From: Nemertoderma westbladi
Lineage: Eukaryota > Animalia > Xenacoelomorpha
Length of the DNA: 51,232 nt
Assembly: GCA_032718475.1 (NCBI GenBank)
Contig: JAUCBJ010007269.1
Coordinates: 1 to 51,232 of the forward strand
Direction: 5' to 3'
Shown here: positions 1 to 51,232 of the stretch, piece after piece
How positions within the stretch are numbered: the first letter of the stretch is position 1
How the letters are laid out: every line of letters starts with the position of its first letter
Position numbers and translations under genes: made by a program
Notes under the pieces: generated by a model
What the model saw: only the letters and a program-made list of their open reading frames with translations
Database searches by the model: none
Told to the model about the DNA's origin: nothing

Positions 1-1720
1 ACCATCTACTCCACTGGCATGATTGGTCTTAATATTCTTTGCAGCAGCCTTACTACTTCAGCGAAGAAGATATCGCCAATGGGAATATCTGGGAGTACAG
101 ACTCAGACACTTTTACTTCTATAAAGTTATCAGGCAATACCCTGTCATTAAAGAGGAGCTTTTCAAAGTGGGCCTTCCAACCATTGAGGCGATCGGCTAG
201 TGATTCAGCCTTAATCTTGGTGGTTGGTTGGCTTTTCCACCCAGTAAGCAAGTTGATCTATTTCCATGCCAAGGATGATTGCCTGCTGTCATCAGCATCT
301 GTGATGGCATCAACCTCTTGGTTTATTAGCTGTTGTAAATTAACAGAGTACTGCCTGTTCAGGGACCTAGATGCAGCCTTAACTGCTTGGCCGCTGTAGT
401 CTGTTTGAGTTGGGACTCTTTCTGCGCCTTATAGAGGTCATTTTGGCACTTCTGAATTTTGTTGTCAGTTCAGGGGGCCCTTTTCCTGTTTTGAGGGTAT
501 ACAGGAACTGTTTCTGCAGCTGCTAACTTAACTGCTTCTGTGAAGGCAGTATAGCCCTCGCAGTGATCTGCCACATCAGAGGCAAGAACCTCATACCTGT
601 TGCTCAGCTGTAGTGTGATGCTGGATCTCACACTTGGCTGTTGCAACAGAGAGGACCAGTCATGCCGCAGCAAGGCAGATTTTGTAGTTCTGCTAGCACG
701 CAGACTAAGTCTTACCTTGGCCACAATAAGGTGGTGATGTCTGGAGAAGGGTCGAAGTGTAAATGCATTACAGTCTTGTATAGAGCTCCTTTATTTCCTA
801 TGAAACAGAATACGGTCTATCTGGGACTTGTGACCACTGGGTCCACTATGAGTCCATAGCTTTTCAGTTTGCTTCTTGAACTGGGTTGCAACCAAGGTGT
901 ACTAAATAACAGGTCATGCAGCGAGCGGATTGCTGAAATTAGCGGAGGCTGATCGTTTCCCTATTTATGGAACTGATTTCATAATTGGATAGTCATAATT
1001 GGAAATTATCGTAATTCCCGTCACCATGGAAACGGGATTGAAAAAAAATGAAAATGTAAAATAATTTGATAGACTTTTATTCCCTTTACTCATATACCAA
1101 ATCTCAAGAACATAATCCATTGTCGTTTTGAATTACAGGCACTCGAAATATAAATTTTGCACCCGGTTACCTTGGCAACTACAAGATAAAAATTCCAGAA
1201 AGACATTTTATTACATTGCTATGAATCCTAGTCATCATATCCACCTAACCAAAGTTGCATAAGAGAGGTTTCTACGAAAATATTATGAAAATAGTGTCAT
1301 AAATAGGGAAACGATTGGCCTCCGCTAATTTCAGGAATCCGCTCGCTGCATGACCTGTTATTTAGTACACCTTGGTTGCAACCGAAAACAATCCATTTAC
1401 AGAGATAAAATCCTGATAATGGATGGAATTTCGGTTAACACTATTGCTATAGAAACAGGGTGATGTAGGTGATTATTGCAAACTTGCATTATAGTCTCCC
1501 AGGAATGTTAAGAATGCATGCTGCTCCATTCCATCAGTAGCTGCTTGCAGATTGTGGTAGAAATTTTCCACCTCCTCTACAGGGGCAACACTAATTGGAG
1601 AATAGCATACAATCAGAACCACCTTAGGAAACTTCTTAGCCAGTCTTCCAGCTCCCTGCCCAAATCGGGCTAAATACTCGAAATATTCATTAAACTCACC
1701 GAGTTTGGTCCTTAGATTAC
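1..1720 (-). mobile_element. Degenerate RTE-like LINE fragment (APE endonuclease and linker), interrupted by a MITE
   Basis: Minus-strand translation gives VLIVCYSPISVAPVEEVENFYHNL...FLGDYNA (about 1490-1620), SQIDRILF and HHLIVAKVRL (about 715-830) and WKAHFEKLL (ORF 6-251), all typical of the LINE APE domain and the linker after it. Contains stops and frameshifts; ends approximate. Confidence 0.75.
893..1374. mobile_element. Non-autonomous TIR element (MITE) with 8-bp TSD, P- or hAT-type
   Basis: Imperfect TIRs of about 85 bp, CAAGGTGTACTAAATAACAGGTCATGCAGCGAGCGGATT...AATCCGCTCGCTGCATGACCTGTTATTTAGTACACCTTG, flanked by the direct repeat GTTGCAAC (885-892 and 1375-1382). Confidence 0.85.
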
Positions 1721-3029
1721 CTTGGTCTACCGTGTGGTTGAATATTCCTAAGTATTTGAATATTCTCCATCCATGGTGTAAGAGATCGTTAATCGTTAAT
1801 AATAGTGCATGTTAGCACTGAGACTGACTACAAGTATGATTGCCTAGTCACATGGGTTGGTTACGTTTTTGGCACAATCAGCTGTTACACTTACTGTATA
1901 ATATAATATGTATTATTAAATTCATTCAGGTACATTGTGGCACTTGGCTACTATATGTAGGCCCGAGTTTTACTCTTGACTACCTAATCCTTGAAACTGG
2001 TGACTATCCAACAGCTTTTGATTTCGACCCATTTTTCGATAACAAGATTGCTGCAATTCGACCTCTACCACATGTAAGTTTTAATTTGACACATATGTAA
2101 ATACTTACATAGCTATTATGGTTAGATATGTATGGTGTACTACCAGGACAACTGAACCGCAATGAAAGGCCATTTACACTACAGTATAAAAAACGTGTTT
2201 ACTTGTACTGACGCGACGAAACTATCATATAATATTTCAAAACCCTGAAATTTAAATACGCCACAAATTATATCTTATTCAAATTATTCAAACAAATCAT
2301 ATTTTCATAAAAATATAACCGATGTCATTTGGCCAAATTAGAAAATTGTTAATATTCCCTCAAGAGGCTTAATAAGATTTTGTTAGGTGGAATATATAAT
2401 ATACAATATATAATTTATCAGATGAGAGAAACCTATTGGGGCTTGATATCTCAGAATGAGGTTTTTGGAGTTACATCCCTTTACCTTTTGAGGTCATAAT
2501 TACTGTTCCACACTCCTTGTCTTACAAAAAAAGTTACGGTTACAAACAGATACAACCTTGAAAAACTACAGAACTACTTACTAATATTAGTATAAAACAC
2601 AGGCATAAGATATTTTAACAGGAACCCAACTAAGGAACCTGCCAATCCCATATTAAACCTGCCAACCTAATCTATCAGCTCTAAGAGAATTCTAGGCAAT
2701 TATATTTTTTCTATAACCAGTAAACAGTTAACAGTAGGCCTAGCCTGCAGTAAATACTGAATTGTAGTCGATAGAGATATCATCTACTAAGGTTACAATA
2801 AAGTCACTACATACTATATGGTCAAGCCAGGATGTGGTAGTGTACGTGAAACACAGAAGTGCCTACCATAAAGAGGCCCCTTGTCTAGATTCACTGGGGA
2901 AGTCCCAAACACATTACTTGCAAGATAACCCGCTAAGGTGAGGTAGATCCTGTGTAGGCAATAGATGTTCTTGAAGTAAAATTATATTCGATATTATATA
3001 TTATATAGTCACAGAGCTTTAACAATACA

Positions 3030-4180
3030 GCATGACTAGGGCCATTCAAACCAAGACATCAGATGGTGGATCGGCGTTGTCATTTGATATCAGATCAGCC
3101 ACTAGACCACCAGTTTCTGTCACAGTTGAGGCAATATGGTCAGGTCAACCCCTGAATTCCTCGATGATATCATACCTGGCAAAGGGAACTCCAGTCAAAT
3201 GCCTCCTGGATTCAAACCAGTCTCGAACCATAGTACTGATTGGCCATTTATCTGCAGCAGAGTCTAAAGACTTCAGGATCAGGGCCTCGTTCCATGTGCA
3301 AGTGAGAAGAAAGGATTTGAATTTGCATCATCTGGTATCTGTTATAAGTTTTCTTTTTGTTACAAAACCAAATGCATCCAGTGCAAAGAAATCCAAATCT
3401 ACTTTAATATAATGCCAAATCTACCTCAAAGGATAGGCCAGCTTCATTTCTGGCATAAAAGACTATAGGCAGTGTTGATGTTGTATTCTATCCTGCACTG
3501 GTTACAACACGGTCACCTGATGTGGCTGATGGAAGCTTGTGAAACTGGTCTTCCATGTCATCCAATTCAATTCATCCCACTTCCATAGTTGTTGTCAGTG
3601 AGTGATTGACTGGCAGTAGTCTGTGCAGGTGCAGGCAGTTCTCCTGAAATGGGACCATCCACTCTCCGCACACGTATGTTGGTCGTTGATCCACCCTATA
3701 CTATTGCAGTATACAGTTGAGTTGACCCATTCAGTACCGGTGCCAGACCTGGTGCCAGTTTCTTTTCCAGTAATGCCACCCTGTCCTTCAGGGCACTGAG
3801 TTTCTAGGATAAGGCAGTATAAGTCTGAAGAAGCTGGATTAACTGGAGGTAATTTCGTGAAGTCATGCGCAACAAACCTGGGTTTGGGATCGAGGTTCGG
3901 ATAGAGGAGGAAGATTCAAATATGTTCAGGACTTCTGTAAATCGCAGTTTACTATCTCCTGTATGTCTTTGTCCACATTTTCTACACAACTCACGACCAT
4001 CTGGTATCCATCCATTCGAGGAGAATGCTCCTTCGTACTCCACAGAACTAAAACCTAGCCAACACACAAGGGTCTCTACCAAGCCATAAGTCATTGTGTC
4101 CTTTTGTGTGCCTTTTTGTGTCTGCAGCCATCCAAAGCAGAGAACGACATTTTCAAAAAGGGATGCACTGACTCCCATGG
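3030..4180 (-). pseudogene. Decayed coding-like sequence of unknown origin
   Basis: GC content is higher than the flanks. ORF 3804-4178 contains a CxxCxxxH motif (CRKCGQRH), and further protein-like minus-strand stretches broken by stops continue to about 3030. No family recognised. Confidence 0.3.
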
Positions 4181-4639
4181 CATGTACATATATTTCACTA
4201 GTCTAATTCAGAAAGGAAAAAAAATTTCGATTGACTTTTTTCAGCACCAAAATTTCAGGTAGTGAACAATTTTTTAAAAATTTGAAAGTTATAATTTTCA
4301 GCTAATCGTTTTTGAATACAGGTTTTCTGGGGAAGTTTTCACCGTAAATTTTTTCACCTACAGTCCAAATGTCGTAGGAATTCAATGAATGATTACAAAA
4401 ATACAGTGGGTGAGCCGAATCAGCCATCCTCAGTGCTGCCAATGGTCTAAACTAAACACCCCCAATGCTAATAGAGGGTTAAAATCTATGACTACTGGCA
4501 GAGTGGTACCAACAACTGCACTGCAATGTCTATATACAAAAGTGTTAAATAAAAAGTGTAATCTAGAAAAAATGTATTCCTTTTTTAACTTTTTTGAAAA
4601 AGTGTAAAATGCTACTACTACTAATTGGATGACGCATAC

Positions 4640-5190
4640 TTGGACAGAGGAAATGAGATCCTTCCAGGCTTCCCGATTCTCCATGACTCCGTAATTTCGT
4701 TTTTCACAAGTTCAGTATCCCTTTCAAACTGGTCTATATTGTTATATACATATATGTTATAACCGGTCATCCATGGGTACCCTTTCTATGTGTTGGTTGC
4801 CAGAAAAGTACATCTGGTATGAACTCGTCTTTACTTCTCCAGCAGTGCCCTCTGAATCTTAATCAGCATTCACAGTGGGTGGTTGATACAGGTGGTATAG
4901 TTAGTACCATAGAGCTCGGCGTTCGTCATAGGTTGTTCCAGCTGATGTTTAGGGTTTCCCATAATAGTCTTGTGTAGCAACCCTCAATTCGGTGTTCAAG
5001 TGATTTCGTCAGTGTCCAGATCTCACCTCGGATAAAAAAAAATACACTTGTGGCTGTGGTTCAAAAGAACTTATTCTTCATGTGCATGGAGAGATCTGAT
5101 TTCCAGATGGTATCCATTTTTGATAGAGCTACCCAAGCCTTTGCTTTCCTAACTTCTATGTCCTTTTTGCCTATGTCTATGTCCTGAACT
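4640..5190 (-). mobile_element. RTE-like LINE 3' fragment (post-RT region)
   Basis: Minus-strand peptides KAWVALSKMDTIWKSDLS, GCYTRLL, RFRGHCWRSKDEFIPDVLFWQP and MENREAWK match the C-terminal region of RTE-type ORFs. Degenerate. Confidence 0.75.
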
Positions 5191-5819
5191 TCTGTCTCAC
5201 AATATAATAATCCAAGTAATGTGCTAGAAATCCCCAAACCTAGATAACATAAGTTTTTGTAGAAATTTGTCTCATATTTAATCCATAATGCACTGCATTA
5301 TGGATTGCAGTATAGTTTAATATAACCAATTATTGCATTTTTAACCTTAGGATGGCATAATGGTGTTTGACTTTGAAAATTTTGGTGGAAATACAAAGAT
5401 TTTCACTGATGATGAACAAAACTTAGCAACACATCATGGAATTGTAAATGACAAAATTGCATCTGTCATTGTGATCGAGGGAGTGTGGAAGCTTTACCGG
5501 TAAGTTGATCTTAACTATGGTGGAAAAAGATGGCAAATATCGGAAATTAATGTATTTTTTGGAAAGCCATCTACTTATGGGATTTTAAGGTTAATCTCAT
5601 AATATGCAGCACTGCCTAAACTGTAGAAAAGAAAATATTAAAATTAATACAGTCCCACCATGTCAACTCAAGCCACTGGGTGAATGATTCTCGTGTATGG
5701 GGGTGGGGATGGGGGCGGCATAGAGGAAGATAGGTCTTCGAGGTAAAAGATAAAAGGCATAGGATTGTACACTTCCATTTTGTCTGAAAAGCACATTGGA
5801 TTAATGGTAATATCATTTT

Positions 5820-6660
5820 AAGAGCACCACAGATCCATTTGATGTCAACCTGCCCCTGTCACCCAGTGGAAGCTCTTACGCTCTGTAGATGGACTCCATC
5901 CTACACTCCCAATTTCCAGATACCACGTCCCGAGCACTGGCAAACCCCACTGACCTTGCATATGCAGGGGCCTGTTTCCAAGCCATTTCAACAGAGAGTC
6001 TAGGCCTACATTTCCTAAATAAGAAATTAAGGCTTTTCTTGGAGTACTGGATTTGGGTTTGTATGGCTTCAGGTCCTTCACCCTGTCCCACCACTGCTGA
6101 CCCATTTGGGGACCATCGCATTGGCTGTGGCAGTGAGGGAGACAGAATCACCCCACATGACTCACTCCAGAATGATATCTTCCAATGAAGCCTGGCGTTC
6201 AAGTGCCCCAGAGTGAATTAATGTCCTTTATTGATCTCTGGCTCCCATAGTCGCTCTGCTGACGTGTATCTCCAAAAATGGAAGAAGGGTCAGCCCATGG
6301 CTCTGGACATCACTTTTATAACCTCCTCATCATTCCTGAAGCATCTCACATGCAATCACAACATCTGGCCATGCACTCACGATTGCCAAAGAGCGACTCG
6401 CCGCCCACTTGGAGGAGTGCCGCAACTCATGTGATTCACAGCCCCTTGTGGTGGAGGCTCTGGGAGGATTGGATTCCCACTCAAATGAAATCCTTCAGGA
6501 ATTCGCGCATCTGCAGAGTGTGCCATGGCATTCCTGTGTCCAACTCAGTCAAGCACCAGAACAAGTTGTTTTTAGAATTACATAAGAACCGCATATCCGA
6601 CTAGCTAATGTTCAAGGCCTACCTACCTAATGCAGGTCATGCGATTGTGGGACATGGAGG
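5820..6660 (+). mobile_element. CRE-like non-LTR retrotransposon 3' fragment (zinc motif plus restriction-like endonuclease)
   Basis: AGACFQAISTESLGLH, CPTTADPFGDHRIGC...RITPHD, RSADVYLQKWKKGQPMALDIT and PLVVEALGG resemble the CCHC / RHD / RPAD-D / P..E..G motifs of RLE-encoding CRE elements. Frameshifted. Confidence 0.7.
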
Positions 6661-6759
6661 CAGACATGGAGACCTACTTTGCAAATTAATTATTTTTAAT
6701 TACTTTATGCTTGTTTTAAAGCCAATAAAGAGTTACAGCATGGTCCTATATTCCGGGGG

Positions 6760-7440
6760 GAGTAGAGAGGAGCAGTGGGGGTCTAAGGATACGTACTATA
6801 GTCGGGATGATGGGAAGTAGATGGGGAAAACTAGTATTAAGTTTTAGAGGGAGCCTGCGTACACCATAGCATTCAAGTTTATTTAGTAGGATTTTATGGT
6901 TGATTGTATCGAAAGCCTTTTTCAGATCAATGCAAATAGCGCAGGTTGTGTGTTTCTGGTCTAGTGCTTATGAATTTTTTCAATGACTGAGAGGAGGGCA
7001 TGCGATGTGGATGTTTCAGGGTGAAAACCATATTGAGAATTTACAGTATGAAGTATTTTGAGAGGTCTGTTGGATCTTCGGTTTTAAAGGATGGAATAAT
7101 TTTAGCTATTTGCAGTGATTTGGGGAAAAATCCCAGGGTTATAGAGAGGTTTATCAGGCTACTTAGATGGATATATATAGGTATATAGCTGCCAGTAGAA
7201 TAAGTTTGGTAGAGAAAGAGTCGTTGGTTGCTGATTTAGGATTAATATGTAATAGTAAATACACTACTTCTATAGGCGTAGTTTCTGTTAGAGAGAATAA
7301 ATTAGGTCATCGATTCGATTGAGGAATGTGGCCTAGCAGGGAGCGATTATAGGTCGGTAATGTATTATTTAATTTAGTACCTATAGTAGAAAAGTGTTCA
7401 TTTAGGATGTTTGCGATTTTAGTAGGATCTCGAGTGGTTT
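6760..7440 (-). mobile_element. CR1/L2-like LINE reverse transcriptase N-terminal fragment
   Basis: Minus-strand CAICIDLKKAFDTINHKILLNKL (about 6875-6945), QYGF, and LQIAKIIPSFK. Confidence 0.75.
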
Positions 7441-7539
7441 CTATTTTATGATATTTTACTTTTTTATTTATTTATTTATTTCCTCGATAAGCAATAACAA
7501 TAATAATATTGATATACACACAGATTCCCAACTATAATA

Positions 7540-7870
7540 TAAAGCAAAAAGAAAATGTTCAAAAATATACTTCTTTTTGATTATAAATGAATCTGCTGGA
7601 CATGGTGGGGGTAAACTGCCACTATAGCTACATGCTAGTGCAGCTTCAGTCTACCACCAATAATTGGAGGAAAGGAGTCTGAAAAAAGTAAAGAAAACAT
7701 TTTGACCAAATGGAAATATTTTGACCAATAATACCAAGAAACTGAAAATAACCTTCGAAGGGACCAAACCTGGAAGAACATCTTAGACAGAGGGAGGGAT
7801 TTTGGCAATGTACATTAGGAACAATTGCTCCATGGGGAATCAACTCCATAAATGAAGCAATATCGAATAA
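7540..7870 (+). mobile_element. Penelope-like element GIY-YIG endonuclease C-terminal fragment
   Basis: Plus-strand EEHLRQREGFWQCTLGTIAPWGINSINE (about 7773-7856) matches the RE..W...L.T..P.G.N ending of Penelope GIY-YIG domains. Confidence 0.6.
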
Positions 7871-8779
7871 TAAAGGAGTTAATGTCTACAAGGATTGGTG
7901 AATGATAGAGAATATTCAAAACTAAACATATTTATAATACAGGCTAGCTAGGTTGCTAGGAAACTACAGTATAATTTAAATAGAACATAAGTGCAAAATG
8001 CTAATAATTGATTAAATTACCCGTAAACCTGAAAATTTGCAAAAGAGTAGCTATATTTTTTAAGTGACTGAGTGGTTTATATTTATTTATTGAAAAATAT
8101 AATATAGAGAAATATTTATTTGTAAGCCACCTGACACACATATGGTTAGAGTTGAAAGAGATTTTAAAATATATAGTTTATGTTATTATGTAGTATATAT
8201 ATATATGTAGTATATATTGTGTAGATTTATTAGTGCCTAGATCATCATGTATAGTGCGCTTTAAAAATACAATTATTATTATTATTATTATTTTAGCAGA
8301 ATAGTTTATTTTAGCAAAATTTTATAATTGCAAAGGATGTAGTGTAATCCCTAAGGAAATCCTAATTGATTTGGTGATAATATTTTGAATTTGCATAGAT
8401 ATGAAATGAATTGAGAATAAATATCTTTTTCACGTATTTTTTTTTTTATTTTTTTTTTTTAATAGATGCATGAATCAGCAAGATGATTAATAATTATAGT
8501 TTTATATAACGAATTAAGTAACACGACAAGTACCACGAATTTAAACCCAACAGTGACAATAGACCTCAAATACAATTGATTAATTTTTTTTTTCTACCAT
8601 GTTGGAATATCAAGGTTTATTAATGAATAAATGAATCAAATATATATTATAACAATTACACTTGATGAATATTAAACTAAGTCGTACCAAATAAATATTA
8701 ATATCGTTATTTTAACATAAAATTTGAGTAAAACTACTATTTCTTGTATAAATATTGTTAAATTTTTAGATTTATTAAG

Positions 8780-9900
8780 TGCTGAATTTATTATTAGTCA
8801 CGTTTTTCGTATGTTTTTGGAGTTTATTTTAAGTTGTTTAGCGTAGTATTGTTTCTCAGCGGCTCGTAGTGTACTAGTGAGTTTGTTTCTTCTGTAAGTA
8901 GTAAATGTGATGTGGTTTGGTTAGCTTTACTGTAATTGGGTGTTTAATATAGTACCTGAAAAGTGGTCATTATAAAATACATGTCAAATTGTTCTTTTTT
9001 GGGGTTGTGGGTGAAGTGTAGCTCCAAGGGGATGGCGATTCGATATTACCTAAAAAAAATTTGGCAGTTAAATTTTGAGTAGTCAAACATTGTATAATTT
9101 ATCTGAGAATTAAAATAGTATTTGTAGTTTTGAAACATAGTGAAGGTCGATTGGTGGTCAGAAGATCCAATTTTTATATTAAATGTTCAAGATGTTGTAG
9201 CTTGTAGTAGTTATATTTGTTATAATGTGATCGATACAGGATTTACTCCAGGGGGTAACTCGGGTAGGATCGTGTATTAGTTGAATAAAACATAGGTGTT
9301 TAGGATGTTTATGTATTCAGTAGGTTTGTCTTTAGAAGTTGGTAGTAAATCAATGTTAGTGTCACCAGTAATAATTACATCGCATCGGGTGTTAGCTAGA
9401 GTAGAGAGAGTCGAGTCTAGAAGAGTGAAAAAATCGTTGCGTTTCATCGTTTCCAGTCGGTATAGAGTTCCTATAAGTAAATGTTTGGATTTGGGGCATT
9501 TAATTTCGATCCTTGAGATTTCAAGGTGACTCATTTTGAAATCTTGTCTTTCCAAAGCCTCAAAATGTTTCTTCACATATATTGCTGTGCCACCCCTGTC
9601 AAGTTAACCTTTATGTTAACGTTTATGATAAGTTAACGATTATCTATATGGTGATTTGTAGCCATTTGTTTTTAATTGGTCTATGTTTGAGAGTCTATGT
9701 TAGTAGACATGAGCCGCAGGGTAAATGAAAATGATTATTACAAATAGAGCAACTAAAATTATAGTCAGAGGGTTCGAATCTCGAGAAGCAGAAAGAACAA
9801 GATTGTATTATGTGGGGCATGGGAACAGAGGGAGGGGGGAAGTGAGATGGGTTATAGAAAATAACGATACACAAAACCATATACAAGAATAAAAACTGCA
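8780..9900 (-). mobile_element. CR1/L2-like LINE 5' fragment (PHD-like finger and APE endonuclease)
   Basis: LLIGTLYR...IITGDTNIDLL...DPTRVT...SCIDHIITN (9220-9576) is an APE domain. CSFC...CSICNNHFHLPC (ORF 9695-9901) is PHD-like. Probably the same LINE as 6760-7440, split by later insertions. Confidence 0.75.
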
Positions 9901-10065
9901 ACAGAACACAGAAACACTATATACGATATCCCACGTGAGGTACCAAATAACATACACTAACTACCTACAAAGTACTGACTGGGTGAGAATTGCTGCCAAA
10001 AAATTATAATAGTAGAGGATTTCTTCGTGTCCTCTACTATATTAGCAAATATTTTCAATAAAATA

Positions 10066-11265
10066 TGTTCGCGCTTTTGAAGACCTTTAGCAGTTTAACC
10101 TGCCAAAATTTATATGTCTTTTAGTTAATTAAAACACCTTTAGCATACGACAATATTTTATGCTAATAAACAAAACATTACCCGAAGTCAGCCCATGCGC
10201 GATCATTCACCCGATGGATCTACACCCGGGAGGCTGAATTCGGCTGCTTAAATTTTATTATTGCAGTGTAAGGTTGCAGTGTAAACTTACTGTATTATTC
10301 GATTGATCGTTATTAATTAATTTCTGACAGATATTATTGGCTTTCGGGAAATATTAACAGTTCCTTTAGGACGTGGCGCTCTATCTATTTAAACAGGGCT
10401 AGGACTTATACCAAACGCAACGATACTGCTTATGATTAAAGTATAAGGCGCATTCTTTAGGAAATGCTTTGTTACCAATCACAATCATGCACACTATTCT
10501 GCCGACCGTCAGTAAATTTGATCACACATAAAGAGAGCAACAATTGACTCATGTAGGGTCTGCTAAATAACATTAGATTCAATACACACCACATTAATAT
10601 AAATCGCAATTGTTATATATAGCCCGTCTCTCTAACCTGTAGTGTATCAAGAAAATTGGGAATTTTGGGTGATTTATCCGTATTCTCCAAAGAGCAATAT
10701 TTCCATCAACAAATAGATACAATTAATAACTGACGGTAAATAACAGTACAAACAATATGATTAATAGTGAGTTAATTAGATCAGATAAGATTGATTGATT
10801 AGTTGATTAGATAACAGTTTATACTTTCGATAATTTAAGCAGTTTTACTAGAGTTCTTCCCAAAAAGCCGGTGTTATGGCGAAAATGGGAACACAACAAC
10901 AGAATCATATAAAATCATATGACTACTAGCTATACGAGGATACCAACTACCCTTATTCCACAAAGCTCCCGTTCAACACAGAGGATGAGCAGTGAGATAG
11001 GAAATTCAGTTCAGTAGCTCTGGGATAGGTCGAAATCAACGCCCACTCAAATTCTATTGGCCGATACGGACAGCAGGGCTTAGGCAACCTCCCTAGGCTG
11101 GTTGGCCGATTAAACTGAGCCCAGATACCTCCGTACAGCACATCAGCCAATAAGCTGGTAGCTTGCACTATTTTACCTATAGCTCCCTTTTAGAGTATTC
11201 TAGCGACCGGGGGGGAACTGGCCAGCAAAGGCAAACGTATCAGTTATCCCACAAAAGCTTTTACA
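10066..11265 (-). repeat. 3' LTR of element A (1200 bp)
   Basis: On the minus strand it starts TGTAAAAGCTTTT and ends AAAGCGCGAACA, the same termini as the LTRs of element B. The 3' half aligns with the element B LTR (e.g. AGCGCCACGTCCTAAAGGAACTGTTAATATT). AATAAA at about 10254-10259. Confidence 0.9.
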
Positions 11266-11273
11266 CCGCTCCC
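11266..11273 (-). promoter_or_regulatory. Polypurine tract of element A (GGGAGCGG)
   Basis: Immediately 5' of the 3' LTR; identical to 44732-44739 in element B. Confidence 0.8.
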
Positions 11274-11343
11274 AGAAAATGGGATTTAAGTCTATAAAAT
11301 ATACAAAATCACAGTTTCTAAAATATAAAAATACTCTAAACAG

Positions 11344-13119
11344 TTAGTCTTTCTTGCGCGGACGGCGTTTACGCAGTTTTTTAAAGCTAGCAAGAGTCCT
11401 TTTCTCTTTGGGGCGAGCCACTTTACGAGGAGGGCTATAACTCCTGGGTGAAGGGTGCAATATGATTGCATCAGAAGGTATGGGATTACGATCGGTATAT
11501 CCGCCGGTCGAAGTACCGGGTTGATTGACATCAACGTCCGGGGAGAGGGGTCTAACGGCTTTGAGAGCTCGTTTCAAGACAGCCGCTCTTACGGGTCCTG
11601 TACGAGTGGTCTGCACGAGGGCCGTGGGTGGACCATAGGTAGTTAGAAACTTCCTTGGTTTAATGGTTCTTTCCAACTCGCGTTCGCGGGCTCGGTACTC
11701 GTAAGGCCGTCGATATACTTCTTGTAACTCAGGGTGTGAGTTGACGAATAAGTCTCCATAGGCAGGGTCTTGACGGATAAAGTTTATTAAGTTGTAAGAA
11801 TGGATGTCACTCGGATTAATGCTCCTGAGAAATTTGCGTACATATTTGGTTGAAATACATTCTCCAACGCGCTTCAGTAGTTCATAACTTGATAGGCGTG
11901 ATTTTTGTTCGACGGAGGCAAACAAATAAGGATGGAACGCATAAACTCCTTCGTAAGCGCGTCCAGGGTAATAGCGATGGCGTGAATCACAATGTAAATC
12001 AGCGTTCGCTTCCCAAGCTCTGATATAACGTAGTACAATCATTTCATCTACGCTCTCTAAATCATGATTAAAGGGACAATCAAAGCTGGCGTGTCCTTTT
12101 AATTGACAATGATGGCATTGAGTCATAAATTGGGGGCAGACAGCAAAAATGTGCAAATTATTAAGCCGACAATATGCACAATAGATTTCCATCGACGGTT
12201 GCTCGTGGAAATAGGAACAGAGATCGTTGGTGTCCATAGACGTAATATGGTCTCTCGATGCGCACAGCCGACAACGTTGTCGAGAAACATAATTGGCGTG
12301 GCGATAATCATACGCAGTAAGACACTGTGGACCTTGATACCATTCCAATATATAGTCGCTATCGCTACTCCGAGACGTGGGGGGCTGAATCTCTTCAGAT
12401 TCTAAACATATGGGTTCGTCTTCCCCTTGTATAGTTGAGGTAGGCATGGCCGTCTCCTCAAGTGGACCTATCGTCTGAATTTCCACGACAGAATAACCTG
12501 TGGGGATCCGAGGTCTTTGGATAACCGAGGAGTGCAGGTTTATTATACAAATGTCTTTGAAAATAGCGAATCCAGCGCTATCTAACTTCTCCGCAGCCGA
12601 GTCTCTTAAGCTGAGCTTGGTCAAAGCGCGGTCTTTGAATTGGCTATCCACGTTGCGAAACGGGGTTAAAAACCGTCGGAAACATTCAAAGCGGATGAAT
12701 TTATTATGTTCATCTAGCTTAGCGAGTTTGGTCCCAAGCATTAATGGATGGGCGCGTATAGTGCGACTGCACACATCGGCTAGCCAACCGGAAAGTGCGG
12801 CGTTTTCGAAGATCGTGTAGATAGCTAAGGAGGGACGGAGTGGAACACTCATGAAGCTATACACGGCGCCAGGTGCGGTCAACGGTCCGTCAAAGTATAA
12901 TCGAGAATAATGGTCTCCGTATACTTGTTGATAGTTGATGGGATTTCCGACCTTGAAATTCCACCCGTATTCCTGAAAGGCAAGATGTCCGATGGAAGTT
13001 TGTTGCACCTTTGTAATGTTGCTAGACGCATTAGCATACATGGTGCGAAAGAAACCTCGGCCTTCTGCCCAGGGAACAATCAGCTGAGTATCCACGAAAG
13101 GGTATGGAGTGTTCTCCAT
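11344..13119 (-). CDS. Accessory ORF3 of element A, 591 aa; three CCHC-like zinc knuckles and a basic C-terminal NLS-like tail
   Basis: Long uninterrupted ORF with CRLCASRDH(x9)C, CAYCRLNNLHIFAVC and CHHCQLKGHASFDC (canonical CX2CX4HX4C). C-terminus SPRSYSPPRK...KKLRKRRPRKKD. No signal peptide or TM segment. The C-terminal ~50 aa are conserved in element B (44504-44661). Confidence 0.85.
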   Translation of the reverse strand: MENTPYPFVDTQLIVPWAEGRGFFRTMYANASSNITKVQQTSIGHLAFQEYGWNFKVGNPINYQQVYGDHYSRLYFDGPLTAPGAVYSFMSVPLRPSLAIYTIFENAALSGWLADVCSRTIRAHPLMLGTKLAKLDEHNKFIRFECFRRFLTPFRNVDSQFKDRALTKLSLRDSAAEKLDSAGFAIFKDICIINLHSSVIQRPRIPTGYSVVEIQTIGPLEETAMPTSTIQGEDEPICLESEEIQPPTSRSSDSDYILEWYQGPQCLTAYDYRHANYVSRQRCRLCASRDHITSMDTNDLCSYFHEQPSMEIYCAYCRLNNLHIFAVCPQFMTQCHHCQLKGHASFDCPFNHDLESVDEMIVLRYIRAWEANADLHCDSRHRYYPGRAYEGVYAFHPYLFASVEQKSRLSSYELLKRVGECISTKYVRKFLRSINPSDIHSYNLINFIRQDPAYGDLFVNSHPELQEVYRRPYEYRARERELERTIKPRKFLTTYGPPTALVQTTRTGPVRAAVLKRALKAVRPLSPDVDVNQPGTSTGGYTDRNPIPSDAIILHPSPRSYSPPRKVARPKEKRTLASFKKLRKRRPRKKD

Positions 13120-13823
13120 ATTCCTGTTGCACGCCTAACATGTTTTCCGCCATCGATGGGAGAGGGCAAGGAAAACCTATGACACATTCAACAAGGTTTA
13201 AAATACGATCTCAGTAGGAGGATTATGTCATTCGAAGATTATCTCCAAATTAATTTATCCCCAATTATTAAGGGAGGTGAACAACCAGATTTATGACACA
13301 CAATGGTACCAGTTGTTCACAGACTAGCCGCGTATCCTTTTAGTCCTTGTATCGGGTTGTGGACCTAAGGAAATTATCGGTGGTTGATTATGTAATCAAC
13401 GACAAAGAGATGGGCGTTGATATTATAAATACCAACACAATGGTATATGGACAGGAGGTGCGGACACGAATATAGGCATCCAGATAAACAGTAAAGGGTG
13501 GGGAGATTTATTAGGAAGCGGTATGATTCATACCACGATACCACTATGATTGGTCGATCGATGAAGGGAGTAAAGAGGAGGAAGGAGATATGGCAGTATC
13601 CATAAGACACCACAATGGACATGTTTTCCGTTACCCCATCATTCATTACTGCTTTACTAATATTAATTACTAATTACTATTACTGCATTACTGCTTACTG
13701 TGACACTGATCACAATAATTACAGGAAAACGATGAAGGAAGAGAAAGTTACAGCCTCCCGAAGGAGACCGCCCGCGAGCACCCGTGCCCCGGGGAAAACT
13801 ATTCACATTATGGACCCTAGACA

Positions 13824-14453
13824 TCAACTCATGTCTCTTCTCCAGTGGTTCCCTTCTATTAGTTCAAAGCTATCCGAGACAACAGATAGTGGACGATCTG
13901 CGGTAAGATACATCATGGTGAAATAGAGTCGTTTGAGTTCTACCATGGGATCGTGATGTATACCTTGAGGATATCGAGTCTCTAGGTTCTGTTGACTGGC
14001 AATATTGAGATAGGTTTCTCTCAAAAATTCCAAGTAGTCGTTGAAGTTGATACGCTTATCGGGTTCTTCAACGTTTTCTCTGTCGAGTAGGTTGCGAATA
14101 GAGTTCTCGTGTTCTATTCTCGGTTTATCATTACGATTCCGCTGGGCATGATATTTAAATAAAACCATTTCCCTTTCGGTGTCTACATCATCAGTATCAT
14201 GTAAATCGGTAGGATGGCCGGTAGTTAAGAAGTCCATATACGTACCATTACGATTCGTATAGCGAGCGGTGAATTTTCTATAGTCCGATTCACGCGTAAG
14301 TTGTTCCTGGGACATCGGCGGTTCGATATAACGACCATCGTCCTCCGTAATAGTTGGATCGGCTTCACCGCGTATCAAGCTATCCACAAACGCTTGTAAA
14401 GGTAGAGTATATCGCTCTCTAATACCAAAGTCATCTTCTATCAATTCCGTCAT
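13824..14453 (-). CDS. Accessory ORF2 of element A, 209 aa acidic soluble protein of unknown function
   Basis: Open ORF. The homologue in element B (from 43331) shows many third-codon-position differences (e.g. CCG/CCA, CAG/CAA, GAA/GAG, CTT/CTC in RYIEPPMSQEQL), indicating past purifying selection on the protein. Confidence 0.8.
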   Translation of the reverse strand: MTELIEDDFGIRERYTLPLQAFVDSLIRGEADPTITEDDGRYIEPPMSQEQLTRESDYRKFTARYTNRNGTYMDFLTTGHPTDLHDTDDVDTEREMVLFKYHAQRNRNDKPRIEHENSIRNLLDRENVEEPDKRINFNDYLEFLRETYLNIASQQNLETRYPQGIHHDPMVELKRLYFTMMYLTADRPLSVVSDSFELIEGNHWRRDMS

Positions 14454-14496
14454 ATCTGCTATCTGAGTTTATTAATATCAATATGAGTTAATATTT

Positions 14497-14639
14497 TAGG
14501 CAAGCGGGCGTCGCTGCCTACTAGGCTTTGCCCCCGGACAGTGGGTTTCTCAGTGCCGATGTACCGCTGTCGCAGTGTTTACGCCAACATGTAGCAACAG
14601 CACGACAACGATAACTGGCACAAGTCCCACCACTGTCCG
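14497..14639 (-). other. Predicted long RNA stem-loop plus short hairpin just upstream of ORF2 (element A)
   Basis: Closing stem CGGACAGTGG/CCACTGTCCG (14535-14544 with 14630-14639), inner stems GTGCC/GGCAC and CGTTGTCG/CGACAGCG, then hairpin AGGCAGCG...CGCTTGCCT. The same fold, with compensatory changes, is at 43141-43285. Confidence 0.7.
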
Positions 14640-15264
14640 TCCCAAAGGCTTGAATCCACTTGAGGTTATCTCGGTAGAGTTAGGGCTACTTTACAATTGC
14701 GATTAGCTACTGTAAACACACTTTAGTAGTAACATTCACCTATAAACGCACAAATTCCATACAATCATTACTTACTGCACACATGCATGCCATTTGTCCG
14801 TTAGTCAGTGTCTTCCAGAATGTCACGTTATTACTATGTATCCTTGGATACTAATAATGCGCTATGTATACTCTTATGCTACGCAATGGGGCAAGCTTTT
14901 ATTGTTCCTTTAACTTGCTTCTAATTCTAGCGTGGGTGTTGCCATGGTGACATTATGGAAAACTAGCGGTAGAATTAGGGTAATTCTCATGCATACAGAT
15001 CTGGGATGTTATTTAATAGTAATTCTTTAATTGTCAATATCCTCTTTATGCATGATTTTATAAATTTTATCGGCTATTGACTATATATTGGAGATTCTCG
15101 CACTCTAGTACACTCAATATGAATCTCCGCTCCCATGATCTATTAATTACTGGAATTTTGGGAATGTTATAAATTGCACAAAATGACAATTTATGAAATT
15201 CATTTGAATATGAATTTAAATTTATTCCCGTGAATTTTATTATTTGATGTTAAATTGACACAAA

Positions 15265-15556
15265 TTTTATTCCAGAGCATGTCTGGGAACTCAGGATCCT
15301 TAATTCTATAAAATCGTCCTTTTAAGAATATCGGTAAATACTGCGATATTTTAATTGACTAGAAATTTTAAAGGATCGGAATTTTACAGATTTTAATAAA
15401 TATTAAATTAATATTTAGGATGGGCACCGATTTATTCCAGAACTTGTCTGGGGACGTTAACCAATGATTCTAGAATTTGTCTTTCAAGTATATCGGTGGG
15501 TGCCACGATATCTTAATCGACTAGAATTACAGATGGTCAAAAAGTTTAACAGATTT
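15265..15556 (-). repeat. Two diverged ~125-bp direct repeats with hairpin potential in the 3' non-coding region of element A
   Basis: Each has the form AATCTGT..TTCTAGTC.ATTAA.ATATCG-N10-CGATAT.CTT.AA..GAC...TAGAAT...CCCAGACA.G.TCTGGAATAAA. Counterparts at about 42197-42322 and 42376-42505. Confidence 0.7.
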
Positions 15557-16073
15557 ATTTGCGATTTACGCTACTGTTAGAGGGACATCACGCTACTATA
15601 TGTATTATTTGTTATAAGGTAGAAGAGCAATATCGCACGAAGCAATGTCAGTGTGAAGAGGCAAGTCGTTTCCAAGGTCTACCCAGAGCTTGGTTTAGCC
15701 GAGACACGAGGATCTGAACTTTGCATTCCTAATACTCTGCCTACCAATAATACTTAAATATAGTAGTGGCTTTATTGTACTTTAAGAAGTACGGACATTT
15801 CATCTTACTGTAGTCACGTATTTATAATATGATACGGACAGTAAGGGAAGAGAAAATAATTATTTCTCGCCATCGCACTAAATATATATTATAGTAATTA
15901 TGTACGTAATAAACACTAATATATTGCACTAATCTACTAAATAATCCCTAAAATAACATTCTACTAAATAAAAATTGAATAAAAACGATTATAATAAAGT
16001 ACATAATAACATTTACATATAAAATGCAATAAAAACAGATAAATAATATAGACATACACCCACTCCAGACGTA

Positions 16074-19000
16074 CTACGTTGAAGAGCCCCTAGATGTTTG
16101 AGGTATTAGGGAGGTGGTCGTGGGAAGGGTTTCTTGCCTTCCATAGTTTCCAGAGAGTTCTCTGTCTCTTTCCAGTAAACATAAACGACCAACTGGGCGA
16201 TTGAGTTGTTGCGTCTCAAAGATTATGCCAGGCTTCTTGAAGTTACGCCGCATAACGATGAGTTCTACTGAACGCACTAAACCATCCTCCGAGATATGAG
16301 TCTCGATGATACGACCTGTCTGCCACCGTTTACGTGGGAGGTCTTGATCTACAATAAGTACCATATCTCCGGCGCTGACGTTTTCCTGCTGCGCAAACCA
16401 CTTAGTTCGAAGTTGTAGCGTGGGCAGGTTATGTCTCTCGAAATGGTCAGCGAAACGACGGGATAGCAACTGCATAAGTTGCCAAGTTCGACGGCAGTAT
16501 TCGTCTCCGTCGACAATCTCCGATCGTGGGAGCATGGCTACCGGTTTCTTCAGTAGGAAGTGCGCAGGTGTCAGCGCTTCCAGGGAATCGGGACTCGATG
16601 AGACTGGCATAAGCGGTCTCTCGTTGAGATAGGCAGCTATTTCCTCCATTAACGTCCGCAAAAGTTCGTCGGTGAGATACGCACGGCACGGCACTATAAA
16701 GTGAAATGCGGTCTTAACACTTCGAATTAATCTCTCCCAACTTCCTCCCCACCAAGGGGCGTCGGCGGCGTTGAAGGTCCAGCTAGACGCTGTTATCCTT
16801 AGCTGGTCATCCACCTGTCTTTGGTTCCAGTCCTTTACGTAAGCTTGTATTTCGTTGTTGGCACCAATGAAGTTCGTTCCCTTGTCCGATCTCATGGTAT
16901 TACTCGTACCGAAGCGAGCGATCTGTCGTCGTAAACTTAAGACGAAACTGTTGGTAGATAGATCGTTCACCATATCGAGATGGATGGCTCTGCAAGTCAT
17001 GCACACGAAGATGACACACCATCTCTTGACTATAGTCCTCGCACGATATACTTCAATAGGGCCAAATAAATCTACACCAGTATTAGTAAAAGGTGGTTCA
17101 TAGAAGCTTACTCGTTCCCTAGGTAATTCTGCCTCTCGCTGTGTTAAAGGCCTACTGAATGCTTTCCTACAGGGTATGCAGTTCCTAAGAACTTGGTTCA
17201 GAGCCCTACGGGGTTTATCAAAATAATAGCGAGTTCGAATTTCGCTAAGAACTCGTTCTCTTCCAGCATGATAAAGCTTACTGTGAACATCTACAATCAT
17301 CTTGATTTGTACTTCAAGATTTCTAATGAGTATGGGGAATTTAGTGTCAAAGGATAAGGGTGCATTGGTTAACCTTCCTCCAACACGTATTAATCCATCT
17401 ATCATTGTGCTAGAGAATCGATCCCTTAAGCGCATCTGCGGATTTCTCAACAACAGGAAATACTTTTCGGAATCCTCATAGCATTGCAGGAGTCTCAGTA
17501 TCTGTTTATTAGTCTCTTCATGCTCCTGGTGACTAATTTTCTCCTTTAGAAAACTGTCAGACACTTTGTATTTAGGTAAGTTTTTAATAACATGAACTTG
17601 CGCAGATGTCAATGGAGCGTTATCACTAGTGGTCTTCGCCCTGGAGTATTGATGATGAAAGCATCTCTTTAAATATGTGACGGCTTTACAGAGCCGATTC
17701 CAGGAACTGTAGTGATGCATCGCTCTCTGCAGCAGGGGTGAGATTCCTTGCGAGACGTCTGGTATTCCAGATTTCCAATCTCTATCTCGAATTTCCGCAA
17801 CAGATTTATTTATAGCGAGGGATTGTGGATCTAAACCATCGTTTCCGGAAACATGTAATACAGATAGATCGATAGTCGGTTTAAATAACTTCGATTTACT
17901 CGCCCGGGTTTTAGGTTTAACGGTCTCCGCTCCCTTGGCTTGTCTAATTTCCGCCGTAGTAAGGTGAGGAGGCCATTCGTCCTCTTCCTTGCTCAGGAAG
18001 TCGGGTCCACCCAACCAATCTGGAGTATCTATCAGTTCCTGTGGAGTTGCTCCCCTGGAGGCGATATCGGCTGGATTAATCGTACCAGGGCAATGTCTCC
18101 ATTGATCTATCTTTGTGCGACTAAGAATAATAGCTACCCTATTAGTAACAAAAACGCTGAACTGACAGACCTCATTGGTTAGATACTCCAACACGAGTAA
18201 AGCGTCGGTCCAATAAACCGTTTTCTCCAGTGGGTAATCGATTTGTTCCGTTACGTTCCGGCCGATGGCTGTAGCGTATAAAGCCGCTTTTAACTCCGCT
18301 CGAGGAACCTTTAACTTGTTGTTAATCAGTGCCTTAGAGGTAACCAAGGCGACTTTGATCCCATCCGGAGTTTCGACTCGCAGATATGCTACTATACCTA
18401 TTCCCATGTCGCTGGCGTCTCCAAACACATGGAGTTGATAGGAATACGTCGGAAGAACATGTCCAAAATATGCACGGGAAATTATAAAGTTCTCGATGGC
18501 AGGTAGAGAATCTTCCCATTTCATCCATTTCTTCAACAGTTCTCCCTTAAGCGGATCATCCCACGAGTGGTTTTCAAGCCACATCTGTTGTACTAAACTC
18601 CGAGCAATCAATATAACTGGGCTAATAAATCCCAATGGGTCGAAATAAGTGCTCAGGATACTTAAACAAATCCGTTTGGTCCGGACTGGATTATCTCGCT
18701 GTTTTAACTGAAAAAACAGGATGTCTCTTTCAGTGTCCCACTTCAAGCCTAGCGTCTTGGTTTCAGGAAGATCGTCTTTTATTAAGTCTAGGTCTTTCGC
18801 TCCGCGATCCTCTACCGGTATGGCTTCCAGAAACTCACGGGAGTTACTAGTGAATTTCGTCAGTCGAAATCCCCCTCTTTTCAAACACTCTACCGTTCCT
18901 TTCGCGACAGCTATGGCTTCTTCTACTGATGGAAGGGACCTTAAATTGTCGTCCATGTATATATTGCGTTTTATGTTGTCTATCACTTCTTTGGAGAAGG

Positions 19001-22000
19001 AGTCTCGGTTGTCATTCGCAGTGGTTCGCACCACGGAGCAGGCGTTGGAAGGGCTAGATATGATCCCAAAAGCCTGGATGGTCATCCAGTACTCCACCGG
19101 TTTCTGGTTGAGGTCTCCTTCAGGCCACCACAGAAATCTCAGGCTGTCTCTATCTCTCTCCAGCGCCTTGACTTGTAAGAACATTCCTTCGATATCGGAA
19201 GCGAACGCGATGGAATATTGTCTTATTCTCAAAAGTATTCCCAACAAAGATTGGAGTAAATTGGGTCCTGGTAACAACTCGGAATTAAGGGATTGGCCCA
19301 TATATAGAGCAGAGCCATCGAATACGACTCGTACTTCATGGGGTTTACCGGGTTTGGGAACGTAATGATGTGTTAGATAATAAGTTCTTTCAGTTATTGG
19401 AGTTCCTTCCGGTACTTGCTCCGCATATCCCTTTGTGATAAATTTCTTCAACTGAGTTTGGTACATTTCCTTAGCTGAAGCGTTTGCCGTAAGACGTCGA
19501 TGTAATTGATTGATTCTTTTCTCAGCCAAGGGTCTGTTATTTATAAATCTGGGTTCACGTTTTCGGAAGGGTAGTCCGATTTCATATCGACCTTGATCTT
19601 TTAAAAAACGTGTGGTTGTTTCCTGGATTTGCTTGGCTCTTTCTTCTTCTATCGACAGGGCTTTGTTGTATGAATTGGGTTCTACTAATTCTTGGGTAAA
19701 GAATCGTACGGCTAGTTCGTCCCGAGTTCTAGCGTTGTAGCGCTCTACCTCGTCATTAAGTTCGTCATTATAAATAATGGATTCCGTTGGGCGAATCAGT
19801 TGACATAGGTTCGTTTGGTTTTTCCAAGTTTGATTCTCTGTAAGTAGGTCAATTGTGTTCTCTTCTTCGAAGAGTTGGTAGATGTCGTCATTATCTGAGG
19901 AGTATGGTGTTCCCTCAGTTAGTTCGTCCACCTCACTGCTTTCCACTTCCCCATCGTTTACTTGATATATTTGTTCGTGTGGCATTCTCTCTTCGAGAGT
20001 TCTACGGGAAGGGCCAGTAAAGTACCAACCTACTCTAGTTCTTACCGCATAAGTTTGCAGTGGTTGTGGTTGAGCAGGCCGTTTCTCTAATGTTTCGAGC
20101 GCCTCGTGCGCGTTTTGGCCGATAAGTATTTGCACTCCAGGATAATCTGTCTGGAATCGAGGTATCTTAAGATGTTGGACGCTCTCATCTTCGTCCCAAT
20201 TATAAAGGTCTGCTTGAGTAGTAGCAAAGTTCTTTATAGCCACCATTTTTACTGACCTTATACCTTGTGTTCCTAACTTATCCTGGGGGGTGGACAACAC
20301 ACCTACATAGTAATCTGCCGTTAGGGTAGATTTCCAAACCTGCATAATTCCTGACATATTCAATTTAGTCCGGAACTTGGGTTGTCCAGCAAAGATATCT
20401 TCGGCTAGTTCTTGATCGATGAATGTTCCTGTGCTGCCGGAGTCCAGGAGGGCGTTCACTATGTAGCTTTTGTCAATACCGTGAACTCTTACCTGAACTA
20501 CAGGAAATTCTCTGATTCCTACGTTGGAAGCTGGAGCTTTCCAAGATGGTTGTTTGGCGAAAGTAGTTTGGGGAAACTCATCGTTGATGTCCTTTTCGTA
20601 AGTAAGTGCTCGATACACTGCGGTATTGATTAGATAACAGGATTCGTTGGCGTCGGAGAATTCGTCAGTATAGAATCCTTCCATCTCAGACTCCTGATCA
20701 GTGTCATTTACGTCACTAAATTGGACATGTAGTTCGGGCTCACTTACCTGACTCTGTTTGTCTCGTTCGAACTCACTGTGTAACAAGATGTGATGTTTCG
20801 CGCCACACTTTGCACACTTTATGTCTGAGTAACAGGTTCGCCGTTGGTGTCCTGGTCTGAGGCAATTATAGCATAACCGCTTGTCCCACACAACTGTACG
20901 TCTATCTACAAGGGATTTCTTTAGAAATTCAGCACACGCACTCAAACGGTGTGTCCCGTCGCACAGCGCACAGTTAGGTTTTATGTTACTCACCTTACCT
21001 TGGGTAACTTGATGCACTCTCGTTTTTTCATCGGGTTTTCTTCGGTGCATTCTGTTAGGAGACTGAGGAGGGGTCTTGGCAACCTGTTCTCTCCTATCGT
21101 TGTTTCGAGCCTTATATTTACTTACATCTTTTGAGGTTTTGTCAACATAGTAAGATCGGTCTGTGTCTTTCCCGCTGTCCTCTTCTTGGGAAGCCTGGCT
21201 TTCGCCGTCGTCAGTGTAACACACCGGTGTTACTCTTCTCCTAGAAGTGGGTTTCTCACTTACCTTATTTTCCGATGTTTCCTCTCTGGACTGATTGATG
21301 AGTTGTAGTTTGACTTCACCATCTAAGAAAGACATGAGATCAGCCATGGTAGGACTTCGTCGTTGTTGTTCATTCATGTACAACACTTTCTTGTCCCAGC
21401 GTGTACATACTCCACCCTTTGGTAAAGTAGAGACTACGGCTCCAATAACCATGGAACTCTGATATTCATGCGACTTACCTAACCAGTCCAGTTGTCTACA
21501 GATCTCTTGAATTTCATCGGAAAACTCTATAATCCCACTACTAAGGAAGTGTCGGGGGGCTACTAATTTTGCATACAAATACTTAGCTATGTTATCCTTG
21601 TTACCATACCTGATGTTTAATGTATCCCAAACTTGTCTTAATCCTTCTGGATGTCCAATAAACTTTAACGCCATTAACTTGGGAGGTCCTTCCAAGCACT
21701 TGATGAGGAATCTAAGTTTCTCTCCGTTAGATAGTACAGAGTTCTGTATGCTATCTTTGTAATATTCGTTGAAAGGTAACCATTTCATCTCATCTCCATT
21801 GAATTTGACGATCTCTCCCACTTTGACCGCTTGGCGGGCTTCTGTTCTAGCCATCTGACGCATAAAGCTTTCTTGGGCCATCGTGTTATTTAATATCGAA
21901 TTATCGGTATACAAATTTCTCGGATCATTATCAGGTCTATAGGGAATATCATTAATAACAGGTCTATAATCACCCTTAATAGGGTTTGCTATAGGAGTTT

Positions 22001-24107
22001 CAACTTCACTAGCAGTATAGATGCGTGCAGGCTCCACACCTTGCGCATGTAATACTTCAGACCTAACAGGTTGACACAATGTTACAGGGGGTATTGGTAT
22101 GCCCTTTTGGATATTGACTAATTTGTCGCGTTCTAGTGCGATACTTTGCTGCACTTCTTGCAACTCCGCTCTACCTTCCCTCACTGTTCCCTTAAGTTGG
22201 TGGACAGTCTCCTGCATCTGTCCTAGCAGGAGATTCATCCCCCGCCGCCCCTCTTCCACCCACTCAACCGCCGAAGCGGGAGTCGCCAACATAGTAGCGG
22301 GCTGACGCGGGACGACGGGAGACAAATTTTTGATTTCTCTCTCTGCTATCTGGACAGGGATATTCTCTTGGACTGCTCCACCGGGTACAGGCAATGTAGT
22401 ACTATGTAAAGGGAATTTAGAGTTAAGCTCTGGAAGTACAGGGGTCTCTAACACAGAAGTGACTTTGGGAACGACAGGCCTAATTATCTCAGGCTCATCA
22501 ACTATTGTAGAGAGTCTTTGGACCTTAATACTTTGGGCTGTAGGTTCTATACTACTCAAGTCTGTGCTAGCTAGCTGTCTTCTAACAGCTGGGGGCAAAT
22601 CAGGCAATTTGCGACGGTAAGATGTTTTTCTACGCCTACTTAGATGAGATCTATTTCCTCCGCCTTCAGGATCGGTAGTCTCGCCTTCCTCCGAGGACGT
22701 GTATCCCTGGCGCTTGGGAGTAGATTTTCTCATCATCTGCATTTGATTAGCAGTAAACTGTTTATTTATGCTATCTTGCGCCTCTTGCAGATTTTCCAAC
22801 TCTAGTTGGATAGTCTCCTCAGACGCTCTCCGTTCTGCTTCTGCCACTGTTGCTTTTCTTTCGGCTTCCGCCGCTTTTCTTTCTGCTTCTGCTTCTGCCG
22901 CTTTTGCTTTTCTTTCGGCTTCTGCTTCTGCCGCTTTTGCTTTTCTTTCGGCTTCTGCTTCTTTTCTTTCTGCTTCTGCTTCCGCCGCCGCTGCTGCTGC
23001 TACCTTCCTTTTCTCTATCCGTTCTTTCTTTACTTGATCTTCTCGGACTCTAGTGAGGCGGAGTTGTTCATCACATTCAGCTTGGTTTGCAGCTAACATT
23101 TCGGCATCGATTGAGTCCAACACAAGCTTGGTTCCTTCACTATTAGGGGAAAGCCCAGACAGCCGTCTCCTCAACTCTTCGTCTCCTAGGAATCGCTGAT
23201 AGTCGGACAAATAAATGTCGATAGCGTCTCTAGTTCGCGGCTTCTCGGCGGTCTCTTTGCTTTCCGCTTGAGAAAGGGTGACATCAGTTGGTTCTTCATA
23301 GGTTGATCTCTCAGCTAGCTGGGATTTCCACTGGGCCGTTTCCTGTACTTTGAGATCTACCCTATGTAACCAAGTTTTGACAGCAACCTGCAGCGACGTG
23401 TCTTGTCTTCTTTTGGAAGTTTCCTCAAAGGCTGAGAGGATTAGTCGTATGCGTAGGGTTCTTTCGCGTATTTGGTATAGCAGCTCTTCCTGCTCTTGAG
23501 GTCCTTGAGGTTGTCGAAACAGTTGTTCTTCCAATCGCTCCAAGGAGCCGAAGAATCCCTGCACATATCCTGATGCCGACCTCTTCCAAACAGCTGGATC
23601 CATTGTATCTTGTGCCACTCCCATCCTGTGTATATCATCCCAAGTAGCCTCGGACAGGTCCAACGGGAGTCCGAGTCCGGGAAAGTTCCATTGTGACTCG
23701 ACAATAGACATTAATTCTTCCCTGGCGTATCCCGCATAATTATCTCGGGTCGCTCGCTTATTCCTCGCCCAGTCGGCTTGATGTTCCTCCACCGCAATGA
23801 ATATAGTAGTTAGCACTGCAGCAGGAAGGGTAAGAAGGGGGTCCGAGTAGACTGTAACAGCCATCTGCCCTCCGCGTTCGGGGGTCAGCTCTACAGTATC
23901 CGAACTGCTAGAGCTATCGGGTCGCTGGGAAGTAGGTTCTTGACCAAGATGTTGCTGCGATGGGACAACTGCCTCTTGGTTCCGTTTGACCTGTGCCCGA
24001 GTGCCTATGATGGACCTATGGTGGATTAGCCTAGGGTCTGATACTACTGGAGGGATGACCTTTTTTGCAGTAGGAGGTGAGCTGAACTCCTTTCTTAATC
24101 GCTCCAC
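16074..24107 (-). CDS. Bel/Pao Gag-Pol polyprotein, 2677 aa (Gag, protease, RT, RNase H, integrase)
   Basis: Three Gag Cys/His motifs (CALCDGTHRLSAC, CYNCLRPGHQRRTC, CAKCGAKHHILLH); protease ALLDSGS; RT SDIEGMFLQV, RFLWW, YMDD; RNase H LHVFGDAS, PRAEL, WTD, NPADIASRG; integrase HHCC plus GVDLFGP, SDKGTNF, WERLIRSVK. True start uncertain (the track uses a GTG; the first ATG is about codon 82). Confidence 0.96.
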   Translation of the reverse strand: MERLRKEFSSPPTAKKVIPPVVSDPRLIHHRSIIGTRAQVKRNQEAVVPSQQHLGQEPTSQRPDSSSSSDTVELTPERGGQMAVTVYSDPLLTLPAAVLTTIFIAVEEHQADWARNKRATRDNYAGYAREELMSIVESQWNFPGLGLPLDLSEATWDDIHRMGVAQDTMDPAVWKRSASGYVQGFFGSLERLEEQLFRQPQGPQEQEELLYQIRERTLRIRLILSAFEETSKRRQDTSLQVAVKTWLHRVDLKVQETAQWKSQLAERSTYEEPTDVTLSQAESKETAEKPRTRDAIDIYLSDYQRFLGDEELRRRLSGLSPNSEGTKLVLDSIDAEMLAANQAECDEQLRLTRVREDQVKKERIEKRKVAAAAAAEAEAERKEAEAERKAKAAEAEAERKAKAAEAEAERKAAEAERKATVAEAERRASEETIQLELENLQEAQDSINKQFTANQMQMMRKSTPKRQGYTSSEEGETTDPEGGGNRSHLSRRRKTSYRRKLPDLPPAVRRQLASTDLSSIEPTAQSIKVQRLSTIVDEPEIIRPVVPKVTSVLETPVLPELNSKFPLHSTTLPVPGGAVQENIPVQIAEREIKNLSPVVPRQPATMLATPASAVEWVEEGRRGMNLLLGQMQETVHQLKGTVREGRAELQEVQQSIALERDKLVNIQKGIPIPPVTLCQPVRSEVLHAQGVEPARIYTASEVETPIANPIKGDYRPVINDIPYRPDNDPRNLYTDNSILNNTMAQESFMRQMARTEARQAVKVGEIVKFNGDEMKWLPFNEYYKDSIQNSVLSNGEKLRFLIKCLEGPPKLMALKFIGHPEGLRQVWDTLNIRYGNKDNIAKYLYAKLVAPRHFLSSGIIEFSDEIQEICRQLDWLGKSHEYQSSMVIGAVVSTLPKGGVCTRWDKKVLYMNEQQRRSPTMADLMSFLDGEVKLQLINQSREETSENKVSEKPTSRRRVTPVCYTDDGESQASQEEDSGKDTDRSYYVDKTSKDVSKYKARNNDRREQVAKTPPQSPNRMHRRKPDEKTRVHQVTQGKVSNIKPNCALCDGTHRLSACAEFLKKSLVDRRTVVWDKRLCYNCLRPGHQRRTCYSDIKCAKCGAKHHILLHSEFERDKQSQVSEPELHVQFSDVNDTDQESEMEGFYTDEFSDANESCYLINTAVYRALTYEKDINDEFPQTTFAKQPSWKAPASNVGIREFPVVQVRVHGIDKSYIVNALLDSGSTGTFIDQELAEDIFAGQPKFRTKLNMSGIMQVWKSTLTADYYVGVLSTPQDKLGTQGIRSVKMVAIKNFATTQADLYNWDEDESVQHLKIPRFQTDYPGVQILIGQNAHEALETLEKRPAQPQPLQTYAVRTRVGWYFTGPSRRTLEERMPHEQIYQVNDGEVESSEVDELTEGTPYSSDNDDIYQLFEEENTIDLLTENQTWKNQTNLCQLIRPTESIIYNDELNDEVERYNARTRDELAVRFFTQELVEPNSYNKALSIEEERAKQIQETTTRFLKDQGRYEIGLPFRKREPRFINNRPLAEKRINQLHRRLTANASAKEMYQTQLKKFITKGYAEQVPEGTPITERTYYLTHHYVPKPGKPHEVRVVFDGSALYMGQSLNSELLPGPNLLQSLLGILLRIRQYSIAFASDIEGMFLQVKALERDRDSLRFLWWPEGDLNQKPVEYWMTIQAFGIISSPSNACSVVRTTANDNRDSFSKEVIDNIKRNIYMDDNLRSLPSVEEAIAVAKGTVECLKRGGFRLTKFTSNSREFLEAIPVEDRGAKDLDLIKDDLPETKTLGLKWDTERDILFFQLKQRDNPVRTKRICLSILSTYFDPLGFISPVILIARSLVQQMWLENHSWDDPLKGELLKKWMKWEDSLPAIENFIISRAYFGHVLPTYSYQLHVFGDASDMGIGIVAYLRVETPDGIKVALVTSKALINNKLKVPRAELKAALYATAIGRNVTEQIDYPLEKTVYWTDALLVLEYLTNEVCQFSVFVTNRVAIILSRTKIDQWRHCPGTINPADIASRGATPQELIDTPDWLGGPDFLSKEEDEWPPHLTTAEIRQAKGAETVKPKTRASKSKLFKPTIDLSVLHVSGNDGLDPQSLAINKSVAEIRDRDWKSGIPDVSQGISPLLQRAMHHYSSWNRLCKAVTYLKRCFHHQYSRAKTTSDNAPLTSAQVHVIKNLPKYKVSDSFLKEKISHQEHEETNKQILRLLQCYEDSEKYFLLLRNPQMRLRDRFSSTMIDGLIRVGGRLTNAPLSFDTKFPILIRNLEVQIKMIVDVHSKLYHAGRERVLSEIRTRYYFDKPRRALNQVLRNCIPCRKAFSRPLTQREAELPRERVSFYEPPFTNTGVDLFGPIEVYRARTIVKRWCVIFVCMTCRAIHLDMVNDLSTNSFVLSLRRQIARFGTSNTMRSDKGTNFIGANNEIQAYVKDWNQRQVDDQLRITASSWTFNAADAPWWGGSWERLIRSVKTAFHFIVPCRAYLTDELLRTLMEEIAAYLNERPLMPVSSSPDSLEALTPAHFLLKKPVAMLPRSEIVDGDEYCRRTWQLMQLLSRRFADHFERHNLPTLQLRTKWFAQQENVSAGDMVLIVDQDLPRKRWQTGRIIETHISEDGLVRSVELIVMRRNFKKPGIIFETQQLNRPVGRLCLLERDRELSGNYGRQETLPTTTSLIPQTSRGSST

Positions 24108-24114
24108 ACTCCTC

Positions 24115-24437
24115 AGGCATTCCTGTGGGAAACAGAGTGGAAGGGTTTACTGTGGAAGATCACCCATGGTGGTGAACAGGCATTCCTTTAGGAAACAGAG
24201 TGGAAGGGTTTACTGTGGAAGACCACCCATGGTGGTGAACAGGCATTCCTTTAGGAAACATAGTGAAAGGGTTTACTGTGGAAGATCACCCATGGTGGTG
24301 AACAGGCATTCCTTTAGGAAACAGAGTGGAAGGGTTTACTGTGGAAGATCACCCATGGTGGTGAACAGGCATTCCTTTAGGAAACAGAGTGGAAGGGTTT
24401 ACTGTGGAAGATCACCAATGGTGGTGAACAGGCATGC
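24115..24437. repeat. 63-bp tandem repeat (~5 copies) in the leader of element A
   Basis: Unit AGGCATTCCTTTAGGAAACAGAGTGGAAGGGTTTACTGTGGAAGATCACCCATGGTGGTGAAC, near-identical copies. Confidence 0.95.
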
Positions 24438-24965
24438 ATTCCTTGACTTAACGAGCCTAAAATAATATTATCTTTTCACTATTCATATACTTTTAAGGGG
24501 ATACCCCCCCCCCCCCCCCCCCCCCCCCTCCCCCCTCCTTTACACTGGGACTGGTGGGACCTCGGCACGAAATAACCAAACGCGAAAATGATATAAACCA
24601 TATCTGTATCTGTATATTCAACAAATATCATGAAACACACCCGCTGACACAAAAATAATAACCACTAACCAAAAAATACTAGCCAGCTGCGCCAAAGAAA
24701 ATAAATATTATGTACCAGGTAGACTGTGTGGCGGACAAATATAAAACAAACATTTAATGTTTAATTAGTTTAGTTTGCTAGTTATCGACAGACATTAAAA
24801 ATAATAAAATACCTCTTAGTGCCTAATTATCAATACAACATATACACGGCTTAGAGACACAGAGTAGCCAATGGAATCGAAGGTAATAACCACACAGCGG
24901 CATAAGCAATCTAAATAACTAATAAACAAACAAACAACATAATTTAACCTGTCTCTTATGTTAGA

Positions 24966-27445
24966 TACGGAGCCCCTAACTAAAGGGAGATGGAAAAAAA
25001 ATAACTTTATTTTATTATCCAGGGACAAGCCTTCTAATCAAAAATTCCGGGGCCCGAGATAATTCAACTCACTGATTGGTTGGTTATCTCGGGGCCCGAG
25101 TTATTAAGTCGGGGCCCGAGATAATTCAACTCACTGATTGGTTGGTTAACTCGGGACCCGAGTTATTAAGTCGGGGCCCGAGATAATTCAACTCACTGAT
25201 TGGTTGGTTATCTCGGGCCCGAGTTATTAAGTCGGGGCCCGAGATAATTCAACTCACTGATTGGTTGGTTATCTCGGCCCCGAGTTATTAAGTCGGGGTC
25301 CGAGATAATTCAACTCACTGATTGGTTGGTTATCTCGGACCCGAGTTATTAAGTCGGGGTCCGAGATAATTCAACTCACTGATTGGTTGGTTATCTCGGG
25401 GCCCGAGTTATTAAGTCGGGGCCCGAGATAATTCAACTCACTGATTGGTTGGTTATCTCGGGGCTTGAGATAATTCAGTCAGAAAAGTTATTAAGTCGGG
25501 GCCCGAGATAATTCAACTCACTGATTGGTTGGTTATCTCGGGCCCGAGTTATTAAGTCGGGGCCCGAGATAATTCAACTCACTGATTGGTTGGTTATCTC
25601 GGGGCCCGAGTTATTAAGTCGGGGCCCGAGATAATTCAACTCACTGATTGGTTGGTTATCTCGGAGCTTGAGATAATTCAGTCAGAAAAGTTATTAAGTC
25701 GGGGCCCGAGATAATTCAACTCACTGATTGGTTGGTTATCTCGGGCCCGAGTTATTAAGTCGGGGCCCGAGATAATTCAACTCACTGATTGGTTGGTTAT
25801 CTCGGGGCCCGAGGTATTAAGTCGGGGCCCGAGATAATTCAACTCACTGATTGGTTGGTTATCTCGGACCCGAGTTATTAAGTCGGGGTCCGAGATAATT
25901 CAACTCACTGATTGGTTGGTTATCTCGGACCCGAGTTATTAAGTCGGGGTCCGAGATAATTCAACTCACTGATTGGTTGGTTATCTCGGGGCCCGAGTTA
26001 TTAAGTCGGGGCCCGAGATAATTCAACTCACTGATTGGTTGGTTATCTCGGGGCTTGAGATAATTCAGTCAGAAAAGTTATTAAGTCGGGGCCCGAGATA
26101 ATTCAACTCACTGATTGGTTGGTTATCTCGGGCCCGAGTTATTAAGTCGGGGCCCGAGATAATTCAACTCACTGATTGGTTGGTTATCTCGGGCCCGAGT
26201 TATTAAGTCGGGGTCCGAGATAATTCAACTCACTGATTGGTTGGTTACCTCGGACCCGAGTTATTAAGTCGGGGTCCGAGATAATTCAACTCACTGATTG
26301 GTTGGTTATCTCGGGGCCCGAGTTATTAAGTCGGGGCCCGAGATAATTCAACTCACTGATTGGTTGGTTATCTCGGGGCTTGAGATAATTCAGTCAGAAA
26401 AGTTATTAAGTCGGGGCCCGAGATAATTCAACTCACTGATTGGTTGGTTATCTCGGGCCCGAGTTATTAAGTCCGGGCCCGAGATAATTCAACTCACTGA
26501 TTGGTTGGTTATCTCGGGACCCGAGTTATTAAGTCGGGGCCCGAGATAATTCAACTCACCGATTGGTTGGTTATCTCGGGCCCGAGTTATTAAGTCGGGG
26601 CCCGAGATAATGCAACTCACTGATTGGTTGGTTATCTCGGGGCCCGAGTTATTAAGTCGGGGCCCGAGATAATTCAACTCACAGATTGGTTGGTTATCTC
26701 GGGCCCGAGTTATTAAGTCGGGGCCCGAGATAATTCAACTCACTGATTGGTTGGTTATCTCGGACCCGAGTTATTAAGTCGGGGTCCGAGATAATTCAAC
26801 TCACAGATTGGTTGGTTATCTCGGGCCCGAGTTATTAAGTCGGGGCCCGAGATAATTCAACTCACTGATTGGTTGGTTATCTCGGGGCCCGAGTTATTAA
26901 GTCGGGGCCCGAGATAATTCAACTCACTGATTGGTTGGTTATCTCGGGGCCCGAGTTATTAAGTCGGGGCCCGAGATAATTCAACTCACTGATTGGTTGG
27001 TTATCTCGGGGCCCAAGATAATTCAACTCACTGATTGGTTGGTTATCTCGGGGCCCGAGTTATTAAGTCGGGGCCCGAGATAATTCAACTCACTGATTGG
27101 TTGGTTATCTCGGGGCCCAAGATAATTCAACTCACTGATTGGTTGGTTATCTCGGGACCCGAGTTATTAAGTCGGGGCCCGAGATAATTCAACTCACTGA
27201 TTTGTTGGTTATCTCGGGACCCGAGTTATTAAGTCGGGGCCCGAGATAATTCAACTCACTGATTGGTTGGTTATCTCGGGCCCGAGTTATTAAGTCGGGG
27301 CCCGAGATAATTCAACTCACTGATTGGTTGGTTATCTCGGGCCCGAGTTATTAAGTCGGGGCCCGAGATAATTCAACTCACTGATTGGTTGGTTATCTCG
27401 GGCCCGAGTTATTAATTTTTTCCATTGCCCTTTAGGGGCTCTGTA
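24966..27445. mobile_element. Non-autonomous TIR element with TAYGG-type ends (IS3EU-like) filled with a tandem array
   Basis: Left end TACGGAGCCCCTAACTAAAGGGAGATGGAAAAAA; right end (reverse complement) TACAGAGCCCCTAAAGGGCAATGGAAAAAA. TAY..RTA termini are described for IS3EU. Flanks (GTTAGA / GCATAC) do not form a TSD. Confidence 0.65.
25047..27415. repeat. 61-62-bp tandem array (~38 units) rich in palindromes, with recurring variant units
   Basis: Unit GGGCCCGAGATAATTCAACTCACTGATTGGTTGGTTATCTCGG(G)GCCCGAGTTATTAAGTCG. A variant containing CTTGAGATAATTCAGTCAGAAAAG recurs at about 25464, 25667, 26054 and 26379. Confidence 0.97.
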
Positions 27446-27570
27446 GCATACAACCAAATTATCAGTTTATATTAAATTAATCAACTAAATGAAATATTCA
27501 TATTCCTCCGAGGTAAAATGTCTGTTGAGCCTCAGTAAGAGATGACTGCTGAGTTGATACGGTCTGCCAT

Positions 27571-27730
27571 TCACATGATGTTCTTCCATCTGTTTAATTC
27601 GGTCACGTGGTCTATATTCTCCCCTTTAAGGTATTTCTCCCATATCAAGGCATAAAGTCTCTCCAACCCGTTGCAGTACTGCCCGATGTTGAACAACGGA
27701 CTGGTCGTCCTGCCCGTACCCACTTTCTCC
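27571..27730 (-). CDS. OGT: OGT terminal coding exon
   Basis: Acceptor TTTCATTTTCAG. Phase-2 join CG|G gives R-EKVGTGRTTSPLFNIGQYCNGLERLYALIWEKYLKGENIDHVTELNRWKNIM*, matching the OGT C-terminus (SPLFN...LERLY...W...DH). Confidence 0.92.
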
Positions 27731-27796
27731 CTGAAAATGAAACAAAATTAAACATCAAGTAACGTCTATTGATTAGATGTCTAGTACATTATAAGA

Positions 27797-28721
27797 TTAC
27801 CGTATATCCCGATGTATCTTACCGTATTTCCCGACCTTCTCACCGTATTTCCCGACCCTCTCACCGTATTTCCCGACCCTCTCACCGTATTTACCGACCT
27901 TCTCACCGTATTTACCGACCCTCTCACCGTATTTACCGACCTTCTCACCGTATTTCCCGACCTATCTCACCGTATTTACCGACCTTCTCACCGTATTTAC
28001 CGACCTTCTCACCGTATTTACCGACCTCTGACCGTATTTCCCGACCTTCTCACCGTATTTCCCGACCCTCTCACCGTATTTCCCGACCCTCTCACCGTAT
28101 TTACCGACCTTCTCACCGTATTTACCGACCCTCTCACCGTATTTACCGACCTTCTCACCGTATTTCCCGACCTATCTCACCGTATTTACCGACCTTCTCA
28201 CCGTATTTACCGACCTTCTCACCGTATTTACCGACCTCTGACCGTATTTACCGACCTCTGACCGTATTTCCCGACCTTCTCGCCGTATTTACCGACCCTC
28301 TGACCGTATTTCCCGACCTTCTCACCGTATTTCCCGACCCTCTCACCGTATTTCCCGACCCTCTCACCGTATTTCCCGACCCTCTCACCGTATTTCCCGA
28401 CCCTCTCACCGTATTTCCCGACCCTCTCACCGTATTTACCGACCTTCTCACCGTATTTCCCGACCTATCTCACCGTATTTACCGACCTTCTCACCGTATT
28501 TACCGACCTTCTCACCGTATTTACCGACCTCTGACCGTATTTACCGACCTCTGACCGTATTTCCCGACCTTCTCGCCGTATTTACCGACCCTCTGACCGT
28601 ATTTCCCGACCCTCTCACCGTATTTCCCGACCCTCTCACCGTATTTCCCGACCCTCTCACCGTATTTCCCGACCTTCTCACCGTTTTTCCCGACCCTCTC
28701 CCGTATTTACCGACCTCTCAC
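27797..28721. repeat. 20-22-bp minisatellite (>40 units, with a 210-bp higher-order duplication) in the last OGT intron
   Basis: Unit CCGTATTT(C/A)CCGACC(T/C)TCTCA. The block starting at 27821 is repeated at 28031. Confidence 0.95.
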
Positions 28722-29626
28722 TGTTGATGCAAGTATGAACTTAGCCTTTTAGATTACTTATTTTACTAATTTTAAGCTCAAAACACAATTTGTATTGATA
28801 AAGTTGTTTACGATATAATATCGACTATTTCAGTTAAGTTATGCTTTACTAAGGGTTTTAACGCCCAATCAGTGCCATTATACACATATCCTACCTATAA
28901 TAATGCCCCATTGGCTGTGTTATTCTATTACGGTTAATCTGATATATAAGTTCGGTTGGTTGAATGCTTTACTCACTCAGTGCATGCCGCCTCTGCTGTG
29001 CAGTTACATCTCTCATGCAGAGTTTTAATTGCCAGTCAGGTTTTCGATGACTGGAGATTATTACATGTCTAAGTCTGATATCTGGAGTTTAAAATTTGAA
29101 CTAAATTCATTGTTAATAATTGAATTATATTTACTCGTTGTTATATTTGATAATCTACTGATAAACTCAATTTTCTGTTATTATTTGCTTAATATATCGC
29201 CGATATTACAGAATCAAGGAGGTTTTACACGCGCCACAACAGGTGGGTTGCTGTAAAGTATCAGTGATAATCTGGACAATTGTATCAGATTTGTGTGTTG
29301 TCATATCTCTGACATACTAAATAATTAATATATGGCGATATTTCAGACCATTAATCTAAGCAAAGCTCTTATTATTAATTACATCACGATTGAGAGTTGT
29401 CACAAATTGAACACTGTGGTAATATCAATATAATTAGACCAAAGACTTGTCGCAATACGTTTCCTCTAAAGGGAAACACAGTCACCAGACTTGAGTCCTT
29501 ACCGAATTAATTAGTCAGTCATTTACTTGTTATTCTTTGTTATCACACCCTCTCGGTACTGTATCTCAGTTAAATACAATAGATAATCAAATACCGTATT
29601 GAACTTAGTGAAATATAGAGCAAATA
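28722..29626 (+). mobile_element. Probable solo LTR (~905 bp) inserted in the minisatellite, antisense to OGT
   Basis: Starts TGTT and ends AATA (not the canonical AACA); flanked by TCTCAC on both sides (28716-28721, 29627-29632). Contains CCAAT boxes, TATATAA at 28943 and TCACTCAGT Inr-like motif about 30 nt downstream. No ORF. Confidence 0.55.
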
Positions 29627-30020
29627 TCTCACTGTATTTCCCGACCTATCTCACTGTATTTCCCGACCTATCTCACCGTATTTCCCGACCTATCTCACCG
29701 TATTTCCCGACCTATCTCACCGTATTTCCCGACCTATCTCACCGTATTTCCCGACCTATCTCACCGTATTTCCCGACCTATCTCACCGTATTTCCCGACC
29801 TATCTCACCGTATTTCCCAACCTACCTCACCGTATTTCCCGACCTATCTCACCGTATTTCCCGACCTATCTCACCGTATTTCCCGACCTATCTCCTATCT
29901 CACCGTATTTCCCGACCTATCTCACCGTATTTCCCAACCTATCTTACCGTATTTCCCGACCTATCTCACCGTATTTCCCGACCTATCTCCTATCTCACCG
30001 CATTTACCGATGTATCTTAC
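29627..30020. repeat. 22-bp minisatellite (~17 units) abutting the OGT splice donor
   Basis: Unit TCTCACCGTATTTCCCGACCTA. On the gene strand it reads GGAAATACG|GTGAGA, a copy of the true junction GGAAATACG|GTAAGA. Confidence 0.95.
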
Positions 30021-30183
30021 CGTATTTCCGTTAGGTATCCGGGATCATTCCCTAATCTCACGGCTATATCTTCATACTCCTGGGATGACTTGGCAACCAG
30101 TTCGGGGCAACCAATCGTAGCTAATTGGGAGGCGGCCACTCGTGAAGCCAACGTCTCACCGGGAAAGGTAACCATAGGCGTTC
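30021..30183 (-). CDS. OGT: OGT internal exon (catalytic domain)
   Basis: Acceptor TTCTGTTGTAG, donor GTAAGA. Encodes [55 protein letters not shown]; phase 1 to phase 2. Confidence 0.95.
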
Positions 30184-30243
30184 CTACAACAGAAAGCAGT
30201 AGCGTAAACACATAAAATATAATAAAATACTTGTAAAGTTTTA

Positions 30244-30389
30244 TTCACTGGGAAGCAGCACCACAAACTTGCGCAAATCGCGCTTCTGCTTATTAATCAC
30301 AGGCCGGCGGGTGTGAATAAAAAGCATTTCCAGTTTCAGTTAGATAAACTTGCGATTTGCGCAAGTTTGTGGTGCTGCTTCCCAGTGAA
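30244..30389. mobile_element. Small MITE (~146 bp) with ~38-bp perfect TIRs
   Basis: TTCACTGGGAAGCAGCACCACAAACTTGCGCAAATCGC ... GCGATTTGCGCAAGTTTGTGGTGCTGCTTCCCAGTGAA, flanked by TA. Exact ends and superfamily ambiguous. Confidence 0.75.
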
Positions 30390-30579
30390 TAATTTCCTTG
30401 ACACAGTCTCGTACACACTACTCGCTCTCTTTGTCTTCTTGACCATGTCAACATTTAGCTACTGTACCTATAGTTATTGTTAACCTGATAAAGCCCTCCT
30501 TCTTGGGCGATACCAAGGCTGTCTGTGATGTTCTCAAAGTCTACTACTAGGATCGGCATGCTGCATTGCAGCTGCATTT

Positions 30580-30830
30580 TTAAGAATGCTGTGCCGGCTT
30601 GTCGGCAAAATTGCGCCGCCACAACTCCCTATCACCCATGACATTTGCTAGATCATCCGCATCTTTAAGGCCAGTGTCCTTTAAGATGCGTCTCAAGAAA
30701 GTCATGGGCTGTCCACCATGCTTATTCACTCCATGAGGCTGCCAAAGTACAAGATTATGCACTGGCTGGTCCTCACGGCGAAAGCAATGTCCTGCAAAGC
30801 GGAGGCGGTCAGAGTCCGTACAGTCAGGTT
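30580..30830 (-). mobile_element. RTE-like LINE 3' fragment
   Basis: RLRFAGHCFRREDQPVHNLVLWQP...KDTGL...MGDRELWR; same region as the fragment at 4640-5190. Confidence 0.75.
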
Positions 30831-30909
30831 CTCACAGTCAGTATTGCGAGTCAGCAGTCAGGAAACGGTTAAGTTATTTCAATTATTGGTTACCTACCGA
30901 TACAGTCGA

Positions 30910-31900
30910 AATGTGTTCAAACTTAATTGATACCAAAATTTTGATTTTGGGACCAAGGGAAGTAATGCCTCAGGCACATGGCCAGAACCTAATCTGTGGC
31001 GCATGTGACTTTTATTCTCAATTTTCGCGATAGCCAACTTTGAGTTCTCGTACTGCATTAATATTATGCTCATTAGAACCGCAAATTCCGATTTAGTGGG
31101 GGTAGACAACTTCAAAACAAACGTAGAGCGAATAGTTCTTGAGATATTGCAGAAAATGTCTGGCACAAGTCTACATTATTACCGCCTTGATGCGATATGG
31201 ACAAATCCTCAAAAAATTATATTTTGAATTATCTCAAGGAATCAAGAATATACACATCACAGAAATGATCGATGTGGTGGGTGTAGACGCCTTTAAAATA
31301 AGAGTAGAGTCATTAGTTCTTGAGTTATTTTACAAAATGTCAAGACTATGTCACCAATTGATATTTTATATTGAGTTGACCATGGAATACTAAATATATA
31401 TATATACATACATACATACAATATATATACATAAATATACATATATATTTAGTATTCCATGAGTTGACCCATTCCAGACATTTTATACAAAAACTACAGA
31501 TAACTAATCGCTACTCTTTAATTTTGAAGGTGTCTGTATACACTAAATCAATTCGTTGCAATTCGTACATTTTTAGTGTATTTGTCTAAAAATCATCGAA
31601 GTCACTATAATGTTCACTTGTGCCGGACTTAACATTTTCTGCGATATCTCAAGAACTATTCGCTCTATGCTTGTTTTGATGGTGTCTACCCCCACTAAAT
31701 CGGTCTGTGGTTCTAATGAGCATAATATTAATGCAGTACAGTAGGAGAACTAAAAGTTGTTCATCGCGAAAATTAAGAATAAAAGTCACTTGCGCCAAAG
31801 AGTAGGTTCTGGCCATGTGCCAGTGGCACTAGTTCACTTGATCCAAACATTAAAATTTTGTTATCTAACTAAGTTTGGACCCATTTGATGACATTTGATG
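30910..31900. mobile_element. Foldback-like element with ~260-bp inverted arms
   Basis: About 30913-31170 is an imperfect reverse complement of about 31616-31880 (e.g. GGCACATGGCCAGAACCTA / TAGGTTCTGGCCATGTGCC). The same family occurs at 46200-46810. Confidence 0.75.
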
Positions 31901-32186
31901 CATGCAGGAAGTTCTTTTTTGAGTCATTGATCTTTCATCAATGTGTTATATTGTTATACATTTCATTATGGTGCATCGCGATGGCACAAAATTTCAACCC
32001 CCTTGGGATCCGTGAAGATATAGACGAAATTTTAAGAAATTTATTTTGCCTTATTTTTTTACCATTTGGCAACTTTTGCGCAGCGGTAGAACAACGAAAT
32101 CGAGAAAAAATAAAAAACGCACCGCCCTAATACATTCCGGCACCACAATAAACCCACCCATATAACATACAACTAACACAACTAAC

Positions 32187-32339
32187 CCGCCCATAGTACG
32201 TCCATCCCCGTTGTGTGACCATTACATAACGGCGTATCCAAACAGATGTCGGCCAGTTGGCCGCGACGAATGTGTTCCTCTTTGGTGGCCACGGCGGAGA
32301 ATAGTATCCGACCGGGTTGTAGGCCGTGTATCTTTGTCG
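32187..32339 (-). CDS. OGT: OGT internal exon (catalytic domain)
   Basis: Acceptor TATTATTGCAG, donor GTTAGT; 153 bp, phase 1-1. Encodes [52 protein letters not shown]. Confidence 0.95.
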
Positions 32340-33494
32340 CTGCAATAATAGCAATCGCGTTACAGATGTACCGTCGTATACCGGTCACTTTGTAAGTGTA
32401 AAAAAGTAAAAGAAACGATGTAATGTAAATCAGATCATTACAATCAAAAATAATTAGTTATACAACATTACAAAATTTATATATCAATAGCTAAACAAGT
32501 TTAAAAGTAATTAAGTACAGTAATAGAAATTTCTTTATAAAAAAAGAAAGTTGCACTTTTTTGACCTCCTTATAATCCACATTTTCGAGGAAATGCTACT
32601 ATTTCGAGGAAATGCGAATTATAAGGAGGACAAAAATGACTTTTAACCATAAATTGTTACTTTTTCGCTCGAATATACCTCAAAATCGGGAGAAAACATT
32701 TCACTTTTTTTCCCTAGGGAAAAAAAGTAACCCTTGGGATTGCATTGATTTTACTTTTTTTCCCGGCGCAAAAAGTTAAGTAAAATATTTTTGGGGGAAT
32801 TTCTTAAATTTTATTACATGTATTGAAAGAGCATTGGCGTAGAAAAGGTTTGCAAGTAATTTGAGCAAAATCCATTCACACCCAAAAGTTATTGCAACTT
32901 TAGTGTCGAGGTGTACACCAAAACGGAACTCAATATCCAATATTGGTTTATGTAGTTAAGCGATTCTCTAGTTACGTAATAAATATTCGAGAACACTAAA
33001 TTATTGTAACATTGAGTAAGGCAGCATCGAGAGTTGAAGAGTACAATAATTTGAATTTCAGTAACTATGGAAGCAATGTAGTAAAATACTATATTCAATT
33101 TATTTTGTAACACTAAATCGCTCTATGTTTTAATAAAGATATTTAGCAACAACAAAAAGTACCAATTTAAGAATAAAATTACGTATTACATGGGAAAAAA
33201 ATCATAGAACATTTTTTTTCAATATTCTCTCGACCCTTTATTAACCTCGCTGACGCTCGGTAAGTAAAATGCCTTCTAGAATAGTGAAAAAAAGTTTTTT
33301 TAAACTTTTTTCAAATGTAAAAAATAATCATCTTATTGAAAAAGATGTAGTCTTCTTTAAAATATTAAATTTTGAATTATAAGCTTAAAGTAACATAGTA
33401 ATTTTATTTGAGATCAATTCTGCACCATATTATAATTAGATAATACTAGCTAATTTTTAAAGCAACAGTTAAGCCAGACAGTATTAGCAAGCAA

Positions 33495-33887
33495 ACCAGT
33501 ACAGTAAACCTATAACCTAACAGGGCAGTACAGTAAACCTATAACCTACCGTGGCAGTACAGTAAACCTATAACCTACCGTGGCAGTACAGTAAACCTAT
33601 AACCTACCGTGGCAGTACAGTAAACCTATAACCTACCGTGGCAGTACAGTAAACCTATAACCTACCGTGGCAGTACAGTAAACCTATAACCTACCGTGGC
33701 AGTACAGTAAACCTATAACCTACCGTGGCAGTACAGTAAACCTATAACCTACCAGGGCAGTACAGTCTATAACCTACCGTGGCAGTACAGTAAACCTATA
33801 ACCTACCGTGGCAGTACAGTAAACCTATAACCTACCGTGGCAGTACAGTAAACCTATAACCTACCGTGGCAGTACAGTAAACCTATA
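33495..33887. repeat. 29-bp minisatellite, distal part (~13 units)
   Basis: Unit AACCTATAACCTACCGTGGCAGTACAGTA; continues at 47651-47751 on the other side of the hAT insertion. Confidence 0.95.
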
Positions 33888-34242
33888 CAGGCCCGTATGG
33901 TGATCATAATATCTGGGGGGGCAGAAGCCAAATCTGGGGGGGCAAACCCATAACTGGGATTTGGGGAGCATACAAAAAAGTGAGAGTTAATTTAGTACAT
34001 AAAGTAAAATCAATATTGTTGAAAGGTGTGTGGGGCGAGCCACGAAGTTGGCGGAACCTAGGCGAATTGACACTGTTAAGCAGAATGTCAATAATGGCAA
34101 ATAGTTGTTGACGTAACTATTTTGACATTAAATAACTTGGTCAGATTTAAAGCTGTCGAATTGAAAATTTGTAGGCATAAATATGTCCAAAACCTGACAT
34201 TATTTAGCGACTTTTGACCCCAACAGTTCAAGTCTCCCGCTA

Positions 34243-35473
34243 TGTAAAAGCTTTTACTGAATTGTCCGGTTATTTTTCCTTATTTTTCCCGTAAAGTACT
34301 CTGTAGTTGGTTTACCAGGCATAAAAAGGCCGTGTCCTTGCTGTACTGGTGTTTTAGCGGACATAAGAGCTATTTCTTCTGTATTTGTACTTTAGAGGAC
34401 ATAATCCGTAATTCCGTGACGTAAAAGCTCGATACTCTTGAAAACAGTGTCGCTACCATGACGACGGCTAGCAGCTGATATTGCCACGTCCACCTTTCTT
34501 TGTTTCTCTGTTCTCTCGTTGTTCATGTTGACCAATCAGAGCGTTTGTGATCTCTGTGTTGGAGGTATATACAGAAACTCAGTAGTTCAGTGTTATGTTT
34601 TTGTCCAGAGCCTAAGAACCGGCTTTGGCACCTCCGTGTTTTAGTTTTTAGTCTTACACTAGTAGGTTTAATTATAAAGGGCATATATCCTTTAACGCAC
34701 CTACCTGACTCATGGAATCACTGCATACTGATGACTGATGTCTGTATACTGCAGTACTGCATACACTGCATACTGTGTAACATTGTGCATACCTTTATAT
34801 TGTTATACTGCTATTAACCGTCAGTTCTTCATAATATGGTTGATGAATAATTATATTTGGAATAACGATAAACAACCCCGAAACCCAATATTCTTGATAT
34901 ACCGAAGGTAAGAGAGAAGGGTTACAGATAAACGATTGTGACTTATGTTAAAGTGGTTTGAAGTGAATCTAATGTTATTTGATAGACCCTACATGAGTCA
35001 GTCTGTGTTCCTTTTATATGTGACTAAAATCAGTGAAGATTGGCAGATTAGTGTGCAGTATTGTGCAGCATTGTGTATGAGTGAGTCTGTTAAAGAAGCA
35101 ATTCCTAAAGAATGCGCCATATATGTGAATTATAATTAAGCCATATCGTTGTGAGTAGTTTAAGTCATAACTCTGTTTATATAGATAAAGCGCCACGTCC
35201 TAAAGGAACTGTTAATATTACCGAAGGTGAATAATATTGTCAGAGATTATATAATACTGTCAGTCGAATAATACATTAGGCTTACATAGCAATACAAATT
35301 AAACCGTCGAACCCAATCTCCCGGGAATATCCAGCGGGTGAATGGTCGCGCACGGATTGGTTTCGACTAGTGTAGTGAATCAAATACTTGTCATAGACTA
35401 AAAAGCAGATTTATTATCTAGAAGACATTCTAATTTGGCGGGTTAAACTGCCAAAGGTCTGAAAGCGCGAACA
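34243..35473 (+). repeat. 5' LTR of element B
   Basis: TGTAAAAGC...GCGCGAACA. Only two differences from the 3' LTR were seen by eye (CCACGTCCACC vs CCACGTCGACG). CCAAT at about 34532, TATATA at 34566, TCAGT at 34579 and 34587. Confidence 0.97.
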
Positions 35474-35744
35474 TTAAAGGATATTGCTTCTTTATTGCAG
35501 TAAGCAATAAAGTCGAAAGTACCGGTCGACCGGTAACCAGTAGGCCTGACTGCCTGATCATCCGGACCGGTACCTACAGCAGTATTATTCGATTTTGATA
35601 ATTATATACCGGTAGGCCTTAATAATTAATCAGGGAGGGCCCGCCCTGGTTTTTTATTGAGTTTTTACTTATTTCTGTCAAGTTTTATTTATTTGTAGGC
35701 CAGTATTGAACAGAAGGCGTGTAAACCTGATCAGATTGTACAGA

Positions 35745-36312
35745 CAATTTGTAGGCTGAGCTGTTGTCTGATTGCTGTTAAGTCCGAACGAATTGCAGTG
35801 TGTGTAGAGCACTTGTCCGATTAAGTACGGTTAGGAAGTAGGGGCAGCCACGCTGTAAGGTAAACCCCCAACTAAAGAATAAGTCGCACTACTGGGTTAG
35901 AGCGCATACTCCCTAATCATTTCGGAGTCTGCATGTCCTGTATTTTATTTAGGCTTGAGAGTAGTCTGCCATCGTTTAGTCTGTACTTTGTTTGTGTAAG
36001 TCTGTACGGGTAGCGTATAATTTTATTTAGATAATTTGTAGGCTGGATAGTTGTCTGGCTGTTATTAAGTCTGAGCGGATTGCCGCGTGTGTAGATCATC
36101 TGTCCGATTAAGTACGATTAGGCAGTAGGGGCAGCAACGCTGTAAGGTAAACCCCCAACTAAAGAATAAGTCGCACTACTGGGTTAGAGCGCATACTCCC
36201 TAATCATTTCGGAGTCTGCATATACCGTAGTTTGTTTAGGCTTGATAGTAGTCTGTCAGTGTTCGGTCTGTATTTTATTTGAGTAGTTTGTACGCGTAGC
36301 GTAATATTTATT
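35745..36312 (+). repeat. 287-bp tandem duplication in the 5' leader of element B with a nearly invariant core
   Basis: Copies start at about 35751 and 36038. The ~95-nt core GTAGGGGCAGC.ACGCTGTAAGG...CATTTCGGAGTCTGCAT is essentially identical while the flanks are diverged. Confidence 0.9.
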
Positions 36313-37632
36313 ATTCAGAGTTTATGCGATTATTCGCAACATTCATTCCCTAAGTTTGTTCCTACAGTAATTGTGTTTGTTATACATACCGTTATAGTTA
36401 AATTAACCCCGGTACTATACGGGCTGCTCGGCGTAGGTAAAGACTGGTGATTTTGTGCATCGGTCACTCCAGCAGATGCCGTGGTTCTTTTAGCTGTTCA
36501 AGTATATTTAACTACTGATTATTTGTTGTACAAGTACTCGTACCTAATTTAGGGTTTAGTGTACAGTGCTTTCCCGAAGTAATTATTGTAGCCATTATAT
36601 TTGTGTTGTAAAGTGGTTGATAGGCACATTCGATTAGCTCTATTAACTTCTAGGTAGGAACACTCCGTGATACATAACGTAGAACCTATAGCGATACGGC
36701 TATAGGTCGTCAGGCGGTGGTATTTTCCTATCTAGACAACGCAGTGTATTTGCTACTACTTATTATTTCAAATACCGTAGTACCCTGTCCGCTGTAATAA
36801 TCAGTTTTCTAACCCTTTGTTAGGCTGGTTTGTAGACTTCTTGTAAAATTACCCTAAAAATTCGTATTTTGTGTTTTTTTGTAAATTTTTGTGTTTATTT
36901 AGAGATTGTAATCTCACCCGAATTGTACGTAATTTGTAGTATTAAGTAACTTAGGTAAATTAGAATTATTTGTTTTAGTGTCTCATAAGTAACACTTCAC
37001 TGAAAGCGCACCGCTTTGTGTAGTGATTACTCCCCAGAAATAATAACATTTATTTCAAACATTGGCAAAACCCATTAAAACGGGTATATATAAATTATAA
37101 ATCAAATCTAACGATTTATAAATAGTAGGCCTACCATATAACAATTAGGTCTCAATATCAGTTGGATTACTGCTCAAATAACGGTAATAAAGTAAGTAAA
37201 GTAACAAAGTAACCCTAAAGTAACAGAAATTCAATTATTTGAAATAATTGATATACCGGTATTTACGATAGGCCTATTATCTTTATTTCTATAAATCTAG
37301 GCTGAAATTGTACCGGTACTTGTAATTAATTCTATTTCAGAATTATATATCCTACAAACTGTAAGCTGTATACCGGTATTCCGATAGGCCTATTATATAT
37401 TTATATATATTTGTGCTAAAATTATACCGGTGTTCTGTGATAAACCTGGTCTGTAATAATACTTATATAGTTATATATACTATAAGCATACCGGTATTCT
37501 AATATATTATATATATCACGCTACACTGAGTAGCAGTACCGATAATTAATTACTAGGCTATCAGTTAATACTGAGTTACTAGACTTGCTCAGACTGTAAT
37601 ACAGCAGTAGACATTCAACTGTACACACAAAC

Positions 37633-40600
37633 ATGTCTGACGCAAAGCAGAACCTGTCAGACAGTCTACTAGATACAACGGAGAGTGAAGCGACAGCAGA
37701 GAAACCGCATAAGAGGGATGCCATTGATATCTATCTGTCAGACTATCAGCGTTTTGTGGGAGATGAAGAGTTGAGGAGAAGACTAGAGGGACTTAGCCCT
37801 AATAGCGAAGGAGCCAAACTTGTGTTAGATGCGATTGATGTGGATAGGTTAGCGGCGAACCAAGCTAAATTCGATGAACAACTCCGCATCGCTAGAGAAA
37901 GGGAAGAACAAGTAAAGAAAAAACGCATAGAAGACAGAAAGAAAGCAGCAGTGGTAGCTGCAGAAGCAGAAAGAAAGGCGGCAGCGGCCAAGGCAAAAGC
38001 AGCAGAGGCAGCGGCAGAGGCAAAAGCGGCAGAGGCAGAGGCAGAGGCAGCGGCAGAGGCAAAAGTGGCAGAAGCAGAACGGAAAGCGGCTGAAGAAACC
38101 ACCCAATTAGAATTGGAAAACATTCAGGAGAATCAAGACTGCATAAATAAACAGTTAACAGCTAGTAATATGCAGATGATGAATCGATCTACTCCTAAAC
38201 GACAAGGTTATACATCATCCGAGGAAGGCGATACCACCGACACTGAAGGCGGAGTAAATCGATCCCGCTTAAGCAGACGTAAAAGAACATTCCACCGACC
38301 GAAATTGCCTGATTTGCCTCCAGCTGTTAGAAGGCAACTAAATAACAACAACTTAGAGAGTACAGAACCCACAGACCAAATAATTACAATAGAAAGACTC
38401 CCTACTATAGTAGATGAGCCTGAAATAATTAGGCCTGTTCTTGAAATCACCCCTTCGGTGATAGACATACCTGTGCTCCCTGAAACTACCTCTAAATTCC
38501 CTCTGCATAGCACTAAGCTACCTGTGCCCCGCAGAACTGCCCAGGAGACAGTTCAGGTCCTGGACCCCGAGCGAAATATTCACAATTTGTCGCCCGTTGT
38601 CCCTCGTCCGCCCGCTACGACGTTGGCGGATCCCGTTTCGGCGGTTGATTGGGTAGACGAGAGACGGCGGGGGATGGATATCCTGCTCGGGCAGATGCAG
38701 GAGACTGTCCAGCAATTCAAGGGCACAGTAAGGGAAAGTAGGCTAGAGTTGCAAGAAGTGCAACAAAGTATCGCGCTTGAACGCGATAAATTAGTAAACA
38801 CCCAAAAGGGTATACCACCACCCTCTGTAACAATGTGTCAACCCGTTAGGTCTGAAGTATCTCATGCGCAAGGTGTGGAGCCTACACGCATATATACTGC
38901 TAGCGAAGTAGAAACTCCTATAGTGAACCCTATTAAGGGTAATTATAGACCTGTTGATAATGACATTCCCTATAGACCTGATCATAATCCGAGAAATTTA
39001 TATACCGATAACTCGATATTAAATAACACGATGGCCCAAGAAAGTTTTACGCGTCAAATGGCTAGAACCGAAGCCCGGCAAGCGGTGAAGGTGGGAGAGA
39101 TAGTCAAATTCAATGGAGATGAGATGAAATGGTTACCTTTTAATGAATATTACAAAGATAACATACAGAACTCTGTACTATCTAATGGAGAAAAACTTAG
39201 ATACCTCATCGAGTGCTTGGAAGGATCTCCCAAGTTAATGGCGTTAAAGTTTATTGGACATCCAGACGGATTAAGACAAGTTTGGGACACGCTAAACATC
39301 AGGTATGGTAATAGGACTAACATAGCTAGGTATTTATATGCGAAATTAATGGCGCCCCGAAAGTTTCTTAGCAGCGGGATTATAGAGTTTTCCGATGAGA
39401 TTCAGGAGATCTGTAGACAACTAGATTGGTTAGGTAAGTCTCATGAATACCAGAATTCTATGGTTGTAGGATCCTTAGCATCTTCTTTGCCCAAGGGTGG
39501 AGTAGGTACACGCTGGGACAAGAAGGTGTTATATATGATGGAACAACAACAACGAGACCCTACCATGGCTGATCTCATGTCATTCTTGGATGGAGAAGTG
39601 AAATTGCAACTCCTAAGGCAGTCCAGAGAGAAGACATTGGAAAACAAGGTAAGTGAGAAACCCGTTTCTAGGAGAAGGGTAATACCAGTATGTTATACCG
39701 ACGACGGTGAAAGCCAAACTTCTCAAGGAGAGGACAGCGGGAAAGACACTGACAGATCTTATGTCAATAAAATGCCTAAAGATCAGGTAAGTAAATCCAA
39801 GTCTCGACCCAATGACAGAAGGGAACCGGTACAAAAAACCCCTCCTACGTCTCCTAAAGGAATTCAGGTGAGAAAGCCCGAGGAAAGAACAAGTGTGCAC
39901 CACATAGCACAGGTTAAAGTAAGTAACATCAAGCCGAAATGTGTGCTGTGCGACGGGCCCCACCGTTTAAATGCGTGTGATAAATTCCTGAGGAAATCAC
40001 TCGAGGATAGACGTGAAGTCATGTGGGATAAGCGGTTGTGTTATAATTGCCTCAGACGAGGACACCAACGGCGAACCTGTAACTCCGACGCAAGGTGTGC
40101 AAAGTGCGGCGCAAAACATCATATCTTGTTGCACACGGAATTCGAACGAAACAGCCCGAGTCAGGTAAGTGAGTCCGAACTACATGTCCAATTCAGTGAT
40201 GTGAACGACACTGATCAATCTGAGATGGAAGGATTCTATACGGACGAGTTCTCCGACCAAAACGAATCCTGTTACCTAATAAACACCACCGCAGTGTATC
40301 GAGCACTCGTGTATGAGAAAGACACAGACAGCGACCTTACCTTAACTACTTCCGATCAACAACCATCTTGGAAAGCGCCAACTTCCAATATAGGAATCCG
40401 AGAATTTCCTGTAGTCCAGTTACGGGTCCACGGACCTCAGAAGAGCTATATAGTGAACGCCCTCCTGGACTCCGGTAGCACAGGAACATTCATCGATAGG
40501 GAACTAGCCGAAGTCATCTTTGCTGGACAACCCAAGTTCCGAACCAAGCTAAACATGTCAGGGATCATGCAAGTTTGGAATTCTACTGTAGCTGCCGACT

Positions 40601-41679
40601 ATTATATAGGTGAGTTGTCCACCCCCCAGGACGAACTAGGAGAACATAGCATCAGGTCAGTGAAAATGGTGGCTATAAAGAACTTCGCTACTACTCAAGC
40701 AGACCTTTATAATTGGGACGAGGATGAGAGCATCCAACATCTTAACATACCTCGATTCCAGACTGATTATCCTGGAGTGCAAATACTCATCGGCCAAAAC
40801 GCGCATGAGGCGCTGGAGACATTAGAGAAACGACCTGCTCAACCGCAACCACTTCAGCCCTATGCGGTAAGAACTAGAGTAGGTTGGTACCTTACTGGAC
40901 CTTCCCGTAGAACGCTCAGAGAAAGACTGCTTCAAGATCGCGTCTGCCAGCGGAGTAAATGGGAAGATGATACTAGTGAGGGAGACGACCCAACTGAGGG
41001 AACACCATACTCCTCAGATAATGACGATATTAGCTCCAATTTAGATCAATGGAGATATTGTCCCAAGAAGTTTAATCCAACGGACATCGCTTCCAGAGGA
41101 GTAACTCCTCAAGAACTGACAGATACTACAGACCGGTTAGGTGAACCCGACTTCCTGAGTAAGGAGAATGAATGGCCTCCCCATCTTACTCCGACTGAGA
41201 TTAGACCAGCCAAGGGAGCGGAGAAAGTCGAACCTGAAACCCGGACGGGTGGATCGGAGTTATTTGAACCCGGGATAGATCTGTCGGTATTACATGTTGC
41301 CAGGGATGACGCCGTGGATCTGGGCCTCCCCACCGCGAGTGGATCCTTCATGAAGATCAGAGAGAGCGATTGGAGCTCTGGAACATCAGACGTCTCGCAG
41401 GGACTCTCACCTCTCCTGCAGAGAGCGACGGACCACTATAGCTCCTGGAATCGGCTTTGTGACGCCGTCATATACTTTGAGCGATGTTTCTATCGTCACT
41501 ATTCCAGGACGAAGAGGAAACCTGGAATTGTATTCAGGATGCAGCGACTCAATCACCCAGTCGGTCGTTTGTGTTTACCGGAAGGGAATGGAGGACTCTC
41601 CGGAAACTGTGGAAGGCAAGATTCTCATCCCACGACCACCTCCCTAATCCTTCAAACATCTAGGGACTCCATAACGTAG
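37633..41679 (+). CDS. Gag-protease polyprotein, 1348 aa, with in-frame deletions of RT/RNase H and integrase
   Basis: Colinear with element A from AEKP..RDAIDIY to TPYSSDNDDI, then jumps to DQWR.CP..NP.DIASRG (junction about 41031) and from YSRTK to KPGI (junction about 41514). Zinc motifs and ALLDSGS are intact; there is no YMDD and no DDE core. Confidence 0.93.
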   Translation: MSDAKQNLSDSLLDTTESEATAEKPHKRDAIDIYLSDYQRFVGDEELRRRLEGLSPNSEGAKLVLDAIDVDRLAANQAKFDEQLRIAREREEQVKKKRIEDRKKAAVVAAEAERKAAAAKAKAAEAAAEAKAAEAEAEAAAEAKVAEAERKAAEETTQLELENIQENQDCINKQLTASNMQMMNRSTPKRQGYTSSEEGDTTDTEGGVNRSRLSRRKRTFHRPKLPDLPPAVRRQLNNNNLESTEPTDQIITIERLPTIVDEPEIIRPVLEITPSVIDIPVLPETTSKFPLHSTKLPVPRRTAQETVQVLDPERNIHNLSPVVPRPPATTLADPVSAVDWVDERRRGMDILLGQMQETVQQFKGTVRESRLELQEVQQSIALERDKLVNTQKGIPPPSVTMCQPVRSEVSHAQGVEPTRIYTASEVETPIVNPIKGNYRPVDNDIPYRPDHNPRNLYTDNSILNNTMAQESFTRQMARTEARQAVKVGEIVKFNGDEMKWLPFNEYYKDNIQNSVLSNGEKLRYLIECLEGSPKLMALKFIGHPDGLRQVWDTLNIRYGNRTNIARYLYAKLMAPRKFLSSGIIEFSDEIQEICRQLDWLGKSHEYQNSMVVGSLASSLPKGGVGTRWDKKVLYMMEQQQRDPTMADLMSFLDGEVKLQLLRQSREKTLENKVSEKPVSRRRVIPVCYTDDGESQTSQGEDSGKDTDRSYVNKMPKDQVSKSKSRPNDRREPVQKTPPTSPKGIQVRKPEERTSVHHIAQVKVSNIKPKCVLCDGPHRLNACDKFLRKSLEDRREVMWDKRLCYNCLRRGHQRRTCNSDARCAKCGAKHHILLHTEFERNSPSQVSESELHVQFSDVNDTDQSEMEGFYTDEFSDQNESCYLINTTAVYRALVYEKDTDSDLTLTTSDQQPSWKAPTSNIGIREFPVVQLRVHGPQKSYIVNALLDSGSTGTFIDRELAEVIFAGQPKFRTKLNMSGIMQVWNSTVAADYYIGELSTPQDELGEHSIRSVKMVAIKNFATTQADLYNWDEDESIQHLNIPRFQTDYPGVQILIGQNAHEALETLEKRPAQPQPLQPYAVRTRVGWYLTGPSRRTLRERLLQDRVCQRSKWEDDTSEGDDPTEGTPYSSDNDDISSNLDQWRYCPKKFNPTDIASRGVTPQELTDTTDRLGEPDFLSKENEWPPHLTPTEIRPAKGAEKVEPETRTGGSELFEPGIDLSVLHVARDDAVDLGLPTASGSFMKIRESDWSSGTSDVSQGLSPLLQRATDHYSSWNRLCDAVIYFERCFYRHYSRTKRKPGIVFRMQRLNHPVGRLCLPEGNGGLSGNCGRQDSHPTTTSLILQTSRDSIT

Positions 41680-43330
41680 CAACATATGGAGTGGGTGTGT
41701 GACTCTATTATTTTATATTATATTATTATTTTTATATTTATGTATGTATTACTATGTAATTTTATTATAATCGTTTTATTTAATTTAGTAGAATATTATT
41801 TAGCGATTATTTTGTAGAATAGTGCAATATATTCGTGTTTATTACGTACGTAATTACTTATATTATATTTAGTGCGACGGCGAGAAATAATTATTTTTCT
41901 CTTTCCTTACTGCTCGTATTCTATTATAAATACGTAACTACAGTAAGATGAAATGTCCGTACTTATTAAAGTACAATAAAGCCACTACTATATTTAAGTA
42001 TTATTGGTAGGCAGAGTATTAGGAATGCAAAGTTCAGATCCTCGTGTCTCGGCTAAATCAAGCTCTGGGTAGACCTTGGAAACGACTTGCCTCTTCACAC
42101 TGACATTGCTTCGTGCGATATTGCTCTCATACCGTATATTAAATAATACATATAGTAGCGTGATGTCCCTTTAACAGTAGCGTATAACGCAAAATAAATC
42201 TGTTAAACCCTTTGACCATCTGTAATTCTAGTCGATTAAGATATCGCGGCACCCACCGATATACTTGAAAGACAAATTCTAGAATCAGTGGTTAACGTCC
42301 CCAGACAAGTTCTGGAATAAATCGGTGCCCATCTCAAATATTAATTATTTAATATTTGCAAATCTAATAAATCAAAATCTGTAAAATTCAGATCCTCCAA
42401 CAATTCTAGTCAATTAAGATATCGTAGCATTTACCGATATTCTTAAAAAAGACAATTGTCATAGAATTAAGGATCTTGTGTCCCTAGACATGTTCTAGAA
42501 TCAAAATATGTCAATTTAATTATCAAATAATAAAATTTCAGGGAATAAATTTAAATTCATGCCTTTTAATGAATTTAATAAATTGCCATTTTTACGCAAT
42601 TTATAACATTCCCAAAATTCCATTAATTAATAGATCAAGGGAGCGGAGATTTATCTTATTATGTGTATGAGTGTGCGAAAGTCTCCCAAACATAGTCAAT
42701 AGCCGATAAAATTCATAAAGTCATGTATAAACAGAACATTGACTATTAAAGAATACTATTAAATAACATCCCAGATCTGTATGCATTGGAATTGCTCTAA
42801 TTCTATCGCTAGCTTTGCATAATGTCACCATAGCAACAACCACGCTAGAATTAGAATTGAGTTAAAAGAACAATAGAAAGCTTGTCCCATTGAATAGCAT
42901 AGGGAATAAATAGTGCACTGATAGTATCCAAGGATACATAATAATATAGTGACATTCTGGAAGGCATTGACTAACGGACAAGTGACCCGAGTGTGTATAA
43001 TTTGTGACAAGTTGTGTGTGTGGTACTTGTGAGTTTATAGGCGAATGTTACTACTAAGGTGTGTTTACAGTAGCTAGTCGCAATCGTAAAAGTAACCTAA
43101 CTCTCCAAGGAAAACCTGAAGTACATCTAAGCCTTTGGGACGGACAGTCGAGTGACTTGTGCCGGTTGTCGTTGTCGTTGTGCGGCTACGTCGTTGGCGA
43201 AAGTACAGCGGCGACGACACATCGGCGCTGAGGATCTCGTACTGTCCGGGGGTTAATTGGAGTAGGCAGCGACGCTCGCTAGCCTGAATATAAACTCCTT
43301 ATAATGTGGATAAACTCATATATAGCAGAC
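41680..43330 (+). other. Conserved 3' non-coding region of element B with predicted RNA structures
   Basis: Colinear with 14454-16073 (reverse complement). About 41930-42330 is nearly identical. Duplicated hairpin modules at about 42197-42505; long stem-loop at 43141-43248 and hairpin at 43264-43285. Confidence 0.85.
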
Positions 43331-43750
43331 ATGATGGAGTTGATAGCAGATGTTCTTGGTATCGGGGAGCGATATACTCTACTTTTGCAAGCGTTTGTTG
43401 ATAGCTTAATACGCGGCGACGTTAGTCCAACTGCTGCGGAGGACGATGGTCGTTATATCGAACCGCCAATGTCCCAAGAGCAGCTCGCGCGCGAGTTGGA
43501 CTATAGAAAATTCGCTGCTCGATACGCAGCGTAATGGTACGTATGTGGTCTTCTTAACTACTGGTCATCCTATCGATTTACACAATACGGACTATGTCGA
43601 CTATATATCCTGCCCAGCGGAGTCGGAACCATAAACTGAAATTCGAATGCGAAAATTCTATTCGAAATCGACTCGAAAGAAAAGACACTAAAGAAACAAA
43701 TGGACGCGGTAACTCCAACGTATATTTGGAATTCTTGATAGAAGCATTGT
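43331..43750 (+). pseudogene. Frameshifted remnant of accessory ORF2 in element B
   Basis: MMELIADVLGIGERYTLLLQAFVDSLIRG...RYIEPPMSQEQL aligns with ORF2. A frameshift near 43530 moves RNGTYVVFLTTGHP to another frame, with further decay beyond. Confidence 0.85.
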
Positions 43751-44661
43751 AACAACAAATAAATATCACCCGCGTTTCCCCTACCAGACGTGCGTCTTTG
43801 GTATTATTACGATAAATGTCCTAGACCCAGCCAATAAACGGAAAGACATAAACATCCACGGAAACGTCGTGTTAAACACAGTTGTGTTCGTTATATTTAC
43901 TGGAGTTTCGAGCGAAACTTGTTTGACGTATCACCTATGCTCACTCGGCTCTAACGATCCTAGAGTAAACCTACGATCAGAGTCCCGGAATACTCGGTCA
44001 AACCTCCTCATTCCTTAGTTGGACCTCAGACCTGCGATCCTGGTGGTGTCGCGGATCCTCGCGGACGGTATTCACTGTTCAAAGATCTAGTGCTACCCTA
44101 ACAATTAATCGGTAACACTCCGACAGTGATTTCTAGCTAGCCGCCCATCTTACCTAGCTGGATTATGACGCAGACACCTAATATCATTATCCAACCGTAT
44201 GGTCGTCCCGTTTAACGCGATACAACCCTTCATCAAGGTGAAGGAGAGCGTTGTACGAAACGAGTTAAACGCTATTCTATAAAGATCAAAAAGGAAACCT
44301 GCGTTTGTTCAGATAAACGTAAGTTATAACAGTAAGTCCAATCGATAAACGAATTGGCCTTATCTCAATTCGATTGGGAAATCCAGAATCTCTAAGAAGT
44401 TATCGAACTTGGACGATCCTATTCTCTGCGAGAGTTTTTGGATGAACGTATCCAGCTACGAGCGGAGGAAAATCAGCTCGAGGAGAAGCATATCGAAACG
44501 GCAGATACCTCGACCACAATCCTACACCTTCTGATGCAATCATATTGCACCCTTCACCCAGGAGTTATGGCCCTCCTAGTAAAGTGGCTCCCCCCAAAGA
44601 GAAAAAGACTCTTGCTAGCCTCAAAAAACTGCGTAAACGCCGTCTGCGTAAGAAAGACTAA
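43750..44661 (+). pseudogene. Degraded and shortened remnant of accessory ORF3 in element B
   Basis: Only the 3' end is clearly alignable: NPTPSDAIILHPSPRSYGPPSKVAPPKEKKTLASLKKLRKRRLRKKD* (about 44504-44661). The upstream part has many stops and only patchy similarity. Confidence 0.7.
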
Positions 44662-44739
44662 CTGTTTAGAGTATCTTTATGTTTTAGAAACTGTGATTTT
44701 TATATTTTATAGACTGAAAATCCCATTTTCTGGGAGCGG

Positions 44740-45970
44740 TGTAAAAGCTTTTACTGAATTGTCCGGTTATTTTTCCTTATTTTTCCCGTAAAGTACTCTG
44801 TAGTTGGTTTACCAGGCATAAAAAGGCCGTGTCCTTGCTGTACTGGTGTTTTAGCGGACATAAGAGCTATTTCTTCTGTATTTGTACTTTAGAGGACATA
44901 ATCCGTAATTCCGTGACGTAAAAGCTCGATACTCTTGAAAACAGTGTCGCTACCATGACGACGGCTAGCAGCTGATATTGCCACGTCGACGTTTCTTTGT
45001 TTCTCTGTTCTCTCGTTGTTCATGTTGACCAATCAGAGCGTTTGTGATCTCTGTGTTGGAGGTATATACAGAAACTCAGTAGTTCAGTGTTATGTTTTTG
45101 TCCAGAGCCTAAGAACCGGCTTTGGCACCTCCGTGTTTTAGTTTTTAGTCTTACACTAGTAGGTTTAATTATAAAGGGCATATATCCTTTAACGCACCTA
45201 CCTGACTCATGGAATCACTGCATACTGATGACTGATGTCTGTATACTGCAGTACTGCATACACTGCATACTGTGTAACATTGTGCATACCTTTATATTGT
45301 TATACTGCTATTAACCGTCAGTTCTTCATAATATGGTTGATGAATAATTATATTTGGAATAACGATAAACAACCCCGAAACCCAATATTCTTGATATACC
45401 GAAGGTAAGAGAGAAGGGTTACAGATAAACGATTGTGACTTATGTTAAAGTGGTTTGAAGTGAATCTAATGTTATTTGATAGACCCTACATGAGTCAGTC
45501 TGTGTTCCTTTTATATGTGACTAAAATCAGTGAAGATTGGCAGATTAGTGTGCAGTATTGTGCAGCATTGTGTATGAGTGAGTCTGTTAAAGAAGCAATT
45601 CCTAAAGAATGCGCCATATATGTGAATTATAATTAAGCCATATCGTTGTGAGTAGTTTAAGTCATAACTCTGTTTATATAGATAAAGCGCCACGTCCTAA
45701 AGGAACTGTTAATATTACCGAAGGTGAATAATATTGTCAGAGATTATATAATACTGTCAGTCGAATAATACATTAGGCTTACATAGCAATACAAATTAAA
45801 CCGTCGAACCCAATCTCCCGGGAATATCCAGCGGGTGAATGGTCGCGCACGGATTGGTTTCGACTAGTGTAGTGAATCAAATACTTGTCATAGACTAAAA
45901 AGCAGATTTATTATCTAGAAGACATTCTAATTTGGCGGGTTAAACTGCCAAAGGTCTGAAAGCGCGAACA
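44740..45970 (+). repeat. 3' LTR of element B
   Basis: Direct repeat of 34243-35473, preceded by PPT GGGAGCGG and followed by TSD CGCTA. Confidence 0.97.
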
Positions 45971-46100
45971 CGCTAGATGGCTACATGTCTAAGCATTAAA
46001 TGTCCTCCCATTTCTTTGCTTTTAATCCGTTTAACCTGAAACTTGTCAGAATTGTACTTGACCATTAGCTGTGTCATTTAAACTTTTTCTGAGGTCTTAA

Positions 46101-47078
46101 CCCTTCGTTTCTCAAACATATGAATTCCTTTGAGGTCAATTTTGACCTCAGGTAAATTAGAGGGTTGGGGTGGTCCAAAAAAACTTGTTGTCGAATTTAA
46201 ACTCAGTTTGCACATCAGATGTCATAAAATGAGCCCAAACTTCGATAGATAGCAAAATTTTGATTTGGAGATGACAGGAAATATTCCCACAGGCACATGG
46301 CCAGTTCCCGTCCTTGGCGCAAGTAAGTCATATTCCCCATTTTTGTGATGATCAACTTCTATTATTCCTAATGCATTGATATTTATGCTCAATAGAACCG
46401 CAATGACAGATTTAGTTGGTGTAGACACCTTCAAAACAAGCATAGAGGTAATAGTTTTTGAGATATTGCAGATAATGTGAAGTCCGGCACAAGTAAAAAT
46501 TAGCGCCTTGATGCGATATTGACAAAAATACCTGACAAATATCTCAAACACTATTCGCTCAATGCTTGTTTTGAAGGTGTCTACAACAACTAAATCTGTC
46601 ATTGCGGTTCTAAATGAGCATAATATCAATGCAGTAGGAATACTAGAAGTTGATCATCACAAAAATGGGGAATAAGACTAACTTGTGCCAAGGGCGGGAA
46701 CTGGCCATGTGCAATGGGAATATTTCCTTTCATCCCCAAATCAAAATTTTGGTATCTATCTAAGTTTGGGCCCATTTGATGACATCTGATTTGCGAACTG
46801 AGTTGAAATTCAAAAAAAGTTTTTCGTTGATATTGAATGGTACAGGTACAAAACACGATGAGGTGAAATTTGACCTCAATGTCAATATGTGTAGGCCCCT
46901 ATAAATTGTAAAATTGAATAGACCCCCTTGCAAATTTTTACATTTTTGTTTTTCTAATTGAGAAGTACTATAAATAATAAATGTCAAAAAATTTCGAGAT
47001 AAAATATCAATGTGTGATAAAATTGTGTAAGTTTAAATCTTCGATGGGTCAAAAATGACCTCAAAGAGAGCACAAGGG
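46101..47078. mobile_element. piggyBac-like non-autonomous element containing a foldback core
   Basis: TTAA|CCCTT ... AAGGG|TTAA; subterminal inverted CTTTGAGGTCA.TTTTGACC motifs; internal inverted arms of about 270 bp (46200-46810) related to 30910-31900. Confidence 0.75.
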
Positions 47079-47650
47079 TTAAATCGACTGCAGTTTTCAA
47101 GCCTGCCTCTAGGCTGGTGTAAAGTGATCAAGGGCATCTGCTTAGATTTTGCTTATTTTTCTTTCAAGATTACACTTACATAAGTTTATATCACGTGCTG
47201 CGCGAAGGACTCACTTCAGGTATAATATGGTTAAGGTTAAGTTACAACAAATTATAGCTATGGATACCAGCGCAAGCAACCCTCAGCGCCAAGCCTTTTA
47301 GCTGCAAGCTGGCTCCCAAACTACAAGCAAATAAACAATGGGTCAACAACAAACAACCCCTCCACCCTGGTAGCCAATGAGAGAACCTAGAGCTTTCGAG
47401 TATTTTTAGTAATTACAGGTACATTAGGTAGGTATAATGTCATGTAGTTATAGAATTGGACCAAATGGAATGGTGGGGAGTCAGGTCAGGTCAGTGGGCA
47501 GAAGCATGTGAATCCTATAATATTGATTACCAACAATATTATTATTAATTAATTGTGAACAAGACGAGTGAACAATATATGTCTGGGGGGGCAGTGTGAC
47601 TTCTCTGGGGGGGCAATGCCCCCAAAGCCCCCCCGCACGATACGGGCCTG

Positions 47651-47751
47651 AACCTATAACCTACCGTGGCAGTACAGTAAACCTATAACCTACCGTGGCA
47701 GTACAGTAAACCTATAACCTACCGTGGCAGTACAGTAAACCTATAACTTAC
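47651..47751. repeat. 29-bp minisatellite, proximal part, starting at the OGT splice donor
   Basis: Gene strand: exon ...GACCG|GTAAGTTATAGGTTTACTGTACTGCCACG|GTAGGTTATAGG... Confidence 0.95.
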
Positions 47752-47967
47752 CGGTCGCCTGAATGTAAGACTCTCCGACCGATGGAAACCTAAGTAACCA
47801 CAGGAAGGAGTTAGGGACCCGTTTCAATATGTTACACCAGGACTTCATGGTCGCGGGGTCTATTTTATAGAGCTGGTTGAAGTTACAGTAAATGGTGGCG
47901 TCATCAGGTAGTCCATACATCGAGCGAGAGGTAACCACGGGCAACGGAGGAATCTCCTCGCCGGAAG
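47752..47967 (-). CDS. OGT: OGT internal exon (start of C-terminal catalytic lobe)
   Basis: Acceptor TTTCATTACAG, donor GTAAGT; 216 bp, phase 1-1. Encodes [71 protein letters not shown] with the OGT signature [12 protein letters not shown]. Upstream exons were not found in the window. Confidence 0.96.
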
Positions 47968-48280
47968 CTGTAATGAAACCACAGTAATGTAGAAACACGG
48001 CCCACGGATAAGGGAGTCAATCCAACGGAGCCAATATGTGAGTCACTCCAATAGGAATGACAGTCTATTATTTAAATAAACATTTTGCTAAATTAATTAG
48101 AACCTATCAGGTTTATCATACACATATGTTATACGGTTTGCTGCTACCATACCATAAAATACGGTAAAATTAAGTATTAATAATAATAAAATAATTAGAG
48201 CACAAGGGTAGATAGATTTTATGATCTTAAAATAATTTGTTAGTTAGTATCATAAAATAATAATAAATTAATTAATACTA

Positions 48281-49109
48281 CCGGGTGTTCCATAATGATT
48301 GCCCCCCCCCCCCCCCCCCCCCGGGCCAGCCAAAACTGTCAGAGATGTACTTTAGTGTAATATACCATTCTAAAGAGAATTGAATTCTGAGAATTCTGGG
48401 ATTCATGCAAAAATTTAGGGTCCAATACACAAACACAAGTATAAAAATTTTATAGGCTATTCTTTAAACCTATCTTACTTTTCAATATTTGTGATTTAAT
48501 CACAATTTTAAACGCGTAGGGCTACGCGTAGGTCGAAAAGATTTACCCTGTTTAAACAGTTATTACTGCCTGACTTTTGCTGTATTGCAATATATAGTAT
48601 TCAGTTACCGGTATTGGTGTTTCTTTGGTAATTTTACTGAATTAAGCCTAACGGAAGTAATTAAAATGACAAGTTCCAGTGCAATCTTCAATGACTCTGA
48701 AGAAAAACGTATGGTTGACAGGATCAGAGATGTTACTTTTAGAGGGGGTTGTGATTCTGTGGCATAATCAAACTGAACTCAAACCAAAACGGCCCTTTTA
48801 AGGGCCTACATCCTTTGCCACTATCGAGGAGCTCCCCGTGGTGCAAAGGGGAATCATAGCTGTAAAGCTGATGACTAACGCTGGATAAATTATATTTTTA
48901 GAATTGTGATTAAATCAAAAATATTGAAAAGTAGAAAATGTTTAAAGAATTGCCTATAAAATTTTTATACTTTTGTATTGGACCCTAAATTTTTGCATGC
49001 AAGCTCAGAATTAAATTATCTTTCGAATGGTATATTACACTAAAGTGCATGTCTGACAGTTTTGGCTGGTCAGGGGGGGGGGGGGGGGCAATCATTATGG
49101 AATACCCGG
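48281..49109. mobile_element. Tc1/mariner-type non-autonomous element with ~220-bp TIRs
   Basis: TA|CCGGGTGTTCCATAATGATTGCCCCC ... GGGGGCAATCATTATGGAATACCCGG|TA; long imperfect inverted arms. Confidence 0.88.
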
Positions 49110-49135
49110 TATACTGATGACGGCGTCGAGATTCA

Positions 49136-50400
49136 TTAAAAATAGTTTGGAGTGAAGCTGTGGAATGTAATTGCAGTTGTCATAATGGGTGGCTTCCGTT
49201 TCAGAGCAATAACATAAACGACAGATACATATTCTTCTGGGAACCAACAGTTATTGCAGCCGTTTACGATGAGCTGAGATAATGAGCGACGCCTGAAACC
49301 TGTAAGACCCGATAAATTTATGTCTGAGCTGGCTGAATTGTCAATGTATTCTAGAATTGGGGTGGTGTGGGCGTATTTTGAAATACCGCACCACATTTAC
49401 CAGTAAAAAGCGCGCACTTTACTACGGATGTGTTCTAACGAGGAGATATCTGCATTCCATATATCGCATCCATAGATGATTGGTGCTAGGACTATGGATT
49501 GGAATAACTTATTGGCGGTTTCCATGGATACAATGGACAGGTTTAATTTTGTGGCAATTCGAGCAATACCTTTCTTACGTAGGTGTGAGTAATGTTTTCT
49601 GGCGCCATTCTTGGTAGAGAGTACCACTCCGGTATTCGAAGTTGTCGCAAAATTCAATGTGTTGCCCATTATAGGTGAGAATATCGGATCATGTGACATG
49701 ACCACCCCTTCGGAATATCGGATCTTGTGAGATGACCAGACCACCCCTTCGGAATATCGGATCTTGCGAGATGACCACCCCTTCGGAATATCGGATCTGG
49801 TGAGATGACCAGACCACCCCTTCGGAATATCGGATCTTGCGAGATGACCACCCCTTCGGAATATCGGATCTTGTGAGATGACCAGACCACCCCTTCGGAA
49901 TATCGGATCTTGCGAGATGACCACCCCTTCGGAATATCGGATCTTGCGAGATGACCACCCCTTCGGAATATCGGATCTTGTGAGATGACCACCCCTTCGG
50001 AATATCGGTGCGAGATGACCACCCCTTCGGAATATCGGATCTTGCGAGATGACCACCCCTTCGGAATATCGGATCTTGCGAGATGACCACCCCTTCGGAA
50101 TATCGGATCTTGCGAGATGACCACCCCTTCGGAATATCGGATCTTACGAGATGACCAGATCACCCCTTCGGAATTTAATAGCTTTTGTTTTTGATAAATT
50201 TACAGTGAGTTCGTTTATCCTGCAATATTCTGCGAGTTTTACGAGCGAATTTTGTACCTCTAATGTTTTACCGGCGATTACAAGGTCGTCCGCGTACATC
50301 CAGACAAGGCATGCCGTCGTGATGATGGTTGCTGGGAAAACAACAGCGGTGAAAGTTTACCTCCCTGAACTACCCCGATCGTTTGCGCAATAGGGTCTAA
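49136..50400 (-). mobile_element. LINE reverse transcriptase fragment interrupted by a tandem repeat
   Basis: LVWMYADDLVI...LAEYCRINELTVNLSKTKAIKFRRG (50160-50310), then KLFQSIVLAPIIYGCDIW (about 49460-49515). Confidence 0.85.
49682..50175. repeat. 35/40-bp tandem repeat (~13 units) derived from LINE RT coding sequence
   Basis: Unit CTTCGGAATATCGGATCTTGCGAGATGACC(AGACC)ACCCC, corresponding to the FRRGGHLARSDI segment of the RT. Confidence 0.95.
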
Positions 50401-50597
50401 TATGTAGTTGCCGACGCATATACTGACGAAATTAATCCCCAGGATTGACCACAGTATTCCTTACTAATATTTCAGAAGTGTAAGATAAAAGTGAGTGTCA
50501 CCGTAAACCCGCCACATATACTAATATCTTTAAGGAATTTAATCCAAAATTGTAATCCCGATCCCGAAAAACGGGATCCCGGGAGTGATAATCCCGT

Positions 50598-50855
50598 ATA
50601 TACCATACATACACCTACAGTTTGCTGCCACCATATACCATACATACACCTACAGTTTGCTGCCACCATATACCATACATACACCTACAGTTTGCTGCCA
50701 CCATATACCATACATACACCTACAGTTTGCCGCCACCATATACCATACATACACCTACAGTTTGCTGCCACCATATACCATACATACACCTACAGTTTGC
50801 TGCCACCATATACCATACATACACCTACAGTTTGCTGCCACCATATACCATACAT
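50598..50855. repeat. 35-bp minisatellite (~7 units)
   Basis: Unit TACCATACATACACCTACAGTTTGCTGCCACCATA at 50601, 50636, 50671 and onward. Confidence 0.95.
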
Positions 50856-50859
50856 TGTC

Positions 50860-51232
50860 CAGTGCTGTTTTTATTGATTCCATCGGATTCAGGACCCTCA
50901 TAAACCCGTATAACGCAAGAAACAAGGTGATACTATCTACTGATCGATTTGCATATTTTCCAAAATTTGGTGCTGGCACAACAATTTTCACCCAGCGGCG
51001 AAAAATACAAGTTTGAGAACTCTTCTGAAATTTTTACTGATTCCATTGAATTCAGAACCATCACAAACCCGTATAACGCAAGAAACAAGGTGACACAATC
51101 AATTGCTATATTTGATGGTTTTCAAAATTTGGTGCTAGCACCACATTTTGCACCCACATCCGAAAAATACAAGTTTGAGATGTCTAGTTCGATAATTATA
51201 TATTCCATTGAATTCAGAACAGCCATAAACCT
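50860..51232. repeat. Diverged ~163-bp tandem repeat running off the window end
   Basis: ATTCCAT.G.ATTCAG.AC...AAACCCGTATAACGCAAGAAACAAGGTGA...GAAAAATACAAGTTTGAGA at about 50875, 51038 and 51201. Confidence 0.8.

Follow-up and report, generated by a model that had tools for sequence, protein, structure and literature searches.

A Bel/Pao retrotransposon in the genome of Nemertoderma westbladi carries, between pol and its 3' LTR, two open reading frames unlike an envelope gene and a long conserved non-coding stretch. Related elements have either an envelope gene or no gene at all in this position. Such a module appears to be new in Bel/Pao, although Gypsy elements are known to have non-Env accessory ORFs as well as a Rev-like protein (CERV). 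We tentatively read this part of the element, referred to as element A, as a family-wide non-envelope module in which a cis-acting RNA stretch and two trans-acting proteins, one of them (ORF3) RNA-binding, would steer export or packaging. It is likely that ORF2, ORF3 and the non-coding RNA together control the element's own RNA, and element A would thereby stand closer to a complex retrovirus than to the usual Bel/Pao element.

The window analysed here, a stretch of 51,232 nucleotides (JAUCBJ010007269.1:1-51232 of GCA_032718475.1), contains element A on the minus strand, with an intact Gag-Pol of 2596 aa and a 5' LTR that is absent from the window; counted without 5' LTR and leader, the element is at least 13.8 kb long. 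Gag-Pol has three gag knuckles and the motifs of protease (PR), reverse transcriptase (RT; YMDD), RNase H (RH) and integrase (IN), with Peptidase_A17, DUF1759, DUF5641 and Integrase_H2C2 all above the Pfam cut-offs. The Gag-PR-RT-RH-IN order is that of Bel/Pao (Belpaoviridae), as is a polypurine tract (PPT) before a 3' LTR of the 0.2-1.2 kb class (1200 nt in A; a 1231-nt pair in the related element B). The best 120 Gag-Pol relatives listed are about 30-46% identical, mostly 35-38% (best local alignment, parts of pol), and all 120 carry PF05380. No tRNA genes were found in the window. The original prediction described about 4.8 kb from pol stop to PPT with a 1.6-kb non-coding region and ORFs of 209 and 591 aa on the strand of Gag-Pol, and the coordinates confirm this layout:

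10066..11265, minus strand: 3' LTR of element A, 1200 nt, TG...CA, without a 5' partner in the window
11266..11273, minus strand: PPT, with the same sequence in element B
11344..13119, minus strand: ORF3, 591 aa (open frame, codon usage, family pieces); residues 1-195, N-domain of no known family followed by an acidic S/T/P linker; residues 283-348, three CCHC-like motifs; residues 356-490, predicted helical region followed by a P/S/T-rich basic tail
13120..13823, minus strand: spacer between ORF2 and ORF3, 0.7 kb, unmatched in element B
13824..14453, minus strand: ORF2, 209 aa (open frame, codon usage, dN/dS)
14454..16073, minus strand: non-coding region 3' of the pol stop, 1620 nt, conserved in element B, a candidate for acting in cis as RNA or DNA
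14498..14519, minus strand: small hairpin of 8 bp whose stem is the same in A and B
14535..14639, minus strand: GU-rich long hairpin, 105 nt, about 80 nt upstream of the ORF2 start (fold and pairing test)
15260..15378, minus strand: duplicated two-hairpin module, copy 2, weaker (fold z -0.15 in A, -2.0 in B)
15425..15540, minus strand: duplicated two-hairpin module of about 115 nt, copy 1 (fold z -4.1 in A, -3.0 in B)
15441..15940, minus strand: hyper-conserved core of the non-coding region (identity to B)
16074..23864, minus strand: Gag-Pol, one 2596-aa ORF of Bel/Pao type (Pfam and motif order)

A comparison is offered by element B, a non-autonomous relative in the same window. Element B transposed recently, because its 1231-nt LTRs are 99.8% identical and it is flanked by a 5-bp target duplication (CGCTA). 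RT has been deleted along with most of RH and IN, and the ORF2 frame is broken near 43525 and 43600. Bel/Pao elements have a tRNA-type primer binding site (PBS; 18 nt, tRNA-Arg/Gly), whereas no TGG-starting PBS was found after the 5' LTR of B; Tf1-like self-priming was considered and rejected, complements being present but none at the likely transcription start. The parts of B that bear on the argument are:

34243..45970, plus strand: element B (LTRs, target duplication)
37633-41679, plus strand: Gag-PR, open frame
41680-43330, plus strand: non-coding region, retained
44500-44660, plus strand: ORF3 remnant, in which the last 55 or so codons alone are recognisable, the remainder being replaced

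The non-coding region was predicted to be conserved, and indeed 1380 of 1608 aligned sites (86%) are identical between A and B, compared with 73% (264 of 364) at four-fold sites of gag (P 4e-9 for the non-coding excess). This excess indicates that the region from 14454 to 16073 is under constraint. Within the core identity rises to 471 of 499 sites (94%), and a predicted long basal stem there encloses a 100-nt block that is 99% conserved. A hidden ORF in the core was rejected, the longest stop-free frame being at most 58 codons. The expectation of structured RNA held clearly for the hairpin at 14535-14639 but poorly for the core, which is the most conserved part and yet folds weakly (z -2.5, with 1 of 100 shuffles as good) and gave no significant result in the pairing test between A and B. 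The core may instead be a DNA element or the product of recent recombination between A and B. An Rfam search of the non-coding region returned no match (mir-23 at E 0.58, far short of threshold).

The 14535-14639 hairpin folds with z -4.65 in A and -6.32 in B in the sense direction, compared with -2.8 and -3.0 in antisense. Its pairing persists through substitutions on the RNA-sense strand, G-U pairs included: 5 pairs are broken against 11.7 expected (P about 0.002, from two sequences only), 4 against 10.5 in the reverse direction, and the shuffle control built into the tool gave 39 of 500. By these results the hairpin works on the sense strand of the element. Lying directly before ORF2, it could as well be a translation or splicing signal as a response element. 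The small hairpin at 14498-14519 is invariant between A and B and gives no covariation evidence, the second module copy gave P 0.26 in the pairing test, and a search for more copies of the module turned up nothing beyond the four input sequences, the next best match having E 0.19. Since non-autonomous B keeps the region and the pairing of one hairpin is maintained, the non-coding region likely exerts a cis effect on the RNA of the element.

Both frames look like genes. None of 1000 shuffles of the region reached 209 aa (longest 159), and the codon usage of ORF2 and ORF3 matches that of Gag-Pol in their own frame only. Ratios of dN/dS between A and B were computed by four methods. Over 136 codons ORF2 gave 0.28-0.47, compared with 0.74-0.96 in shifted frames, with a third-position excess at P 0.002; gag-PR gave 0.18-0.24. 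These ratios indicate that ORF2 is under purifying selection. The 40 rows of family copies listed show two differences in ORF2, both non-synonymous. For ORF3 the comparison with B covers the last 55 codons only and gave 0.6-1.1, not below 1. Pieces of ORF3 do, however, recur with few gaps in family copies about 16% diverged. The frames are not confined to this one copy, as the original prediction required. Among the 32 family contig rows listed, the 6 on ORF3 hold 308 differences and 3 gap letters (summed by hand), the 18 on gag-pol 889 and 17, and the 2 that are purely non-coding and diverged 41 and 9; the pieces were picked for length and likeness, which biases them toward ungapped ones. None of the 12 best-supported indels of family copies falls in ORF2 or ORF3.

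Neither protein was expected to have a signal peptide or transmembrane (TM) helix, and this was borne out on the Kyte-Doolittle scale, the one measure used: the best 19-residue windows reach 0.52 in ORF2 and 1.37 in ORF3, and both N-termini are polar. With no Env match in Pfam or PDB, an Env identity was rejected for both. A fusogen of the sORF2/FAST type (an ORF of about 70 aa with a central TM segment and then a polybasic region) was likewise rejected, as ORF2 and ORF3 lack a TM segment. The spacer folds better than shuffles (z -3.8, 0 of 20 as good) and holds short sense ORFs of 53 and 90 aa that are hydrophobic and of doubtful meaning; as fusogen candidates they were set aside, having no basic region downstream and no match in B.

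Profile and structure searches placed neither protein in a family. ORF2 is acidic (net -16), free of cysteine and without a hydrophobic segment; it had no family match in Pfam, PDB, PHROGs or NCBIfam, and a database search confined to the "longer" length class matched 0 of 317. For ORF3, a word-index search matched 0 of 4124 candidates, 1.84 billion representatives gave no match, 0 of 72 pattern matches in metagenome contigs held up, and PDB, PHROGs and NCBIfam were blank. A search for loci of relatives through the integrase yielded none among 5 viral pattern matches and none among 62 from metagenomes, and neither ORF matched any of 121 Gag-Pol proteins (best E 0.8 and 0.48). What was recovered for ORF3 is a sub-region resemblance to Pfam zf-CCHC_3 (E 0.003, under the cut-off), with one of the three CCHC-like motifs canonical. 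All but two of the Atlas neighbours listed bear a CCHC family or name (scores at most 0.86). The tail ends in an NLS-like K/R cluster, 9 of the last 15 residues being K or R; at most 6 Arg fall within any 15 residues, and the eight NES-like patterns are no more than so loose a pattern yields. Because of its three CCHC-like motifs and basic tail, ORF3 is predicted to be a nuclear zinc-knuckle protein with the features of a nucleic-acid binder, and on the same features it would likely bind the element's own RNA.

These observations suggest a division of labour. Because so recent an insertion as B holds the non-coding region at high identity, while its ORF2 is broken and its ORF3 mostly replaced, the region would act in cis and the two proteins in trans. 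ORF2 and ORF3 would be made from subgenomic RNAs, spliced or internally started, although neither is preceded by a clean 3' splice site that has a pyrimidine tract. Full-length RNA would then require a route past nuclear retention, which ORF3 could provide, for export or packaging, by binding the conserved region; ORF2, acidic and soluble, might be a cofactor or adaptor, and B-type copies would borrow ORF3 and Pol in trans. A Rev-like export step for the RNA of element A is doubtful. Equally speculative is the fullest version of the scheme: a first "complex" Bel/Pao, an env-less lineage with an independent Rev/RRE-like switch, whose new zinc-knuckle protein, perhaps joined to a tyrosine-recombinase fold that is dead, would bind conserved RNA for export or packaging of genomic RNA, and which would be parasitised by non-autonomous copies that keep the RNA element alone and perhaps prime reverse transcription without tRNA.

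Several other explanations can be weighed against the same evidence. The non-coding region could be an export or packaging signal of the CTE/MTE type that depends on host factors and needs no element protein, with ORF2 and ORF3 as real accessory genes doing a separate job. The duplicated hairpin module and the retention of the region in B without the ORFs would both fit, and env-less MusD is described as having protein-independent transport elements in its 3' region (PMC4588558). We nevertheless find this somewhat doubtful, as module copy 2 in A folds no better than shuffles, and the knuckles and basic tail of ORF3 are left unexplained. The core could instead be an internal promoter, with the hairpins as leader or IRES for ORF2 and ORF3, and ORF3 a DNA-binding transactivator, possibly on a dead tyrosine-recombinase-like domain. 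The foamy virus layout offers an internal-promoter analogue. The core is conserved more in sequence than in structure, TATAAA occurs in both elements (15826 in A, 41925 in B), and a hairpin abuts ORF2; yet B retains the region with no ORF2 or ORF3 left to express. Residues 356-450 of ORF3 weakly resemble SSV-type integrases (PF16795 at E 0.086, 13.2 bits against a cut-off of 27; PDB 4dks/3vcf at E 0.56), and our own 12-sequence profile gave 10.7 bits, a score that none of 2000 shuffles and none of 3116 decoys reached. This match was picked from 24,736 families, however, where P 1.7e-5 corresponds to about 0.4 expected, and 15 of 48 conserved columns agree; the motifs that we take to be catalytic in such recombinases are absent. 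AlphaFold single-sequence models reached pLDDT 34 and 42 and were unusable, and Foldseek on the second returned nothing and was uninformative. An SSV-type identity was rejected, and the promoter explanation as a whole is unlikely.

ORF2 and ORF3 might also be counter-defence proteins, directed for instance at piRNA/siRNA silencing or at nuclear RNA decay, with the ORF3 knuckles mimicking decay adaptors of the Air/ZCCHC type. Among the Atlas neighbours are CCHC proteins of AIR2-like and CNBP/HEXBP-like kinds (scores below 0.9, a lead only), the complete absence of ORF3 homologs in the searches suggests fast evolution, and the enzymatic ORF3s of bdelloid LTR elements have been discussed in such terms (PMC5408684). 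The two proteins match no such host protein in sequence, and the conserved non-coding region is unaccounted for; we regard this as quite unlikely. Very improbable is a captured or nested passenger, a second gag or a host gene, now decaying, while the high non-coding identity would come from the A and B lineages having recently recombined. Gag-like knuckles in ORF3, the loss of both ORFs in B, and the 91% identity and low dS of the ORF3 tail and PPT region, which may be a trace of recombination, are what one would expect of it. The ORFs have no extra LTR or repeat at their bounds, however, and the searches run matched no gag homolog, host gene or nested element, in agreement with the original prediction. 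Furthermore, ORF2 shows purifying selection, the 591-codon frame is open and nearly gap-free in diverged copies, and four-fold identity is rather uniform across gag, the pol remnant and ORF2 (0.58-0.83 per 40 sites, with 0.66 for ORF2). The reading as a cis RNA stretch with two trans proteins is the one we prefer, tentatively.

On this preferred reading, a selected two-gene non-Env module accompanied by a cis RNA would mean that Bel/Pao, too, evolved regulatory complexity. The pair of autonomous A and non-autonomous B in one genome is a natural map of cis requirements, and the orphan proteins ORF2 and ORF3 may have new folds. The regulatory module of the original prediction stands in part (non-Env ORFs, a cis-like region and the binder features of ORF3), and a literature search found no non-Env 3' accessory module described in Bel/Pao (Repbase and GyDB entries lay outside its scope). 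As a concept it is not novel, given the precedents in Gypsy-type elements discussed below.

Element A resembles other Bel/Pao elements in its single Gag-PR-RT-RH-IN ORF, Pfam markers, LTR of about 1.2 kb, short PPT and extra coding capacity in the stretch from pol to the 3' LTR, and exceeds their quoted size of 4.2-10 kb. Early papers on the Cer elements of C. elegans reportedly describe an extra ORF in Cer7, which could lower the novelty of the module. Bel/Pao replication has been described as poorly understood, with an env-like gene as the sole recognised extra (PMC8742986). The env-bearing Belpaoviridae/Semotivirus members, as these accounts portray them, include Tas, Cer7 and Atlas (PMC8742986, PMC554778, PMC9094657); the extra ORFs of element A differ in being two, not Env-like and accompanied by 1.6 kb of conserved non-coding sequence. 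Non-Env accessory ORFs are described in Gypsy-type elements, namely sORF1/sORF2 of MDG1 (PMC11952523), the bdelloid ORF3s (PMC5408684) and the antisense ORFs of plant Retand (PMC11963269, PMC7264820). As far as these sources describe them, they too are extra ORFs found family-wide and under selection, some nuclear and with a proposed regulatory role; they differ in superfamily, position or orientation, and in none of these accounts is the product a CCHC-cluster protein encoded 3' in sense orientation. Neither ORF2 nor ORF3 gives evidence of a TM fusogen.

Rev and Rex are far smaller than ORF3, and the non-autonomous ETn is a partner of MusD that shares its transport element. HIV Rev/RRE and HTLV Rex/RxRE (PMC4588558) offer a likeness in that a basic nuclear protein is proposed to act together with a structured RNA in the 3' half; they differ in that the region of element A has no Rfam match, ORF3 is knuckle-based, and binding and export are here predicted. 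The MTE of MusD, like related CTE-type elements, is by the same account a non-coding region with structure that an env-less LTR element carries in its 3' part, but the MTE is about 400 nt and adjoins the 3' LTR, whereas two ORFs intervene in element A (PMC4588558). By analogy, the closest functional model for ORF3 is CERV from Cer1, a Gypsy element of C. elegans; CERV is reported to be required for export of unspliced RNA (PMC10309623). CERV (517 aa) is likewise a large orphan accessory protein with a Cys-rich motif, a candidate basic NLS and a proline-directed phosphosite; on that description it is a Gypsy protein spliced from gag-region exons with a C4 finger, whereas ORF3 is a 3' ORF with a CCHC cluster in a Bel/Pao element (PMC10309623). 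No sequence link to CERV appeared when ORF3 was run through the word-index search and against the 1.84 billion representatives. If ORF3 were Rev-like, it would represent a further independent solution for the export of unspliced retroelement RNA, after Rev/Rex and CERV.

Two related Bel/Pao elements lie in the window, element A on the minus strand and element B on the plus strand. In the Gag-Pol of element A, Peptidase_A17, DUF1759, DUF5641 and Integrase_H2C2 all score above the Pfam cut-offs, and the motif order is PR, RT, RNase H, integrase.

Features of elements A and B
16074-23864, minus: Gag-Pol of A, single ORF, 2596 aa
14454-16073, minus: non-coding region of A directly after the pol stop, 1620 nt, without a long ORF
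15425-15540 and 15260-15378, minus: duplicated module of about 115 nt, folding well in 3 of 4 copies
14535-14639, minus: GU-rich hairpin, 105 nt, z -4.65 in A and -6.32 in B, antisense weaker
14498-14519, minus: invariant 8-bp hairpin that comes after the 105-nt hairpin
13824-14453, minus: ORF2 of A, 209 aa
13120-13823, minus: spacer separating ORF2 and ORF3, 0.7 kb
11344-13119, minus: ORF3 of A, 591 aa
11266-11273, minus: PPT of A
10066-11265, minus: LTR of A, 3' of the PPT, 1200 nt
34243-45970, plus: element B, LTRs 99.8% identical, 5-bp target duplication

No second copy of the element A LTR was found within the window, and the element is therefore cut at its 5' end. At that limit, five 63-bp tandem repeats and then a long G run occupy 24051-24543, with a 152-aa ORF across the repeats (24007-24465, plus strand). 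The pol of element A is mostly 35-38% identical to the best 120 relatives listed, which argues that its lineage is distant from them; those carrying a name represent fishes, molluscs, echinoderms, a coral, a nemertean and an arachnid. Judged by the range of the family, an animal host is likely. Gag of element A contains a coiled-coil repeat rich in Ala, Glu, Lys and Arg (22806-23016), and element B has a shorter version.

The original prediction placed non-env accessory genes in the env position, and the two ORFs bear this out as real and unlike Env. The longest ORF in 1000 shuffles of the 4.8-kb region was 159 aa, with at least 209 aa reached in 0/1000; both ORFs match Gag-Pol codon usage in their own frame only, and no segment of either exceeds 1.4 in hydropathy, nor is either N-terminus hydrophobic. 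ORF2 is acidic and lacks Cys. In ORF3, residues 283-348 hold three CCHC-like motifs, of which one is canonical (zf-CCHC_3, E 0.003, under the Pfam cut-off); part of the protein is predicted to be helical, and K/R make up 9 of 15 residues in the tail. No homolog of ORF3 was found in a word-index search, 1.84 billion representatives, metagenome contigs, PDB, PHROGs or NCBIfam; its Atlas neighbours are mostly CCHC proteins, with scores of 0.86 or less, and are a lead only. A less thorough search with ORF2 found none in Pfam, PDB, PHROGs, NCBIfam or the "longer" length class. Residues 356-450 of ORF3 are weakly like SSV-type tyrosine recombinases, a match picked out of 24,736 families; a 12-sequence recombinase profile scores this segment above 2000/2000 shuffles and 3116/3116 decoys, and the catalytic motifs of recombinases were not found in it. 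In the spacer lie a sense 53-aa hydrophobic ORF with a start that overlaps the stop of ORF2 (13663-13824, minus), another short hydrophobic ORF (13374-13646, minus), and an antisense 103-aa ORF with a hydrophobic N-terminal stretch and then a basic one, a FAST-like layout (13615-13926, plus). The short hydrophobic spacer ORFs have no Pfam match and no counterpart in element B, and are likely due to chance.

Comparison of A with B indicates purifying selection on ORF2 (dN/dS 0.28-0.47 across 136 codons with four methods; gag-PR, 0.18-0.24), with differences enriched at third positions (P 0.002) and shifted-frame controls at 0.74-0.96. The ORF3 tail gives 0.6-1.1, so a protein-level signal is absent there. 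What bears on the body of ORF3 is indirect evidence. All 30 bins of the element are covered in four of four runs (X1, X3, X4 and X5). Among the 32 piece rows listed of >114,000, where long, alike pieces are favoured and sums were made by hand, the gap pattern of the ORF3 pieces (6 rows; 308 differences, 3 gap letters) resembles that of gag-pol (18 rows; 889 and 17) and differs from that of diverged non-coding pieces (2 rows; 41 and 9). None of the 12 best-supported indels falls within ORF2 or ORF3. Of the listed substitutions 33/40 are inside ORFs, the synonymous share being 20/30 in gag-pol, 1/1 in ORF3 and 0/2 in ORF2.

Element B, which its LTR identity and target duplication mark as having moved recently, serves as a natural deletion experiment. 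Its Gag-PR is open, RT and most of RH/IN are absent, ORF2 is broken, and ORF3 is reduced to its final ~55 codons. The non-coding region is entire, and is identical to that of A at 1380/1608 sites (86%), rising to 471/499 (94%) in the core (15441-15940), against a baseline of 264/364 four-fold gag sites (73%; P 4e-9 for the whole region and 3e-19 for the core); the conservation claimed for the region thus holds against B. We infer that the parts kept by this non-autonomous copy are needed in cis, and that a trans source can make up for the lost ones. Another possible reason for high identity is a recent recombination of the A lineage with the B lineage. Four-fold sites show a fairly even identity across gag, the pol remnant and ORF2, but the ORF3 tail, at 20/22 such sites, leaves room for an exchange of this kind.

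Internally deleted variants of the family occur in DNA runs, with joints at 12425-14091, 16209-17924 and 18109-19881; the last two are close to the pol deletions of element B, so that copies of its type are likely a subfamily. Directly after its 5' LTR (35474-35500) element B has no TGG-starting tRNA primer site, despite its recent transposition. The first 11 nt there are complementary to LTR positions 34685-34695 (shuffle P 0.003); a second complement, at 35091-35102, corresponds to nt 10-21 (P 0.002). Both complementary sites lie away from the probable start of transcription, so self-priming of the Tf1 type is not a simple fit; 5'-3' pairing with U3 is possible. The 2.1-kb leader (35474-37632), with an internal duplication of ~290 nt at 35742-36319, matches neither the leader of A nor its first 192 gag codons (23289-24500), and Gag starts ~190 codons later than in A. 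The 750 nt that stand in place of most of ORF3 (43750-44500) match neither A nor the rest of the window, whether compared as DNA or as protein. Palindromic repeats (MITE- or foldback-like), about 77-85% alike, flank element B on both sides (30909-31900 and 46179-46824). Minisatellite arrays occupy 25042-27520, 27796-28724, 29581-30027, 33452-33945 and 49679-50890, with units of 61-62, 21, 22, 29, 34-39 and 35 bp.

A structured RNA had also been predicted, and this is borne out in one domain and not in the best-conserved part. The strongest signal in a 52-window scan of the element A 3' region (14521-14640, sense strand, z -5.6) coincides with the 105-nt hairpin. When A is folded alone and B's changes are mapped onto it, 5 pairs are broken where 11.7 would be expected (P 0.002); in the reverse mapping 4 are broken, the expectation being 10.5; a pair-shuffle control, on two sequences, yielded only 39/500. 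The duplicated module has z of -4.1 in A and -3.0 in B at 15425-15540, and -0.15 and -2.0 at 15260-15378; no copies beyond the four were found. The core folds only modestly (z -2.5), and it has changed too little for its pairing to be tested. A hidden ORF was looked for in the core and is not present, and Rfam gave no match.

Anatomy, constraint, the hairpin and the cis/trans split are the observed basis for the favoured but tentative model, possible though short of probable, in which a cis RNA region works with trans accessory proteins and ORF3 binds the RNA of its own element to control how that RNA is exported or packaged. ORF2 and ORF3 would be expressed from a subgenomic RNA, for which no clear splice acceptor was found in the sequence, and ORF3 would be nuclear and bind RNA at a particular target. 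That export specifically is the governed step seems unlikely. The non-coding region might instead be a transport element dependent on host factors, with the ORFs unrelated to it, which we consider rather unlikely, or an internal promoter or IRES, with ORF3 a DNA-binding protein, which is more doubtful. A role in counter-defence is quite unlikely, and a decaying passenger is very unlikely.

Element A belongs to a divergent Bel/Pao lineage and carries a real, family-wide, non-Env accessory module that combines a conserved cis region with orphan proteins. The ICTV profile describes Bel/Pao elements of 4.2-10 kb with gag, pol, an env-like gene and a tRNA PBS (PMC8742986), and PMC3118150 agrees. 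No non-Env accessory module in Bel/Pao was found in the literature searched, and none is named in passages of PMC2774666, PMC554778, PMC8220671 and PMC9094657. Other reports describe non-Env accessory ORFs in MDG1 elements (PMC11952523), bdelloid LTR elements (PMC5408684) and plant Retand (PMC11963269, PMC7264820), and a transport element at the 3' side of MusD (PMC4588558). In the Gypsy element Cer1, CERV is a 517-aa Cys-rich orphan required for export of unspliced RNA (PMC10309623). With that Gypsy precedent, a Rev-like mechanism for the Bel/Pao module would be a reasonable guess.

Follow-up and report, generated by a model that had tools for sequence, protein, structure and literature searches.

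We wanted to establish what kind of gene ORF3 is and what its product may do. ORF3 is an open reading frame of 591 aa (11344..13119, minus strand, read 13119->11344) in a stretch of 51,232 nt of Nemertoderma westbladi DNA, which was analyzed at its full length and is called the window here. An earlier note, made from the letters alone, described three tandem CCHC-like knuckles, SP/RS motifs and an Arg/Lys-rich tail, and proposed a nuclear RNA-binding accessory factor, either a Rev-like exporter or an anti-silencing factor. We found that ORF3 is a real, intact orphan accessory gene of an unusually complex BEL/Pao element, which we call E1.

ORF3 as the final gene of a long BEL/Pao element

The 591-aa frame at 11344-13119 was confirmed. 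It lies on the minus strand and is intact, and the chance probability of 591 open codons at this composition is 1.5e-13. The plus-strand frame across the same positions is full of stops.

E1 is read on the minus strand and carries an intact BEL/Pao gag-pol ORF of 2596 aa (16074..23864), in which Pfam detected DUF1759, Peptidase_A17, Integrase_H2C2 and DUF5641 above the cut-off. It is followed by a noncoding region of 1.6 kb, ORF2, a spacer of 704 nt, ORF3, a stretch of 78 nt that contains a short polypurine tract, and the 3' LTR (10066..11265, minus strand, TG...CA, 1200 nt). The tract (11266..11273, minus strand) stands directly before the 3' LTR, and the same was seen in E2, a second, related copy in the window. 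ORF3 occupies the env position, 78 nt before the 3' LTR. No match to a 5' LTR of E1 was found within the window.

E1 resembles Belpaoviridae in its single gag-pol ORF, in DUF1759 of Gag (7.6e-12 in Pfam), in three Cys/His knuckles of Gag, all intact, and in the PR-RT-RH-IN order with the Pao-type Peptidase_A17 and DUF5641. Gag scored 71.5 bits on a BEL nucleocapsid profile. The TG...CA LTRs of 1.2 kb in E1 and E2 and the 5-bp target duplication of E2 fit the same family. BEL/Pao elements are described as 4.2-10 kb long, with gag, pol and sometimes env (PMC8742986), and the available text of PMC3118150 gives size and gene content likewise. Unlike described Belpaoviridae, E1 measures 13.8 kb without its 5' end, has 4.8 kb after pol and sits on a long branch. 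Its RT-RNase H was 37-44% identical to the best 120 matches, of which the named ones are proteins of echinoderms, cnidarians, molluscs, nemerteans, amphioxus and fish. The host animal accordingly has no close representative in the collections searched. The E1 branch was long (2.09) among 40 relatives in a tree made by a quick method from 41 rows (E1 with 18 named and 22 unnamed of the 120 matches) and no clade references.

We compared the region after pol with 78 related loci from metagenome contigs. In 27 of them a repeat delimits the 3' end 54-871 nt past the integrase, as against 4.8 kb in E1; five of the 78 run into the gag of the next copy within 579-754 nt, and the remaining 46 were uninformative. 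In none of the 32 informative relatives was an extra ORF of at least 120 aa present in this interval. The long ORFs that follow pol in L021, L030, L037, L057 and L066 were rejected as candidates, being the gag of the next copy. In L044 an ORF of 179 aa (5413-5949) follows a truncated integrase, and our impression of this ORF is that of an unrelated gene from a DNA transposon. Neither a zinc-knuckle extra ORF nor gag splicing was reported for BEL/Pao in the literature searched, a scope that stopped short of Repbase and of the sequences in the supplement of PMC3118150. The products of captured ORF3s in rotifer LTR elements and of additional ORFs in plant Retand elements are GDSL esterases, DEDDy exonucleases, TM or coiled-coil proteins, or antisense TRP28, and no zinc-knuckle ORF3 appears among them in the available texts (PMC5408684, PMC11963269).

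Motifs of ORF3 and the search for relatives

We divided the ORF3 protein into regions, all encoded on the minus strand. Residues 1-220 (12460..13119) gave no Pfam match and an AlphaFold pLDDT of about 28, and residues 221-262 (12334..12459) form an acidic linker (D+E 26%). Three Cys/His motifs follow: the irregular C283-C286-H291-C301 (CX2CX4HX9C, 12217..12273), the knuckle C314-C317-H323-C328 (CX2CX5HX4C-P, 12136..12180), which aligns with the second knuckle of Air2 2lli_A, and the canonical knuckle C335-C338-H343-C348 (CX2CX4HX4C-P, 12076..12117). Residues 353-490 (11650..12063) are predicted to be helical at low confidence (pLDDT 31-57). The last 53 codons with the stop (11344..11505; E2 counterpart 44500-44661) hold SP motifs and a basic, NLS-like tail.

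The motif spacings are exactly as the earlier note wrote them, and our motif comparison agreed that they are distinct from those of the element's own Gag knuckles (CX2CX3HX4C, CX2CX4HX4C and CX2CX3HX4H). Two CX2CX4-5HX4C motifs were found in none of 20,000 residue shuffles of ORF3. The count of three CCHC knuckles is better given as two regular ones plus one doubtful, because the HX9C spacing of the first motif is non-canonical. The Arg/Lys-rich tail holds: K and R make up 25% of residues 501-591, RKRR occurs at 583, and there is a match that resembles a bipartite NLS at 573. SP/RS motifs are present as three SP and one RS dipeptide in the final 91 residues, and these do not make an RS domain. 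At the motif level only, the basic tail provides the NLS/RNA-binding feature of the Rev/CERV-like class. Six matches to a permissive NES-like pattern were obtained without a control and prove nothing.

No homologue of ORF3 was found. A phmmer search of 1.84 billion cluster representatives gave no match at E<=0.001, and a word search of 5.8 billion clusters, covering lengths 325-1035 only, gave none among 4124 candidates; the same word search with residues 275-360 gave no candidate. There was no homologue in 17 stretches of viral contigs or in 72 of metagenome contigs. No Pfam or NCBIfam family reached its cut-off; zf-CCHC_3 of Pfam scored 13.3 bits for the whole protein and 18.9 bits for residues 250-360 (cut-off 27). 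Whole ORF3 had just two chance matches in PDB (E>=1.5). AlphaFold without an alignment gave a pLDDT of 34 for whole ORF3 and 38 for residues 250-500, and a Foldseek search with the first model, which found nothing at E<=0.001, is meaningless.

Three familiar identities were considered and rejected. The largest hydropathy over 19 residues (KD) was 1.37, with no predicted signal or transmembrane segment, so ORF3 is not env; an env-like entry protein, for all that ORF3 sits where env would, is scarcely credible, as the knuckles and the basic tail point to nucleic-acid binding. A diverged or duplicated BEL Gag nucleocapsid was rejected with -6.8 and -4.0 bits on Gag and nucleocapsid profiles built from 81 of the 120 relatives. 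The knuckle segment scored 3.6 bits on the BEL nucleocapsid profile, and 387 of 1000 shuffles scored as high; tblastn hints of Gag nucleocapsid likeness in the motifs were weak (E 0.19-0.26). The earlier note had also considered a LINE ORF1 or Gag fragment from a nested insertion. We looked for a recognisable ORF1 domain, an RT gene of its own and a flanking duplication and found none: families of Pfam and NCBIfam stayed below their cut-offs, the neighbourhood contains no further long ORF, and there was no bracketing repeat (no direct repeats of at least 14 nt around the ORF3 body). The env position, the missing hydrophobic segment and an origin other than BEL Gag are consistent with the proposed nuclear nucleic-acid-binding accessory gene, as far as the sequence speaks to it.

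The best PDB look-alike was yeast Air2 (2lli_A), matched by residues 300-356 with an E of 0.0021 for the whole sequence and 0.46 for the best stretch. This segment was picked post hoc, with the resemblance to Air2 already in view, and a wider segment gave an E of 0.11. The common pattern, CX2CX5HX4CP...CX2CX4HX4CP, corresponds to the second and third knuckles of Air2. Atlas look-alikes of ORF3 were all CCHC proteins, some with AIR2-like knuckles, at scores of <=0.87, and scores below 0.9 count as leads only. ORF3 might on this basis be a decoy or mimic of nuclear RNA-surveillance factors (Air1/2-ZCCHC7) that would protect RNA of the element against decay or silencing and have no part in its export; knuckles 2-4 of Air2 bind RNA according to the available text of PMC3384339. 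ORF3 is like Air1/Air2/ZCCHC7 of TRAMP (PMC3384339, available text; PDB 2lli) in the spacing of one adjacent knuckle pair. Unlike them, it lacks the IWRxY motif, has two to three knuckles instead of the five of Air, and shows no likeness elsewhere. We regard the decoy as improbable and the Air2 resemblance as a weak lead. Of the two branches proposed earlier, the anti-silencing one would draw on this weak resemblance only.

E2, ORF2 and a conserved hairpin

E2 (34243..45970, plus strand) is a related, internally deleted copy. Between its LTRs (34243-35473 and 44740-45970) there are 2 differences in 1231 nt, and a 5-bp target duplication is present. Because the LTRs are nearly identical yet RT, RNase H and most of the integrase are missing, E2 was likely mobilised recently in trans. 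The sequence after its 5' LTR (35474-35513) does not start with TGG, unlike the usual tRNA primer-binding site, which in BEL/Pao elements is one for tRNA-Arg/Gly. Its leader of 2.1 kb holds a duplication of 287 nt (35741-36319).

E2 and E1 have in common gag-protease (81%), the 3' noncoding region (75-99%) and the first 146 codons of ORF2, which are broken in E2. The gag segments gave dN/dS of 0.11-0.24. ORF2 (13824..14453, minus strand; broken copy in E2 43331-43743) encodes an acidic protein of 209 aa and is a second orphan accessory gene, with no match in Pfam or NCBIfam. Its comparison with the broken copy gave dN/dS of 0.17-0.26 at dS of about 0.65, and on this ground ORF2 is a real gene. 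As it is under purifying selection like gag, we consider the extra region functional.

The noncoding region after pol (14454..16073, minus strand) is retained in E2 though most of pol is lost. Rfam found no family over 10000-16200, except a chance match to mir-23 (E 0.58). About 80 nt upstream of ORF2 there is a long RNA hairpin of ~107 nt (14534..14640, minus strand; E2 43141-43249). Its structure is conserved between E1 and E2. The folding z-scores were -2.96 and -5.03, and the 23 substitutions that separate the copies broke 2 of 42 pairs when 10.4 were expected (P = 5e-5); on the structure of E2, 4 of 44 pairs were broken (P = 0.0014). The hairpin region was chosen from a preceding scan. 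The surroundings of the polypurine tract showed no folding excess (z = 0.04 and -0.24).

Several other features of this region were observed. Both copies contain degenerate repeats of 160-180 nt (15020-15600, minus strand; E2 42150-42756), for which the folding z lay between -2 and -3.6. At 15646-15796, 150 nt are 99% identical between E1 and E2. The spacer between ORF2 and ORF3 contains a stable fold (13404-13553, minus strand, z = -3.98).

The last 53 codons are the only part of ORF3 that is common to E2 (81% aa identity), and the identity begins sharply at codon 539. This tail had dS of 0.18 and dN/dS of 0.55 with 17 changes, and is not clearly selected. Its dS is lower than elsewhere, which suggests recombination or a cis-acting role. 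In place of the end of ORF2 and the body of ORF3, E2 has 756 nt (43744..44499, plus strand) that are not detectably homologous to E1. We rejected these as a decayed ORF3, since 46 of 60 controls reached the frameshift-tolerant protein score and 124 of 150 the DNA score; Pfam found nothing in them. The ORF3 body is known from the E1 copy alone in this window. Likeness between the LTRs of E1 and E2 (10066-11265 vs 34243-35473) is confined to a dozen bases at the start and the final ~700 nt (71%), and does not extend to the 500 nt in the middle. This patchiness, together with a 91% patch at 11253-11506, points to mosaic subfamilies.

These observations bear on the claim that ORF3 belongs to the element. 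The claim gains from the missing signs of a nested LINE and from the tail common to E2, and is limited by a body found in one copy. The body might be a recent capture, a piece of a zinc-knuckle gene of the host or of another element that was fused to the native 3' end of the family, stays open merely owing to its youth and is of no use to E1. We consider this unlikely. Such a capture would agree with the absence of the body from E2, with the sharp start of identity at codon 539 and with the absence of a clear selection signal in ORF3. E1 is also a mosaic without a 5' LTR in the window and with a Gag N-terminus absent from E2, and LTR elements are known to take up ORFs after pol (PMC5408684 and PMC6431247, available texts). 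However, a gene captured from a host would be expected to have relatives, and the search of the 1.84 billion representatives gave none. The frame moreover crosses the junction without a break, the tail beyond it has an in-frame end in E2 too, no direct repeat of at least 14 nt lies around the body, and the decayed E2 may itself be the replaced copy. Should ORF3 be a passenger, what is left is an element of unusual length in which ORF2 is the one real extra gene.

Candidate splice sites and a proposed nuclear role

Six consensus 5' splice sites (AG|GTRAG) lie in gag of E1 (20487..21481, minus strand; E2 39434-40610), with first intron bases at 21478, 21263, 20998, 20993, 20747 and 20492. Synonymous shuffles of gag-protease gave an expectation of 0.52, and none of 1000 reached 6. 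There were no such donors in the RT-integrase part. E2 also has 6, against 0.92 expected (1/1000 shuffles), and at three orthologous places both copies have AG|GTAAGT despite dS of 0.5-0.9 there. Looser patterns were likewise in excess (GTRAGT 6 vs 1.06; GTRAG 12 vs 5.4, 3/1000). GTRAGT encodes each of the four Val-Ser dipeptides at aa 868-1040 and none of the seven others, and E2 carries GTAAGT at the same four places. The relatives were depleted in donors (13 vs 30 expected in 33 ORFs, L050 being left out as it contains N); they come from other hosts, include near-duplicates and are not independent. A donor density near that of E1 was seen in 2 of 34 relatives, L050 (4 sites), which has no extra ORF, and L064 (3 sites), whose 3' end is undefined.

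A candidate 3' splice site stands before ORF3 (13135..13175, minus strand). It consists of a tract with 17 of 18 pyrimidines (13175-13158) and a TAG (13137-13135), which is the in-frame stop where the ORF3 frame opens. Such tracts were present at 3 of 404 YAG sites in 11264-25000, at a threshold set post hoc. The candidate acceptor is in frame with the four phase-0 gag donors; given donors of both phase 0 and phase 1, chance alone makes an in-frame match of some kind nearly certain. Just before the ATG of ORF2 a TAGCAG is kept in both copies and fits a conserved phase-1 donor. The spacer holds 14 ATGs upstream of ORF3, so translation of ORF3 by scanning is disfavoured. The donor cluster might show how a BEL element with a single ORF makes separate messages for Gag or accessory proteins. 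The replication of BEL/Pao elements is described as poorly understood (PMC8742986).

Immediately behind the capsid domain (aa 868) and before the Gag knuckles there is a conserved phase-0 donor whose frame matches that of the candidate ORF3 acceptor. ORF3 could thereby be spliced onto the capsid part of Gag and, instead of exporting RNA, work in the particle, either in place of the nucleocapsid or as a subunit for nuclear import or packaging. Taken singly, the CCHC knuckles are similar to the nucleocapsids of copia and MLV (E 0.35-0.76), which would agree with such a subunit. The knuckle array, though, was at control level on the BEL nucleocapsid profile, and Gag has its own three knuckles intact. 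We hold this particle role to be quite unlikely.

The evidence is stronger for a selected ORF2, for the conserved donors and for the conserved hairpin than for a function of ORF3 of whatever kind. Our preferred reading of ORF3, to which we give somewhat less than an even chance, is that it may be a spliced, CERV-like nuclear RNA regulator that lets unspliced genomic RNA be exported. Splicing from gag would give rise to messages for ORF2 and for ORF3, possibly with a fusion to the front part of Gag. The ORF3 protein would enter the nucleus, and its zinc knuckles would bind RNA of the element. Strong donors have to stay in the full-length RNA and would lead to its nuclear retention; binding of ORF3 would license escape from retention and export of the unspliced genomic RNA. 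We infer splice-site use, nuclear entry, RNA binding, the RNA that is bound and export. The donors and the hairpin could instead serve ORF2 or a Gag-only mRNA. In Drosophila copia, donors serve a Gag-only message.

The model for this reading is Cer1 of C. elegans, a Ty3/gypsy element. According to the available text of PMC10309623, its CERV is encoded by an ORF in the env position that is spliced to gag exons, has an NLS and a Cys-rich finger, is nuclear, is presumed to be controlled by proline-directed phosphorylation and is required for export of Cer1 gRNA. RNAs with 5' splice-site motifs are kept in the nucleus of human cells (PMC9074902, available text). ORF3 differs from CERV in belonging to BEL/Pao and in having CCHC knuckles instead of a C4 loop, and E1 differs from Cer1 in its two extra ORFs and its structured 1.6-kb spacer. 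No sequence similar to CERV was matched by ORF3 among the 1.84 billion representatives, a set in which membership of CERV was not confirmed. CERV and retroviral Rev are thus working analogies, and we claim homology to neither.

A Rev/RRE-like switch might also have evolved here independently. Alternative gag donors would be joined to two orphan exons at the 3' side, ORF2 and ORF3, the zinc-knuckle product of ORF3 would bind the hairpin and so export the unspliced genome, and deleted copies like E2 would be served in trans. This more specific version is possible, though doubtful. For the Rev-like exporter proposed in the earlier note, the conserved gag donors and the hairpin of conserved structure lend indirect support. 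Rec and Rem are grouped with retroviral Rev. A basic nuclear protein, a structured cis RNA and an intron-containing genome would be the proposed likeness to retroviral Rev/RRE (HIV-1 Rev; PMC10309623, available text). Unlike Rev, ORF3 has 591 aa and zinc knuckles, and any NES, multimerisation or RNA target of ORF3 is putative.

A BEL/Pao member that has two selected or intact genes other than env, conserved donors and a structured 3' RNA would be a sign that retrovirus-like regulatory complexity also arose in this superfamily. The RNA-export trick has so far been shown for retroviruses and one worm retrotransposon, and among the matches listed CERV was the only retrotransposon-encoded export factor named in a title. 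A second, unrelated, zinc-knuckle export factor would make repeated solutions to the export of intron-containing RNA testable.

We also recorded some features beyond the 3' part of E1. The gag-pol ORF opens with ~195 aa (23271-23864, minus strand) that are absent from E2 and gave no Pfam or NCBIfam match, and an acceptor-like pyrimidine-rich site is present at 23816. Upstream of gag, where the leader and 5' LTR of E1 would be expected, there are minisatellite arrays (24114-30029) with units of 63, 61, 21 and 22 nt and a poly-C run (24504-24535). Two related short elements (30909-31900 and 46180-46824) have terminal inverted repeats, are 77-87% alike and are MITE-like by appearance.

Follow-up and report, generated by a model that had tools for sequence, protein, structure and literature searches.

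Retroviral dimer-initiation hairpins such as HIV-1 SL1 carry a self-complementary tip and lie beside the primer-binding site (PBS) in the 5′ leader. The dimerization of retroviral RNA follows a route from a kissing complex to an extended duplex (PMC6844567, in part; here and below, 'in part' marks sources cited from a portion of their text). In the LTR retrotransposon Ty1, two different hairpins, SL1a and SL3a, one of them in gag, carry complementary 7-nt tips; both are nested in a pseudoknot and confined to the first 326 nt, and a reciprocal intermolecular kiss between them has been proposed to start dimerization and packaging (PMC5454406, in part). This kiss was not seen by SHAPE in dimers, and the model is contested (PMC6844567, in part). 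Even in Ty1 and Ty3 the packaging and dimer signals are ill-defined, and the dimer signals of Ty1 lie near the 5′ end (PMC4974528, in part).

Bel/Pao elements (Belpaoviridae; for example Sinbad, Suzu, Tas and Cer7) have a single gag-pol ORF with the order PR-RT-RH-IN, a Pao peptidase, DUF1759, DUF5641, an LLDSG protease motif and a 5-bp target-site duplication, and their known extra ORFs are env genes (PMC554778, in part). In the literature covered, with most subscription papers outside its scope, no dimer, packaging or export RNA element is described for any Bel/Pao element, and the available parts of PMC12440569 and 10.1101/2025.03.14.642691 hold nothing on Bel/Pao RNA elements.

The locus described here is a window of 51,232 nucleotides, the whole stretch of DNA that was analysed, and holds two opposite-facing copies of one Bel/Pao LTR retrotransposon, A on the minus and B on the plus strand. 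Like Ty1, each copy has two different hairpins with complementary tips, one of them in gag. Unlike in Ty1, the tips are kilobases apart on stems of 36–44 pairs, both hairpins have an identical tip helix, the host element is Bel/Pao, and the pairing role is predicted from sequence. The hairpin outside gag, in the spacer 3′ of pol, also resembles HIV-1 SL1 in its self-complementary tip and in identical stems that would permit strand exchange; unlike SL1, it does not sit beside a PBS in the 5′ leader, its partner loop is complementary but non-identical, and the loop of A is lower in G+C. Our preferred reading, a Ty1-like pair of kissing hairpins that links element RNA for dimerization or packaging, is an argument by analogy to which we give a probability of roughly 0.4.

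Two divergent copies of a Bel/Pao retrotransposon

A match to an O-GlcNAc transferase (OGT) exon at 30181–30035 identifies the DNA of the window as animal. Read along the minus strand, A consists of gag-pol, a non-coding spacer, the spacer hairpin, ORF2, ORF3 and the 3′ LTR (Table 1); a 5′ LTR of A was not found within the window. Membership of Bel/Pao follows from matches to Pao peptidase A17 (E 5.8e-36), DUF1759 (8.2e-12) and DUF5641 (3.6e-18) in one gag-pol ORF, and the domain order, the LLDSG motif and the 5-bp target-site duplication are likewise those of described members. Unlike these, the element has a longer Gag, and its closest outside relatives are 40–44% identical in RT-RH (top matches among 120 listed of 636).

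Paired LTRs of the TG...CA form with a short target-site duplication were found for B only. Because its LTRs are near-identical, with two mismatches in 1231 sites, and are flanked by a 5-bp duplication, B must have inserted recently. An internal deletion has removed most of its pol, RT and integrase included, its ORF3 is mostly replaced, and small indels near 43520 and 43600 break its ORF2. A primer-binding site of the TGG type was not found directly 3′ of the LTR of B. One LTR window of B (45408–45517, plus strand) reached z −6.7 in a coarse folding scan; its counterpart in the 5′ LTR, covered by a window with a different offset, reached −3.6. Between A and B, dS is 0.63 in gag-pol (1340 codons) and 0.59 in ORF2 (65 codons), and 106 of 364 fourfold sites differ; judged by this synonymous divergence (dS about 0.6), the two copies are old relatives.

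The two orphan 3′ ORFs have no transmembrane segment and differ in this from the env genes of Tas and Cer7. Searches for homologs found none of ORF2 among proteins of 113–363 aa and none of ORF3 among proteins of 325–1035 aa or in 1.84 billion representatives, and tblastn with both gave no match in 67 distant Bel/Pao loci. The CCHC-like motifs of ORF3 lie at 283–349, its AlphaFold model is uninformative as to fold (pLDDT 34), and its last 40–50 codons, the basic tail, survive in B at 91% DNA identity over 255 bp.

Table 1. Positions of the retrotransposon copies, their hairpins and the tip motifs in the window.
Feature	Positions	Strand	Remarks
gag-pol ORF of A	16074..24146	-	2690 codons stop to stop; PF03564, PF05380, PF17921, PF18701
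Spacer of A, pol to hairpin	14640..16073	-	non-coding, AT-rich; 87% identity with B
ORF2 of A	13824..14453	-	209 aa, acidic, no Pfam family
ORF3 of A	11344..13119	-	591 aa, three CCHC-like motifs, basic C-terminus
3′ LTR of A	10066..11265	-	
Element B	34243..45970	+	LTRs 34243-35473 and 44740-45970
Spacer hairpin A	14535..14639	-	44-pair irregular stem, 3x3 purine-rich internal loop, bulged U, apical GCUA/UGGC helix
Spacer hairpin B	43141..43248	+	
Small downstream hairpin A	14497..14520	-	two substitutions relative to B, in loop and bulge
Small downstream hairpin B	43264..43285	+	
Gag hairpin A	22233..22327	-	long stem, three-way junction, motif hairpin and UUCG hairpin; ends at in-frame AUG
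Gag hairpin B	38585..38679	+	homologous place to that in A
Tip motif, spacer A	14582..14595	-	GCUAC-N2-GUUGGCG
Tip motif, gag A	22284..22298	-	GCUAC-N3-GUUGGCG
Tip motif, spacer B	43185..43199	+	
Tip motif, gag B	38614..38628	+	

A conserved hairpin between pol and ORF2

In both copies the spacer hairpin sits between pol and the orphan ORF2. The preliminary description of this DNA had proposed a covarying stem-loop at this place, and all the stems that it quoted, those of the spacer hairpin and of the small hairpin downstream, are present in A and in B. The sense strand folds at −51.9 kcal/mol (z −5.3) in A and at −66.9 kcal/mol (z −8.3) in B, as well as which none of 200 shuffles folded in either copy; the opposite strand folds worse, with z of −2.1 and −3.1 in 149–150-nt windows. 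A coarse scan (step 55, 14 shuffles), whose windows cut the hairpin, gave it only z −3.0.

When the 44 homologous pairs are compared between A and B, 31 are identical, four differ at both positions, six differ at one position with pairing retained, and three are broken in one copy. Under a null of 17 randomly placed substitutions, as many pairs were kept in at most 6 of 10,000 trials (p ≤ 6e-4), and at least four double changes arose with p 0.0009–0.0034 over six settings. G-U pairs stand against A-C oppositions at 7:1 in A and 8:0 in B, which favours the sense strand. The double changes, the G-U excess and the random-substitution null together bear out the earlier claim of covariation with pairing kept on the sense strand. 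Shuffling of the 3′ letters in a covariation program, a control with little power on two rows, was not significant (59 of 500 reach the observed values over 41 pairs), and sliding the partners against each other lowers the pairing in the stem from 98% to 30–49%, for a structure derived from the same two sequences. It is important to point out that the consensus structure comes from A and B themselves, and that these are two copies only.

The fold z values, the conservation of pairs and the rank of the hairpin among the two strongest folds of each element (see below) also back the earlier description of a functional cis RNA element, and the spacer hairpin is very probably a functional RNA structure. 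We conclude that it is selected as a single-stranded nucleic acid of the sense strand, most probably RNA.

A competitor at the DNA level is a neutral inverted repeat whose arms stay complementary through template switching or conversion, with RNA editing as a possible further influence. Short tandem units in the arms of B and the share of A/G differences (10 of 23 in the hairpin vs 68 of 242 in the flanks) point in that direction; the preponderance of G-U over A-C, however, singles out one strand, neither the internal loop nor the bulges have been lost, A/G changes of both directions occur, and the recurrence of the tip in gag would go unexplained, so that this origin is extremely unlikely. 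A microRNA or siRNA precursor is very unlikely. The long G-U-rich stem would suit it, as would the distribution of changes over pairs 22–44, with two in the 5′ arm and six in the 3′ arm, but this asymmetry probably follows from the G/U-rich composition of the 5′ arm. MicroRNA loops drift, and the usual precursor stem has about 35 pairs; here the tip is the very part shared with the gag hairpin, the stem, with 44 pairs, is longer, and the gag hairpin is branched. Both readings fit poorly.

A known family had been proposed as a check, and here the outcome was negative: nine Rfam matches at E ≤ 5 were obtained, and none overlaps either the spacer or the gag hairpin. Several described elements were considered and rejected. 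A SECIS element has a RUGAN/NGAN core, a short stem II and apical AA; RUGA occurs in B only, and the stem above the loop has about 28 pairs. Hammerhead, HDV-like and other small ribozymes were set aside, with CUGANGA in B only and no Rfam ribozyme match. The apical loop of an iron-responsive element is CAGUGH, which was not found here, where the loop letters vary. Polymerase III boxes were looked for and rejected. By eye, the small downstream hairpin has a loop (ACGCY) that could pair with the GGCG on the 3′ flank of the tip motif, also after its C/U change; within one molecule the two would be too distant on a rigid stem.

A sister hairpin in gag and a shared tip

The gag hairpins had escaped the earlier reading. 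Together with the spacer hairpins they are the two strongest sense 110-nt folds of each element: −54.7 and −51.9 kcal/mol in A, with the next at −40.5 (1398 windows), and −60.7 and −54.3 in B, with the next at −45.4 (1162 windows). Among 85 windows of aligned gag the hairpin is the best two-copy fold (−41.5 vs a median of −12.9). All 36 pairs of its consensus form in both copies, with one double and five one-sided changes. When the fold of one copy was transferred to the other with the tip helix forced, 35 of 37 and 36 of 38 pairs were kept (p 0.003); unforced, the figures were 33 of 36 and 36 of 40 (p 0.03–0.04). A shuffle control of the consensus was uninformative (252 of 500), and no depletion of synonymous changes was found over the gag hairpin (5 of 22 vs 256 of 863, p 0.33).

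All four hairpins have the same tip, GCUAC-N2-3-GUUGGCG, with 12 invariant letters. This motif has four matches in the window and none in 100 shuffles. Shared 12-letter words of the kind that arise by chance are plentiful (A has 41, B has 18), but the tip word is the only 5+gap+7 word to occur twice in both elements, and the only one in A for which both sites are strongly folded (−53.0, next −31.2). A word of this type in common with the spacer tip was found in 13 of 17956 control windows for A and in 4 of 17956 for B. At both sites the two-copy consensus folds choose the GCUA/UGGC helix with its C-N2-3-G-U cap unforced; single-sequence folds prefer the motif helix in one of four hairpins, spacer A, with penalties of 0, 1.0, 1.9 and 2.7 kcal/mol, and opening the tip costs 1.2–3.7 kcal/mol. 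A motif-like site with one mismatch at 34039–34053, which has no long stem, was taken as chance.

The two hairpins gave no clear sign of having arisen from a single ancestor by duplication. With the motif left out, similarity of the arms reached the top 1% of control windows in one of eight comparisons and the top 5% in two of eight, and neither the spacer nor the gag covariance model finds the other hairpin above noise (best 13 bits, E 0.24).

Alternatively, the spacer hairpin may control ORF2 expression, by an IRES, by shunting, or by a long-range kiss through which ribosomes or a splice donor from the gag region would reach ORF2. The spacer of A has 25 upstream AUGs before the ORF2 AUG, and no AUG common to both copies lies between the last upstream AUG (14735 in A, 43045 in B) and the start of ORF2. 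The first 65 codons of ORF2 are still open in B and under purifying selection (dN/dS 0.20), and a long-range kiss is compatible with a role in translation. In gag, the AUG with which the hairpin ends is in-frame and kept in both copies, but relatives do not start there: for the 65 with a gag match among the 120 listed, the median projected start is 436 and the 90th percentile 550, vs Met637. The spacer offers other routes to ORF2, in a TATA-like box (15826 in A, 41925 in B) and several shared AG acceptor-like sites, no IRES family was matched in Rfam, and the hairpin of B is near-perfect, with 43 of 44 pairs, next to a truncated ORF2. An IRES would explain neither the shared tip on the gag hairpin nor the complementarity of the tips within each element, and control of ORF2 is, on balance, unlikely.

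That the hairpin still folds in B, where the ORF is dead, had been put forward as a sign of function. ORF2 is indeed broken there and the hairpin kept, but the argument is weak, since the 5′ part of ORF2 is still constrained and the piece of ORF2 further downstream only partly relaxed (dN/dS 0.40). One copy cannot date the gene losses in B.

Complementary loops and a possible kiss

The variable tip letters differ among all four hairpins and match within each element, with GUC and GAC in B and AU and UAU in A. A kiss through the AC-xyz-GU loops is predicted to form seven pairs in B and five in A, and the loop letters would fit such a kiss in both copies (post hoc, n = 2). Predicted energies of the cognate loop duplexes are −8.7 kcal/mol in B and −2.1 in A, compared with −0.9 and −0.6 for the cross-element combinations. 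If the gag loop is held fixed, the actual spacer letters rank first of 64 in B and first of 16 in A; if the spacer loop is held fixed, the gag letters rank first of 64 in B and fifth of 64 in A. One of the changes in the gag loop alters an amino acid, which also counts in favour of the pairing. The cognate kiss of A is weak, and 30% of random loop pairs do as well. The spacer tip is self-complementary in both elements (−4.6 kcal/mol in A, −4.7 in B), and in A this is stronger than the cognate kiss. Cofolding of whole cognate spacer and gag hairpins gave no gain (−1.0 and −0.9) in a program that cannot model kissing loops. Since the pattern was recognized post hoc, in two copies that share ancestry, we put the chance that the spacer and gag tips really pair at about even.

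How such pairing could be used may be pictured as follows. The long stems are predicted to display the tips, and the complementary loops of gag and spacer would kiss across the 7689 nt that separate them in A and the 4557 nt in B. The identical GCUA/UGGC helices would let the kiss convert to a longer duplex by strand exchange; for isolated 13–14-mers this extended duplex is predicted at −15.1 kcal/mol in B and −9.6 in A. If Ty1 and retroviruses are a guide, a pair of reciprocal kisses between two genomic RNAs could start dimerization and lead to packaging, with the Gag nucleocapsid or ORF3 as a possible chaperone, which might act on the run of G that ends each stem on its 3′ side. Kissing between spacer tips, each self-complementary, may contribute to the linkage. 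If the two tips of a single RNA kissed each other, pol would be looped out, and the role might then lie in splicing or translation. That the pairing of the tips serves dimerization or packaging is a tentative proposal, drawn from these analogies.

Two hairpins with complementary apical motifs, one mark of a kissing-loop system, are present, weakly so in A; a location in the 5′ packaging region, another mark, is not found here, where one hairpin lies in mid-gag and the other 3′ of pol. Against the dimer reading it can be held that known dimer signals lie near the 5′ end and not kilobases apart, as in Ty1 (PMC4974528, in part). Element B keeps both hairpins despite the loss of RT, integrase and most of ORF3, and this retention fits a signal that is needed in cis.

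Both hairpins, with their invariant tip helix and its U-G pair, could instead be binding sites for one protein, be it ORF3, ORF2 or a host factor, used in nuclear export of unspliced RNA or in germ-cell transport, as with RRE/Rev, CTE/NXF1, Cer1 CERV or the signal of the I-factor that Egl-BicD recognizes. In that case the C-N2-3-G-U loop would presumably form a pseudo-triloop. CGGGGG lies 39–47 nt 3′ of the motif in all four hairpins, and ORF3, with three CCHC-like motifs, a net charge of +15 and a basic tail, is a putative binding protein. The long bulged stem, the purine-rich internal loop, the two structured elements per transcript and a neighbouring accessory protein that combines a basic tail with Cys/His motifs recall the MPMV CTE, the HIV RRE, Cer1/CERV and the I-factor ILS, as far as these are described in the available parts of the sources. 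The spacer hairpin lies 3′ of pol, which we take to be where CTE-type elements act (on these, PMC8579622, in part), and Cer1 CERV is a precedent for an LTR retrotransposon with a Rev-like export protein (PMC10309623, in part). Egl requires two stem-loops per transcript (PMC13186709, in part), and of the features of Egl-BicD signals, which also include a bent stem and U-A positions, bulges of the 3′ strand and a second hairpin are present.

Unlike in these systems, however, the hairpins here have no sequence or Rfam match, CTE and RRE families included, and tip complementarity is not described as a feature of theirs; protein binding does not explain why the variable loop letters match within each element. 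B has lost most of ORF3 and would need it in trans, and Egl signals, in the part of the source available, lack a shared sequence, unlike these hairpins. Recognition by a protein is somewhat unlikely, though a serious competitor of the kissing reading.

The kissing-hairpin reading can be extended further, to a proposal that we regard as doubtful. A 'complex' Bel/Pao lineage with two accessory genes would link its RNAs via tips 5–8 kb apart, and the two or three variable loop letters would act as a subfamily code for the RNA partner, and hence for the helper that a non-autonomous copy such as B could use. If the tips pair, one of the three main families of LTR retrotransposons would gain a compact RNA signal open to testing, for which nature supplies both matched and mismatched controls, and in which the kissing partners are much farther apart than in Ty1. 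The analysis draws attention, too, to a lineage whose two accessory genes are without detectable homologs. Overall, the spacer structure is solid and the paired-tip model attractive, but the case is built on two sequences.

Distribution in other sequences

Further copies were sought in metagenome contigs, where the spacer motif had no matches, and in viral contigs, where four scans gave no relatives. An alignment scan of metagenomes with gag-pol provided 67 distinct loci, taken from the best 80 of 579 confirmed stretches and 29–42% identical. In the 481,109 bases of these distant Bel/Pao loci the full tip motif had no match, nor did either covariance model at E ≤ 5, and because of this the hairpin-tip feature looks specific to the lineage. 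Of the 40 loci among the 67 that were scanned for folding (step 30), one had a 110-nt window at or below −50 kcal/mol. This window (L013:601–710, −70.9 kcal/mol), without a motif or model match, lies upstream of the gag-pol match of a distant relative.

Other features of the window

Within the non-coding spacer, the stretch 15401–15800 of A is 94–99% identical to about 41950–42350 of B despite a dS of about 0.6. The TATA-like box lies just upstream of it, and the stretch folds no better on the sense strand; it may reflect strong constraint, possibly an internal promoter, or recent exchange between subfamilies. In B, ORF2 and the tail of ORF3 are separated by some 750 bp (43750–44500, plus strand) that have no match elsewhere in the window, and the 2.1-kb leader (35474–37630, plus strand) has an internal 290-bp duplication and no similarity to A. 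At its 5′ end A is replaced (24051–30027) by a 63-bp tandem array, a poly-G run and satellites of 61–62, 21 and 22 bp, and the 21/22-bp arrays flank OGT-like exons. Two related MITE-like elements with long terminal inverted repeats occupy 30909–31886 and 46179–46824, and further MITE-like elements lie at 884–1383 and 48279–49111.

Follow-up and report, generated by a model that had tools for sequence, protein, structure and literature searches.

LTR elements must export their unspliced RNA from the nucleus, for which they rely either on NXF1 bound to a structured RNA element or on a protein of the Rev type (PMC10309623, in part). The structured elements include the MTE of MusD and the PTE of MLV, the latter about 1,400 nt long with seven stem-loops (PMC5767303, in part), and the CTE of SERV-K/MER11, which is non-coding (PMC11379458, in part). 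In Cer1 of C. elegans, a cysteine-rich non-env protein named CERV is encoded after pol and is required for export of the genomic RNA (PMC10309623, in part); extra non-envelope ORFs are also known in other LTR lineages (PMC5408684, in part). The replication of Bel/Pao elements is poorly understood according to the ICTV (PMC8742986). No cis RNA element described for Bel/Pao was found in the literature covered by a partial index, in which the spelling with a slash was unsearchable, and the indexed portion of the main BEL/Pao survey, supplements excluded, contained nothing that matched on primer, non-coding or untranslated parts (PMC3118150).

Two related Bel/Pao-type LTR retrotransposons are present in opposite orientation in the window, i.e., the whole analyzed stretch of 51,232 nt from Nemertoderma westbladi: element A on the minus strand and element B on the plus strand. 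Downstream of gag-pol, element A has a spacer of 1.6 kb, then ORF2 (209 aa), ORF3 (591 aa), and the 3' LTR; its 5' LTR and leader are absent from the window. The elements and their reading frames are as follows.

16074–24146, minus strand: gag-pol open frame of element A, 2690 codons (Pfam Peptidase_A17, DUF1759, DUF5641, Integrase_H2C2)
14454–16073, minus strand: non-coding spacer of element A between pol and ORF2, 1.6 kb
13824–14453, minus strand: ORF2, 209 aa, orphan, no transmembrane segment
11344–13119, minus strand: ORF3, 591 aa, orphan
10066–11265, minus strand: 3' LTR of element A
34244–45970, plus strand: element B, with LTRs at 34244–35473 and 44741–45970 and a CGCTA target duplication

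The Pfam families and the positions of the Pol motifs placed Pol in the Bel/Pao type, with the order PR-RT-RH-IN; the motifs are at 1233, 1730, 1910, and 2359–2469. The best 120 of 372 Pol relatives were 35–46% identical, and the named ones came mostly from marine invertebrates, with two from fish. The TG...CA ends of the LTRs and the target duplication of element B agree with the family Belpaoviridae. The genome length departs from the 4.2–10 kb given for that family, as element A is at least 14 kb and element B is 11.7 kb. An 18-nt primer site for tRNA-Arg or tRNA-Gly was not found in element B, in which the site was judged by the presence of TGG (the 5' LTR of element A being outside the window), and no TGG occurred within 25 nt of the LTR. 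Since length and primer site differ from the ICTV profile, the host element is called Bel/Pao-type on Pol alone. Pattern and protein searches of viral and metagenome contigs revealed no relatives, and no tRNA gene was found in the window. The gag frame of element A enters a tandem array with a 63-nt unit and a run of G/C (24051–24440, 24510–24535), after which comes a palindromic tandem array with a 61–62-nt unit (25040–27520).

The LTRs of element B are 1230 nt long and differ at 2 of 1231 compared positions; this near-identity and the CGCTA target duplication indicate a recent insertion. Its gag-protease frame is open, Pol residues ~1423–2010 and 2172–2633 are missing, ORF2 is frameshifted, and just the tail of ORF3 is retained. 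The remnant of ORF2 is separated from the tail of ORF3 by approximately 750 nt (43745–44498, plus strand) with no similarity to element A, and the 2.1-kb leader contains a 257-nt direct repeat (87%; 35742–36285, plus strand). A recurrent 1712-nt deletion that removes the integrase (16211–17924) was present in run contigs, which shows that element B is not the only deleted derivative of this family. The window also contains MITE-like foldback elements with long terminal inverted repeats at 30909–31900, 46179–46824, 48279–49111, and 884–1383, the first two of which are related.

The first 11 nt after the 5' LTR of element B (35474–35484) pair perfectly with 34685–34695 within the LTR, and this complementarity extends to approximately 15 pairs with one bulge; among control leader 11-mers, 1 of 2106 had a perfect LTR complement. 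As a sequence feature, this resembles the self-priming for which Tf1 provides a precedent (PMC4600332, in part). The site at 34685–34695 is not conserved in the LTR of element A, whose own primer site is absent from the window. The modules and core described below were rejected as a reverse-transcription primer, as their pairing to the post-LTR site of element B was weaker than that of the LTR's own complement.

The region of interest had been placed downstream of pol by the first-pass annotation and likened to structured 3' elements of retroviruses. The location was correct; however, the region is not a 3' untranslated region, as ORF2 and ORF3 follow it. A hidden coding gene was ruled out: there is no shared sense-strand ORF of at least 25 aa in the spacer, and 24 of the 27 indels between elements A and B are not multiples of three and break the frame, so the spacer is non-coding. 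The order of predicted structures on the sense strand is three small hairpins, the core stem with its head, module 1, and module 2. The features predicted within the spacer are listed below.

15780–15868, minus strand: three small hairpins preceding the core stem
15593–15767, minus strand: core, a long irregular stem (9 bp + 8 bp + ~11 bp) around a near-invariant head of ~120 nt
41895–42193, plus strand: core in element B (95%)
15457–15540, minus strand: long hairpin of module 1 in element A (sense z −4.0, 0/200 shuffles; antisense z −1.4)
15437–15451, minus strand: second stem of module 1 in element A (5 bp, 5-nt loop)
15295–15377, minus strand: long hairpin of module 2 in element A (architecture as in module 1, other basal helix sequence; MEA fold)
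15272–15286, minus strand: second stem of module 2 in element A (one C-G to U-A double change in element B)
42212–42315, plus strand: module 1 of element B
42390–42498, plus strand: module 2 of element B (z −3.0 sense, −3.5 antisense)
14525–14650, minus strand: long G-U-rich hairpin just before ORF2 (in element B at ~43130–43258, plus strand)

Comparison of the two full copies, elements A and B (of which the run variants described below are not independent), revealed 3 differences in 205 positions at 15625–15829 against 104 in 359 four-fold sites of gag (p = 1e-19); the pS of gag was 0.445. Thus, the sliding comparison suggested in the first-pass annotation bore out its claim that the stretch next to the modules is more conserved than the synonymous sites of gag. 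The values for module 1 (15430–15560; 4 of 131, p = 7e-12) and module 2 (13 of 100, p = 1e-3) were also below the four-fold gag rate. The extent of the near-invariant zone had to be redrawn: the adjacent stretch is conserved as claimed, but the zone also takes in module 1, and it is interrupted at 15561–15624 by a variable patch (8 of 64 positions) with a near-invariant block on either side (p = 0.003 if the rate were uniform). The variants in this patch are mostly in a predicted bulge and linkers. As a whole, 15430–15829 contained 15 differences in 400 positions, compared with 136 in 806 for the rest of the downstream spacer (p = 3e-12), which was itself under the four-fold gag rate (p = 5e-6). 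The 200-nt interval with the fewest differences had 3 in the spacer and 11 in gag-protease. In addition, the ORF3 tail and the polypurine tract were unusually alike between the elements (7.9%, dS 0.18), which suggests that patchy exchange may occur in the family. Retention of the spacer in element B is weak evidence, because the ORF2 of this element was under purifying selection until recently.

Natural variants were obtained from genomic runs; the stretch was present in seven runs, and five of the eight listed runs were compared. In run X1, 27 variant entries of at least 10% were in the 600 nt at 15260–15859 and 388 in the other 3901 nt of 13500–18000 (p = 5e-6), and in run X3 the corresponding numbers were 26 and 433; the inside and outside counts were obtained separately and are biased towards the reference, runs X1 and X2 represent one sample, and X1 may be the source of the window itself. 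Family-wide, the variant density in 15260–15859 was approximately half that of the surroundings. Alleles like those of element B occur in run X4 (organism B) and in run X6 (organism C; from the study of X1, with a depth of ~3–5), but these runs were not counted as independent, because they may represent a relative or carry-over.

The positions of the variants were then related to pairing probabilities from the fold of element A alone. The 17 variant places at 15430–15859 had a mean pairing probability of 0.33 on the sense strand against a background of 0.61 (p = 0.0008), whereas on the antisense strand both values were 0.60 (p ~ 0.5). The avoidance of sense-strand pairs was robust to circular shifts (2 of 429) and to base matching (p = 0.001). 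The effect was weaker when the entire 600 nt with module 2 were used (p = 0.007 sense, 0.10 antisense), and 4 of the 17 places had a pairing probability of at least 0.9. Identity above the synonymous level, together with sense-pair avoidance, supports a constrained RNA element. The two outcomes that had been named in advance as fatal to this idea, neutral identity or conversion without a structural bias, were not observed: identity was much higher than at synonymous sites, and the variants avoided sense-strand pairs. Selection very probably acts on a sense-strand RNA element that is real and probably structured.

A recent recombination or conversion tract, or the sweep of one spacer haplotype, could explain the identity without any special function, and we assign little probability to this. 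Element B needs a helper, co-packaged RNAs recombine, identity is patchy elsewhere too (in the ORF3 tail), and the family is abundant, with 37,956 unitigs in run X1, unitig depth not being taken as copy number. However, identity is non-uniform inside the block, and its variable patches are in bulges, which argues against a single recent recombination patch. Such a tract would also not be expected to yield variants that avoid pairs on one strand only, or paralogous modules that retain their fold despite basal sequence change. Finally, module 1 occurs alone in longer unitigs: those of 530, 550, and 1071 nt match 15430–15515 with 9 differences and 2 gaps, as expected if module 1 is retained in diverged relatives.

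The four hairpin modules reported previously are real. The 21-nt pattern of the 5' arm occurs exactly four times in the window (0.00 expected; 0/100 shuffles reached four), at 15344–15364 and 15506–15526 on the minus strand and at 42226–42246 and 42404–42424 on the plus strand, and ATATCG-N10-CGATAT also has four occurrences against 0.16 expected. The four variable loops correspond to those listed earlier, read on the sense strand of the elements. Each module is approximately 105 nt long, from the basal helix through the end of the second stem, and the modules are spaced 162 nt apart in element A and 178 nt apart in element B. MEA folds with flanks predicted one architecture for all four. A basal helix of 6–7 bp leads through an internal loop into a further helix, a bulge of 6–8 nt then interrupts the 3' strand, and three short helices stacked on each other end in a loop of 10 nt; a stem of 5 bp stands apart from the long hairpin. 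In the long hairpin of module 1, these parts are the basal helix, the internal loop, the AAUUCUA/UAGAAU helix, a 6-nt 3' bulge, GUC/GAC, UUAAG/CUUGA, AUAUCG/CGAUAU, and the 10-nt loop. By energy, module 2 of element A was unremarkable when folded alone (z −0.2 and −1.3; 19/200 shuffles).

The earlier observation that changes concentrate in the loops was upheld: when the four modules are compared, variation affects 7 of the 48 paired columns and 28 of the 47 unpaired columns (p = 6e-6 by Fisher's test, a value that is partly circular because the structure was derived from those same four sequences). In the proposed covariance analysis, covariation was not above that of shuffles (128/500). The predicted basal helix is an addition to the first-pass annotation: module 1 has UGACCA/UGGUUA and module 2 has GAUCCU/AGGAUC, so that the sequence diverges between the modules while pairing is retained. 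Three of its six pairs are altered on both sides and one on a single side by a hand count with a 1-nt register shift, and because of this count and shift the changes are outside the covariation test.

The dimensions of the modules bring to mind microRNA-like precursors, from which Drosha-type cutting would free near-identical 21–22-nt RNAs of the shared 5' arm. The 5' strand from the basal helix to the loop is 34–35 nt in all four modules, close to the Microprocessor stem length of ~35 bp (PMC6298569, in part), with a loop of 10 nt. Over the four copies, just two positions of the 21-nt 5' arm vary, whereas the loop and the basal helix turn over. Nevertheless, a one-sided bulge of 6–8 nt on the 3' strand would be inside the putative duplex, none of the loops contains UGUG, and only module 1 has a basal UG. 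Such sequence motifs are optional in many miRNAs. Rfam gave no miRNA family at threshold, and processing of this kind would leave the core and the second stem unexplained; we therefore consider a precursor role distinctly unlikely.

The core, modeled as a long stem with a near-invariant head of 120 nt, is likewise new relative to the first-pass annotation. The 9-bp and 8-bp segments of the stem are perfect, and the fold of the head is poorly determined. No compensatory change was found among the 94 predicted core pairs, and by energy the antisense fold of the core equaled or surpassed the sense fold (z −2.7 and −3.2 antisense, compared with −1.8 and −1.5 sense). The head is the most invariant part with the least defined fold, so the constraint on it may not be structural. 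A head that is invariant in sequence yet poorly folded would suit a promoter or enhancer acting at the DNA level, for ORF2/ORF3 or an antisense RNA, with the hairpins as palindromic factor sites, and parts of the spacer do fold better antisense. However, variation of the G-U type that is confined to bulges and seen on the sense strand only is unexpected of DNA sites, and this explanation appears very unlikely.

The strongest fold in the spacer is the G-U-rich hairpin just before ORF2, whose stability is much greater in the sense orientation: the alignment fold had z −7.5 sense and −0.9 antisense, and the single-sequence values were z −3.9 for element A and −6.9 for element B. Its four double changes were not above shuffles (24/100). 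This hairpin is a candidate splice or translation control element. More shared folds occur at 14850–15250, including a three-way junction at ~15150–15230, and part of this block folds better antisense (z −5.7, compared with −3.9). Rfam searches of the whole window and both spacers gave no matches at the gathering threshold and sub-threshold chance hits only.

The proteins encoded downstream are orphans, as no homologs were found for ORF2 or ORF3. ORF2 has evolved under purifying selection (dN 0.11, dS 0.67 against element B over 68 codons); its structure model was unusable (pLDDT 34), and the atlas lead was unnamed (0.90). ORF3 contains one CX2CX4HX4C knuckle, two looser ones, and a basic C-terminus with K/R at 16 of the last 40 residues; its atlas leads included zf-CCHC at up to 0.86. 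Neither protein has a transmembrane segment, and an envelope function was ruled out. In both elements, TAGCAG is located 2 nt before the ORF2 ATG and, as read from the sequence, is a possible splice acceptor.

Since ORF2 and ORF3 lie downstream, control of splicing or translation is a real alternative that was absent from the first-pass annotation. The spacer, modules included, would then regulate expression of ORF2/ORF3, either as an IRES or by controlling splicing through its structure. Structure and conservation extend over the entire spacer, its best-supported hairpin is 70–200 nt before the ORF2 ATG, and ORF2 needs a translation route behind a frame of 2690 codons. However, the core and modules are 0.8–1.4 kb upstream of that ATG, they are near-invariant in element B despite its frameshifted ORF2 (a loss that may be recent), and no IRES was matched in Rfam. 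On balance, we regard expression control as unlikely.

From their position and by analogy with known elements, there is about an even chance that the core and twin hairpins would serve as an export or packaging signal for unspliced genomic RNA. Like transport elements, they form a non-coding cis segment after pol inside an LTR element, and no homology to a catalogued element was detected in Rfam. As a protein-binding signal, the spacer RNA would route unspliced genomic RNA from the nucleus and into particles. Spliced RNAs lacking the spacer would serve for translation of ORF2 and ORF3, the splice being suggested by TAGCAG; located between pol and the possible ORF2 splice acceptor, the spacer would mark full-length RNA only. 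The invariant head would be displayed by the long core stem, and each module would contribute one copy of a shared helix-plus-bulge site. The signal might be bound by a host export factor or by the element's own zinc-knuckle ORF3 protein, and element B, without most of pol and ORF3, could have been moved in trans via the spacer signal. With its predicted stems, natural variants, and candidate protein partner, this discrete element of 600 nt allows direct tests of how Bel/Pao elements export and select their genomic RNA, and it may represent a retrovirus-style export switch that arose independently.

A bolder version of this export reading, which is tentative and rather improbable, is a Rev/RRE-like switch in a "complex" Bel/Pao element, with possible tRNA-free priming via the 11-nt LTR self-complement. 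In such a switch, ORF3 would bind the stem-and-head RNA and the twin hairpins and thereby license genomic RNA, and deleted copies such as element B would ride along.

Comparison of the locus with the known systems demonstrated both similarities and differences. The HIV-1 RRE consists of a long stem presenting a branched head, and the spacer core is also predicted to be a long stem with a head. Animal pri-miRNAs share with the modules a stem arm of ~35 nt, a 10-nt loop, and a conserved 21-nt arm, but the modules have a large one-sided bulge, and the motifs are mostly missing. Among Belpaoviridae as described by the ICTV (PMC8742986), the single gag-pol frame, the protease-RT-RNase H-integrase order, the Pao Pfam families, and the LTR of ~1.2 kb are matched by the host element, which differs in being longer than 4.2–10 kb, in two extra non-envelope ORFs, in the 1.6-kb structured spacer, and in the lack of a tRNA-type primer site in element B. 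Similar to the Cer1 CERV, ORF3 is post-pol, non-envelope, cysteine-rich, and basic; however, Cer1 is a Ty3/gypsy element, the consulted part of its description names no RNA target for CERV (PMC10309623), and ORF3 has no detectable homolog and only putative RNA binding. The MTE, PTE, MPMV CTE, and SERV-K CTE, as far as their partly consulted descriptions go, are likewise multi-stem cis RNAs of LTR elements that are needed on unspliced RNA, and the PTE is similar in scale to the spacer. These elements are vertebrate retroviral, whereas the spacer has no sequence or Rfam similarity to them, and its export role is proposed by analogy. By that analogy, the spacer element would work like the MTE, PTE, CTE, or RRE but belong outside every catalogued family.

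Follow-up and report, generated by a model that had tools for sequence, protein, structure and literature searches.

The 51,232-nt window analyzed here, to whose positions all coordinates refer, contains two BEL/Pao elements, A and B, one beside and one within a host gene. Element B (34243–45970, 11,728 nt, forward strand) is a recently inserted BEL/Pao element without reverse transcriptase (RT), RNase H (RH), or integrase (IN). Its 1231-nt LTRs (5′ LTR, 34243–35473, TG..CA; 3′ LTR, 44740–45970) differ by two mismatches 3 nt apart (0.16% difference, 99.8% identity), and the duplicated target site CGCTA is intact on both sides (34238–34242 and 45971–45975), confirming the original prediction of a young insertion. 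A domesticated single-copy gag gene, an old locus with decayed LTRs, was also considered and rejected on LTR identity and the duplication. B lies antisense in an intron of an OGT-like (Glyco_transf_41) housekeeping gene, a context that the original prediction did not mention. This gene runs on the reverse strand, with one exon upstream of B (47752–47967, profile positions 344–416) and one downstream (32187–32339, 413–468), and B takes up 11.7 kb of the 15.4-kb intron between them. A further exon follows at 30021–30183 (466–522), and the probable last coding exon at 27571–27730 has a fitting splice acceptor and reading frame, no Pfam match, and what we take to be a resemblance to the OGT C-terminus.

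The neighboring element A (10066–24146, reverse strand) served as the reference for B. Its gag-pol (16074–23864) is an intact, continuous frame of 2596 residues without a frameshift, with YMDD and integrase motifs and the complete BEL-type order PR-RT-RH-IN; it is followed on the same strand by ORF2 (13824–14453), a knuckle-rich ORF3 (11344–13119), and the only A LTR in the window (10066–11265). No 5′ LTR of A is present in the window, and the element is 5′-truncated at a point just downstream of the host gene. A homology search with A returned 504 matches, and nearly all among the matches listed were BEL-type.

The predicted 1348-residue open frame of B was recovered as a single ORF on the forward strand (37633–41679), in which Gag-protease is joined in frame to two pol remnants. 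It encodes a BEL-type Gag with capsid and nucleocapsid domains: a capsid region (DUF1759, aa 493–619, 39109–39489) that scores above the Pfam cut-off, and three intact Cys/His knuckles (aa 770–834, 39940–40134). These are followed by an aspartic protease (aa 925–1092, 40405–40908) with DSGS at aa 946 and 89% identity to A. Beyond DUF1759, Pfam returned weak protease and knuckle matches in B; Peptidase_A17, Integrase_H2C2, and DUF5641, all three found in A, were absent. Gag-PR is 80% identical to that of A, with capsid and protease at 88–89%. Thus, B is a BEL/Pao derivative, filed there by descent, that retains only PR and remnants of Pol.

Alignment to A agrees with the absence of these Pfam domains and bears out the predicted in-frame loss of RT/RNase H and integrase. 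B lacks A residues 1329–1915 (RT-RNase H, A positions ∼19880–18120) and 2078–2542 (integrase, ∼17633–16239), with the frame unchanged in both cases. At junction 1 (41031–41041), 587 codons of A are gone and about 10 nt align to neither end. The RNase H tail and RH/IN linker remnant (41044–41513) is drifting yet open. The change from WLGGPDFL to RLGEPDFL, originally noted for the residual pol tail, is present. Junction 2 (41513–41517) marks the loss of 465 codons covering the integrase zinc finger, core, and most of the C-terminal domain, and the remaining integrase C-terminal tail (41517–41679) ends at the native stop. The proposed loss of about 280 N-terminal Gag residues holds when counted from the upstream stop at 24146 (∼278 residues), but shrinks to 184 from the first ATG of A.

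The U3-like first ∼550 nt of the B LTR are unrelated to the A LTR, while the remainder is 71% identical; the 2.2-kb leader (35474–37632), which carries internal duplications of 287 nt and 117 nt, has no detectable likeness to the upstream region of A or to its N-terminal 184 codons, so that U3 and leader have no detectable sharing with A. Downstream of the frame, a non-coding block (41790–42450) is 90–99% identical to A per 100 nt, and its core (41966–42127), which starts 287 nt past the stop, has one mismatch in 162 nt, compared with 72% B/A identity at fourfold sites. This block is a candidate cis element or a candidate product of recent exchange with A-type RNA. It has no unusual fold (z −0.9) and no Rfam match, and the conserved blocks shared by B and A generally showed no unusual folding. 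Recent recombination, rather than constraint, could account for such shared blocks.

The accessory genes were predicted to be heavily decayed, which applies to ORF3 (53 codons left) but overstates the case for ORF2. The ORF2 remnant (43331–43747) has two frameshifting deletions and has lost its 3′ end, but is still 79% identical to A over 428 nt. It is followed by 752 nt (43748–44499) unrelated to A or to the rest of the window, which replace ∼2.5 kb of A. The final segment (44500–44739), consisting of the last 53 codons of ORF3 (44500–44661), a 3′ spacer, and a polypurine tract (44732–44739) that is the same in A, is 91% identical to A. The dS of the ORF3 tail is only 0.17 (p = 0.0005 against a dS of 0.6).

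B and A differ by ∼18% throughout, with a codon-position pattern and a dS of ∼0.6. Pairwise dN/dS is 0.19 (0.15–0.22) for gag-PR (capsid 0.14, protease 0.12), versus 0.36 (0.24–0.54) for the pol remnant and 0.31 for the ORF2 remnant, in keeping with the predicted contrast between a conserved Gag-PR and a drifting pol tail. The linker regions may be naturally less constrained, which would inflate the dN/dS of the remnant. Both elements were compared with 60 outgroup BEL polyproteins at the columns whose conservation reaches 80%. Of 26 such columns in the pol remnant, 6 are altered in B and none in A; of 48 in gag-PR, 2 are altered in B and 1 in A. Within the protease, B likewise deviates at one strongly conserved position. 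The excess in the B remnant over gag-PR gives a Fisher p = 0.019 (p = 0.056 at 70% conservation and 0.005 at 90%); the 90% threshold leaves 22 remnant columns, of which 5 are altered in B. Relative-rate tests per region, for which the outgroups are distant (34–44% identity), did not reach significance (RH tail 10 vs 4, p = 0.18; IN tail 3 vs 0).

The loss of 6 of 26 columns corresponds to ∼0.1 neutral substitutions per site (interval 0.04–0.28), more than 20 times the LTR-LTR divergence; therefore, the decay did not happen at the present locus. These substitution patterns support an enzyme loss older than the present insertion of B, followed by purifying selection on Gag-PR. The remnant would stay stop-free with a chance of 0.11 at d = 0.10 and escape frameshifts with a chance of 0.05 (range 0.00002–0.70, estimated from only two events), while both junctions would be in frame by chance in 1/9 of cases; on these estimates, it appears unlikely that the remnant remained open by chance despite its drift.

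The 15 nt that follow the 5′ LTR of B contain no TGG, the mark of a tRNA-type primer site. The primer-binding position (35474–35494, forward strand) pairs with the LTR, 35474–35484 with LTR nucleotides 443–453 and 35483–35494 with 849–860. The 11-nt word at LTR 443–453 (34685–34695, with a second copy at 45182–45192, forward strand) is a candidate self-primer, being exactly complementary to the 11 nt following the 5′ LTR at offset 0. Dinucleotide shuffles reached 11 nt in 5 of 3000 cases at offset 0 and in 15 of 3000 at offsets 0–5, for a feature noticed post hoc and with p uncorrected. A TATAAA lies upstream, beginning 12 nt before the word; if this is a TATA box, the usual spacing would place the transcript start ∼15 nt past the word. 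The LTR complementarity of B is echoed in distant BEL loci. In sequence, B has the hallmark of Tf1-like self-priming, with 11 nt at offset 0 where the published criterion is at least 10 nt complementary to the LTR and starting 0–5 nt past the 5′ LTR (PMC6317226).

B is likely, in our view, a member of a long-lived non-autonomous lineage that packages its RNA with its own Gag-PR and borrows its enzymes from an autonomous relative. As originally proposed, a lineage is a better reading than a one-off decayed copy, given the old enzyme loss and the later purifying selection on Gag-PR. Here “lineage” is the best reading of substitution rates in one copy rather than of sister copies: no relative of B Gag-PR exceeded 37% identity in 1.84 billion representatives, and no close relative of B was found in metagenome and viral contigs. 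The two deletions would be old and carried through many rounds of copying. RNA from the 5′ LTR would be translated into Gag-PR that favors its own source RNA; such cis preference is the simplest reason for selection to keep a capsid gene in an element that cannot copy itself. The Gag-Pol fusion of mouse IAP 1Δ1 is reported to act in cis (PMC6466679), and cis preference has been reported, in a modeling paper, for vertebrate BEL/Pao. A co-expressed full-length polyprotein, A-type or of an unseen closer type, would join the particle and supply RT, RNase H, and integrase, which would read the common polypurine tract, LTR ends, and conserved internal block. The A-type helpers of the original prediction are only candidates: shared cis blocks are all that points to one replication machinery, the A copy has no 5′ LTR, and the U3 and leader of B have no detectable counterpart in A. 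The pol remnant would drift in amino acids while being kept stop-free, probably so that translation runs through to the native stop by the conserved block; by analogy, this arrangement could serve RNA stability in the manner of the Rous sarcoma RSE, or translation itself could have a role in cis like that in IAP 1Δ1. Minus-strand priming may use B's own RNA instead of a tRNA, a step to which we give somewhat less than an even chance.

Alternatively, the known single copy, with U3, leader, and Gag start unlike those of A, could descend from an autonomous B-type subfamily that is not represented here, through deletions made shortly before or after the present insertion. Gag-PR conservation would then reflect an autonomous past and the tail be stop-free simply by recency; the non-significant rate tests per region would fit. 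We regard this as unlikely, since changes in 5 of the 22 most conserved remnant columns (90% or above) would hardly be tolerable with a working RT and integrase, ORF2 is frameshifted and most of ORF3 replaced while the LTRs differ by only 2 nt, and junction 1 is unalignable over ∼10 nt. Quite unlikely, in our estimate, is that B is a partner rather than a parasite, forming a two-component system like wheat RLG_Quinta/RLG_Cereba. The A-type gag-pol is a single 2596-residue frame without a frameshift and yields one Gag per Pol, so surplus Gag-protease would come in trans from B. An excess of Gag over Pol is described as the rule in studied elements, the 88–89% identity of capsid and protease is what co-assembly would need, and RT-less Gag-PR frames recur in another BEL lineage, with a precedent described in plants. 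However, trans selection has little force on a multicopy element unless it gains in turn from the success of its partner. In addition, A has an intact Gag of its own that is just as conserved, splicing or Pol turnover could provide A with a Gag surplus, and cis preference explains the same data in fewer steps.

It is improbable that B acts mainly as a defective-interfering element or host-favored restriction factor whose Gag-PR poisons A-type particles. An enzyme-less RNA with common cis blocks would compete for RT and integrase, and assembly could suffer from the fused pol remnant and the shorter N-terminus, but the intact capsid, knuckles, and protease site fit a working particle, and a young, intronic, antisense insertion is not an old fixed host gene. 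Finally, although the frame is kept at both gaps and gap 2 has a GT and an AG close to its ends, we find it barely credible that the deletions are introns of a back-copied spliced RNA (gap 1 has no GT within 12 nt of its 5′ end, and for gap 2 the possible GT-AG pairs enclose 1390 or 1393 nt, which does not match the in-frame gap) or that B is an assembly chimera, given the ∼18% difference throughout, codon-position pattern, matching LTRs, and duplication.

On the preferred reading of B as a non-autonomous lineage, selection in the Gag-PR-only member of a natural pair would separate the parts that act in cis (capsid, knuckles, protease, a frame open to the native stop, the 162-nt internal block, and the 3′ end) from those open to borrowing. 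Such a pair would add BEL/Pao to the plants and vertebrate ERVs in which Gag-keeping non-autonomy is known, with a suggestion of recurrence there, and make two questions directly testable with data types that already exist: cis packaging by LTR elements and self-priming in some BEL/Pao. Replication of this family is poorly understood and assumed to be tRNA-primed (ICTV profile, PMC8742986). A wider proposal, which we hold to be rather unlikely, is that BEL/Pao has repeatedly split into enzyme donors and capsid-protease satellites; B would be a self-priming Gag-PR-only partner genome that co-assembles with full-length elements and replaces the missing Gag-surplus mechanism of a single-frame gag-pol, within a large self-RNA-primed part of BEL/Pao, against the current family definition.

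Belpaoviridae, described as metazoan, have LTRs of 0.2–1.2 kb, genomes of 4.2–10 kb, and an 18-nt primer site complementary to the 3′ end of tRNA-Arg or tRNA-Gly (PMC8742986). The LTR-gag-pol layout, polypurine tract, BEL-type Pfam domains, and, in A, the PR-RT-RH-IN order agree with Belpaoviridae/Semotivirus, and the 1231-nt LTR is at the upper limit; unlike members of that genus, B has neither RT, RH, and IN nor a tRNA-type primer site, its 11,728 nt exceed the genome range, both B and A are longer than 10 kb, and there are two non-env 3′ ORFs. The absent TGG and the LTR word that pairs with the 11 nt directly past the 5′ LTR are shared with Tf1/Sushi (PMC7175516, PMC6317226), although the passages concerned describe self-priming for Ty3/gypsy Tf1/Sushi/Tcn1 and copia TAR and not for BEL/Pao, and the nearest TATAAA of B is only 12 nt upstream of the word.

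Our literature search returned no description of a Gag-keeping non-autonomous element in BEL/Pao. A parallel comes from another BEL lineage, in which P0182, P0273, and P0275, falling in clusters of 3 and 5 members, have one common in-frame RT-RH deletion relative to the RT-bearing P0276. As in B, Gag-PR is fused in frame to the RH/IN linker, and in that lineage the junction is common to several members; these frames are distant from B (matches ∼28%), their closest named relatives are from a barnacle, and P0273, unlike B, retains a whole integrase. The claim that Gag-only elements are known mainly from plants is too narrow, as animals provide examples in mouse IAP 1Δ1, zebrafish BHIKHARI Bik-1/Bik-2, and chicken ENS-1. 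IAP 1Δ1 resembles B in its in-frame internal deletion, single fused Gag-Pol frame, non-autonomy, and recent mobility, but is a betaretrovirus-like ERV with parts of gag and pol removed (PMC6466679), whereas B is a BEL/Pao element with whole capsid, knuckles, and protease, two deletions, a dS of ∼0.6 from A, and its own U3 and leader. Bik-1/Bik-2 and ENS-1 are likewise recently active, keep Gag without pol, and have an inferred partner; unlike B, they are ERV-related with a demonstrated host function, and the account cited reports no protease (PMC12067270). Also similar to B are plant TR-GAG/GAG-PROT-only families and wheat RLG_Quinta, which keep GAG and protease without RT, RH, and INT, need an autonomous partner (as inferred for B), and have young LTRs with a duplication (bioRxiv 10.64898/2026.03.01.708851). 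TR-GAGs are described there as plant copia/gypsy derivatives of less than 4 kb, whereas B is an 11.7-kb animal BEL/Pao element that, unlike the plant GAG-PROT elements as described, has in-frame pol remnants and decayed 3′ accessory genes. B works like a TR-GAG element but is not one.

The BEL/Pao insertion at 34243–45970 (+ strand; element B) is real and most likely represents a long-lived non-autonomous Gag-protease lineage. Comparison of the window with itself yielded a 1231-nt direct repeat (34243–35473 and 44740–45970) with TG..CA ends, flanked externally on each side by the 5-nt sequence CGCTA; the original prediction was correct in its coordinates for B and in describing near-identical LTRs (two mismatches over 1231 nt) with an intact TSD. 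The internal region holds a single 1348-aa frame (37633–41679), in which Pfam detects DUF1759 only, plus weak protease and knuckle matches; the Cys/His knuckles and the DSGS motif are intact. When B is aligned with element A, a neighbouring BEL/Pao copy, residues 1329–1915 and 2078–2542 of A, which contain RT-RNase H and integrase, are absent from B with the frame kept. An origin of the gaps by intron splicing was rejected, since no GT lies within 12 nt of the 5′ end of gap 1 (∼41031–41041) and the GT-AG spans at gap 2 (∼41513–41517) are 1390/1393 nt and do not match the in-frame gap. The N-terminal Gag loss had been overestimated, as 184 residues are missing from A's first ATG and the figure of ∼280 is reached by counting from A's upstream stop. 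Heavy decay of the accessory ORFs holds for ORF3 (53 codons left) but less so for ORF2, of which a piece 79% identical to A survives with two frameshifts. The ORF3 remnant is preceded by 752 nt (43748–44499) unlike anything else in the window, possibly a captured sequence; its best scores against A (protein 37, DNA 33) are within the shuffle range, and Pfam matched none of its six frames. The final 150 nt of this segment resemble a decayed helical coding stretch.

Element A is inverted at 10066–24146 (− strand) and carries a 2596-aa frame and two more ORFs of 209 and 591 aa. Pfam returns the BEL/Pao set (DUF1759, Peptidase_A17, Integrase_H2C2, and DUF5641), and the genes are intact, including the YMDD and integrase motifs. 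Neither a second copy of A's LTR nor its 5′ LTR or leader was found elsewhere in the window; short complements at 27417–27488, considered as a trace of the latter, were rejected, as they sit in the 3′ region of the host gene. A starts ∼3.4 kb beyond the host gene's probable stop, behind a G run (32 nt) and a 63-nt tandem repeat; beside these its frame begins, with 94 open codons ahead of the first ATG. Either a real truncation or a join made in assembly may account for the missing 5′ end. With intact genes and no 5′ LTR, this copy is proof of an autonomous family, present now or until recently, but does not identify A itself as the helper of B. The N-terminal extension of A has no match in Pfam or Atlas. 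Its ORF2 (13824–14453, −) and ORF3 (11344–13119, −) are non-env and lie 3′ of pol; ORF2 has no Pfam match, and ORF3, with three Cys/His clusters and a basic C-terminus, matched only weak CCHC-type look-alikes below 0.9. Long extra ORFs 3′ of the pol match also occur in distant BEL loci from metagenome contigs: L047 (3172–7127; 1105 aa), L048 (3860–7257; 824 aa), L060 (8299–11664; 790 aa), and L036 (4526–6879; 513 aa).

To date the enzyme loss, we computed dN/dS between A and B by a counting method with JC correction and 300 bootstraps, and assigned changes to branches in an alignment of A with 60 outgroup polyproteins (34–44% identical), the best among 120 listed. In the comparison suggested by the original prediction, gag-PR has a dN/dS of 0.19 (0.15–0.22; 1115 codons) versus 0.36 (0.24–0.54; 211 codons) for the pol remnant, which comprises the RNase H (RH) tail, the RH/IN linker, and the integrase C-terminal tail; dS is ∼0.6 and similar in both, and the ORF2 remnant gives 0.31. 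At columns at least 80% conserved in the outgroups, B deviates at 6/26 in the remnant and 2/48 in gag-PR, while A deviates at 0/26 and 1/48. The difference between remnant and gag-PR has a Fisher p of 0.019 at this threshold, 0.056 at 70%, and 0.005 at 90% conservation. Taken one region at a time, the test is weaker (RH tail 10 vs 4, p = 0.18). Six lost columns of 26 correspond to ∼0.1 neutral substitutions per site, compared with an LTR-LTR divergence of 0.0016, from which we infer that the decay is older than this insertion and that B would have moved while already without working RT and IN. Capsid and protease changed little (dN of 0.06, both branches summed), which, together with the intact knuckles and DSGS, indicates that Gag-PR stayed under selection.

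The probability that the remnant would contain no stop is 0.11 at d = 0.10, that of no frameshift in 633 nt is 0.05 at ORF2's frameshift rate (with a wide range), and the chance of both junctions keeping frame is 1/9. Together, these odds suggest that selection maintains an open path to the native stop rather than the remnant residues. Starting 287 nt past that stop, a 162-nt stretch has one mismatch to A; the surrounding block is 90–99% identical, compared with 72% at fourfold sites, and the ORF3 end with the polypurine tract is over-conserved (dS 0.17, p = 0.0005). Such blocks may be cis signals retained in B or may reflect template switches with A-type RNA in the recent past; in both cases B is linked to the family's enzymes. 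Rous sarcoma virus has a position-dependent stability element downstream of a stop (PMC4764554), and by analogy an RSE-like element would account for both the open frame and the post-stop block in B, a lead only. Predicted folds of 41860–42200 (z = −0.90) and 44500–44760 (z = −0.53) are no better than shuffles, and none of five sub-threshold Rfam matches falls inside B.

Searches with B found no close relatives: 3 distant matches among 7987 candidates, none above 37% identity in the best 150 of 12,766 matches to protein representatives, and nothing related in 24 metagenome and 4 viral-contig stretches. Of 151 distant Gag matches, five have Gag(-PR) fused to pol remnants that lack RT; three of these are annotation gene models that may conceal introns. 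P0182, P0273, and P0275, from assembled contigs, have a common in-frame junction from protease linker to RH/IN linker, as judged against the RT-bearing P0276, while that of P0278, also in frame, is unlike theirs; RT-less in-frame BEL derivatives therefore seem to recur. These four and P0197 are BEL polyproteins with RT-RNase H lost in frame, and the named relatives are from barnacle.

No TGG follows the 5′ LTR of B, and the first 11 nt past it are exactly complementary to LTR positions 443–453. This match, spotted before testing, is reached by 5/3000 shuffles at offset 0 and 15/3000 at offsets 0–5, and only 5/9255 internal 11-mers have any LTR complement. The fold from LTR word to leader gives pairing probabilities of 0.59–0.99, and the 12 nt next to the first 11 match LTR 849–860. 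B shows what PMC6317226 takes as the mark of a self-primer, and the complement agrees in length with the Tf1 self-primer (PMC7175516); self-priming is possible, although TATAAA lies just 12 nt upstream of the LTR word. Belpaoviridae are described as tRNA-primed in the ICTV profile (PMC8742986), and PMC554778 and PMC3118150 hold no passage on primer sites. Metagenome contigs supplied 71 distant BEL loci; a long direct repeat was present in 30 of them, and 11 were kept as having a 5′ LTR end that could be fixed (L009 and L057 uncertain; L035 and L039 left out, their ends not being fixable). A TGG site lies no more than 5 nt from the 5′ LTR in 1/11. LTR complements of 10–11 nt occur in 2/11 (1/300 and 0/300 shuffles), and complements of 6–7 nt directly after a pyrimidine-rich ..YAG in 6/11; none of these six reaches significance by itself, and three are related. 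Five of the six lie upstream of a polyA word, none being found in L026. Non-tRNA priming in part of BEL/Pao is possible on this pattern. The ..YAG context is initiator- or acceptor-like, and in L009, L038, L050, L022, L055, L002, L026, and L054 a TGG site is absent and the post-LTR word has an LTR complement. In a tree of 30 RT-RH rows, A falls beside loci without a TGG site at 26% support, so no clade is claimed.

B lies antisense to an OGT-like host gene on the minus strand, within the intron that separates the first matched exon from the second. Three of 12 frames scanned contain exons matching Glyco_transf_41 in profile order (344–416, 413–468, 466–522), with splice signals present; including a probable last exon, four C-terminal exons span 27571–47967 (−). 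Intronic minisatellites with 21-, 22-, and 29-nt units (27799–28721, 29625–30029, and 47651–47753) begin beside splice donors, and the 21/22-nt units are similar to the exon-intron border at 30021. Between the host stop and probable polyA words lies a 2.4-kb satellite (25048–27415) whose 61-nt unit has an internal palindrome. MITE-like elements bearing long inverted repeats at their ends occur at 30909–31900 and 46179–46824, which are one family, and at 48279–49111 and 884–1383. Translations point to decayed LINE-like fragments, with endonuclease- and RT-like words in several frames, at ∼2500–9900 and 49000–50500.

The literature searched, in which coverage of subscription journals and Repbase is thin, describes neither a Gag-PR-only nor a self-priming BEL/Pao element. 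The lifestyle of B, judged by analogy, is already covered by known systems, animals included. Plants have GAG/PROT-only families and the Quinta/Cereba pair (bioRxiv 10.64898/2026.03.01.708851). The expectation that Gag-only non-autonomous LTR lineages are mainly a plant phenomenon is too narrow in view of animal cases, namely mouse IAP 1Δ1, whose in-frame fusion is reported to act in cis (a review, PMC6466679), and zebrafish Bik-1/-2 and chicken ENS-1 (PMC12067270). B is a BEL/Pao derivative by descent; it resembles TR-GAG and IAP 1Δ1 elements in mode of working, yet is a member of neither.
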